DNA from: an uncultured Caldilineaceae bacterium
GTDB lineage: Bacteria; Chloroflexota; Anaerolineae; Caldilineales; Caldilineaceae
Assembly (NCBI GenBank): GCA_964370975.1
Contig: CAYJNV010000006.1
Coordinates: forward strand, 1 to 32,877
Length of the DNA stretch: 32,877 nucleotides
Direction of reading: 5' to 3'
The notes below the pieces were generated by a model. That model was not told the origin of the DNA. It made no database searches and saw only the letters and a list, made by a program, of their open reading frames with translations. A program made the position numbers and the translations under genes. Positions within the stretch are counted from its first letter, which is position 1. The number at the start of each line of letters is the position of its first letter. Positions 1-32,877 of this stretch are shown piece after piece.

Positions 1-1
1 A

Positions 2-1519
2 GTGCGCATGTATTCGTGGCTACTGGCCATGAGCCTGCTGAGCACGCTGGCGCTTTGGCAACTGCTGGAAGAACCGCGCGCGATTGTGCGTCGGCAGCGC
101 ATTGGCTGGGGTACAGCCTACGCTGTCTCGGTCGCGGCGTGCGTCTATCTGCACTACTATGGCGCGCTTGTCCCGATTGTCCAGGCCCTCTTTGTGGCCG
201 GGTGGGCCATTGCCACGCGCCGCTGGACGCCAACGCTGCTGTGGGCAGGATGGTCGGCGGGCGCACTGCTGCTTTTTGCGCCGTGGCTGCCGCGCGCGCT
301 GGGCATTTTCGGCTTTGGCGGCTGGCGCACAGACGGCACTGTGGCCGAGATGCCGTGGCGCTATCTGGCGGCCTACAGCGGCAGCGCAAACATGCCCACA
401 CCCTGGGACGACGTCATCCCCTGGATGACTCTGGTACTGGCGCTGCTGGGCGCAATCTGGTGGGTGCGCACGCGGCCTGCAGGCGGGCTGCTTATGACAG
501 CAATGGCCCTACTGCCTTTTGCGGGCGTGCTGCTGCTGGCTCTGCGCAATCCCGATTACCACGAACGGTACATTATCTTTGTGAGCGGGCCGTTTCTGGC
601 GCTGGCGGCCGCCGGCACCATCGCGCTGGAGCCGCGGTTATGGTCGAGCAATCGCGCCAAACGACGCCTCCACGGGCTGCCTGTGGCCACAGCAGCCGTC
701 GCCGCCATTCTGCTGAGCGCAAATTTCGCCGCGCTGGCCGAATCCTATGGCAACACCACCCTGCACAAACCCGGCTACCGTGCCGCTGCGGAACGCATTC
801 AGCGCGAGCAGCGGCCTGGTGACGTGATCCTGGTTGACGGCCCCAACCCTGAACAGGTCTTTGAGCACTACTACACGGGTGGCCTGCCCGTCGTGGATTT
901 GCGCCACCTCGAAGGCGCGTCTGCAGATGCAGTGGACGCGCAGCTGCGCGCTGCCACAAAGGGCGCGCAGCGCGTTTGGGAGTTGCTCTACTTCCATCCC
1001 CCAGGGCCCGTACAGGTGTGGCTGGCCACAAATGGCTGGGCCACCGAGCCGACCTACCACAACAACATCCGCGTAACTTTGTACGGCCTGGCAGACGGCG
1101 CGGGGCAAGTGAGCCGCGACGTCAAACACTATGGCCCGCCGCCAGCCTATGGGGACGCGCTCACACTCGAGCGCGCCGTCATCGCACCCGTTGCAGTCAC
1201 GCACGGTGACGTGGTGCGCGTAACCACCGACTGGCTCACGCACACGACCCCGCCTGACTGGAAGTTCAGCCTGCGCCTGCTCGCTGCGCAAGACAAGCAA
1301 GTGCAAGCGGTTGACTATACGCCCCAAAATTGGTTTGCGCCGACCTCGGCGTGGACTGTAGGCCGACCGGCGCGCGATCAACACGGTCTGCTAACGAACG
1401 AACTGGCGACGGGCGTGTACACCGTTACGCTGCGCTTGTATGACGAACACACGGGCGCGCCGGTGCAAACGGCCATCGGCGCGGATATTCCCTTGGGGAC
1501 GCTGGAGGTGCTGCCATGA
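2..1519 (+). CDS. GT-C-type polytopic membrane glycosyltransferase, 5'-truncated by the window edge
   Basis: The frame is open from nt 2, so the gene probably continues upstream. The N-part has several hydrophobic helices (WLLAMSLLSTLAL, LLLFAPWLP, LLPFAGVLLLAL). A soluble part follows, ending in a C-terminal module (GDALTLERAVIAP..VVRVTTDW..YTVTLRLYDEHTGAPV) that recurs in the next two ORFs. The TGA stop overlaps the next start (ATGA at 1516-1519). Confidence 0.7.
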   Translation: MRMYSWLLAMSLLSTLALWQLLEEPRAIVRRQRIGWGTAYAVSVAACVYLHYYGALVPIVQALFVAGWAIATRRWTPTLLWAGWSAGALLLFAPWLPRALGIFGFGGWRTDGTVAEMPWRYLAAYSGSANMPTPWDDVIPWMTLVLALLGAIWWVRTRPAGGLLMTAMALLPFAGVLLLALRNPDYHERYIIFVSGPFLALAAAGTIALEPRLWSSNRAKRRLHGLPVATAAVAAILLSANFAALAESYGNTTLHKPGYRAAAERIQREQRPGDVILVDGPNPEQVFEHYYTGGLPVVDLRHLEGASADAVDAQLRAATKGAQRVWELLYFHPPGPVQVWLATNGWATEPTYHNNIRVTLYGLADGAGQVSRDVKHYGPPPAYGDALTLERAVIAPVAVTHGDVVRVTTDWLTHTTPPDWKFSLRLLAAQDKQVQAVDYTPQNWFAPTSAWTVGRPARDQHGLLTNELATGVYTVTLRLYDEHTGAPVQTAIGADIPLGTLEVLP

Positions 1520-3609
1520 GCGCGCCTTCGCCGCAACTTCGGGCCCCCGTGCGCCCGAGCCACAATCTGTCGCGCTGGCTGCTGCTGGCGCTGACCATCG
1601 GCGCATTTGCACATGTGGCCATTGCGCTGGGCATGAAGGACCTCTGGTGGGATGAGAGCCTCAGCCTACAGCGCGCAGAGTCGGGCCTGTGGCCTCTGTT
1701 GCGCGGGCTACTCATCCTCAAGGACGGCATTGGCGAAGTGCCGACCATAGACCAGCATCCCTTCTTCTACTTCCTCTTGCAAGGGCTGCTGGTGCGCACA
1801 GCCGGCGAGAGCGAATATGCGCTGCGCTTCGTTTCGGCGATGGCCGCTACGCTGCTCGTGCCCAGCGTCTATGTGCTCTCGCACCACTATGCGCGCAATG
1901 GCGTGCTGCCCCGCAGCGCGCCCCTGTGGAGCGCACTCCTCGCTGCCACAAGCCCATTCTTCCTCTGGTACGGTCAGGAGGCGCGCCCCTATGCGCTGTG
2001 GGCCATGCTTGCCGTGCTCAGCACCTATCTGCTCTTGCGCAGTGTTGCGCCAAGTCAGCGTCAAATAGCCTTGCGCAAATGGCGCATTGGCTACGCTATC
2101 GCTCTGCTCTGCTTCCTTGCCACGCACTATTTCGCCATCTTCCTGCTCCCCATTCATGCGCTCGTGCTCTACCTGGGGCTGCGCGACAACTATCGGCGCC
2201 TGGCGCTGCTTCTGGCCATCGGCTTGTTGATGGCCGGCGCCGGAATGGGCCTCGCGGCATTGTGGCTCGTCCTGCGCCAAGGCGGCGGCGGCAATTTCCA
2301 GACGATTACCCTGGCCGTTCTGCTGCCCGATTTGCTCAATGCGTTCAGCATGGGCCTCAGCGTCGACATCAGCAAGGTGCGTTGGCTTGACTACACCATG
2401 GGGGCAATCGCACTTTTGGGCGGTCTATGGATGCTGCGCCTACGCGACGCCAGGTCCAGCATGCGCTGGGTGATTGCCGCGTCGCTGCTCACACCCATTG
2501 CCATCCTCTTCACTGTCAACCTCATGCGCCCCGTCTACATGAACGCGCGCCACATGAGCCTGATCGCGGGCTTCTACATCATCCTGCTGGGCGCCGGGCT
2601 GAGCGTCATTCAGAGTCGCTTGCGTGGCGGGCGGATCGTGGCAGCGGCCCTTGCGGTGCTTATGCTGGCTGGATCTGCCTACAGCACCTTCAACTACTAC
2701 ACGCAGGAGTTCTACGCCAAGGACAACTTCACCGCGCTGGGCGAGTACATGAATGGGCGCATAATGGCGGGTGACGCCGTGCTCTACTTTACGCCTGCCT
2801 CCTGGCGCACCTATGACTATTACACGCCTCTCCACCATGTGCGCGATGCGATTGCCCAGGGCGCGCCGATGGCACTCTATGGTGTTCCCCTGCTCGACGA
2901 CAACAGCGACAAGACCATTGCCTTGCTTGAGGATTTGGGCAAACGCTACCGCCGCATCTGGTTCATGAAGTCGGGCACGGTTCCCTATATAGACCCCGAT
3001 AAGACGGTTGAAAACTGGCTGCGCGACAACTACCTGCTCGTGCGCGACGCCGAATTCTACAGTGTTTCCACGCTGCACGCGCAGCTCTACCTGCCGCAGG
3101 TGCCCGTCTACGAGGAAATGCCGCCCGGTATCCAGATGCCGACGCAAATTGTCTTCGGCGATCAGGTGCAGCTTGACGGTTACTCAATTGACGCCGACGC
3201 ATGGGCAGCAAGGGGCTATGGTCTGCCGCTGCCCGTCACGCTCTACTGGCAGGCAGCCAACGGCAAGCCCACCGTGCGCTACAAGTATGTTCTGAGCCTC
3301 GTTGCACCCGGCGAGGGCGCACCGAAGATTCTGGGCATTGCCGAGCATGAACCCTATGAAGGAGCCATTCCCACCATCTACTGGGACCCTGGCAAGATCA
3401 TTGCCGAATACATCGAACTGGAAGCCGAACCGCCGCCGCTGGCCAGCACCCCGGTGCTTAGCCTGCGCATATACGACGCCGAAACGCTCGAGGTGTTGCC
3501 AGTCACTGCCAGCGGGGGCAACGAGGTGCTGGATGATGGCTTCACCGTGGTGCTGCCCCTTCCCACAGTTGCGGCAGGACCGGAGTCCGATGCGGAGTCG
3601 CAGCCGTGA
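1516..3609 (+). CDS. GT-C family membrane glycosyltransferase (PMT_2/ArnT-like, GT39/GT83 type)
   Basis: 697-aa ORF whose ATG overlaps the upstream stop. It has many TM helices. An acidic first-loop motif LWWDESLSLQRA follows TM1, as in PMT/ArnT-type enzymes. The C-terminal soluble module reads FGDQVQLDGYSI..PVTLYWQA..IPTIYWDPGK..LSLRIYDAETLEVLPV. Confidence 0.8.
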   Translation: MSAPSPQLRAPVRPSHNLSRWLLLALTIGAFAHVAIALGMKDLWWDESLSLQRAESGLWPLLRGLLILKDGIGEVPTIDQHPFFYFLLQGLLVRTAGESEYALRFVSAMAATLLVPSVYVLSHHYARNGVLPRSAPLWSALLAATSPFFLWYGQEARPYALWAMLAVLSTYLLLRSVAPSQRQIALRKWRIGYAIALLCFLATHYFAIFLLPIHALVLYLGLRDNYRRLALLLAIGLLMAGAGMGLAALWLVLRQGGGGNFQTITLAVLLPDLLNAFSMGLSVDISKVRWLDYTMGAIALLGGLWMLRLRDARSSMRWVIAASLLTPIAILFTVNLMRPVYMNARHMSLIAGFYIILLGAGLSVIQSRLRGGRIVAAALAVLMLAGSAYSTFNYYTQEFYAKDNFTALGEYMNGRIMAGDAVLYFTPASWRTYDYYTPLHHVRDAIAQGAPMALYGVPLLDDNSDKTIALLEDLGKRYRRIWFMKSGTVPYIDPDKTVENWLRDNYLLVRDAEFYSVSTLHAQLYLPQVPVYEEMPPGIQMPTQIVFGDQVQLDGYSIDADAWAARGYGLPLPVTLYWQAANGKPTVRYKYVLSLVAPGEGAPKILGIAEHEPYEGAIPTIYWDPGKIIAEYIELEAEPPPLASTPVLSLRIYDAETLEVLPVTASGGNEVLDDGFTVVLPLPTVAAGPESDAESQP

Positions 3610-5891
3610 GCACGCGTGCCGGGCGCCTGCTGCCCGTGCTCATTGTGGCGGGATTCGTACTCGTCGCATTTTCCTTCAGTTTGCGCGTACCCCCCTTTGA
3701 GACGCCTGACGAGGTGAACCACTATGCCTTTGCGCGCAACGTCGCACAGGGCAAGGGGCTACCCATTCAGGCCGCAACGCCCACTGGTCCCTGGGAACAC
3801 GAAGGCAGCCAGCCCCCTCTTTACTACCTCATCACAGGCGCGCTGACGAGCGGGATCGACCAGTCGGACTTTACCGCACTGGCAACGCGCAACCCACGCG
3901 CCAACATCGGCAACCCGCTCTATCCCGGCAACAAGAATTTCATGCTCTACAGTGGGGCCAATCGCCCACTGCGCGGCAGCAATCTTGCGCTGCACGTGGG
4001 TCGCTGGTTCTCCATCGCGCTGGGCGCATGCACGCTCTGGCTTATCCTGATGACGGCGCGGCTGGCCTTTGGCGCAAACGACCCGCGCGCGCCCCTTGCC
4101 ATGGCGCTGGCCGCCGCCATACCCCAGTTCGCCTTCATTCATGGCTCCTTCAGCAATGATGCACTCATCACTTTGATGAGCGCCGCCACACTCTTTTGGC
4201 TCGCACGCCTGGCTGTCAAGGACGACGAAGAGACGATTGCGCGGTGGGAGTGGCTCCTGCTTGGCGTGCTGCTGGGTGGCGCGGCGCTGAGCAAGCTGCA
4301 GGGGCTTGGCCTGAGCCTGCTTGCGGGCATGATGATCCTTTCGCTTGTCTGGCGGCGGCGCGACATGCGCCTCGTTTTGCGGGCGCTGCCCTGGGTGGCG
4401 CTGCCCCCGTTGCTGATCGCCGGCTGGTGGTTCGTCCGCAACATTGCACTTTATGACGACGTGACAGGGACAACGCTCCTGCTGACGGTCAACGGGCTAC
4501 GCACCGCCGCCATGGACATGGCCGACTGGTGGCTCGAGTTCCGCGGGCTGCGCTACTCCTTTTGGGGACTGTTCGGCTGGTTCAATCTCCTGTTGCCGCA
4601 GTGGTTCTACAGCCTCATGGATGCCCTGACCATAGTGGCAATAGGCGGGGCCGTCGCGGGGCTCCTCCGGCGGCGGCAGAGCGGGCGGATTGCAGCGCGC
4701 GACGCAGCCACGCGCGTGCTCCTGCTGTTGCTTGTGTGGGCGCTGCTCGTCACAGGTCTGCTGTTTTCTTTCACATCGCAGGCCACAGCCAGCCAGGGAC
4801 GGCTCCTCTTTCCGGCCATCAGCGCCATTGCCATTCTGGGCGTGCTGGGTATGGAGACCTGGCTGCGGCCACTGCCGCGCTTGGTCGCGACGATCTTTTG
4901 GAGCGGCTTGCTCACCCTGCTTGTGGGCTGTTCCTTTTACGCGCTTGCGGTGATGCTGCCACGCGCCTATCAGAGCGTCGGGTCACTGGACGCGCTACCC
5001 AGCACCGCGCAGACGACAGATGTTCGTTACGCCGGCGCCACCCCCATTGACTTGCTGGGGATTGAAGCGCCGGCGCGCGCCGCCGCCGGGGTCGATGTGC
5101 CGGTGACGCTTTACCTCAGCGCGCCCATCACCCCCACACGCGATGAAGAACTGTTTGTGCAGTTACTTGACGAATCGGGCAACGCCATTGCCAACGTCAC
5201 CTCACACCCTGGCTGGGGGCGCAACCCCACCACCCTCTGGCGCGCCGGCGCCATCTACCCTGATGCGTATGCCCTGGCGCTGACGCGTGCGATTGACAAC
5301 CGCTCGCCTCTGGCTGCACGCCTCTACGTGGGCTTTGTGGACCCGGCAACGGCTGCGCAGGGCAATCGGCCGCTGCCCGCCAGCAACGCCGCCGGCGAGC
5401 GCATTGTCCCCTTTGTGGCCACGGTGGTTATCGAACCGATTGACCCGCCAACGCTTGAGAATACCGGATTGCGCGCACTTGGCGCGTCCTTTGGCGACGT
5501 AATACGCGTGGCAGGCGCGGCGCTCTCGAGCGAGCATGTGCAAGCGGGCAACGCGGTGACGGCCACGGTCCTCTACGACGCATTGGGCCAGCCCGCCACA
5601 GAGTACACGGCCTTTGTGCATCTTCTCAACGAGGCCGGTGAGCAGGTGGCCGGCTTTGACAAGGCCCCTGCCGACGGCCGTCTGCCCACAAGCCTGTGGC
5701 GTTCAGGCGACGCGATCGCGACGGACTTCCCCATTGCGTTGCCAACCGGTCTGCCTCACGGCGCATACAGCGTCATCACCGGCCTCTACGAGAGCAGCAG
5801 CGAGGGCGCGCGCCGCCTGCCAGTGAGCGACGCCGCAGGACACCCGTCAGGCGACGGCTGGGTGCAAATCGGGCGCATCACGGTCGAGTAA
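3606..5891 (+). CDS. DUF2142-like GT-C-type polytopic membrane protein (putative glycosyltransferase) with duplicated C-terminal module
   Basis: 761-aa ORF whose GTG start overlaps the upstream stop (GTGA at 3606-3609). After TM1 comes RVPPFETPDEVNHYAFARNVAQG, the PDE..H first-loop motif I associate with DUF2142. It has more than 10 hydrophobic helices. Two copies of the soluble module are present (..VPVTLYLSAP..PTTLWRAG.. and FGDVIRVAGAAL..VTATVLYDA..LPTSLWRSGD..YSVITGLYES..RLPV). Confidence 0.75.
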   Translation: MSTRAGRLLPVLIVAGFVLVAFSFSLRVPPFETPDEVNHYAFARNVAQGKGLPIQAATPTGPWEHEGSQPPLYYLITGALTSGIDQSDFTALATRNPRANIGNPLYPGNKNFMLYSGANRPLRGSNLALHVGRWFSIALGACTLWLILMTARLAFGANDPRAPLAMALAAAIPQFAFIHGSFSNDALITLMSAATLFWLARLAVKDDEETIARWEWLLLGVLLGGAALSKLQGLGLSLLAGMMILSLVWRRRDMRLVLRALPWVALPPLLIAGWWFVRNIALYDDVTGTTLLLTVNGLRTAAMDMADWWLEFRGLRYSFWGLFGWFNLLLPQWFYSLMDALTIVAIGGAVAGLLRRRQSGRIAARDAATRVLLLLLVWALLVTGLLFSFTSQATASQGRLLFPAISAIAILGVLGMETWLRPLPRLVATIFWSGLLTLLVGCSFYALAVMLPRAYQSVGSLDALPSTAQTTDVRYAGATPIDLLGIEAPARAAAGVDVPVTLYLSAPITPTRDEELFVQLLDESGNAIANVTSHPGWGRNPTTLWRAGAIYPDAYALALTRAIDNRSPLAARLYVGFVDPATAAQGNRPLPASNAAGERIVPFVATVVIEPIDPPTLENTGLRALGASFGDVIRVAGAALSSEHVQAGNAVTATVLYDALGQPATEYTAFVHLLNEAGEQVAGFDKAPADGRLPTSLWRSGDAIATDFPIALPTGLPHGAYSVITGLYESSSEGARRLPVSDAAGHPSGDGWVQIGRITVE

Positions 5892-5900
5892 GCCCGGCGC

Positions 5901-8456
5901 CTACTCTGTATCGTCGGATTCGGCAACGGGCTCCGGGTCGGGTTGCTTGCGGCTCCTGCGCGGCTTGCGGGCAGACTTGGGCTCCTCTTCCTCCACAAGA
6001 TCGTCCGCCTTCTTGCGCACTTCGGTCAGTTCCTGCAGCCGGTCGGTTACCTTGCGGTTGAAGGAATTCTTGGCATAGACCCCACCTTTGCCCGGCTCAC
6101 CGGCGGCCATGCCCGAGAGCAATTCAATGCCCTCATTGACAGAGGTCACCGCCCATACCGAAAAGCTGCCGGCGCGCACGGCGGCAACCACGTCCTCGCG
6201 CAGCATGAGATGCTGGACATTGGCGGCGGGTATCATGACGCCCTGATCGCCCGTCAGCCCACGCGCTGCACAGAGGTCGTAGAAACCCTCGATCTTCTCG
6301 TTGAGGCCGCCCACGGCCTGCACCTCGCCCAGTTGATTGACCGAGCCGGTGACGCCAATGTCCTGACGCAGGGGCACGCGCGCAATGGCCGAAAGCAGCA
6401 CGTAGAGTTCAGCAGCCGAGGCGCTGTCGCCCTCCACGCCGCCGTAGTTCTGCTCGAAAACCAGACTGGCGGCCAGCGAGAAGGGCTCCTCGGGCGCATA
6501 TTGGGCGCGCAAATAGCTCGTGAGGATCATCACCCCTTTGCTGTGAATGGGGCCGCCCATCTCCACCTCGCGCTCAATGTCGATAATCTCGCCCGAGCCG
6601 AGGCGCACGGTCGCAGTAATGCGCGAAGGGTGGCCGAACTCATGCTTGCCCATCTGCACAACCGAGAGACCATTAAGCTGACCCACGCACGAGCCAGTGG
6701 TGTTGATGAGCAGTGAGCCACGCAATACATCCTCGCGCAGCCGCTCCTCGGTGCGGCTCAGGCGGAACTGGCGTGAGTCGAGGGCTTCTTGCACGTGGCC
6801 GGCATCAACAATCTCGGCCCCCGCCGCGGCCGCCCAGTAGTCGGCCTCCTGCATCAGCCCTTTCAGTTCGCTGATGCGCGCCGACAGACGGAGAGCGTCT
6901 TCAGCCCAGCGCGCACTCTGCTCAATCAGTTGAGCGACAGCGTCACGCGTCAGTGGACGCAGCGCGTCGGCACGTGCAATGGTGGCAATCAACTGCGCGA
7001 AGAGCAGTTCCGTCTCGGGCGAGCGCTCGAGTTCATCGTCAAAGTCGGCGCTCACTTTGAAGAGTTCGCCAAAGTCGGGGTCATGCTCGGCCAGCAGATA
7101 GTAGATGGTCGGTTCACCCAGCAGGATGACCTTGACGTTGAGCGGCACCGGCTCGGGCTCGAGCGAAATCGTGGTCGATAGGCTCATCATTTCGAGCGGC
7201 GACTCGATGCGAATTTCGTGGAACTGGAGCGCGCGCTTGAGTCCCTCCCAACTGGCGGGCGACGTGAGCACCTTCTGCGCGTCCAGAATCAGGTAGCCGC
7301 CATTCGCGCGGTGCAGGCAGCCGGCTTTGATAAGCATAAAATCGGTGATGAGCGCGCCCATTTGCGCAATGTGCTCAACCCGCCCCATCAGGTTGAGATA
7401 GGTGGGGTTGCTTTCGTAGACCACGGGCGCGCCGCGCGCCTCCGAGGCATCGACGATCACATTAACCTGGTAGCGACGGGGCAGGTTGCGGCCCGAGAGA
7501 AAGTTCTGCAGGGGCGAGGCGGAGTTGTCGCCGTCGCTGTGCGCCTCCTCGCCGCCGCCAAGCAGATCCAGCACATGCTCGACAACGTCGGCCTGGAGGC
7601 TTTCGAGCCACGTGATAACATTCGGCTGTTCGTGGTAGCGCTCGAGCAGATCATGGCTCACGAGGTTGAGGACACGCGTGATGATCTCCTGGTGCAGTTC
7701 ACGCGCGCGTATGCGGAACTCGCGCTCCATGGCGGGCACCTTGAAGATGACCTTGCGCAACTCATCCTGCAGCGGCTGGACTCGTTGGCGGTACTGCTCC
7801 TTCTCCTCAGCGGTCAACTGGTCAAATTCTTCGTCGGTCATGACGACGTCACCCTTGAGCGCGCCGAAGGTGAAGCCGTCGGCGGAACGCACGAGTGCCA
7901 GCCCCTGGGCGCGCGCCTGCTCCTGCAGTTCGTAGAGTGTCGCCTCCTGGCGAGCGCTGAATTCGGCCCCGATGCGCTGGCGGCGCAACTGAATCTCCTC
8001 GCCTTCAAAGGCGGCCGAAAGGCCCGTGCGCAGTTCTTCGGTAAAGCGCTGCATGTCGGTGCGCAGTTGCTTGCCCATGCCCGCCGGCAGCGCAAGGGCG
8101 TGCGGCTTCGATGGCTCAGCAAAGTTGTTGACATAGCACCAGTCGCTGGGCGCGTCTTCACTCGCCGCCTGCTGCTCCACATGGCGGCGCACAAGCGTCA
8201 GTTTGCCGGTGCCTGCCGGGCCAAAAGCGAAGATATTGTAGCCCTGGTGACGCATGCGCACGCCCAGGTCTACCGCCTGGCGGGCGCGCGCCTGGCCGAT
8301 GAACTCGTGCAGATCGGGCAACTCGGAGGTGGTGGCAAAGGGCAGGCTCTGCGCGTTGCAGGGCGTGCGCAGCGAATCAGGCGAAAGCGGGGCAATGGGG
8401 GACACGCGCGGTCCTTTCGGGTCAATCGATTTATCCACATGGCCGCGCAAGTGCAC
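5901..8456 (-). CDS. LonC-like Lon-family serine protease (AAA_32-type ATPase-like domain plus Lon_C protease domain)
   Basis: 851-aa ORF. The N-terminal region reads FIGQARARQAVDLGVRMRHQGYNIFAFGPAGTGKLTLV. A long charged helical insertion follows, then GGYLILDA. The C-terminal Lon protease motifs are GVEGDSASAAEL (Ser codon 6423-6425) and GGLNEKIEGF (Lys codon 6294-6296). Alternative start: GTG at 8405, preceded by AGGA 6 nt upstream; the ATG at 8456 has no SD. Confidence 0.85.
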   Translation of the reverse strand: MHLRGHVDKSIDPKGPRVSPIAPLSPDSLRTPCNAQSLPFATTSELPDLHEFIGQARARQAVDLGVRMRHQGYNIFAFGPAGTGKLTLVRRHVEQQAASEDAPSDWCYVNNFAEPSKPHALALPAGMGKQLRTDMQRFTEELRTGLSAAFEGEEIQLRRQRIGAEFSARQEATLYELQEQARAQGLALVRSADGFTFGALKGDVVMTDEEFDQLTAEEKEQYRQRVQPLQDELRKVIFKVPAMEREFRIRARELHQEIITRVLNLVSHDLLERYHEQPNVITWLESLQADVVEHVLDLLGGGEEAHSDGDNSASPLQNFLSGRNLPRRYQVNVIVDASEARGAPVVYESNPTYLNLMGRVEHIAQMGALITDFMLIKAGCLHRANGGYLILDAQKVLTSPASWEGLKRALQFHEIRIESPLEMMSLSTTISLEPEPVPLNVKVILLGEPTIYYLLAEHDPDFGELFKVSADFDDELERSPETELLFAQLIATIARADALRPLTRDAVAQLIEQSARWAEDALRLSARISELKGLMQEADYWAAAAGAEIVDAGHVQEALDSRQFRLSRTEERLREDVLRGSLLINTTGSCVGQLNGLSVVQMGKHEFGHPSRITATVRLGSGEIIDIEREVEMGGPIHSKGVMILTSYLRAQYAPEEPFSLAASLVFEQNYGGVEGDSASAAELYVLLSAIARVPLRQDIGVTGSVNQLGEVQAVGGLNEKIEGFYDLCAARGLTGDQGVMIPAANVQHLMLREDVVAAVRAGSFSVWAVTSVNEGIELLSGMAAGEPGKGGVYAKNSFNRKVTDRLQELTEVRKKADDLVEEEEPKSARKPRRSRKQPDPEPVAESDDTE

Positions 8457-8545
8457 GCGCGCCAGAAGTGGATTGTACAGCGAATGGGCAAAGCAGCCAC
8501 AACCTCACCCCGGCCCCTCGCCACACGCACCGGCGCCCGCTTGCT

Positions 8546-9460
8546 TCACCACGTGGCTGACCACTGGTGCAGCGGCGCAGGCGCGCGCCATGCTTGCGCG
8601 CCGTCGCAGAGGCTGCGCGCAATCAGGTCGGCGCGCGGCAACTGGCGCAGCTTAACCTCCAGCCCCGTGGGCTGCACGTCAAGCTGCAGCCAGCCAAGGG
8701 GGTATTCGATAATGGAAGGCGCAAGCACTGAGAGCGAGCGGAAGCCATTGAAGCCAATCTCGCCCTGCTCATAGCGGTGCGCGTGACCCTGAAATAGAAT
8801 GCGTACGCCACGGTGGCGCGCAAAGATCGTCATCAGGGCGTCGGCGTTGCGCACGGCAAAGTAGGGCTTCCACGGACGGTGCGTGCGCCAGGGGTGGAGC
8901 AACTGGTGCATGAAAGCAAGCACAGGACGTCCGTCTGCCGTGGCAAGGGCATCGTCGATCCGCGCCAACTCGGCGTCGGAGAGCCACCCGTAGACCGGGT
9001 CGCCCGGCTGGGCGGCGCGAATCTGTGCGGCGTCGTGCCCCTGCGCGTTGATGAGCAGGAGGCGCAGACCGTCCACATCCAGGGTGCTGCCCAGACCGTG
9101 GCCCAATCCCCAGAGCTGCTCAAAGATCGCCCAGCCGCCGCCGCCGGGGGGCGTGTCGTGGTTGCCGGGAAGCGCATAGGCGGGCATAGGCAGCGTTGTG
9201 AAATCTGCGTGCAGGCGCGTGATCAGCGGCGCAAAGCCCGCCGCAGGCATGTTGAAGAAGCCGCCGCCGCAGGTGAGATCGCCCAAGTGGATGAGCAGCT
9301 GCGCGTCCGATGCAGCCACCTCCTCCAGCAGCAGCGCATGCAGCGCTTCCGTCTGGTCGAGCAGCATGGCGGCATAATGGCCGCCCGCCGGGGGCGGCGC
9401 AGCGGCCGTGGGCCATACATGGGTGTCGGCAATGAGCGCAATGCGGGTGGCACTCTTCAT
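8546..9460 (-). CDS. metallophosphoesterase (calcineurin-like phosphoesterase family)
   Basis: Signature motifs occur in order: IALIADTHV, HLGDLT, LPGNHD, FMHQ, FQGHAHRY. A strong GGAGGA SD lies upstream. The start overlaps the upstream stop (ATGA at 9457-9460). Confidence 0.85.
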   Translation of the reverse strand: MKSATRIALIADTHVWPTAAAPPPAGGHYAAMLLDQTEALHALLLEEVAASDAQLLIHLGDLTCGGGFFNMPAAGFAPLITRLHADFTTLPMPAYALPGNHDTPPGGGGWAIFEQLWGLGHGLGSTLDVDGLRLLLINAQGHDAAQIRAAQPGDPVYGWLSDAELARIDDALATADGRPVLAFMHQLLHPWRTHRPWKPYFAVRNADALMTIFARHRGVRILFQGHAHRYEQGEIGFNGFRSLSVLAPSIIEYPLGWLQLDVQPTGLEVKLRQLPRADLIARSLCDGAQAWRAPAPLHQWSATW

Positions 9461-10311
9461 GGGACTTCCTCCCCCGACGCATGGGAAGATGCAGCGACGC
9501 CAAACCAGCGATCGGCCAGGCGGTCGAGTGTGCCGTCGGCGCGCAGAGCGACAAGTGCGTCGTTGACGGCGTTGGCAAGTTGCGCCGCCTTGCGCGGCGT
9601 CAAGATCACATAGGGATTGCCCTCGAGCACGGGGCCGACGGCCACCAGGTCCGCACCGCTTCCCTGGGCTATGCGAAGGCTCACGCCATCGATAAGGAGC
9701 GCATCGACTTCGCCTGCGGCTGCCGCGGCCAGCGCGGCTTCGGGCGTATCGTAGAGCAGCGGTTCAAGCCCGATTCCCTGCTCGCGCTGCAGACGACGGG
9801 CAATCATGTCGCCGGCGCTGCCCCACTCAACCGCCACGCGCTGCCCCTGCAGGCCGGCCACGTCGGTAATCAACGAACCCGTGCGCACAGCCAGGCGCAT
9901 ACCCGCTTCGAAATAGGGCTGTGAGTAGGCAACGTCGCGCGTTTGCCGCTCGTCGAAGGGCATCGCGCTGATCACGGCGTCGACACGTGTAGCTTTGACG
10001 GCATCGAGCAGGCTATCGAAGCCCAGGGGCACAATCTCGGCGCGCATGCCCCAGCGGTCAGCCAGCGCATGGGCCAGGTCCACGTCATAACCGGCAGGCG
10101 CGCCTGCTGCGTCCAAATGCTCAAAGGGCGGAAAACTGGGGTCCATACCGACGCGCAAGGTGGCGTCATCCACCATGCGCGCCCAGGTTGGATCGCGCCC
10201 TGTCATGGCGGCAAGCCAGGCCGGCGTCGCGCCGCCGGCCACCAGCCACGTGGCAGTCGCAACGCCAACCAGCAACAGGCTCAACCCAAGGGCAAGTCCG
10301 CGGCGTCTCAT
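9457..10311 (-). CDS. family-3 solute-binding protein (polar amino acid ABC type), N-terminally membrane-anchored, with no cognate permease or ATPase nearby
   Basis: I trimmed the 348-aa maximal ORF to Met65 (MRRRGLALGLSLLLVGVATA..). This ATG overlaps the upstream stop (ATGA at 10308-10311). SBP_bac_3-like motifs: LRVGMDPSFPPFE, GYDVDLAHALA, DAVISAMPFDERQ, VAYSQPYFEAG. Confidence 0.8.
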   Translation of the reverse strand: MRRRGLALGLSLLLVGVATATWLVAGGATPAWLAAMTGRDPTWARMVDDATLRVGMDPSFPPFEHLDAAGAPAGYDVDLAHALADRWGMRAEIVPLGFDSLLDAVKATRVDAVISAMPFDERQTRDVAYSQPYFEAGMRLAVRTGSLITDVAGLQGQRVAVEWGSAGDMIARRLQREQGIGLEPLLYDTPEAALAAAAAGEVDALLIDGVSLRIAQGSGADLVAVGPVLEGNPYVILTPRKAAQLANAVNDALVALRADGTLDRLADRWFGVAASSHASGEEVP

Positions 10312-11474
10312 GGCAGCGCGCCTTCGGTTGCAGAGGCACTTTCCAGCGCAGGAATCGCCTCGCCGGTCGTGTAGCGCTGCACCTCGCTGTAAAAGGGCTT
10401 GGGCTCGAAGTCGGTGCGCACAAACGTGTAATAATCCTGATAGGATTTCTGGTCCCACGGAAAGCGGAAGACCCACACGCACAGGGCATCGAGCCAGGGC
10501 CATTCGACGTTGGCTATCTCATACGCACGCAGCGTGTAGTCAATGCGCTGCGCCGGGTGCACAGCACGCGTCCAGCGCGGGTGGTCATTCCAGCCGCCTT
10601 CGGTAATCATTGCGTGCTTCGCCCCATCGCCATTCTCAACCATGATGGCGCGCATGAGTTCGGCGCGGCGGAAGTTGATGGCAGCCGGATCGGCAGGTTC
10701 GTCGGGGTCGCCGTGCCAGCCATAGGCGTGGATCGCAAGGCTGTCAAAGTAAGGCGCGGCGCCGGCGGCATACATTGCACGCAAGAAGTCCAGGTCATTC
10801 ATTGCCTCATCGCTGCCCGGGGGCGCATTGGTAGGGGCGAGCGCGCCCGCAAGCACCTGCACATTGGGATTGGCCGCCTTGATCATCGGGTAGACCACAC
10901 GCAGCATCTCCGTATACTTGACTGGATCGGGCGGTTGAAAGCCCCATTCGAGCGCCAGGTTGGGCTCATTCCAAATGATGACGTGGTCGATACTGTCGGC
11001 GTAGCGGGCTACAAACTCGGCGGCGTAGCGGCCGAAATCGGCAAAGTGCTCCTCATCCAGATAGAGGGGCGTCGTCTCCCTGGGACGGGCCCAGGCGGGG
11101 ACGAAGCCCAGCCGCGCGATGATTTGCACACCCTGGCGCTGCGCATGCGCCACCACCAGATCGCTGTGCGCCCACTCCTGCCGGCCCTGCCGCTCCTCCA
11201 CATAGGCCCAGGGGAAGTACTCCACTGCCCAGGGTGCACCCATCTCGCGTACCATCTCCCAGGTGCGCTTGATCTTCCATGCCTCCACCTCGTCGGTCAG
11301 GCGCGTGTGAATGCCTACCTTGGAATTGGTCGTCTCCACACTGCGCTGCGGGCCCAGGGCGACGGCGTTCCAATTGCGCAAGAGTGTGAACGCAACCACG
11401 AACAGGCCGAGCAGCACAAGTGCGGCGGCCGCGAGCAGCAGCGAGCGAGTACGGGCAGTGAGGTTGGGGCGCAT
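10308..11474 (-). CDS. membrane-anchored clan GH-A (TIM-barrel) glycoside hydrolase
   Basis: The N-terminus is basic and followed by a TM helix (RTRSLLLAAAALVLLGLFVVAF). The acid/base motif IIWNEPNL and the nucleophile motif AMITEGGWN are typical of GH5/GH39-like clan A enzymes. I could not assign the exact GH family. Confidence 0.7.
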   Translation of the reverse strand: MRPNLTARTRSLLLAAAALVLLGLFVVAFTLLRNWNAVALGPQRSVETTNSKVGIHTRLTDEVEAWKIKRTWEMVREMGAPWAVEYFPWAYVEERQGRQEWAHSDLVVAHAQRQGVQIIARLGFVPAWARPRETTPLYLDEEHFADFGRYAAEFVARYADSIDHVIIWNEPNLALEWGFQPPDPVKYTEMLRVVYPMIKAANPNVQVLAGALAPTNAPPGSDEAMNDLDFLRAMYAAGAAPYFDSLAIHAYGWHGDPDEPADPAAINFRRAELMRAIMVENGDGAKHAMITEGGWNDHPRWTRAVHPAQRIDYTLRAYEIANVEWPWLDALCVWVFRFPWDQKSYQDYYTFVRTDFEPKPFYSEVQRYTTGEAIPALESASATEGALP

Positions 11475-11626
11475 TGCGTGGGGAGTTGACTCGTTGCACG
11501 GCTTCCGGCAGAGGCAATTGCTGCGCGCCGTGCCATCTCGGCGCAGGCAGAGTCCCCCGGAAGTGCGGAACGATTGCCCCTTCCCATTCTACCAGTCCTC
11601 GAGATGTTCGAGAAGGGCCGGCGCAA

Positions 11627-11635
11627 TGGTATAAT
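11627..11635 (+). promoter_or_regulatory. candidate extended -10 promoter element TGgTATAAT for the M50 protease gene
   Basis: The exact string TGGTATAAT sits about 68 nt upstream of ATG 11703. There is no good -35, which is acceptable for extended -10 promoters. The same motif type recurs upstream of pyrH and frr. Confidence 0.35.
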
Positions 11636-11702
11636 TCTGCCTTCTGTGCGCGCGGCGTACTGTGATCCAGGCCATAGTTTGCCTGTGATGTTGGAGTTTG
11701 CA

Positions 11703-12410
11703 ATGATGAATACGATGGTGGACCGCTGGCGCACATTGAGCACAACGCAGCAGGTGATCATTGGCGCAGTGGGGCTGTTGTTGGTCTATGCGTTGCTTTC
11801 CTCTGGTTCCCTGCTGGACCCCGCGAATCTGGCGGCCAAGGCGGCCATCCTGCTACTGGCGCTGCCCTTGCACGAGCTGGCGCACGCTGCCGCCGCCGTG
11901 GCACTGGGTGACAACACACCGCGCCTGCAGGGGCGCATGTCGCTCAACCCTTTGCGCCATTTGGACCCAATGGGTTCGCTCTTGATCCTGATTGCCGGCT
12001 TTGGCTGGGCCAAACCCGTGCAGTGGAATCCGCGCAACGTGAGCGTCGACACGCGCCTCGCCTCGGTTATCATCGCACTGGCCGGGCCGCTCACCAACCT
12101 GCTGCTGGCGGTTGTCTCCATGTTCCTGCTGGGCCAATTCGGTCTGTCCATGGGCGATGCGGCGGTCAATTTTCTCTACTTCTTTGCGACAATCAACGTG
12201 CTGCTCGCGGTCTTCAACCTGATTCCCATCCCGCCGCTGGATGGCTCGCACGTGCTCTTTGCACTGCTGCCGGGCGACAACTGGCAGTTGCGTGCACAGT
12301 TGAGCCAATACGGCATGCTGGTTGTCTTTGCCGTGGCATTTGTCTTTCCTCAGGTGATTCGCGTGCCAACCAACGCTGTCATGCAGGCGCTGGCGGGCGT
12401 CTTCTTCTAG
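11703..12410 (+). CDS. site-2 protease family (peptidase M50) membrane metalloprotease
   Basis: Contains the HExxH motif LHELAHAAAA and the second conserved motif NLIPIPPLDGSH within a polytopic hydrophobic protein. I chose the start at ATG 11703 because GGAG (11692-11695) lies 7 nt upstream. The maximal ORF starts at 11574 but would span the candidate promoter. Confidence 0.8.
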   Translation: MMNTMVDRWRTLSTTQQVIIGAVGLLLVYALLSSGSLLDPANLAAKAAILLLALPLHELAHAAAAVALGDNTPRLQGRMSLNPLRHLDPMGSLLILIAGFGWAKPVQWNPRNVSVDTRLASVIIALAGPLTNLLLAVVSMFLLGQFGLSMGDAAVNFLYFFATINVLLAVFNLIPIPPLDGSHVLFALLPGDNWQLRAQLSQYGMLVVFAVAFVFPQVIRVPTNAVMQALAGVFF

Positions 12411-12422
12411 GCCAGTGGCAGC

Positions 12423-12983
12423 ATGAAGAAAGCGGCCCCTGGCCTGAAGCGGGCGCGCTATCGAGTGGGTCAGTTCGTGCATGGCGCGATGGCGTGTGTC
12501 GATGCTGTGGAGCTTGCAGAAGCGCACACTCTGCTGCCGCCTGATGCCTACTGCCTCTTCGCGGCACTGCCGGTTGACGCCCAACGCCACAGCCTCAATG
12601 TATTGCACGCGCTGGCCAGCCAAGCGACTCTGGATGTTGACCTTGCTTCGGCCGCGCTGCTGCATGATGTGGGCAAGCTGGCCGCTGCTGCGGCAGGCGC
12701 ACCGATTCGCCTGTGGATGCGCGGGCCGCTTGTCATGGCCAATCGTTTTGCGCCGCGACGATTGCGCCGCTTTGCCCAGCGCAACCCGCGTCGACCCTGG
12801 CGCTTTGCGGCGTGGGTCTATCGAGAACATGCAACGATTGGCGCGTTCCTGGCAATGGACGCAGGATGTACGCAGCGCACCTGCCTGCTGATTGCGCTAC
12901 ACCAGACGGCGATTCCCGCTGATGTCACTGGGGAATTTGCGGACAACCTGCGGTCGCTGCAGCAGGTGGACGAGCGAATGTAG
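12423..12983 (+). CDS. HD-domain phosphohydrolase family protein
   Basis: QRHSLNVLHAL followed by AALLHDVGK gives the H...HD metal-binding signature. The gene starts 12 nt after the M50 stop and is probably co-transcribed with it. Confidence 0.65.
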   Translation: MKKAAPGLKRARYRVGQFVHGAMACVDAVELAEAHTLLPPDAYCLFAALPVDAQRHSLNVLHALASQATLDVDLASAALLHDVGKLAAAAAGAPIRLWMRGPLVMANRFAPRRLRRFAQRNPRRPWRFAAWVYREHATIGAFLAMDAGCTQRTCLLIALHQTAIPADVTGEFADNLRSLQQVDERM

Positions 12984-13075
12984 CGCCGCGGCCGCCATTG
13001 CTCCGACGCTGCGCAATCGGCGTGAACGGCGGCCAAAATCGCCGCTAAGCGAAACATGGGGAGCGAGAACCATCC

Positions 13076-14056
13076 ATGGCAAAACCATTCATTTCCATCA
13101 TCGGGCTGGGCGCAACAGGCTGCGCCGTGGGGCTGGCGCTGCGCAAGGAGCCCGGCGAGTTTGAAGTGGTCGGCCACGACAAGAGCCAGGCCGCCGAGTC
13201 TGAGGCGCGCAAGCTCAACGCCGTGCAGCGCACAGAGTGGAACCTGCACCGCGCCGTGGAGGGCTGCAGCATGGTCATCCTGGCGCTGCCGCTGCCCGCC
13301 ATTGAGGAGACGCTCGCGCTGATTGCCGAAGACCTCGCACCCCAGGCGCTGGTGCTCGTGCTCAATGGCCTCCTGCAGCCGGTTGTGGAGAGCGCACAGC
13401 GCGCCCTGCCCAACCACGCCCGCTTCGTGGCCGCCCATTTGGTCACCGGCATCCATGCCCCTGAGTCACCCTCGGCCGAAACCTTTGTCAAGGTGGCCTG
13501 CTGTATTGCCGCTGCGCCCCACACCGACCCCACGGCGCTGGAATTGGCCGGCGACTTCGCCGAACGTATGGGCGCGACCGCCCACTTTATGGACCCTGTG
13601 GAGCACGACGGCGTCGCTGCTGTGGTCGAGCAGATGCCGCAGCTTGCCGGTGCGGCGCTGCTCGCCATCAGCACGAAATCGCCCGGCTGGCGCGAGGCGC
13701 GACAAGTGGCAGGCGCGCGCTATGCCGCTGCAACGGAGATCGGTGGCAACGCTGCGCAAATCGGCCGCGCCTTGCTAGGCAATCGCGAAAACGTGCGCAG
13801 GCAACTTGTGCTGATGCAGAACGAGCTTGCGCGCTGGCAGGCACTGCTCGATGTCGACGCGCCGGAGGATGGGGGCGCACACCCGCTTCAGGACGCGCTG
13901 CAGGAACTTCTCGACGCGCGCTCGGTCTGGGCGCAGCAGGCCGCAGCGGGTGATTGGGAGAAGGAACCCCAGCCCATGAGCAGCAGAGAGTCGAACGGGA
14001 TGCTGCGCCAGCTCTTGCTTGGCAACATCGGCAAGCGCAAGCCGCCGACAAACTGA
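13076..14056 (+). CDS. prephenate/arogenate dehydrogenase-like NAD(P)-binding protein (divergent)
   Basis: The N-terminal Rossmann motif is ISIIGLGATGCAVGLAL. The layout resembles TyrA (MVILALPLPAIEETL, FVAAHLVTG, MDPVEHDGVAAVV). The usual GGHPMAG and SHLPH strings are divergent, so the function is uncertain. Confidence 0.5.
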   Translation: MAKPFISIIGLGATGCAVGLALRKEPGEFEVVGHDKSQAAESEARKLNAVQRTEWNLHRAVEGCSMVILALPLPAIEETLALIAEDLAPQALVLVLNGLLQPVVESAQRALPNHARFVAAHLVTGIHAPESPSAETFVKVACCIAAAPHTDPTALELAGDFAERMGATAHFMDPVEHDGVAAVVEQMPQLAGAALLAISTKSPGWREARQVAGARYAAATEIGGNAAQIGRALLGNRENVRRQLVLMQNELARWQALLDVDAPEDGGAHPLQDALQELLDARSVWAQQAAAGDWEKEPQPMSSRESNGMLRQLLLGNIGKRKPPTN

Positions 14057-14180
14057 AATTCGACGCAAACGCGCGAAGGCGCAGCGCAGCGCAAAGAACT
14101 GCAGAAAGACCTCATTGCCGTTCCGTTTTTCGTTGCTGGTATTCTTCGGTGCGGGTCCTTTGCGATTTTGAGTCGAATTT

Positions 14181-14192
14181 GCAGCATGCTGC
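14181..14192. promoter_or_regulatory. perfect 12-bp palindrome GCAGCATGCTGC upstream of the glycan island (possible operator)
   Basis: The exact palindrome lies in the 178-bp intergenic region, 43 nt upstream of ATG 14235. Function unknown. Confidence 0.25.
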
Positions 14193-14234
14193 TTTGCTGT
14201 GCGTTTCCTCTGCGTCTTTGCGCCTTCGCGTCGC

Positions 14235-15254
14235 ATGTGTGCCATTTACGAGCGAGCTGTGAAAGTCATCATCCAGATTCCGTGCTATAACGAGGCGCTC
14301 ACGCTACCGCAGACGGTGGCGGCGTTGCCGCGCACCTTGCCGGGTGTGGAAAGCCTCGAGTATCTGGTGATTGATGACGGCAGCAGCGACGCCACGGCAG
14401 AGGTGGCGCTGGCCCTGGGCGTTGACCACGTGCTGCGGCTGGCCTCCAACGGCGGTCTGGCACGCGCCTTTGTGGCTGGTCTGGATGCCTGCATCGCGCG
14501 CGGCGCGGATATCATCGTCAATACCGACGCCGACAACCAATACTGCGCCGATGACATCGCGCGACTTGTCGCGCCCATTCTGGCCGGGCGCGCCGAACTG
14601 GTGGTGGGCGACCGCGGTGTGGCCAACCATCGCGATTTCAACGCCACCAAGCGCTGGCTGCAGCGGGCGGGCAGTTGGGTCGTCTCACAGGCAGCCAACA
14701 GCCTCATTCCCGACGCCACCAGCGGCTTCCGCGCACTCACGCGCGACGCCGCGCTGCGCACCGTGGTTCTCTCCGAATACTCGTACACGCTGGAAACCTT
14801 GATCCATGCCGGTGCGCGTCACGCCGCCGTTGAGCATGTAGCCGTGCGCACCAACCCCCCCACGCGCCCCTCGCGTCTTATGAGCAGCCTGCCCCACTAT
14901 CTGGGAAATTCGGGAGCAACAATCGTGCGCGCCTACACCCTTTACCGACCGCTGCGCGTCTTCTTCACCCTGGGAACTGTCTTTATCGCCGTCGGCCTGG
15001 CGATAGGCGTTCGTTTCCTCTACTTCTACGCCGTCGGCACGGGCGGTGGCCATGTCCAGTCGCTAATTCTCGCGGCGGTGCTGCTCATCGTCGGCTTCCA
15101 GGTGCTGCTGATTGGCCTTGTGGCCGATCTGATCGGCGCCAACCGCAAGATGATCGAGGAACTCCTCTACCGCCAGCGGCGTGAGGATGCAGCAGTTGGG
15201 GCAGCACAGGTGGAGAAATCGACCAGGCCACAGAGGGAGATCAGCGCGCCATGA
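14235..15254 (+). CDS. GT2 polyprenyl-phosphate glycosyltransferase (GtrB/ArnC/DPM1-like)
   Basis: [31 protein letters not shown] and NTDADNQY form a GT-A catalytic domain. Two C-terminal TM helices follow ([18 protein letters not shown] and [25 protein letters not shown]), the architecture of lipid-phosphate sugar synthases. The start is uncertain: ATG 14235 or GTG 14259, while the maximal ORF starts at 14199. Confidence 0.8.
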
Positions 15255-16009
15255 AAGAAGGGCTGAAAATCCGCGCCTACAACACCGCCACCCGAATCTT
15301 CGGCAACCGCATGGTCGTCAACGAGCACTTTGTCCCCGCACGCGGTCTTGAGATTGGACCCTACCTGGCTCGGGGCGACAGAACCGCCGTCCATCACCTG
15401 CTGCGCTATCAATGGGCAGTGGCCACCCTGGCTGATCACCCGGCCCCGCAGCGCATTCTCGACATGGCCTGCGGTTCGGGATACGGGACTGCATCCATCG
15501 CTGCCCACTTCGCCGGCAGCAGCGTTCTGGGTGCCGATTACGATCCAACGGGCATTGGCTACGCGCAAGAACATTACCGCCTCATGAATCTTGCGTTTGT
15601 CCAGGCTGATGCCCACAAGTGGGAAGAGTCTCTAGGGAACGAGCGCTTCGATTGCGTTGTGAGTTTTGACACACTGGAACACAGCGCCCATCGCGACATC
15701 TTTATGGAAAACCTGGTGCGCCACCTCAACCCGGGCGGTTGGTTGCTTTTCTCAACCCCATGCGGTAGCGACACCAATGACTTGCGCCCGCGCTGGCTTC
15801 ACCACGCCATTGAATACTCAACCGCCAGCCTCTACGACTTCCTGCGCCGCTATTTTCGCGTTGTCCAGCGTCCTGAGGAGAAAGACTTCCCGCATAGGGA
15901 GGTCTTTGACCAACTCGTAGGCAGCAAAGTGGACTACCTCCTGCGTCTGAATCCAGTTCTCTGCCGCGAGCCAATTCACATCGCAAATCCCTACCGGAGC
16001 GACCGATAA
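15251..16009 (+). CDS. class I SAM-dependent methyltransferase
   Basis: SAM motif I is [12 protein letters not shown], followed by [11 protein letters not shown] and [12 protein letters not shown]. The start overlaps the upstream stop (ATGA at 15251-15254). Confidence 0.8.
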
Positions 16010-16031
16010 TGACGGTGAATGGAGCCCGAAG

Positions 16032-17147
16032 GTGAGCAGACCGTCGTTGCGTCTCACTTTCATCCTGTCGTCGTTGTGGCTCTCGGGGGGCATGCGCGAC
16101 ATAGTGGAGTATGCCAACCGCTTTGCCGCGCGTGGCCACAAGGTCACTCTTGTCTACCCAGGAAATACCTGGGATGGGCATATGGCGGAGGAAATCTCGC
16201 CCGATGTCGCACTGGTCGCGAGCCAGGTCCTGCGCAATAGGACCATGGGGCGTATCGGCCACCTGCGCCTGAGCAGGTCACTCGCCGCAGCCGCACCCTT
16301 GTCTGACTTCATCATCTCCACCCAAACGCCAACGACCGTAGCCACTTGGGAGGCTACAGCATGGCAGCACAAGGGTCGCCCCATCTGGTTCTTCCAGGAC
16401 TATTTGACGATGTTTCACGGGCGCCCGCTTGAGCAGTGGCTGATGCAAAACGCGCTACGCTGGCATGAGAAAGCGTATACCATATCGGCCTGGGCCGGAG
16501 AAGAATTGCCGCAGGCGCATCGCGAAAAAATAGAGGTCGCAGGAATCGGCCTGAGCCATGCGGAACTCTTCACCCCCTGCTATTTTGAAGAGCGCGAAAG
16601 CCGGCCCGTGCGGACACTTCTCTATTTGGGTGACGAGCGCCCACGCAAGGGGCTGCGCGAGTTCCTGGATGCTGCGAAAATTGTGCACATGGAGTATCCC
16701 GACGTGCGGTTGCAGATCGTCTCCAAGGAAGAGTGTACAGTCGAGACGTCGCTGCCCTTCGAGTACGTACACCGGCCGTCGGTTGAGGCGCTCGCCAACA
16801 TGTACCGCACTTGCGCAGTCTATGTCGCCTCATCATGGTCCGAATCGCTGGGAATTCCGCCTCTGGAAGCCATGGCATGCGCTGCGCCCGTTGTCTTGGC
16901 CGATGCCGGCGGCACGCGCGATTACGCCGTAAACAACGTCAACTGCCTGGAGGTGCCTGCGCGTGACGCGCCTGCACTCGCGCAGGCTATCCTCGCCGTG
17001 CTGCGCGATCCCGCGCTGGCTGCGCGCCTCTCCCACGCCGGGCCCCCCACGGCCGCACACTATGATTGGGAGTCTCTGACTAGCCGCTGGGAGGAGCGGC
17101 TGTTACAGCTCCACGCCACTGCACCGCGACAAACCAAAGTCAGGTAA
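16032..17147 (+). CDS. GT4-family (GT-B fold, group 1) glycosyltransferase
   Basis: GGMRDIVEYANRFAARGHKVTLV is a typical GT4 N-terminus, and SWSESLGIPPLEAMACAAPVV is the EX7E region. GTG start with GGAG 7 nt upstream. Confidence 0.85.
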   Translation: MSRPSLRLTFILSSLWLSGGMRDIVEYANRFAARGHKVTLVYPGNTWDGHMAEEISPDVALVASQVLRNRTMGRIGHLRLSRSLAAAAPLSDFIISTQTPTTVATWEATAWQHKGRPIWFFQDYLTMFHGRPLEQWLMQNALRWHEKAYTISAWAGEELPQAHREKIEVAGIGLSHAELFTPCYFEERESRPVRTLLYLGDERPRKGLREFLDAAKIVHMEYPDVRLQIVSKEECTVETSLPFEYVHRPSVEALANMYRTCAVYVASSWSESLGIPPLEAMACAAPVVLADAGGTRDYAVNNVNCLEVPARDAPALAQAILAVLRDPALAARLSHAGPPTAAHYDWESLTSRWEERLLQLHATAPRQTKVR

Positions 17148-17153
17148 CCCAAG

Positions 17154-17942
17154 ATGAATTCACACCCTGAGACATTCATGCCTCTCGAGGCGTTGGGCGC
17201 CGACTATCCGCCTTATCGTCCCACTTACGAAACGACGCCCGCACAAGGCTACCTTAGCGCTTATCAGCAGCGGCTTGCCGAAGCGCCGACACAGCATGGG
17301 CTGCTCATGCAGCTGGGGGACAAAGGCGTGCTTCGCCGCGCACTCTCGCAAAGGCTGCACGACTCGCTGGTCGATGCTCGGAACGCACTGCGCTTTCGCG
17401 GCACTGTGCCGGGCTGGCTCATGCACGCCGATGCGCTCAAACTCTACGAAATGGCCTACCACTCCACGGGTCCAATTCTTGAACTGGGCTGCTACCACGG
17501 CCTCAGCACATCGATCATGGCGCACGCCGTGCGTGATGCGCAGCGCCCCACACGGATATATAGCGTGGACCTCGACCCCGCATGCATTGCCGCCACCCTG
17601 CGCACACTGCGCCGCCGCAACCTGGCGCTGGGCTGCGCCCTGGTTTGTGACGAGGCGGCTAACGCAACGCGCCGCTTCGCCGACGAAGGCTTGCGCTTTG
17701 CCTTTGCCTTTGTTGACCACGCACACACCTATGCTCCCGTGCGCGCTGCCTGCGAGGCGCTTCCCACGGCGCTCGCACCGGGCGCCTTCTGCCTCTTCCA
17801 CGACTTCAACAGCCCTTTCAACCGCGACCCGCAAAACCACAACTATCAGGTCTATCAGGCGGTCACCGAAGGGCTTGACGCCGAGCGCTTCACCTTCTGC
17901 GGCATCTATGGTTGCACGGCTCTTTACCGTTTTGACGCCTGA
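17154..17942 (+). CDS. class I SAM-dependent methyltransferase (Methyltransf_24/O-methyltransferase-like)
   Basis: ILELGCYHGLST is motif I. IYSVDLD and FAFVDHAHTY follow, as in the small sugar/O-methyltransferase group. Starts 6 nt after the GT4 stop. Confidence 0.65.
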   Translation: MNSHPETFMPLEALGADYPPYRPTYETTPAQGYLSAYQQRLAEAPTQHGLLMQLGDKGVLRRALSQRLHDSLVDARNALRFRGTVPGWLMHADALKLYEMAYHSTGPILELGCYHGLSTSIMAHAVRDAQRPTRIYSVDLDPACIAATLRTLRRRNLALGCALVCDEAANATRRFADEGLRFAFAFVDHAHTYAPVRAACEALPTALAPGAFCLFHDFNSPFNRDPQNHNYQVYQAVTEGLDAERFTFCGIYGCTALYRFDA

Positions 17943-17954
17943 GCACTGCCCAAA

Positions 17955-19157
17955 CTAGAGCGCAAGTTGCCTCACAATTTCCGCCAGCCGCTTCCTAATC
18001 ACCTCTTCGGACGCTGAGGCCAGGAAGGCCGCGCGACCTCCTGCCGCAATTTCGGCGCGTACTGATGGGTTGTCATGCAGCGCCAAAATCGCCAGCGCCA
18101 GCGCCGGCGGATCCTGGGGCGGTACAAGCCACGCCGAGCGACCATGCGCAAGCAGCTCGCGATTGGCAGGGCTGTCTGCGGCAACCACTGCGCGTTCGCA
18201 CGCGAGCATTTGGTAGATTTTGCCCGGGATAGTGCGCTGCGCTTTTGCACTGGGGCCAAAGTGACCCCCAAGCGCAATGTGCGCGCCACGCAGTTTGTCG
18301 GCAATCATAGCCGCGTGCATTGGCGCCAAGAAACGGGTATGGCGCAGGCGCAGATTAAGTGCGAGCGCCTCCATGGCCGGCCGCATAGGACCGTCGCCCA
18401 CAAGGTGAAAGTGAATGTCCAGCCCTTCAAGGTAGGCTGCGGCATGCAGCACCGTCTCAACGCCATGGAGCGGAAGGTAGGTGCAGTAGTAGAAAACGGT
18501 AGTACGCGAGGCACTGTCATCTTGTATGCCCGGCAGCCGCGCGGCGCCGGCTTGCGCGAATGGATAGAATATCTCCTCGTTGCAGCCTACCGGCAGTGCA
18601 TGCAATTTGCGCGCGTCCACACCCAGGACATCGATGAAATACTCCACGTGCGCCTGTGTATCCAGTAGAATGGCATCGGCCATGGCGCTGGGAATCCTGT
18701 CCAGCGCAAGCGCCAGGCGGCCACGCAGCGAATTGGGTGCAAACGCTCCGCGGTCAAACGCGAGGGTATCGTAATTGGAAATGAAGGCATCAAAGAGGAT
18801 AGGCGAATGCGTCAGCGGACGCAGGTGCGGCAGAATGAGGGACCCGTAGAAGCCCACAAAGACGAGGTCATAGCGGCGCGTGACTAGGCGCCTGACGGCC
18901 TGCGCCGTCACGGTGGCGCTCGAACGTAGTAGTGAGGCAGGCGGTGCGGCGGGTGCCACGACGTCAACGCTACCCATTCGTCGCAACGCGCGCAACAGGA
19001 CATCATTGCGCGCGTAGCTCATTTCGCGGCCGGCCACAAATAGAATCTGCATTCGTTCTACCAAGTAGGGGTTTGCGATGCTGGCCCGCTCATTCGGCCG
19101 GTCAATTGGCACTGTGGCCTGCACCACAATGCCAATTGACGGAGTGTTTTCCGCCAT
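17955..19157 (-). CDS. GT-B fold glycosyltransferase (group-1-like, atypical EX7E region)
   Basis: Two Rossmann-like halves are present. The C-terminal half reads HFHLVGDGPMR..GGHFGPSAKAQRTIPGKIYQMLACERAVVAAD, which places it in a group 1 glycosyltransferase context. It is the only minus-strand gene in the island. The alternative start at ATG 19052 (MQILFVAG...) looks more like a typical GT N-terminus. Confidence 0.7.
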   Translation of the reverse strand: MAENTPSIGIVVQATVPIDRPNERASIANPYLVERMQILFVAGREMSYARNDVLLRALRRMGSVDVVAPAAPPASLLRSSATVTAQAVRRLVTRRYDLVFVGFYGSLILPHLRPLTHSPILFDAFISNYDTLAFDRGAFAPNSLRGRLALALDRIPSAMADAILLDTQAHVEYFIDVLGVDARKLHALPVGCNEEIFYPFAQAGAARLPGIQDDSASRTTVFYYCTYLPLHGVETVLHAAAYLEGLDIHFHLVGDGPMRPAMEALALNLRLRHTRFLAPMHAAMIADKLRGAHIALGGHFGPSAKAQRTIPGKIYQMLACERAVVAADSPANRELLAHGRSAWLVPPQDPPALALAILALHDNPSVRAEIAAGGRAAFLASASEEVIRKRLAEIVRQLAL

Positions 19158-19187
19158 TATAGGGCCGCTACGCTATACTTGCAGATT

Positions 19188-20219
19188 ATGCAGAGCAGAC
19201 AGCGTAGCCGCAATGAAGAATACGAAGCGAACGGTGACGCCGAAAAAGCAGACCCTAAGGCGTCGGCGTTGGCCGGCGCAACTGCGTATCAGCCCGCGTA
19301 TCCGCTCCGCGTGGTGGTGCTGAACTGGAATCTTGCTGCCGACACACTGGCATGTGTGCAATCGCTGCTCATCGATGGTTTCCAGCCCGCTGATATCCTG
19401 GTCATGGACAATGGATCAACAGCAGGCCGAGGAACACTTGCAGCAGGACTGCCGCCAGGCGTGGGACAGCTCTATTTGCCGCAGAACGTGGGCTTTGCCG
19501 CAGGTAGCAATGTCGGCATTGCTGCCGCACTTGACACGGGCGCGGCGTGGTTGCTGCTACTGAACAACGATACTCTTGTGGAGCGGGGCGCACGCCGCGC
19601 GCTGCTCGACGCGGCAGCGACAGACACATTTGCGCTTCTCAGCCCGCTCATCCTTTACAGTGATCCGCCTCCGCGTGTCTGGTCGCTGGGCGATCGGCGC
19701 ATTATGGGTACGCTGCTTACGCGCAGCTTATGGCGCAACCAGCCGCCGCCCACGCAACTGCCGACGCTGCTGGAAGTAGACTTCCTCACCGCATGTGCGC
19801 TCATGGTGCGCGCCGACGTCTTCGCGCGTGTAGGGCTGCTGGATGAAGGCTACTTCATGTACGCTGAAGATGCCGACTTCTGCTTGCGCGCGTCCAGGGC
19901 TGGTTTTCACCTCGGCTGCGCAACGGAAGCGCGCATCGCGCACAAAGTGTCGCGCAGCACGGGGAGTACGCACCCGGCCGCGCGTCGCTGGCGCATTTTC
20001 TACCAGGCGCGCTTCTACCGCCTGCATGCGGGGCCAATGCAGCGGCTTCTACTGCTCATGCCCTACACATTGGCGCGTTCGCTCCTAATGGCCGTACGCG
20101 ACCTCCTCGCAGGCCGTTCGCAGATGGCCGCCGCCACGTTGCAGGGATGGCTTAGCGGGTGGGTGCAGACCCATAGTCCCGGCCACAATGCAACTGGCAG
20201 GTCGAATAGCGACCAATGA
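19188..20219 (+). CDS. GT2 glycosyltransferase (WbbL/rhamnosyltransferase-like subgroup)
   Basis: Motifs: VVVLNWNLAADTLACVQSL, VMDNGSTAG, NVGFAAGSNVGI, LLLNNDT, YAEDADFCLRA. The maximal ORF begins at TTG 19179; I chose the first ATG at 19188. Confidence 0.8.
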   Translation: MQSRQRSRNEEYEANGDAEKADPKASALAGATAYQPAYPLRVVVLNWNLAADTLACVQSLLIDGFQPADILVMDNGSTAGRGTLAAGLPPGVGQLYLPQNVGFAAGSNVGIAAALDTGAAWLLLLNNDTLVERGARRALLDAAATDTFALLSPLILYSDPPPRVWSLGDRRIMGTLLTRSLWRNQPPPTQLPTLLEVDFLTACALMVRADVFARVGLLDEGYFMYAEDADFCLRASRAGFHLGCATEARIAHKVSRSTGSTHPAARRWRIFYQARFYRLHAGPMQRLLLLMPYTLARSLLMAVRDLLAGRSQMAAATLQGWLSGWVQTHSPGHNATGRSNSDQ

Positions 20220-21886
20220 ACGATGCTCTCGGAATTCCCGGCACATTGGAGTCGTCGGTTGTTTTATCGCAGCGCGCGCAACGCGTCGTGCGTAATTCGT
20301 TCGCGATCGTTTGCGCTGCGGCAATCGCACTTCTATTCATTCCCCAGGCCTTGGTTGTTGCGGCAGCAGTGCGACTTGCGCCGGATCATCTGCTTGAAGA
20401 GAAGACAGTCGCGCTGCTTGGGGCCCTGCAATGGGTGATGCCCATTGTGGGGGTGCTTGGCATCATCTGGATCTTGCTCGCACCACGTGCACGTAGTTCG
20501 ATGCGCAACTTAGCGATCGTGACTGGCTCCAGTCGGTGGAGCCTTCCAGTGATTTTGGTGCTTGCCACAGTTGTGCGCGTTGCCTGGCTGTATTGGTTCC
20601 CTACTCGACCGTACGCCGATTCGGTTGGCTATATTGCCGCCGCTACGCAACTCGTGAATGGCCATGGCTATGTTTGGGATGCGGAGAGTATGCAACCCCT
20701 GGTCGGATGGCCTGTGGGCTACCCGGCAATTCTGGCCGCCTTGTTCCTGATTACGGGGGTGACTGCTGAGACTGCGCTTGCGCTCAACCTGGTGGTTTCG
20801 GTGCTGACGGTGGCGCAGACGGCTTGGCTTGGATCTCTCCTGTTTGGGAGACGCGTGGGCCTGATGTCCGCGCTTCTGCTGGCGCTGTTTCCGGGCTTTG
20901 TAGTCTATACGAGTCTTGTCAGCACGGAACTTGTGTTCCTGTGGTTGACAAGTCTGTGCTACCTGTTGGCGGCCCGCCCACCGCAGCGAACCACCGCCTT
21001 TGCACCCACGGTCAATGCTGGCATTGCAGCAGGGATTATGGCGGGAGCGGGCGCGCTCGTCCGCTCGACGGGGCTGCTTTTGTTGCCCTTTTGGGTCTTT
21101 GTGAGATGGAGCAGTCAACGCAATGTAAAGCAAGCGGCATTGTGGGCAGTCGCGCTCTTTGCCACTGCTGCGCTCATCGTTTTGCCCTGGACAGCGCGCA
21201 ATTACCTGACGTTCGGCAAGATCATTCCTGTTTCCACCAATGGTGGGATGAACTTCTGGATAGGCAACAATCCGAATTCTCACGGGGCGTATATGTTTCC
21301 GCACGACCCCGCGTTGAATCCACTCTACCCGCTTGCCGAACAACGTGATGAGATTGGCATGGAGTCTGAAGGCTATCGGCTCGGAAGTGCATGGATCCGT
21401 GCGACCTTGCAGACTGACCCCAAGCGCATATTTGTGCTGTACGGCGCCAAAATCGTCTACTTCGTCTCCGGGTTCGATTTTGGCCTGCAATGGAACACGC
21501 TGTCGGCGATGGCGGAAAATCAAAGCGGAACCGGCCTGCGGGCACACGTGCTTGTCAACGGGGCCTATTTGGCGATGCTGGCGGGCGTATTCTTCGGCGT
21601 CTTGGCACTAATGCTCGCGCGCGGACATGGCACCCTGTTGCAGTGGGGGCCGTTGCTCTTCTACCTTTACTGGCTTGCAGTACATATGCCCTTCTTTGGA
21701 CAAGATCGCTTCATGCTCCCGGCGCTGCCCGGGCTGATCATCTTTTGCGCACTGGGCGCGTTGACACTGTTTGACGCCGTGATTGCGACTCCATCTCACG
21801 CGTCGCGAGGTGAAGTCGCAGCATCCTTATCGGAACACCGCATTGACGCGGGTAAAGATGGAATCAATGCCACATGGAAACTGTAG
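20216..21886 (+). CDS. GT-C family membrane glycosyltransferase (PMT_2/ArnT-like)
   Basis: 556-aa polytopic protein. The first-loop motif is WFPTRPYADSVGYIAAATQLVNGHGY (Asp plus Tyr pattern of ArnT/PMT_2-like enzymes). The start overlaps the upstream stop (ATGA at 20216-20219). Confidence 0.8.
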   Translation: MNDALGIPGTLESSVVLSQRAQRVVRNSFAIVCAAAIALLFIPQALVVAAAVRLAPDHLLEEKTVALLGALQWVMPIVGVLGIIWILLAPRARSSMRNLAIVTGSSRWSLPVILVLATVVRVAWLYWFPTRPYADSVGYIAAATQLVNGHGYVWDAESMQPLVGWPVGYPAILAALFLITGVTAETALALNLVVSVLTVAQTAWLGSLLFGRRVGLMSALLLALFPGFVVYTSLVSTELVFLWLTSLCYLLAARPPQRTTAFAPTVNAGIAAGIMAGAGALVRSTGLLLLPFWVFVRWSSQRNVKQAALWAVALFATAALIVLPWTARNYLTFGKIIPVSTNGGMNFWIGNNPNSHGAYMFPHDPALNPLYPLAEQRDEIGMESEGYRLGSAWIRATLQTDPKRIFVLYGAKIVYFVSGFDFGLQWNTLSAMAENQSGTGLRAHVLVNGAYLAMLAGVFFGVLALMLARGHGTLLQWGPLLFYLYWLAVHMPFFGQDRFMLPALPGLIIFCALGALTLFDAVIATPSHASRGEVAASLSEHRIDAGKDGINATWKL

Positions 21887-22854
21887 TGTGCAACCTCTGC
21901 GGCGCCGCCGACGCGACCGAATTTGCCGTCGTCCCCGATCTGCTCCTTGATCGTCCCGACGTCCACGCCCGTCTCGTACGCTGCAATGCCTGCGGGCTTG
22001 TCTACCAGAACCCGCGCCCCACGCCAGACGAAATCGGGGTGCACTATCCTTCAACCTACGAGTCCTACGCCAACCATCGCGTCCGCGCCAAAGGCCAGTT
22101 ACTGCGACGCGCCTACGATTATGGAATGCAGAAGCGTTGCCGCTTTGTCACGCGTGCCTTACCGCAAGGAGGACGTCTGCTTGACCTGGGATGCGCTGCC
22201 GGCGCCTTCCTCGTTGCCATGCGCGAGCAAGCCAACTGGGAGGTGGAGGGCGTTGAGTTAAGTAAGGAGACGGCGCAAAGCGCACGTGAGCACAATGGGC
22301 TCAAGGTCTTCGCAGGCACGCTTGAACAGGCCAACTTCCCGGACAACCACTTTGACGCTGTGACGCTGTGGGATGTACTGGAACACCTGCATGACCCTGT
22401 CGGGACGCTCGCGGAGATCAATCGCGTTCTGCGCCCAGGTGGAGTTGCCGTTATCCGCGTGCCAAATTTCGATAGTTGGGATGCATCGCTCTTTGGCTTG
22501 TACTGGGCCGGACTGGATGCGCCGCGCCACTTGTACATCTACACGCGCGCGACGCTGGCAAACTCTCTGCGCGCCGGTGGTCTAGAGTTACTCGGTCAAT
22601 CAACGGCGATAGGTTCCTACCCCATCTTTGCCCTCAACGTGCGCTTCTGGTTGAACGCCCGCGGTGCAACCCCAGGCGTCAAAGGCGCAATATCGAAGGC
22701 CCTGTACAACCCGATCAGCCGGCTGTTGAGCGTGCCGGTATTCTTCGTCCCATCTGTGGCGGGGGCAGGGCCACTGCTTGTCGCGACGGCACGCAAACCG
22801 GTGGGTCGGCCCGCACCGAGCCCACAGAAGAACAAGGACATGGCACATCCATGA
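21874..22854 (+). CDS. class I SAM-dependent methyltransferase with N-terminal Cys4 zinc ribbon
   Basis: CNLCGAAD...VRCNACGLVY forms the CxxC..CxxC ribbon. LLDLGCAAGAFL is motif I, followed by DAVTLWDVLEHL and LRPGGVAVIRVPN. Overlaps the upstream gene by 13 nt. Confidence 0.8.
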   Translation: METVVCNLCGAADATEFAVVPDLLLDRPDVHARLVRCNACGLVYQNPRPTPDEIGVHYPSTYESYANHRVRAKGQLLRRAYDYGMQKRCRFVTRALPQGGRLLDLGCAAGAFLVAMREQANWEVEGVELSKETAQSAREHNGLKVFAGTLEQANFPDNHFDAVTLWDVLEHLHDPVGTLAEINRVLRPGGVAVIRVPNFDSWDASLFGLYWAGLDAPRHLYIYTRATLANSLRAGGLELLGQSTAIGSYPIFALNVRFWLNARGATPGVKGAISKALYNPISRLLSVPVFFVPSVAGAGPLLVATARKPVGRPAPSPQKNKDMAHP

Positions 22855-23654
22855 TTGACATTCAGCACGCAACCATACGTCAGGGCCAGTCCATTCAAGA
22901 CGCGTACGATGAGCTCTTCCAGGAACGCTCGCTCATCATGCGCGACTCGTTCTACTTGTGGATTCTGGAACTCGCGCGCCCGGCCCCTGGCGATTTGCTG
23001 GTTGACGTTGCCACCGGCAACGGGCGGCTGGTGGAACTGGCCACCGCACAGGGGATCCGTGCGGTGGGCGCCGATCTCTCCTACCAAGGTATTGCCACTG
23101 TGGCCGCGTCAGCACCCGAAGCGGCTTCCTGGCTCGTCTCTGACGGCCAATGCATGGCGCTGCCCGATGGTTCGGTGGATCGCGTCATCAGCCTCGGGAG
23201 TCTTGAACACTACGACGATCCGCTTCAGGGCGCGTCCGAGCTTGCGCGTATTCTCAAGCCGAACGGTCGCGCGGTCGTATTGCTGCCGAATGCCTACGGC
23301 ATTTTTGGCAACGTCAAGTACGTTTGGCAGCATGGCGAGGTATTTGACGATGGGCAACCCCATCAGCGCTATGCGACGCGCGGCACATGGGAGCGAATGC
23401 TGCAGCGGGCCGGGCTCATGCCCGAACGACTGGTCGCATGGACTGAAGTCAACCGCCCGCGCACGCGACGTGACTTTGACGTCATGCTGCGCAGTCCACA
23501 AAAGATCGTGCGCGCCGCACTTGCTGCTGCCTTTCCGGTCAATCTCGCCAACCAACTGGTCTTCCTGTGCCGGCGGTCGTCAAACGCCGAGAAGGCGTCG
23601 GCAGCGGCCCACTACACCACGCTTCCCACTCACTTTGAGCGTACCACGTCATGA
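22851..23654 (+). CDS. class I SAM-dependent methyltransferase (Methyltransf_11-like)
   Basis: I trimmed the maximal ORF (from 22476) to ATG 22851, which overlaps the upstream stop (ATGA). LLVDVATGNGRL is motif I, followed by DRVISLGSLEH and LKPNGRAVVLLPN. Confidence 0.8.
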   Translation: MIDIQHATIRQGQSIQDAYDELFQERSLIMRDSFYLWILELARPAPGDLLVDVATGNGRLVELATAQGIRAVGADLSYQGIATVAASAPEAASWLVSDGQCMALPDGSVDRVISLGSLEHYDDPLQGASELARILKPNGRAVVLLPNAYGIFGNVKYVWQHGEVFDDGQPHQRYATRGTWERMLQRAGLMPERLVAWTEVNRPRTRRDFDVMLRSPQKIVRAALAAAFPVNLANQLVFLCRRSSNAEKASAAAHYTTLPTHFERTTS

Positions 23655-24640
23655 GTCGGCCCGATGCGCCCTCCCCGGCTCCCGCGCCACCGGGTCCGCC
23701 CGGTAGGCTCGGCGACGAAAGCGAAACTCCAACGCCACGGCGCGGCAGCCGCTACCTTGCAGCCGGCATTACAGCCCTTCTCATGGCGCTGATTCTCGGC
23801 TGGCTGCTCTTCCGTGAGCGCGACGCCCTTGCCACAATTAACGTGCAGCACGCCTGGCCGCGACTGGTTGCAGGCCAGGTGCTGATGCTCATCGGCCTGA
23901 TCGGTGCAGCGTGGGTATGGGGGAGCATCATGCGTGCCGTCGGTTCGCGGCTTGCCATGGTGGACCATTTTCACATTTATGCGAGCACCTATCTCTCGCG
24001 CTTTCTGCCCGGCACAATCTGGTATGTAGTGGGACGCAGCGCCTTCTACCGCATAGAGGGTGAGACAGCGCGTTCGGTGACCGTGGGCAGCGCGATTGAG
24101 TTGCTGTTGTCCACAGTGGCGGGAGCGCTGTTGGCGTTTGCGCTTGGGATTCTGGTGGCAACTCAGACGCCTGCGGCCACGCTGCCTGTGCTGGCTTTAG
24201 CAGTGGCCGCAGGCATACTGGCATTCAACCCTCGGGTGCTGGCGCTGCTTGTCAGGCGTCTGCGCTTACCAGCCGTGCCGCCGCTGCCCATGGGCTCCCT
24301 CGCGAGGTGGCTGCTTGTTGACATTTTGGCGTGGCTCATCGGGGCCGTCATCTTTTGGCTTATCGCGAATGAGGTGGGCAGCGTTCCCCTTGCGGCAATT
24401 GGCTACACCACCTTTGCATGGACGTTGATGGGTAGCCTTGTTATCTTCGTATTCTTCTTGCCCAGTAACTTCGGCTTGACCGAAGTGGGGCTGACCCTGC
24501 TGCTTAGCACCATCATGCCCTCTTCCCTCGCGGTTGTCGTTGCGGTCCTCACGCGCATCCTGCAAACCCTATTCGCCGTTGTTGCTTGCGGGCTGATTGT
24601 GGCTGTGACAACACATCGGCGGCGCGCGGCGCGCCCGTAG
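23651..24640 (+). CDS. UPF0104 / lysyl-phosphatidylglycerol-synthase-TM-region-like polytopic membrane protein (putative lipid-linked-sugar flippase)
   Basis: A Pro-rich cytoplasmic N-terminus precedes about 8 hydrophobic helices. IYASTYLSRFLPGTIWYVVGRSAFY resembles the conserved (F)xNxxLPGxxGxxxR loop of the family. The start overlaps the upstream stop (ATGA at 23651-23654). Confidence 0.65.
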   Translation: MSRPDAPSPAPAPPGPPGRLGDESETPTPRRGSRYLAAGITALLMALILGWLLFRERDALATINVQHAWPRLVAGQVLMLIGLIGAAWVWGSIMRAVGSRLAMVDHFHIYASTYLSRFLPGTIWYVVGRSAFYRIEGETARSVTVGSAIELLLSTVAGALLAFALGILVATQTPAATLPVLALAVAAGILAFNPRVLALLVRRLRLPAVPPLPMGSLARWLLVDILAWLIGAVIFWLIANEVGSVPLAAIGYTTFAWTLMGSLVIFVFFLPSNFGLTEVGLTLLLSTIMPSSLAVVVAVLTRILQTLFAVVACGLIVAVTTHRRRAARP

Positions 24641-24964
24641 AACCTGGTGATACTGGGGCAAACGCCATCACCCAAACGGAGTATCATTCTCCAGAGAAAA
24701 GCCGCGCAGCGCGTTTGCGACGGCATTTGCGCCTGGATGCAGAAGAGTGAGCAGAATACCCCCATCGTTGTATTGAAGTGCTGCGCGAAATGGCGCATGA
24801 TGGTCGCAGCGAATGGCAGGTCGATGTTCGACGACCTCGGCACTTCCTGCACGCCGCGCCGGAATTAAGGCAATTCGACCAGTTTCTGTCGCGGCGCTTT
24901 CAAGTCACGTCAGATCAAAGTAGACAGTCACCGCTTTCAATTTGCTTTCCAGGGGAGGCACACA

Positions 24965-26293
24965 ATGTCAAAGGGATTACGCGTTCTGATTGTATTAGCG
25001 ATGCTGGCAGGCATCTTCGTCGTAGGTGGTGCGCAGGTTGCGTTGGCGCAGAACACCCAGTTCGCCGCCTATACATCGGGTATCCAGGTGGCAAACCTTG
25101 ACACAGTTCAGGCCGCAGTCGTGCTCATCGGCTACAATGCCGATGGAACGCAGAGCGGTTCGCCACTGAATGATACAATTCCGATCAACAGTTCCAAGAC
25201 GTACTTCCCGATCAGCAACGTAGCGAACGGCTTCAGTGGCTCGTTTGTGATTTCGTCCGACAAGAAGGTTGCGGCAATCAGCAACATTCTCTCGTCCGAC
25301 TTCAAAGCGGGTGCTTCGTACGTGGGCCGCTCGGGCGGCGCTACCAAGGTGCTGTTGCCGTTGCTGAACAAGAACAACTCGGGTTTCACCACGTGGTACA
25401 GCGTACAAAACGCCGGTGCGGGTGATGCCAGTGTGTCGGTCGCCTACAGTGACGGCACAAACGTCGGTCCATTCGTTGTCAAGGCTGGCGCTGCCAGGGT
25501 CTTCTACCAGGCAGCCGAGACGCACAGCGTTCCGGTCTTTGCAGGCACTGTCACGAGCAACCAGCCGGTTGTGGCGGCGGTAATACAGGAGAACAACCAG
25601 ATTATGTTCGCCTACACCGGGTTCACCGGTGGCACGACAAATCCAGTGTTCCCTCTGATCAATTCCAACAACTCAGGCTATGTCACGGGTCTGCAGATCC
25701 AAAATGGTGGTGATCAGGCAACAGAAGTGACTGTACAGTACACACCTGGCATTGCGGGCACAGCATGCACCGAGACACAGACCATTGCCAAGGGCGGGTC
25801 CAACACCTTTGCGCTGCGTGCATTCTTGCAGACAGTGGCCGGAGAGAACTGCGCCAATGGTGCGCGTTTCGTCGGCTCGGCACGCGTCTCGACAAACAGC
25901 ACCAACCAGCCGCTTGTGGCCGTGGGCAACCAGTTGGGCGTCGGCAACGGCGAAGCGTATGGTGCGTTTGACGCCGCTGAAGCAGGCCCCGTCGTCGTGA
26001 TGCCCTTGATCATGGACCGCAATGGCGCTTTCTTCACGGGCTTTAGCGTTCAGAATGTGGGCGTCGCGACTGCCGTCGAGTGCGTCTTCAGCAACAACGC
26101 TTACAAGGTTAACGCCAACCTGCAGCCCGGCCAGGCCGTATCGGACATTCAGTTCAACAAGCTCGGCGCCGGCTACGTCGGTGCGGCTACATGCAGCTCC
26201 AATCCGCCGAGCACACTCGTTGCGATTGTCAACGAGCTGAGCGTGACGCCGGGTGTGGACAACTTCCTCGTCTACGAAGGAATCAAGAAGTAG
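24965..26293 (+). CDS. secreted protein built from four ~100-aa tandem repeats (unknown family; candidate surface/sheath protein)
   Basis: The signal peptide is MSKGLRVLIVLAMLAGIFVVGGAQVALA|QN, and a strong SD GGGGAGG lies 6-7 nt upstream. Four internal repeats share PL(I/L)xxxNxG(F/Y)xTxxx(V/I)QNxG..V.V.Y, then (F/Y)xG(S/T)..V(S/T)SN..P(L/V)VAxxN, then Y.G. A hairpin terminator follows the gene. Confidence 0.8.
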   Translation: MSKGLRVLIVLAMLAGIFVVGGAQVALAQNTQFAAYTSGIQVANLDTVQAAVVLIGYNADGTQSGSPLNDTIPINSSKTYFPISNVANGFSGSFVISSDKKVAAISNILSSDFKAGASYVGRSGGATKVLLPLLNKNNSGFTTWYSVQNAGAGDASVSVAYSDGTNVGPFVVKAGAARVFYQAAETHSVPVFAGTVTSNQPVVAAVIQENNQIMFAYTGFTGGTTNPVFPLINSNNSGYVTGLQIQNGGDQATEVTVQYTPGIAGTACTETQTIAKGGSNTFALRAFLQTVAGENCANGARFVGSARVSTNSTNQPLVAVGNQLGVGNGEAYGAFDAAEAGPVVVMPLIMDRNGAFFTGFSVQNVGVATAVECVFSNNAYKVNANLQPGQAVSDIQFNKLGAGYVGAATCSSNPPSTLVAIVNELSVTPGVDNFLVYEGIKK

Positions 26294-26345
26294 GCGAAAG
26301 TTCCGTGGCGCGCTGCATGGGCGCCGCGATCATGGGACGAATTGT

Positions 26346-26376
26346 GGAACGGGCGAGGATGCTCCTCGCCCGTTCC
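26346..26376 (+). terminator. hairpin terminator candidate after the repeat-protein gene
   Basis: GGAACGGGCGAGGA-tgc-TCCTCGCCCGTTCC is a perfect 14-bp GC-rich stem with a 3-nt loop, 52 nt after the stop. Only a short CUUG follows, so there is no real U-tract. Confidence 0.55.
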
Positions 26377-26553
26377 CTTGCCCGATGAACGCGCCGCTGC
26401 CGTGCCGGCAGATTCGTGTGTGCAGCAATGGTCTAGTGCTGCGGTACAATAACGGCAAAGCCAGCTCGGAACAGTGATTTTTTCCCTGAAAGGCGCCTTG
26501 CGAGCGCAACAGAGTCGCCAAGCGACGAAAATTGAGAGAGCCATGAGGTCTTT

Positions 26554-27183
26554 ATGCTGAAGAGACACGCTACTTCGTCTATTGTGATACTTATGTTCTT
26601 GACGCTTGCACTGACAGCTTGCGGGAAGGACAAGGCGCCGACCGCTTCGTCTGCAGCGGACCAACCGTCCGCCACTTCGATCCCGGCGCCCGTGGCGGGG
26701 GGGGCTGCGGAGTCACCGTTGCTTTCGGCGGGCGACTCGCCCGTTGCTACACCGGTGTCCGAGTCACCCATCGTCACACCTGAGCGTGAGGTTTCGGGCA
26801 TGACCGGCGAGACCTCTGGCGAGACGGGTGCGATAACGGGGAAGATTCTCATCTCCCGCGACGGCGCCGACGTGCCTGTCGCAGGCATGATCATCGGTCT
26901 GGCCGAAGTCATTCGCGACGAAAACGGCAACCCGCAAGCCACTGGATATGCCCCGGACACGGCCAAGAAGGGCACGACTCATGACGACGGCGGCTTTGCA
27001 GTCAACCTGGTGCCACCAGGTATGTATTCACTGATCCTCGATGCCGTAATTACTTCGTACCAACTTGAGAATCCCGTCACTGGGGAAACAATCCTCGTTG
27101 AGGTTGAGTCCGGGGAGGTGGTGGACGTGGGCGTGCTGCGCTACAGTACGCTGCCCGTGCCCGGCTTTAGCGATTCAAACTAG
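26554..27183 (+). CDS. lipoprotein with S/T/P/A-rich linker and C-terminal beta-sandwich (carboxypeptidase-regulatory-like) domain
   Basis: The signal peptide carries the lipobox LTLALTA|C. The low-complexity linker reads [46 protein letters not shown]. Then [38 protein letters not shown] resembles a CarboxypepD_reg-like fold. GAGG SD 5 nt upstream. Confidence 0.75.
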
Positions 27184-27271
27184 GCGCCGAAATCGTGTGC
27201 GATTCCGCGTTGACTGGCAACTGGGAATATTCGTTCCCCTCAACCCGCATCTCCATCCAGACTGCCTCGAC

Positions 27272-27985
27272 ATGACCACCCAACCCCGCATCACCATCCT
27301 GGTCGTCGACGACGAACCGCGCATGGTGCGCTTCGTCAAAATGAACCTCGACCTCGAGGGCTATTTCACGCTCGAGGCCAACAATGGCATGGTGGCGCTC
27401 GAGAAGGTGCGCGACTTCAACCCCGACCTGGTGCTGCTTGACGTGGAAATGCCCGGTATGGATGGCTTCGAGACGCTCAAGCGGCTGCGCCAGATCAGCG
27501 ACACCTCGGTCATCATGCTCACCGTGCGCTCGGATGAAGACGACAAGATCAAGGGGCTGGACCTGGGCGCGGACGACTACATCACCAAGCCCTTCAGCCC
27601 GCGCGAGCTTTCAAGTCGAGTGCGCGCCGTGCTGCGTCGCGCCGAGAACAGCGGCCGTCTCGAGAAGCAGACAATCACAATTGACGATCGCCTGCAGGTG
27701 GACCTGCAGCGGCGTGACGTGATCGTGGATGGCGAGCGCATCAACCTGCGCCCGACCGAGTATCGCCTGCTCTACCAACTCATTCAGAACGCGGGCTGGG
27801 TCATCCCCCACGAGACGCTGCTCACGAAAGTGTGGGGGCCAGAGTACCTCAACGACAATCACCTGCTGCGCCTCTACGTCACCTACTTGCGCAAGAAGAT
27901 TGAGCCGCACCCGGAATCTCCGCAGTACATCTTCACCGAGCGGGGGCTTGGCTACCGCTTTGTGGACTACAAGCGCAGCAACTAG
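27272..27985 (+). CDS. OmpR/PhoB-family response regulator (receiver plus winged-helix DNA-binding domain)
   Basis: [24 protein letters not shown] (phospho-acceptor Asp), LTVRSD and [10 protein letters not shown] form the receiver. [18 protein letters not shown] is the winged helix. I trimmed the maximal ORF (from 27065) to ATG 27272. Confidence 0.9.
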
Positions 27986-27999
27986 CGTCCACCGCTATA

Positions 28000-28074
28000 C
28001 ACATTCATCACAGATAAGGGACAGATTGCGACGGACAGTTCGTTGTCGTCTGTCCCTCATTTGTGATGAGTGTG
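28000..28074 (+). terminator. 75-nt rod-like hairpin directly after the response-regulator stop (terminator or structured RNA)
   Basis: The 25-nt arms 28000-28024 and 28050-28074 pair with 22 Watson-Crick pairs, 2 G-U pairs and 1 mismatch when read as plus-strand RNA. An inner stem is capped by a UUCG loop (28039-28042). No U-tract follows. Confidence 0.4.
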
Positions 28075-28119
28075 TGCAGCCACCGTGACGCTTGCGACAG
28101 AATTCACGGCCCCGCGCGT

Positions 28120-28148
28120 TTGATATTGGCCCGCGCCTGGTGTACAAT
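28120..28148 (+). promoter_or_regulatory. sigma70-type promoter for rpsB-tsf (-35 TTGATA, 17-nt spacer, -10 TACAAT)
   Basis: TTGATA at 28120-28125 and TACAAT at 28143-28148 are separated by exactly 17 nt. Each matches its consensus at 5 of 6 positions. This implies a leader of about 160 nt before ATG 28316. Confidence 0.5.
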
Positions 28149-28315
28149 TCTCCTTCGGTGTCCAGGCACAAGCGCACAGGCGCGGCCGGATGCCACGTCT
28201 ATCCATCCTGCACGCCCCCGGACCGGCGAACCGGGTGCCATACGCTGCTTTCACGTGCGTGTGGTCAGTTCGCGGAATGAAGGGTGCGGAAGAACAACCC
28301 ATAGGAGAAATTCAC

Positions 28316-29227
28316 ATGGCAGTCACAATGAAGGAACTGCTGGAGGCGGGCGTCCACTTCGGCCACCGCACCCAGCGCTGGAACCCCAAAATGCGCCCGT
28401 ACATCTTCACCGAGCGCAGCGGTATTCACATTATTGACCTGCAGCAGACGCTGGCGGAGTTGAACGCCGCATCCAAACGCATCAGCGATGTCGTTGCCAA
28501 GGGCGGCACAGTGCTCTTTGTGGGCACCAAACGCCAGGCGCAGGCCACCATCCGCGCCGAGGCTGAACGCTGCCAAATGCCCTATGTCAGCGAGCGCTGG
28601 CTGGGCGGCACGCTCACCAACTGGGCCACCATTCGCCAGCGGCTCGAGTACCTGCTCACCACCGAGCGCAAAATGGATAGCGGCGAGTTCAAGAATTACA
28701 CCAAAAAAGAGCGCCTGAGTATCCAGCGCGACGTAGACAAACTCAACCGGCGCATTGGCGGCCTCAAGGTCATGCGCAAGCTACCCGACATCGTCTTCGT
28801 GGTCGACACAAGCCTCGAGGACCTGGCCGTGATCGAGGCCAGCCGCCTGCACATCCCGGTCGTGGGCATGGTTGACACAAACGCCGACCCCACGCCCATC
28901 GAGTATGTCGTCCCCAGCAATGACGACGCCATCCGCTCCGTCAAGCTGATTGTCTCGGTGATTGCCGACGCCGTCATGGAAGGCATTCACGTACGCGACC
29001 AGGTGCAGGTCGACTCGGGCGTGAGCCAGGGTGAAATGGCCGACATGGAGCAGTACTTGGGGCCGAGCACGCTGGCCAAGCTGCGCGGCATAGATGACGA
29101 AGAGATTGTCGAAGCGCTCGAAGGAGCGATTGACGCCGAGCTAGACGAAGTTGCAGAAGAGATGCTCGTCGACCTGTCCGAGATCGAAGTCCCTGATGCC
29201 GAAGCCGGCGCAGAGACTGCAGCCTAA
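28316..29227 (+). CDS. rpsB: 30S ribosomal protein S2 (with acidic C-terminal extension)
   Basis: [31 protein letters not shown] is the canonical S2 N-terminus. AGGAG at 28303-28307 serves as SD. I trimmed the maximal ORF (from 28190). Confidence 0.95.
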
Positions 29228-29308
29228 TCATCCAGGCCGCCCACCGTGGCGACCGAACGCACAAAGGCTCCGCACCAGAGGCGCGGGGCGACGAATGGAG
29301 AATGACAT

Positions 29309-29905
29309 ATGGCCGTAGTAACCGCCGAGATGGTGAAGCTGCTGCGCGAGGCAACCGACGCCGGCGTTCTGGACTGCAAGAAGGCGCTCACCGAGAATGA
29401 CGGCGACTTTGAAAAGGCCGCCGATTACCTGCGCAAGAAGGGGCTCGCCAAGGCTGCAAGCAAGACCAGCCGCGCCGCCAACGAAGGCATCATTGGCGAG
29501 TACATGCACAGTAACAACAAGATGGCCGCGTTGGTGCGCCTCAACTGCGAGACGGACTTCGTGGCCCGCAACGAGACTTTCCAGCAACTGGCGCGCGAAA
29601 TCGCCATGCAGGTAGCCGCGAGCCGCCCGCTCTACGTGGCGCGCGAGGACGTCCCCGCCGCAGACGTTGCCAAGGAAAAGGAAATCTACGCCGCACAGAT
29701 GGCCGAAAGCGGCAAGCCCGCCGCCGTCATCGAGCGGATTGTGGAAGGCAAGCTCGACAAGTGGTATGGCGAAGTCTGCCTGCTTGAGCAGCCCAACATC
29801 CGCAACGCCGACGTGACCATCCAGCAGATGCTCACCGAGGCGATTGCCAAGCTTGGCGAAAACATCAAGATTGGCGGATTCAGCCGCCTTGCCATCGGCG
29901 AGTAA
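29309..29905 (+). CDS. tsf: translation elongation factor Ts (short ~200-aa form)
   Basis: [42 protein letters not shown] is the canonical UBA-like N-terminus of EF-Ts. The gene follows rpsB, as is usual. Confidence 0.95.
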
Positions 29906-29919
29906 CGCAAATGCAACGG

Positions 29920-29956
29920 ACGAATGCCCAGCCCAGGTGGCTGGGCATTCGTTTAT
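29920..29956 (+). terminator. intrinsic terminator after tsf
   Basis: ACGAATGCCCAGCC-caggt-GGCTGGGCATTCGT is a perfect 14-bp stem followed by TTAT, starting 15 nt after the tsf stop. Confidence 0.6.
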
Positions 29957-29983
29957 GCAGAATCGGCGCGGCCTGGCGCGACA

Positions 29984-29992
29984 TGGTATAGT
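29984..29992 (+). promoter_or_regulatory. candidate extended -10 promoter TGgTATAGT for pyrH
   Basis: The exact string TGGTATAGT lies 43 nt upstream of ATG 30035, downstream of the tsf terminator. Confidence 0.4.
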
Positions 29993-30034
29993 CAGGTCGT
30001 GGAGCGACCGCGTCACACAACGAGGAGAAGGACG

Positions 30035-30754
30035 ATGGCAGAAATCAAATATCGGCGCATCCTGCTCAAACTGGGTGGCGAGGCGCTGGCAGGCGAAGGC
30101 GGCTTTGGCATTAACCCCAGCCAGGCCGAGTTTGTAGCGCAAAAGGTCGTGCAAATCGTCAACATGGGCGTGCAAGTGGCGCTGGTGATCGGCGGCGGCA
30201 ACCTCTGGCGCGGCAAGCAGGACGGGCTGGACCACGGCATGGAGCGGGTGACCGCCGACCACATGGGCATGCTCGCCACAGTGATGAACTCGCTGGCGCT
30301 GCAGGATGCGCTCGAGCGCGAGGGCATCCCCACGCGTGTGATGACGGGGATTGAGGTGCGCGCTCTCGCCGAGCCATACATTCAGCGGCGCGCAATCCGC
30401 CACCTGGAAAAGGGGCGCGTCATCATCTTCGGCGCAGGCACAGGCAACCCCTACTTCACGACCGACACGGCCGCCAGCCTGCGCGCCATGGAGATTGACG
30501 CCGAATTGCTGGTCAAGGCGACGAAAGTCGACGCCGTTTACGATATGGACCCCAAGAAGAACGCCAACGCCGTTCCCTACCAGACGCTCACCTACATCGA
30601 AGCGCTGAACCGCCGGCTGGGCGTAATGGACAGCACCGCCATGGCCATGTGCATGGACAACGATCTGCCCATTCAGGTCGTGAACCTGTGGGCCGAGGAC
30701 ACGCTCGTCAAGGTGGTGACGGGGCAGCCCGTCGGGACTATCATTACGGCTTGA
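30035..30754 (+). CDS. pyrH: UMP kinase
   Basis: [45 protein letters not shown] are canonical PyrH motifs. GAGGAG SD at 30022-30027. I trimmed the maximal ORF (from 29924). Confidence 0.95.
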
Positions 30755-30804
30755 GCGGCTGATTGGTTCATTGGCAGTAGATTCCTGCGAACTGACAACT
30801 CACA

Positions 30805-30933
30805 TTACGCAGCGCGTTCGCTGTTTGTAGCGGAACGCCTCCCGGCCTTCGTTTTGGCGCTCTGCGTGCAGGAATTTCAAGAGACGCGAAGGCCGAGAGG
30901 CCTTCCGCTACAAACAGCGAACGCGCTGCGTAA
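30805..30933. repeat. 129-nt near-perfect inverted repeat (long hairpin) in the pyrH-frr spacer
   Basis: Arms 30805-30835 and 30903-30933 are perfect 31-nt reverse complements. The pairing extends inward through 30836-30851 and 30887-30902 with 14 of 16 pairs. The loop is about 35 nt. Confidence 0.7.
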
Positions 30934-31101
30934 CATGGGTTGGTAATCGGCCACAGGAAACTGGCAGTGATGAGCGGAGTCTCTTTCCCGCTCTTCAATT
31001 GCCGATCTTCAGTCAATATTTGCGCGCCTCGCCAGGTTTGCTGACGACCCGGTGAGCAAGTTTCCTTGCGCACACGCTTGTTTCCTGCGCGGCCCGCTTT
31101 C

Positions 31102-31110
31102 TGCTACAAT
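31102..31110 (+). promoter_or_regulatory. candidate extended -10 promoter TGcTACAAT for frr-uppS-cdsA
   Basis: The exact string TGCTACAAT lies 94 nt upstream of ATG 31204. Confidence 0.35.
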
Positions 31111-31203
31111 CGAAGCGGAAGACGCGGGCCGCCATACGGCCTTGCCAGTTGCTCCCCATCCATCTATCTTAACCACCGTCCCTCCACACAAGGAGTCCTC
31201 CTC

Positions 31204-31761
31204 ATGATCGATGATGTCCTGCATGAGGCAACGGAGCGCATGAACAAGGCGATCGAGTCGCTCCGCCACGATTTTCTCACAATCCGCACGGGCCGGGCCA
31301 CGCCCGCGCTGGTGGATGGCATCAAGGTCGACTATTACGGCGTGCCCACGCCGCTGCAGCAGTTGGCCACAATCTCAATTCCCGAGGCGCAGCAGATCAT
31401 GATCAAACCCTATGCCAAGGGCGACATGCACATGATTGAGAAGGCAATTGCCACCTCGGACCTGGGGCTGACCCCCAACAACGACGGGCTGGCCATCCGC
31501 CTGAATATCCCTTCACTCAACGAAGAGCGCCGTCGCGAACTCACGAAAGTGGTCAACAAACGGACGGAAGAGGCGCGCGTGGCTGTGCGCAACATTCGCC
31601 GCGACGCGATCCACGACCTCAAGGAGTTCGAGAAGGAGCACCTCATTTCAGAGGATGACCTGGAAGTGGGCGAGAAGCGCATCCAGGAGAAGACCGACGC
31701 GATGATCAAGCGCGTTGACGAATTGGCGCACGACAAGGACGTCGAGATCATGACGGTCTAG
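31204..31761 (+). CDS. frr: ribosome recycling factor
   Basis: [46 protein letters not shown] is the canonical RRF sequence. AGGAG at 31191-31195. I trimmed the maximal ORF (from 31066). Confidence 0.95.
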
Positions 31762-31808
31762 CGCCAACACGAGCCACCAACGCGCATTCCATTTTCAGGA
31801 GCCTTGCC

Positions 31809-32591
31809 TTGAGCAGTCAGCCTTTCGAGCAGCGTCCCCAATTGAGTTCAGTCCCGCGCCATGTCGGCATCATTATGGACGGCAACGGTCGCTGGGCACA
31901 GAACCGCGGGCTGCCGCGCCTCGCCGGCCATCGCGCCGGTGTGGACAACATCAAGCGCATTCTCGAGAGCTGCGTCGAATTCGGTGTCGAAGTCCTCTCG
32001 ATTTATGCGTTCTCCACCGAGAATTGGCGCCGCCCGCCCGATGAGGTCACCGGGCTCATGCGGCTGCTGGGATTAACGATACAGCGCCAGTTGGGCGACC
32101 TCAACCGCAACGGCGTGAAGATCGTTCACAGCGGGCGGCTGGAAGGAATCGACCCGCAGCTCCAGCGCCAGGTGCGCAATGCACTCGAAGTGACGAAGGA
32201 CAACAGCCGCATTATCCTCAACGTGGCCTTCAACTACGGCGGGCGCGCCGAAATCCTCGATGCCGTGCGCCGCATCATGCAGGAAGGCATCGCACCCGAA
32301 AATGTCACCGAGGAGCTCCTGAGCCACCACCTCTATGTGGCCGACCTGCCCGACCCCGATCTGATTATTCGCACGGGAGGCGAGTGGCGTCTGAGCAACT
32401 TCCTGTTGTGGCAGGCAGCCTACGCCGAGTATTATCAGACCCCCACGTTCTGGCCCGACTTCAACGAAGACGAACTATACCGTGCGCTGGCAACCTATGC
32501 CGGGCGACAGCGGCGTTTCGGCGGCGTCGTGGCCCAGGGACCTCCAGTCGACAATTCACAGTCTCCTGCGACGCCCGTCGCACAAGTTTAG
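31809..32591 (+). CDS. uppS: isoprenyl transferase (undecaprenyl/polyprenyl diphosphate synthase)
   Basis: [24 protein letters not shown] and [21 protein letters not shown] are canonical cis-prenyltransferase motifs. TTG start with AGGAG 8 nt upstream. Confidence 0.9.
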
Positions 32592-32605
32592 CCGCACCTC
32601 CCCCC

Positions 32606-32877
32606 ATGCTGCTGCGCACCCTGGTTGGCGTCTCCTCCTTCGCGGTAGTAGTCGCCATTTCCTGGCTCGGTGGCTGGTGGTTCGCGGCCATGGCCATCGT
32701 CGCCATGCTGCTGGGCGGCTTTGAATTCTACGGCATGGAGATACGCGGGGGATTCCACCCGCAAGTGCTGTTGGGGATGGTGTGGCTGTCTGCGCTTGCT
32801 TTCTCGGGATGGCAGCCGGCGCTGCTGCCGGCTTCGCTTGTTCTCTTTCTGGGCTTCGTGGCTGTCTTCGTTTGGGC
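32606..32877 (+). CDS. cdsA: phosphatidate cytidylyltransferase, 3'-truncated by the window edge
   Basis: My own translation from ATG 32606 is MLLRTLVGVSSFAVVVAISWLGGWWFAAMAIVAMLLGGFEFYGM... This is a hydrophobic CdsA-like N-terminus in the conserved position after uppS. It runs open to the window end and is absent from the ORF track because it has no stop. Confidence 0.7.
   Translation, partial: MLLRTLVGVSSFAVVVAISWLGGWWFAAMAIVAMLLGGFEFYGMEIRGGFHPQVLLGMVWLSALAFSGWQPALLPASLVLFLGFVAVFVW

Follow-up and report, generated by a model that had tools for sequence, protein, structure and literature searches.

Ten genes in a metagenome contig of a Caldilineaceae bacterium (Chloroflexota) form a real cluster that is conserved in that family, and their products most likely build a short methylated glycan on a membrane lipid carrier, translocate it and attach it to a component of the cell surface. 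The genes, here g1 to g10, lie in what we call the window, the whole stretch of 32,877 nucleotides that was analysed. A fuller reading, in which this lipid-carrier pathway leads to a surface glycoconjugate and the products of the next two genes, g11 and g12, are its probable acceptors in Caldilineaceae, is favoured tentatively, with confidence somewhat short of even; every step in it is based on homology, biochemical necessity or gene neighbourhood. The cluster is a bacterial variant of known glycosylation schemes and not a new kind of system.

Gene order and its conservation

Domain annotation with Pfam and NCBIfam found, in all ten reading frames, the domains originally predicted for them. 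The tight packing with ATGA overlaps that had been described is there at four junctions (g1/g2, g6/g7, g8/g9 and g9/g10), and g7 and g8 overlap by 13 nt, but g5 sits on the minus strand and so the ten genes form at least three transcription units. Nor is 'island' apt in its horizontal-transfer sense, because the GC content is about that of the flanks, with no distinct composition, and the region is syntenic chromosome.

The block g6-g8-g9-g10-g11-g12 recurs in eight Caldilineaceae loci with differing downstream flanks, and upstream of it there is a g1-type synthase gene with one or two GT4 genes wherever the locus extends far enough. Five g11 homologues were chosen independently of the enzymes (loci L087-L091), and in all five g6-g8-g9-g10 lies directly 5′ of g11 and a gene for a g12-like lipoprotein directly 3′, with far flanks that differ. 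In two loci of other Anaerolineae, L086 and L092, the enzyme core occurs without g11 and g12; g1, g3, g5, g8, g9 and g10 are co-conserved in both, and neither flank is like that of the window. Thus g11 and g12 cannot be the sole acceptors. That the enzyme genes are kept as a unit bears out what had been proposed for checking. The set of tailoring enzymes changes from locus to locus, with a carbamoyltransferase, a sulfotransferase or extra methyltransferases in some, which is what one would expect of a decorated surface glycan.

Could the adjacency of g11 and g12 be inherited synteny without functional coupling, the ten enzymes serving more than one unrelated product? The window, L002, L004, L087 and L090 do share housekeeping flanks, e.g., tyrA and rpsB-tsf-pyrH, g5 is divergent, and g11 appears to have a promoter of its own. 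However, the g6-to-g12 order survives different downstream genes in L088, L089 and L091, the enzyme core of L086 and L092 is set amid wholly different surroundings, and stop/start overlaps join g6-g7 and g8-g9-g10; we regard mere synteny as very improbable.

Proposed assembly and methylation of a lipid-linked glycan

The pathway would begin with g1 (14235..15254, plus strand), a GT2 of polyprenyl-phosphate sugar synthase type (Pfam Glycos_transf_2, E 8.6e-21) with two hydrophobic C-terminal TM helices, at 249-267 and 278-296. Its best NCBIfam model is AglJ (1e-30; 107 bits, with no other family model above 59), followed by PpgS, PgfS and ArnC, all scoring below their cutoffs, and it aligns nearly end to end with the solved structures of ArnC and GtrB (sll0501) and over the catalytic domain with DPMS. 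Orthologues of 61-88% identity are present in eight related loci (L002, L004, L085-L088, L090, L092), and the edge of L089 holds a short C-terminal fragment. By homology to ArnC, GtrB, DPMS and AglJ, g1 would load a sugar onto polyprenyl phosphate at the inner membrane face. Is there any other enzyme for this role? Ten loci of about 20 kb each, from at least three lineages, were screened for priming and export genes, and the predicted absence of the classical ones was confirmed: neither in the window nor in any of nine related loci was a gene found for Wzx, Wzy, Wzz, an ABC exporter, WecA/WbaP or a nucleotide-sugar pathway. As the ten have no initiating phosphoglycosyl transferase, g1 is the only enzyme of the locus that homology identifies as charging a carrier lipid; genes for priming or export may lie in other parts of the genome, outside the window.

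Extension to a short lipid-linked oligosaccharide would fall to three soluble enzymes. The first, g3 (16032..17147, plus strand), is a cytoplasmic GT4 (GT-B) glycosyltransferase (Glycos_transf_1 E 5e-21; Glyco_trans_1_4 likewise E about 1e-21) in which a TM segment was sought and none found; matches of its type, with 31-74% identity, occur in all related loci that reach the region, the weakest (L086, L089, L091, L092) spanning the C-terminal domain only. A second cytoplasmic GT4, g5 (17955..19157, minus strand; Glyco_trans_1_4 E 2.2e-16), is kept in all related loci; orthologues, whose alignment sets in at residue 29-36, place its probable start at 19052, and M36 begins MQILFVAG. The third, g6 (19179..20219, plus strand, start codon uncertain), is by Pfam a WbbL/GlfT1-like GT2 whose best NCBIfam model, rhamnosyltransferase subfamily TIGR01556, is matched below cutoff (E 4.6e-15). 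It opens the invariant Caldilineaceae block and is present in all eight of those loci and in L086, and absent from L092. The simplest acceptor for extension would be the g1 product itself, cf. AglJ of Haloferax, which primes a dolichol-phosphate glycan; there, the monophosphate-linked glycan is extended and modified by soluble glycosyltransferases and a methyltransferase, is then flipped, and ends up on a surface protein.

O-methylation of the sugars by g8 and g9, joined in this genome by g2 and g4, would have to be cytoplasmic, because SAM is available only there. Two of these genes, all on the plus strand, are accessory and variable: g2 (15251..16009), for a class I SAM methyltransferase (Methyltransf_23/11/25), is in L004, L085, L087 and L088 and absent from L002, L089 and L090, and g4 (17154..17942; Methyltransf_24, PF13578, E 1.8e-16), weakly matched by models of rhamnosyl O-methyltransferases, recurs among related loci in L087 alone. 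The core SAM methyltransferases are g8 (21874..22854; Methyltransf_23 E 3.8e-27), which has an N-terminal Cys4 motif, a C-terminal hydrophobic segment at 285-303 and orthologues (45-62% identity) in every locus covering its position, and g9 (22851..23654; Methyltransf_11 E 3.9e-16), whose orthologues (39-65% identity) adjoin the UPF0104 gene upstream in all loci with a clear g9; L086 has at that position a methyltransferase that is not a clear g9 orthologue.

The UPF0104 gene, g10 (23651..24640, plus strand), encodes an MprF-flippase-domain membrane protein of about 8 TM segments (PF03706, LPG_synthase_TM, 36.7 bits with a cutoff of 33.4; TIGR00374 'flippase-like'), a candidate translocase for the lipid-linked glycan. 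It is present in 10/10 loci, and its subfamily, 364 representative clusters at E<=1e-30, is nearly all stand-alone. Methyltransferase genes lie directly 5′ of it in every locus, methyltransferase-methyltransferase-UPF0104 being the tightest module, and in P0272, from Anaerolineae, a g10-type domain is fused to a g8-type methyltransferase (36% identity). This coupling and the fusion point to UPF0104 flipping a lipid-linked glycan that is already methylated rather than a bare polyprenyl-phosphate monosaccharide; family and fixed position after the methyltransferases suggest that g10 moves the finished methylated glycan to the outer face.

The same arrangement would be unexpected if only an unmodified monosaccharide donor were flipped, and it weighs against classical three-component decoration alongside a separate polymer, a rather unlikely alternative. 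There, g10 would flip the single sugar charged by g1 and g7 would add it to a secondary cell-wall polysaccharide, its backbone made by g3, g5 and g6 on a pyrophosphate-linked primer and methylated by g8 and g9, with initiating enzyme and exporter encoded elsewhere and with g11 binding or organising the polymer, not glycosylated. The g1 and g7 families are indeed those of Gtr, Arn and CsbB/YfhO, among which the flippase family differs, being GtrA, SMR or MATE (PMC11127046); the models nearest to g6, WbbL and GlfT1, act on pyrophosphate-linked wall-polymer primers, the g11 domains are of an ASRT/TM1070-type beta-sandwich without an S/T-rich region, and L086 and L092 do without g11 and g12. Against these stand the ten loci devoid of priming and export genes and the lack of conservation of g7.

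Or is the product a glycolipid or lipoglycan of the PIM/LM or GpgSDF/HexSDF type? GT4 enzymes would then glycosylate a membrane glycerolipid on the cytoplasmic side, methyltransferases modify it, UPF0104 flip the glycolipid, and GT-C enzymes extend it outside using the polyprenyl-phosphate sugar from g1. GT4 enzymes with a Ppm1-like GT2 and several GT-C proteins are the logic of mycobacterial PIM/LM/LAM, the extra polytopic proteins (u1-u3, A4 family) would fit multi-step extracytoplasmic extension, and g3 weakly matches the GlcNAc-PG synthase (GpgS) model, E 9.4e-9, but with 34.6 bits is far under the cutoff of 480. PplT/UPF0104-GT-B fusions are reported from Chloroflexi (bioRxiv 10.1101/2022.03.11.483950). 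The UPF0104 substrates studied or predicted are glycerolipids, Lys-PG for MprF and, as a prediction, GlcN-PG for GpgF, which like HexF is paired with a GT4 (PMC12713373); that they are not polyprenyl-linked glycans counts against the favoured pathway. However, no Gpg-, Hex- or Pim-type deacetylase or acyltransferase is seen here, and the strict adjacency of g11 and g12 in eight loci would be left unexplained, and a glycolipid product is in our view distinctly unlikely. The mycobacterial pathway runs from cytoplasmic GT4 enzymes via an unidentified flippase to GT-C extension, for which a Ppm1-type GT2 supplies the polyprenyl-phosphate mannose. The structural matches of g7 include PimE, but the locus has no PI-specific enzymes or acyltransferase, the phylum is different, and that pathway has neither methylation nor fixed protein partners. 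GpgSDF (P. aeruginosa) and HexSDF (C. difficile) have in common with the locus a GT4 and a stand-alone UPF0104 predicted glycolipid flippase (PMC12713373), but consist of three genes, one of them for a deacetylase, and lack a polyprenyl-phosphate synthase, a GT-C and a methyltransferase.

The GT-C gene and the known schemes

In the favoured lipid-carrier pathway a GT-C protein, g7 here and other polytopic proteins in relatives, would attach the glycan to an extracytoplasmic acceptor. The gene g7 (20216..21886, plus strand) encodes a GT-C fold membrane glycosyltransferase of PMT_2 type (30.7 bits, cutoff 26.1) with about 11 hydrophobic segments and, as conserved motifs, a YADS loop motif and NGGxNFWIGNN. 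Its AlphaFold model (pLDDT 83) has the GT-C fold, and the Foldseek matches at probability 1.0 are led by AglB (1.8e-6), then ALG3, STT3, ArnT and Pmt4, and include PglB and PimE. In the known en-bloc transferases with this fold (STT3, AglB, PglB) a WWDxG motif sits in a domain at the C terminus; g7 has neither the domain nor the motif, and characterised PMT_2/ArnT-type enzymes transfer single sugars. These features, the poor conservation of g7 and, for g11, the separate promoter and the lone, partly conserved sequon all count against the pathway.

Actually, g7 is the least conserved of the GT2/UPF0104/GT-C trio. Orthologues are in L002, L004, L085 and L086, with none in L087-L092: the visible part of L087 and L091 has no GT-C gene at its place, in L088 a different PMT_2 protein of 667 aa replaces it, and L089, L090 and L092 have instead an unrelated polytopic family of 632-957 aa, which in L086 stands alongside the g7 orthologue. 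Some g7 homologues, of about 40% identity, are in unrelated gene contexts. The co-occurrence of the trio with the repeat protein g11, proposed as a check, is thus seen for g10 in the eight Caldilineaceae loci but not throughout for the variable GT-C. Three more GT-C genes had been claimed at the start of the window (u1-u3, 2..5891, plus strand), and these polytopic proteins with C-terminal soluble domains probably are GT-C; u3 barely passes the PMT cutoff (23.3 bits, cutoff 22.7), but u2 is below that for PMT_2 (E 6.5e-4) and far below that of mannosyltransferase model NF052499 (2.8e-9), and the truncated u1, weakly similar to u2 (E 5e-10), has no Pfam match.

A scheme of these three families is not new, since a conserved archaeal neighbourhood of an AglD-like GT2 (arCOG00897), UPF0104 (arCOG00899) and a PMT/STT3-related GT-C (arCOG00563) was predicted in 2015, with UPF0104 as glycosylation flippase, a role that is itself only a prediction (PMC5898192). 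As in that AglD/AglJ module, the three families share one neighbourhood here, the best model for g1 is AglJ and the best structural match of g7 is AglB. Unlike it, the host is bacterial, UPF0104 is a separate protein and not a C-terminal domain of the GT2, g7 is without the STT3-type domain, and all scores are below equivalog cutoffs. The parallel drawn with the Gtr, Arn, CsbB and Ppm1 schemes holds for the shared GT2 and GT-C families but not for the flippase family or the variable GT-C. Like GtrA/GtrB/Gtr*, ArnC/ArnEF/ArnT, CsbB/GtcA/YfhO and the pentofuranose (GT136) systems (PMC11127046), the locus combines a GT-C and a candidate flippase of small to medium size with a synthase GT2 that ends in TM helices; in contrast to them, the flippase candidate is of the MprF-flippase (UPF0104) family and not GtrA, SMR or MATE, the core includes three cytoplasmic glycosyltransferases and two to four methyltransferases, and it is the GT-C that varies. 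Actinobacterial Ppm1/Pmt, streptococcal GtrB/PgtC2 and Pgf share the GT2 synthase and GT-C logic, and their acceptors are S/T(/P)-rich disordered regions, lipoprotein or membrane-associated, cf. the g12 linker (PMC12041528). However, they add single sugars, have no linked GT4 or methyltransferases, and their targets are encoded away from the enzymes; g7, moreover, matches PMT_2 and not the PMT/PMT_4TMC architecture of Pmt.

The adjoining secreted protein and lipoprotein

The most likely Caldilineaceae acceptors would be the S/T/P-rich linker of g12 and/or g11. The prediction of a secreted repeat protein and an S/T/P-rich lipoprotein just downstream proved correct; that a surface protein or wall polymer is decorated gains from their linkage to the enzymes in five out of five independently chosen loci, but L086 and L092 show that they are not obligatory partners. 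Secreted g11 (24965..26293, plus strand), a candidate glycan acceptor or binder, has a signal peptide, four tandem beta-sandwich domains and two conserved Cys pairs (18 homologues, 56% mean column identity). Its model has pLDDT 84 and, taken singly, its domains match the ASRT/TM1070 fold with probability 1.0; no S/T-rich region was found, and the one N-x-S/T sequon is partly conserved. Homologues number over 670, mostly named as Caldilineaceae. In 8/8 Caldilineaceae loci g11 is directly 3′ of g10, and in the spacer (24756..24801, plus strand) an ATAC-N9-GTAT inverted repeat overlaps a −35-like TTGAAG, followed after 17 nt by CATGAT as −10. This promoter-like element is conserved in an alignment of the g10-g11 spacer from seven loci and was not listed by a consensus promoter scan; it would give g11 its own conserved promoter.

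The lipoprotein g12 (26554..27183, plus strand), directly after g11 in 8/8 Caldilineaceae loci, is a candidate O-glycosylation target. Its lipobox Cys23 is invariant among homologues, and an S/T/P/A-rich linker of 60-94 aa, with 3-5 [ST]-P-[LIVM] motifs, mostly SPL, in 5/6 homologues, leads to a C-terminal beta-sandwich-like domain (weak CarboxypepD_reg match, E 0.012). The linker resembles S/T-rich lipoprotein regions known to be O-glycosylated (PMC12041528). Possibly associated is an OmpR-type response regulator (27389..27985, plus strand; Response_reg and Trans_reg_C), right after g12 in the window, L002, L087, L090 and L091, after g12 and two extra genes in L004, and not adjacent in L088 and L089; genes for three more polytopic proteins come after g12 in L088.

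Gene content and conservation of the locus

Pfam and NCBIfam scans of the 10.4-kb stretch (14235-24640) bore out the ten genes and the domains that had been claimed for them. g1 (14235-15254) encodes a GT2 enzyme, g3 and g5 two GT4 enzymes, g6 a second GT2 whose nearest models are WbbL, GlfT1 and MftF, g7 a PMT_2-type membrane protein, g10 a PF03706/TIGR00374 'flippase-like' membrane protein, and g2, g4, g8 and g9 four class I SAM methyltransferases. The claimed ATGA overlaps are there at four junctions and, besides, g7 and g8 share 13 nt. What has to be amended is the picture of one packed row: g5 is on the minus strand, its start being probably 19052 rather than 19157, and therefore at least three transcription units are involved. 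Horizontal acquisition, as implied by 'island', was rejected, the GC content being the same as that of the flanks and the region being syntenic with housekeeping neighbours. Rfam and tRNA scans were without matches to RNA genes.

Are genes for classical priming and export linked to this set? The original observation that none is to be seen withstood scrutiny. Signatures of Wzx, Wzy, Wzz, an ABC exporter, WecA/WbaP and nucleotide-sugar pathways are absent from the window, and Pfam matches to an initiating PGT/PNPT, to Wzx and Wzy or to Wzm/Wzt, the families checked for across neighbourhoods, were found neither there nor in nine related loci. A rival explanation places priming and export of a wall polysaccharide with distal genes, and leaves to g1, g10 and g7 the provision of a side-chain sugar. 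Systems of the Gtr/Arn/CsbB-YfhO type move a single sugar from a polyprenyl-phosphate monosaccharide onto a pre-formed acceptor; in the present locus the core cytoplasmic glycosyltransferases and methyltransferases argue for the involvement of more than one sugar.

Conservation was examined with two independent samplings, one starting from g7 and the other from the downstream secreted-protein gene g11 regardless of enzymes. The syntenic relatives L002 and L004/L085 have a nearly complete gene set (L002 is without g2 and g4, and L004 without g4). The flanks of L086 are quite different, yet it has orthologues of g1 (65% identity), g7 (40%), g5, g3, g6, g8 and g10. The g11 sampling gave five homologues of 57–71% identity on long contigs (L087–L091), and in all five g6-g8-g9-g10 are directly upstream of g11 and a gene for a lipoprotein like g12 directly downstream, with g5 and g3 further upstream, as is g1 where the locus reaches (that of L091 does not). 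Of the synthase, UPF0104 protein and GT-C, whose co-occurrence with g11 had been put as a question, g10 is found with g11 in each of the five loci picked by g11, and g7 is missing from L087–L092. Inherited synteny with no functional coupling is the rival explanation for such adjacency. Far downstream the loci differ: L087 and L090 have rpsB-tsf, L088 has polytopic proteins without assigned role and an AP endonuclease, L089 has sucCD and a gene for a GerE-Kelch protein, and L091 has sugar ABC-transporter genes. The uppS gene of the window (31809-32591) was excluded from the system, as it is part of the conserved rpsB-tsf-pyrH-frr-uppS array and is missing in L088, L089 and L091.

A tenth locus, L092, from an Anaerolineae MAG, was found by exhaustive profile search with g10, and contains g1, a gene for a 632-aa polytopic protein, g5, g3, g8, g9 and g10, without g6, g7, g11 or g12. 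The comparison shows that the widest core consists of g1, two GT4 enzymes, two methyltransferases, the UPF0104 protein and one polytopic protein, and that the Caldilineaceae-specific unit is this core together with g6, g11 and g12. Some loci have insertions: a carbamoyltransferase in L086 (17619-19256), where there are also extra methyltransferases, a sulfotransferase on the JGI contig of P0012, and in L091 (2123-5970) a P450 together with a DUF362 protein and a phosphodiesterase. These lineage-specific tailoring genes suggest that the glycan would be chemically diversified.

The variable GT-C component

With 13 orthologues as input, AlphaFold gave a g7 model (pLDDT 83) that matched GT-C enzymes with a Foldseek probability of 1.0, AglB being the top match (E 1.8e-6) followed in order by ALG3, STT3, ArnT, Pmt4, PglB and PimE. 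Despite the AglB-like fold, g7 is not of the STT3/AglB/PglB (GT66) type, as it has 556 aa and is without the soluble C-terminal domain. The WWD motif (of WWDxG) is absent among its conserved columns, and it scores 22 bits against TIGR04154, the cutoff of which is 450. It was also compared with the protein O-mannosyltransferase Pmt (GT39), the marks of which are a PMT domain with an acidic motif in loop 1 and a C-terminal PMT_4TMC module. Its Pfam match is to PMT_2 alone (30.7 bits), with none to PMT or PMT_4TMC; behind an early TM helix it has the conserved motif Y-A-D/E-S, and against Pmt4 the model gives an E-value of 2e-3.

Among the ten loci, orthologues of g7 are limited to the window, L002, L004/L085 and L086, those of the related loci having approximately 40–54% identity to it. 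L088 has instead another PMT_2 protein, of 667 aa. A further polytopic family (A4; 632–957 aa, roughly 12 TM) is associated with five loci, its members being at 6985-9408 in L086, 272-2815 in L089, 14282-16219 in L088, 1548-4421 (minus strand) in L090 and 4110-6008 in L092. Profile comparison with the g7 family gives it a weak match (hhalign probability 22%), in which its W-G-D-S-Y is aligned onto the conserved Y-A-D-S-x-W-Y loop of that family. In relatives the A4 genes are often translationally coupled to g1, and at most faint similarity of the family to DUF1616, DUF6798 and GT-C was seen. Sequence searches of the PDB with the g7 profile, g10 and the A4 family gave no useful matches. No polytopic transferase was seen in the visible 10 kb of L087 and L091. 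The GT-C is the variable part of the locus.

The nearest relatives of g7 in the genome collection are from Anaerolineales and Caldilineaceae MAGs, and g7-like genes of about 40% identity also sit in unrelated contexts. An ENA metagenome contig bears the identical sequence, and from these relatives and the names of the g11 homologues it follows that the host belongs to the Caldilineaceae of the Chloroflexota. A wider scan of the collection with g7 yielded 80 loci (L005–L084), in which, beyond the closest relatives, g7-like GT-C genes are without link to the other genes of the set; a g1-like GT2 is within 10 kb in only some 11 of them. The wider GT-C family therefore tells little about the locus. 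Three more GT-C genes had been proposed at 2-5891 of the window, and of these the third (u3) is above a Pfam cutoff, barely, with the other two (u1 and u2) not above one. The three genes are consecutive and overlap; their polytopic products each end in a large soluble domain, show weak or absent PMT/PMT_2 likeness, and may be further extracytoplasmic glycosyltransferases.

Priming, methylation and the UPF0104 protein

Behind the Pfam GT2 catalytic domain of g1 there are two hydrophobic C-terminal TM helices, the arrangement characteristic of polyprenyl-phosphate glycosyltransferases. Over residues 9–302 it aligns with the solved structures of ArnC and GtrB, and for Pyrococcus DPMS the alignment covers the catalytic domain; because of the helices and these alignments g1 is taken to be of the polyprenyl-phosphate sugar synthase type. 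With no other initiating enzyme in the ten loci, and with AglJ as its best model, the sequence evidence suggests that g1 itself primes the chain; a primer may also be encoded at a distance.

The sole flippase candidate in the window is g10, as there is no GtrA, SMR (ArnE/F) or MATE flippase there. By sequence it belongs to the MprF-flippase-domain/UPF0104/COG0392 grouping, residues 41–312 scoring 36.7 bits against PF03706 (cutoff 33.4), and with about eight hydrophobic segments it is multi-pass; the solved MprF structures gave no sequence match to it. The lipid flipping ascribed to GpgF (PMC12713373) and to the C-terminal domain of AglD (PMC5898192) is also a prediction. A rival explanation, that the product is a glycolipid or lipoglycan of the Gpg/Hex or PIM/LM type, agrees with the known or predicted substrates of UPF0104 proteins.

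A word-indexed search with g10 gave 12 matches, and the exhaustive profile search had wider reach. Of the best 150 representatives of the g10 subfamily, nearly all stand alone, with a length of about 310 aa. In the loci compared, g8-g9-g10 are contiguous in each locus with clear g9 orthologues, and in L086 the gene directly before that for UPF0104 is a methyltransferase gene as well. In the 611-aa protein P0272 (L092, 10001-11836) a g10-type UPF0104 domain and a g8-type methyltransferase (36% identity to g8, N-terminal Cys motif included) are fused, though this is a single sequence from one Anaerolineae MAG and may be an assembly error. Since methylation from SAM has to take place in the cytoplasm, what the translocase would move is probably methylated already.

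Candidate acceptors and relation to known systems

Downstream, the product of g11 (24965-26293) has a signal peptide and is built of four beta-sandwich domains in tandem, with conservation of two disulfide pairs (pLDDT of the model 84), and its single domains resemble the ASRT/TM1070 fold. The family has more than 670 matches, is unusually conserved (mean column identity 56%, as against about 40–54% identity to g7 for the g7 orthologues of the related loci), and its named members are from Caldilineaceae or Caldilinea. For g11, g12 and the A4 family, scans against NCBIfam and Pfam produced sub-threshold noise, the exception being some homologues of g11 that weakly match DUF5719. Literature searches on DUF5719, LPG_synthase_TM, Chloroflexi O-methyl wall polysaccharides, the Caldilinea S-layer and the Chloroflexi monoderm envelope turned up no paper on the locus or the g11 family. 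The locus points to a family of highly conserved, so far undescribed, secreted proteins of Caldilineaceae. Caldilineaceae are filamentous and abundant in wastewater and soil, and to our knowledge the cell envelope of these bacteria is poorly characterised; the g11 family may be a major component of it. N-glycosylation of g11 finds no support, as there is just one sequon, partly conserved (12 of 18 sequences). g12 (26554-27183) has an invariant lipobox cysteine, an S/T/P/A-rich linker of 60–94 aa in which [ST]-P-[LIVM] motifs recur, and a small domain that resembles a beta-sandwich.

A candidate regulated promoter of g11, recognised from sequence, is at 24756-24801, where an ATAC-N9-GTAT inverted repeat overlaps a -35-like TTGAAG that is followed after 17 nt by a -10-like CATGAT. 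The element is about 165 nt upstream of g11, whose leader is long and whose Shine-Dalgarno sequence is strong, and the same arrangement is present in the g10-g11 spacers of L002, L087, L088, L090 and L091. A consensus promoter and terminator scan of 13.9–28.2 kb gave sites in numbers not above those of the shuffled controls. After g12 there is an orphan OmpR-type response regulator (27389-27985), without adjacent histidine kinase, that might control g11 or the locus; such a regulator also follows g12 in L002, L087, L090 and L091, and in L004 comes after two extra genes.

The most economical reading, every functional statement of which we infer, is that g1 would charge polyprenyl phosphate with a sugar, the soluble transferases would lengthen the lipid-linked glycan, the methyltransferases would complete it, g10 would flip it and a GT-C would attach it outside. 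In Caldilineaceae the best candidates for acceptors are the neighbours g12 and/or g11. A more specific version, Agl-like protein glycosylation in Caldilineaceae/Anaerolineae in which a methylated oligosaccharide on polyprenyl monophosphate is primed by an AglJ-like GT2, flipped by UPF0104 and transferred en bloc by a non-STT3 GT-C to g11, as a major surface protein, and to its partner g12, is unlikely; if true, it would provide the first UPF0104 flippase of lipid-linked oligosaccharide with a defined substrate.

An archaeal neighbourhood of GT2, UPF0104 and PMT/STT3-like genes has been described, and UPF0104 was proposed there as a glycosylation flippase (PMC5898192). Three-component systems, with flippases from several families, are well established in bacteria (PMC11127046), as is glycosylation of S/T-rich lipoprotein regions by GtrB and a GT-C in streptococci (PMC12041528). 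With the Gtr, Arn and CsbB-YfhO systems the present locus shares the g1 synthase, but g10 is not of the GtrA, SMR or MATE type and a linked g7 is present in only part of the loci. It also differs from what is known in its bacterial, Chloroflexota, setting, in a core to which soluble transferases and methyltransferases belong, in the constant pairing of its UPF0104 gene with methyltransferases, and in keeping two particular secreted proteins adjacent. Which proteins flip polyprenyl-linked sugars and oligosaccharides is, as far as we know, a gap of long standing, and we know of no test of UPF0104 in that role since it was proposed in 2015. With one synthase, three soluble transferases, methyltransferases, one UPF0104 protein and adjoining candidate acceptors, the locus is a compact conserved bacterial setting for testing the proposal.

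Two other features of the window are of separate interest. On the minus strand at 10308-11474 is the gene for a 388-aa protein with one N-terminal TM helix and without Pfam match, whose 'IIWNEPN' motif recalls clan GH-A glycoside hydrolases and which is syntenic, at approximately 70% identity, in L002, L004 and L085. A LonC-type protease (LonB-like AAA and Lon_C; 5901-8456, minus strand) adjoins a metallophosphoesterase and an SBP_bac_3 protein, an arrangement that L004 and L085 share in synteny.

Follow-up and report, generated by a model that had tools for sequence, protein, structure and literature searches.

The gene under study lies at 24965..26293 (+) in a window of 32.9 kb (the whole stretch of DNA that was analysed, 32,877 nt) and encodes a secreted protein of 442 aa with four ASRAH-like domains, as judged from the open reading frame, its homologs and a structural model; the reading frame is the one given in the original prediction. 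The protein starts with a Sec signal peptide (aa 1-28, 24965..25048, +) that is cut after VALA, the signal peptide being MSKGLRVLIVLAMLAGIFVVGGAQVALA and the mature chain beginning with QNT. This assignment is based on the model and on invariant residues. In the AlphaFold model aa 3-20 form a hydrophobic helix and aa 21-28 a disordered stretch, and both A28 and Q29 are invariant among 58 homologs. A comparable Sec signal was found at the N-terminus of every ortholog in 80 genomes. The protein appears to be secreted without a membrane anchor, again as proposed. Its conserved C-terminus, LVYEG, carries no anchor, and Pfam and NCBIfam searches of the 442-aa protein identified neither SLH, CWB2 nor any other known wall-binding module.

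The AlphaFold model of the whole protein (pLDDT 91, pTM 0.87) contains four all-beta domains at the boundaries originally predicted for four repeats, and the repeat strings quoted in support of that prediction were all found in the translation at their coordinates. Domain 1 (aa 29-127, 25049..25345, +; model, repeat alignment and hhalign) is a divergent repeat. Domain 2 (aa 128-226, 25346..25642, +; alignment, single-repeat model and Foldseek) has a strand 2 that ends with the invariant Asn149. Domain 3 (aa 227-342, 25643..25990, +; model and alignment) contains an insertion and an invariant Cys268-Cys296 pair, and Domain 4 (aa 343-442, 25991..26290, +; alignments) contains an invariant Cys373-Cys410 pair and ends in the LVYEG sequence. 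One Cys pair in each of the last two repeats had been predicted, and both pairs were present in 58 of 58 sequences. Domains 2, 3 and 4 resemble one another far above chance, with pairwise BLASTP E values of 5e-9 to 4e-7 and profile-profile hhalign probabilities of 98-99% (E 1e-14 to 3e-17). Domain 1 is more distant (BLASTP E ~0.015; hhalign probability of 91% versus Domain 3, 60% versus Domain 2 and 39% versus Domain 4), and the opening hhPLh strand motif is missing from it. Two of the motifs ascribed to all four repeats were found in three of them: the strand ending in Y is replaced by ...CVF in Domain 4, and the closing Y.G by AYGA in Domain 3. The linkers between domains are ~5 residues long in the model, and the pTM value suggests that the four domains pack as one rigid body.

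The repeat had been described as an unrecognised module, and structure prediction with a fold search had been proposed as a means of placing it. When Domain 2 was modelled alone, eight strands were obtained with a pLDDT of 93.6. A Foldseek search of the PDB with this model placed the repeat in the ASRT/TM1070 (ASRAH) beta-sandwich, as the 16 best matches were all 1nc7 or 2ii7/8/9/2iia. The predicted model matched TM1070 (1nc7) with TM 0.70-0.75, rmsd 3.1-3.3 and probability 1.0, compared to TM <0.45 for the best unrelated match; ASRT was also matched with probability 1.0 in a whole-chain search. The flagellar hook cap occupied ranks 17 and 20 of the Domain 2 search (TM 0.35-0.40), with more ASRT chains after it.

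ASRT and TM1070 are founding members of the ASRAH superfamily of predicted sugar binders (de Souza, Iyer & Aravind 2009, PMC2739507). The hallmark of this superfamily is an Asn that closes strand 2, is conserved almost without exception and stabilises a tight 2-3 turn (PMC2739507). In the repeats studied here the corresponding Asn (alignment position N22) shows no variation among 40 repeat sequences covering all four positions, is one of only two columns invariant across all four repeats, and is the last residue of strand E15-22 in the single-repeat model. The motif at the end of strand 2 is (V/I)QN in Domains 2-4 and AN in Domain 1. Extracellular ASRAH proteins are found only as dyads or tetrads (PMC2739507), and the 442-aa protein has four tandem copies. 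Against an ASRAH assignment, sequence HMMs put the 442-aa protein in no family, and the Trp that is well conserved at the start of strand 1 in the superfamily (PMC2739507) is absent, there being no Trp column in the repeat alignment; strand 1 is h-h-h-P-L-h in Domains 2-4 and QF.AY in Domain 1. On the basis of predicted structure, we assign the repeat to the ASRT/TM1070-type (ASRAH) beta-sandwich. A literature search for ASRAH follow-ups or DUF5719 returned nothing beyond the 2009 paper (PMC2739507).

Whole-protein sequence searches against Pfam, NCBIfam and the PDB yielded no significant match. The PF07100 (ASRT) HMM gave no match to the 442-aa protein; among 58 homologs it matched one, at E 0.068. 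The only match of the repeat profile to PDB sequences was CBM2 (E 0.62, not significant), and a word-indexed homolog search with this profile recovered only fragments of the same family, with no amidase-fused or ASRT relatives. Two homologs exceeded the gathering threshold (26.2 bits) of DUF5719 (PF18986), which we take to be the Pfam entry for the actinobacterial ASRAH-dyad lipoprotein (family 3). These were P0012 (28.2 bits) and P0078 (27.0 bits), both over Domains 2 and 3; P0253 (19.7 bits) and P0097 (15.6 bits) remained below threshold, and the 442-aa protein was without a match. CARDB (PF07705) had no Pfam match in the 442-aa protein or the 58 homologs and no entry so described among the top 50 structural matches of the Domain 2 model; a weak match (E 0.0013) was present in a fusion homolog, P0164. 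Several other candidates were rejected. A_amylase_inhib (tendamistat) recurred in 39 of the 58 homologs with a best E of 1.4e-5, under the gathering score; the resemblance was judged to be a short hairpin and had no support among the Foldseek matches. The alpha-2-macroglobulin, complement and fn3 arrays found with the whole chain (TM ~0.1) are generic multi-sandwich matches, and the viral structures found by Foldseek (TM <=0.56, all unnamed) are weak matches to small beta-sandwiches.

The family comprises 3264 cluster representatives and at least 143 GTDB species, all of its members being labelled "hypothetical". Its phyletic distribution, which the original prediction had singled out for examination, is confined to Chloroflexota of the Anaerolineae/Caldilineae type, where the family is near-universal and mostly single-copy. 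Nearly all of the 150 representatives listed are about 450 aa long, and identity is 41-82% across a class. Rare fusions join the family to NHL, Big_9, cadherin-like, fn3, PD40 and CarboxypepD_reg surface domains. Together with the conserved signal peptides and the four invariant Cys residues, these fusions support an extracytoplasmic location for the protein. We also observed that many very short assembled contigs carry the 442-aa gene only.

The predicted linkage to glycan genes, including GT2, was found to be real and is kept across ~80 species, in which the orthologs are 41-71% identical. The tightest upstream neighbour (23651..24640, +) encodes a flippase-like membrane protein (LPG_synthase_TM / TIGR00374) and is adjacent in 61 of 73 loci. 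It is preceded by genes that, from their domain matches, encode two class I SAM methyltransferases (21874-22854 and about 22851-23654, together 21874..23654, +) and a GT2 of the rhamnosyl/galactofuranosyl-transferase-like type (19179..20219, +). A methyltransferase lies within 5 kb of the ortholog in 54 of 59 loci and a GT2, a conserved member of the module, within 7 kb in 44 of 59. The downstream partner (26554..27183, +) encodes a lipoprotein in which the lipobox LTAC is followed by a low-complexity linker and, at the C-terminus, by a beta-sandwich of CarboxypepD_reg-like type. A homolog of this lipoprotein was found by tblastn within 1.8 kb downstream in 51 of 72 loci, and a lipobox ORF comes next downstream in about 60 of 80. 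CarboxypepD_reg was the top, sub-threshold Pfam match in five of five orthologs of the lipoprotein, and in the homolog P0202 the four-domain module is fused to 7 CarboxypepD_reg domains. In Caldilineales, the 442-aa gene is also syntenic with the housekeeping block rpsB-tsf-pyrH-frr-uppS-cdsA.

The 324-nt spacer before the gene (24641-24964) and the GGGGAGG Shine-Dalgarno sequence (24952..24958, +), 6 nt 5' of the ATG, were both read in the sequence as first described, and most orthologs have a GGAG-type motif ahead of the start codon. Direct alignment of the upstream regions was uninformative; ungapped matching and a PWM instead revealed a conserved upstream element. This element, an imperfect palindrome (AATACCCCCATCGTTGTATTGAA; consensus AATAACCCnAAnGnnnTATTG) at 24755..24777 (+), abuts a -35-like hexamer and is a candidate operator/promoter element. 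It is the sole PWM match of at least 14 bits in the window. Of the matches of at least 18 bits in 80 related loci, 65 fell within 400 nt upstream of the ortholog and 10 elsewhere, 8 of the latter being the same palindromes on the opposite strand. Comparison among loci also identified a promoter-like site at 24773..24801 (+), consisting of a -35 TTGAAG (24773-24778), a 17-nt spacer and a -10-like CATGAT (24796-24801); transcription would then start near 24808, with a 5' UTR of ~155 nt. The -10 element is weak in this sequence. Among 60 orthologous instances, TAnnnT was present 16-18 nt past TTGnnn in 42, compared to 3.8 expected from shuffles.

Folding of 81 loci identified the gene's own 3' hairpin, also part of the original prediction, as a perfect 14-bp stem with the loop TGC at 26346..26376 (+), 53 nt past the stop codon. 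The region folds at z = -4.8. In 75 of the 81 loci, compared to 7.8 expected, a stem of 9 bp or more without interruption lies within 130 nt of the stop codon. As the hairpin has no U-tract, we list it as a candidate terminator or 3' stabiliser. A scan for consensus promoters and terminators called neither the promoter-like site nor the hairpin, and Rfam contained no family matching anywhere in the 32.9-kb window. Bracketed by a promoter-like site with a class-wide palindrome on one side and by a conserved hairpin on the other, the gene is monocistronic, as predicted.

A possible indication of how much protein is made comes from Litorilinea aerophila (Caldilineae), in which cryo-tomography (2025-2026) revealed a lattice-like layer of protein decorating the shared outer layer; no protein was assigned to the lattice-like layer in that work. 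Rank 2 in the surface-fraction proteome of this organism, deposited as PRIDE PXD066799, is the 49-kDa FKZ61_15795 (A0A540VDF2), named 'CARDB domain-containing' in UniProt. Upstream of its gene are a GT2 and, two locus tags away, a 28-kDa SAM methyltransferase. This is the same gene order as at the 442-aa gene; gene order and size are what make it a candidate ortholog. Cluster look-ups, a homolog search started from a Litorilinea MAG protein and matching by molecular weight turned up no entry labelled as this protein. If the orthology is valid, this lead would indicate very high abundance of the 442-aa family.

The explanation that we favour, at a probability of roughly 0.5, is that the 442-aa protein is a conserved and probably abundant component of the envelope, coating the glycan outer layer of the filament or retained on it. 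As such, it is a good candidate for the protein coat of filamentous Chloroflexota. Sec export and signal-peptide cleavage would produce a mature chain of ~41 kDa that folds into four tandem ASRT/TM1070-like (ASRAH) eight-stranded beta-sandwiches, those of Domains 3 and 4 being disulfide-stapled. The four sandwiches would pack into one rigid body, the intramolecular counterpart of the ASRAH dyads and tetrads. Sugar or small-molecule binding in the cleft lined by strand 2 is a prediction even for ASRT (PMC2739507). Because sugar binding is predicted for the fold (PMC2739507), the protein may relate to the glycan island as a lectin to its ligand, instead of, or besides, as a substrate to its enzyme. 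Retention at the surface could follow one or both of two routes. ASRAH clefts could bind, in a lectin-like manner, the methylated glycan that the products of the adjoining GT2, methyltransferase and flippase-like genes would assemble and flip, or the protein could associate with the downstream lipoprotein, which is conserved alongside it. Held there, it would form a coat over the glycan 'outer layer' in which the filament is sheathed. Transcription would be driven by the dedicated promoter with its conserved palindrome, and the conserved 3' hairpin would either end or stabilise the transcript, the 3' end of which is predicted at about 26376.

Several observations argue against a coat. S-layer proteins usually diverge fast, and the conservation of this family is unusually high for an exposed S-layer protein. 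The 442-aa protein has no wall-binding module, and its codon bias is mild. Codon usage is shifted (GGT, AAG, TTC, TAC and CAG are favoured), but it is not 'visibly different' as had been claimed; the Nc of the gene is 44.6, and neighbouring genes span 36-52. A more specific form of the coat explanation is possible, if somewhat doubtful. In this form the family would supply the subunit of the lattice-like layer on the glycan outer layer that the cells of multicellular Anaerolineae/Caldilineae filaments share. Each subunit would be a pseudo-tetramer with its ASRT-type lectin domains in one chain, bound to the methylated envelope glycan made by the neighbouring genes and tethered through the partner lipoprotein. 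If true, this would be an S-layer of new architecture, unusually conserved class-wide and under a dedicated palindromic operator.

Conserved linkage to glycan genes would also be expected if the protein were itself the glycosylation substrate, i.e. an S-layer or sheath glycoprotein with O- or N-linked glycans added by the upstream glycan island, whose beta-sandwiches serve as lattice blocks and not as lectins. The protein is enriched in N, S, T, G and V, homologs contain a median of 7 N-x-S/T sequons each, and a monocistronic gene with its own promoter and hairpin is a layout typical of S-layer genes. Several sequons are present, as the original prediction stated, but none is fully conserved, the best being N75 in 43 of 58 sequences. 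The predicted linkage to GT-C genes fared similarly. GT-C/PMT-type genes are present in the window (20216-21886 and 3606-5888), but no GT-C/PMT_2 counterpart was detected near any of 80 orthologs (tblastn E<=1e-5). In addition, the conserved GT2 resembles cytoplasmic glycan-elongating enzymes and not a protein glycosyltransferase, and the relatives of the fold are predicted sugar binders. Densities in the L. aerophila archaellin were interpreted as O-glycans, and the class therefore probably glycosylates surface proteins. We consider a substrate role unlikely; it is compatible with the favoured envelope-coat explanation, and both could apply.

It is decidedly unlikely that the tetrad is a peptidoglycan or wall-binding accessory that binds murein or a wall polymer and organises the wall or septum in the filament instead of forming an outer coat. 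Of the architectures described so far, the amidase-linked tetrad of Chloroflexi comes closest, and it is a proposed binder of peptidoglycan elements (PMC2739507), but no amidase or other enzyme domain is fused to the 442-aa protein or conserved nearby in the 80 ortholog loci. High sequence conservation would fit a conserved ligand, and in L. aerophila the gene after FKZ61_15795 encodes a SpoIID/LytB-domain protein; however, what the conserved neighbours make is a methylated glycan rather than murein.

The separate promoter and strong hairpin, which isolate the gene from the glycan operon, argue against a glycan assembly or export factor, that is, a wall-zone scaffold or chaperone that takes flipped lipid-linked glycan and is present in modest amounts. 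The very high abundance of FKZ61_15795, if this lead is valid, argues in the same direction, and the short contigs with the 442-aa gene alone could reflect high transcript or coverage levels. Such a factor would account for the proximity to the flippase-like gene and the partner lipoprotein, and modest amounts would agree with the mild codon bias and with the conserved palindromic operator-like site, which suggests regulated, not simply maximal, expression. On balance we regard it as very unlikely. A lectin for adhesion to external polysaccharides or cells, or for capture of nutrient sugars, unrelated to the cell's own envelope glycan, is most improbable: the predicted sugar-binding type of the fold and the adhesin-type NHL, cadherin-like, Big_9 and fn3 fusions of some homologs would fit, but the family occurs almost universally, mostly in single copy, and is in synteny with envelope glycan genes and a lipoprotein, with no linked transporter or glycoside hydrolase genes.

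Overall, the original prediction was supported in part, in that secretion, the repeats and the glycan linkage held, whereas the unrecognised module, the GT-C linkage and the distinct codon usage did not. Filamentous Anaerolineae/Caldilineae are ubiquitous in sludge, sediments and hot springs, and hardly any molecules of their envelope have been described. The favoured envelope-coat explanation would supply a class-wide candidate coat protein, its partners (flippase-like protein, methyltransferases, GT2 and lipoprotein) and a promoter motif. The ASRT/ASRAH fold, the function of which is still debated, gains a large extracellular family in a clear glycan context that can be used for testing the ASRAH sugar-binding prediction, and about 3000 'hypothetical proteins' are taken out of the unknown pile.

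Like the repeats of the 442-aa protein, ASRT/TM1070 (PF07100; 2II7, 1NC7) is an eight-stranded beta-sandwich of ~100 aa in which a conserved Asn closes strand 2. The fold works in fours in both cases, as homotetramers of ASRT and of TM1070 and as four copies in the single 442-aa chain. ASRT and TM1070 are cytoplasmic and single-domain, with SHEshChhN in strand 2 and a Trp in strand 1, while the 442-aa protein is secreted and covalently tandem, with T(G/W)xx(V/I)QN in strand 2 and no Trp. CARDB (PF07705) shares with the 442-aa protein ~100-aa repeats, a beta-sandwich and an N-x-G turn motif. S-layer proteins (SLH-anchored SLPs; the Ig-array HPI/SlpA of Deinococcus) are likewise secreted, acidic, Cys-poor, all-beta and multi-domain, and their genes are similarly monocistronic, with their own promoter, a long 5' UTR, a strong 3' hairpin and glycan genes nearby. 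Unlike them, the 442-aa protein lacks SLH, CWB2 or another known anchor and is far more conserved.

The amidase-associated tetrads of Roseiflexus, Chloroflexus and Herpetosiphon (family 2, PMC2739507) are, like the 442-aa protein, secreted Chloroflexota proteins with four tandem ASRAH domains, and were proposed to bind a cell-envelope glycan (PMC2739507). They occur in Chloroflexia and are always fused to an N-acetylmuramoyl-L-alanine amidase; by description, the 442-aa family differs in having no enzyme domain, in belonging to Anaerolineae/Caldilineae and in its linkage to glycan-synthesis genes and a lipoprotein. A parallel to this linkage is found in the actinobacterial ASRAH-dyad surface lipoprotein (family 3, PMC2739507), which is linked to a glycosyltransferase and to WhiB; by binding the glycan that the linked enzyme makes, it was proposed to build up a surface structure (PMC2739507). 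The actinobacterial protein has two ASRAH domains, extensions at both termini and a lipobox of its own, whereas the 442-aa protein has four such domains and a Sec signal that is cleaved, the lipobox being on the separate downstream gene.

The ORF at 24965-26293 (+) was confirmed and encodes a 442-aa product (the target protein). Its N-terminus is a Sec export signal with cleavage after VALA, and A28 and the adjoining Q29 were invariant among 58 homologs. Every repeat string of the original prediction was found in the translation. An AlphaFold model of the whole protein built from a 58-sequence alignment (pLDDT 91, pTM 0.87) contained four all-beta domains (D1-D4) with the boundaries previously drawn. 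D2, D3 and D4 were mutually homologous by pairwise BLASTP (E 5e-9 to 4e-7) and by profile-profile hhalign of family-alignment slices (probability 98-99%, E 1e-14 to 3e-17), while D1 was a divergent copy (hhalign probability 91% vs D3, 60% vs D2 and 39% vs D4). All four Cys residues of the two disulfide-type pairs were invariant (58/58 sequences). The strand ending in Y and the Y.G closure ascribed to all four repeats were found in three of them. Two further features had been overstated: N-x-S/T sequons were present but none was conserved, the best one occurring in 43/58 sequences, and the supposedly different codon usage (Nc 44.6) fell within the range of the neighbouring genes (36-52).

A word-indexed search recovered 674 homologs, all of those carrying a name being called 'hypothetical protein', and an exhaustive profile search yielded 3264 cluster representatives at E<=1e-3, including 481 at E<=1e-30. 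Almost all homologs were ~435-475 aa in length, i.e. the same four-domain protein, and their identity to the window protein ranged from 82% down to 41%, which is unusual conservation for an exposed protein. Named sources were nearly all Caldilineaceae or other Chloroflexota, together with one MAG labelled Competibacteraceae. When one genome per GTDB species was scanned, the target gene was found in 143 species, the best 80 of which all belonged to Anaerolineae-type lineages (Caldilineales, Anaerolineales, Thermoflexales, Ardenticatenales, Promineifilaceae and Roseilinea). We conclude that conservation is class-wide. The protein of the one 'Nitrospiria' bin agreed in all of its first 40 residues, and in its upstream motif, with that of an Anaerolineae bin obtained in the same study (loci L086 and L087), and the 'Nitrospiria' copy probably lies on a mis-binned contig. 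In rare longer homologs the four-domain module was fused with NHL, Big_9 and cadherin-like domains, with PD40, with fn3 or with seven CarboxypepD_reg domains, all of which are extracellular surface-type partners. A single MAG, Caldilinea sp. SRP329715_co2_365, carried two copies (L021 and L083), one of them a more diverged paralog (48% identity) without the glycan synteny, the lipoprotein gene or the upstream palindrome (PWM score 0.6). For many homologs the Logan/JGI contig was very short (1.3-2 kb) and contained little beyond the target gene; such contigs could be assembled transcripts or reflect high local coverage.

The 324-nt upstream spacer and the GGGGAGG sequence at 24952-24958 were both confirmed. 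Within this spacer, ~210 nt 5' of the ATG, lies an imperfect palindrome conserved across the class, AATACCCCCATCGTTGTATTGAA (24755-24777), with the family consensus AATAACCCnAAnGnnnTATTG (TAACCC-N5-GGGTTA). A PWM scan of both strands of 2.58 Mb of related loci (cut-off >=18 bits) placed 65 of 75 hits within 400 nt 5' of an ortholog; 8 of the 10 hits elsewhere were the same palindromes read on the other strand, and no second copy was detected in the window. These counts mark the element as highly specific to the target gene. The terminal TTG of the palindrome starts a -35-like hexamer, the palindrome and the promoter-like site together spanning 24755-24801, and a TAnnnT hexamer followed 16-18 nt after the -35-like hexamer in 42/60 instances, compared to 3.8 expected. 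As this arrangement is conserved beside the palindrome, we predict that the gene has its own σ70-type promoter, with the palindrome abutting the -35 element. The implied 5' UTR would be ~155 nt in the window and ~60-250 nt across the family, and the palindrome looks like a candidate operator for a dimeric regulator. The predicted 3' hairpin was also present as a perfect 14-bp stem at 26346-26376 without a U-tract. At 75/81 loci, compared to 7.8 expected, the stop codon was followed within 130 nt by an unbroken stem of 9 bp or more, in most cases 12-21 bp. The equivalent hairpins at L017-L096 were long, perfect and mostly devoid of a U-tract, showed no sequence conservation, and may act as terminators or by stabilising the 3' end of the mRNA. 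Because the promoter element and the hairpin are both conserved across loci, the claim that the gene is monocistronic now stands on a far better footing than single-sequence evidence provided.

Directly 5' of the target gene, the glycan island extends from ~14.2 to 24.6 kb and contains GT2, GT4/GT1, Methyltransf_24, GT1, GT2, PMT_2 (GT-C) and two class I methyltransferase genes, as well as a flippase-like gene of the LPG_synthase_TM/TIGR00374 type. Two genes of the window are of the GT-C type, PMT_2 at 20216-21886 and a PMT family gene at 3606-5888; one related locus (L005) has a PMT_2 gene at another place in its own island. Also 5' of the island are a 697-aa ORF without a Pfam match (1516-3606, +) and a LonB/LonC-like AAA protease gene (5901-8456, -). 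A prephenate-dehydrogenase-like gene (13076-14056) borders the 5' side of the island, as it does in L097/L098, and therefore the whole island, not just its 3' end, is syntenic in some relatives. Synteny was counted across the 80 loci, with denominators varying by gene. The flippase-like gene was directly beside the target gene in 61/73 loci, a methyltransferase lay within 5 kb in 54/59, and a GT2 gene lay within 7 kb in 44/59. The conserved GT2 resembles elongating enzymes of the rhamnosyl/galactofuranosyl-transferase type. As the island PMT_2 gene had no detectable counterpart near the 80 orthologous loci, it appears to be specific to the lineage of the window.

On the 3' side are a 209-aa lipoprotein gene (26554-27183), an OmpR-type response regulator gene (27272-27985) and rpsB. 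An ORF with a lipobox followed the target gene in ~60/80 loci, and tblastn identified a homolog of the lipoprotein there in 51/72. The lipoprotein has an LTAC lipobox, a low-complexity P/A/S/T-rich linker and a C-terminal domain for which CarboxypepD_reg was the best Pfam match, below threshold, in 5/5 orthologs. As a 1489-aa homolog (P0202) combines the four-domain module with seven CarboxypepD_reg domains in one chain, this fusion hints at a physical partnership between the target protein and the lipoprotein. The response regulator, which has no adjacent histidine kinase gene, showed 81-97% identity within Caldilineales compared to 60-71% for the target protein; the TTG start at 27065 listed by the ORF finder makes the gene too long, the product called in relatives being 237 aa.

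Filaments of Litorilinea aerophila (Caldilineae) share one outer layer, which by cryo-tomography bears a continuous lattice-like 'proteinaceous layer ... consistent with ... an S-layer' for which no protein is named (Joest et al. 2026, PMC13319060). In the proteome of the CsCl surface-appendage fraction from that study (Supplementary Table 2, 1272 proteins), A0A540VDF2 (49 kDa) ranked second by both intensity and copy number. Its neighbours include a 28-kDa class I SAM methyltransferase (FKZ61_15785), a pyruvyl transferase (FKZ61_15765) and a GT2 (FKZ61_15745). The order of methyltransferase, one gene undetected in the proteome and 49-kDa protein exactly matches that of the second methyltransferase (MT2), flippase-like and target genes in the window, and A0A540VDF2 is therefore probably the ortholog. 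The archaellin of L. aerophila is probably O-glycosylated. For the target protein, no conserved acceptor motif was found among 58 homologs and no conserved protein glycosyltransferase gene nearby in 80 loci. The original observation was confirmed, and its interpretation is partly supported.

The target protein was unmatched by sequence libraries (Pfam, NCBIfam and PDB). [quoted passage not shown] ASRT was also recovered by a whole-chain search (probability 1.0). The pTM of 0.87 and the 5-residue linkers suggest that D1-D4 pack as one rigid body, which would imitate the ASRT/TM1070 homotetramers. The clefts of these domains could bind a methylated glycan produced by the neighbouring genes, such that the protein would coat, or be held on, a glycan outer layer, possibly tethered via the downstream lipoprotein. 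In the literature and libraries searched, we found no description of this family of stand-alone secreted tetrads, of its conserved gene module or of its promoter motif.

ASRT and TM1070 belong to the ASRAH superfamily defined by De Souza, Iyer and Aravind (2009, PMC2739507). Its members fold as a sandwich of eight strands, in which strand 2 ends in a near-invariant Asn and strand 1 has a conserved Trp, and a cleft lined by strand 2 is predicted to bind sugar. The target repeats share the Asn, one of just two columns invariant across D1-D4, but lack the Trp. The PF07100 HMM did not detect the family (E 0.068, 1/58 homologs), and two close homologs (P0012 and P0078) passed the Pfam gathering score over D2+D3 for DUF5719, which we take to be the actinobacterial ASRAH dyad family. 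Given the structural match and the strand-2 Asn, we class the repeat as a divergent branch of ASRAH that had not been listed before. The module is by its predicted structure a divergent member of a known superfamily with characterised structures. This goes part of the way toward the refuting condition set in the original prediction, that the repeat maps to a well-characterised domain, but does not explain the protein away. Non-cytoplasmic ASRAH domains occur only as dyads, in an actinobacterial lipoprotein linked to glycosyltransferase and WhiB, or as tetrads, in secreted amidases of Roseiflexus, Chloroflexus and Herpetosiphon (PMC2739507). Like these amidases, the target protein is an ASRAH-like tetrad from a Chloroflexota host.
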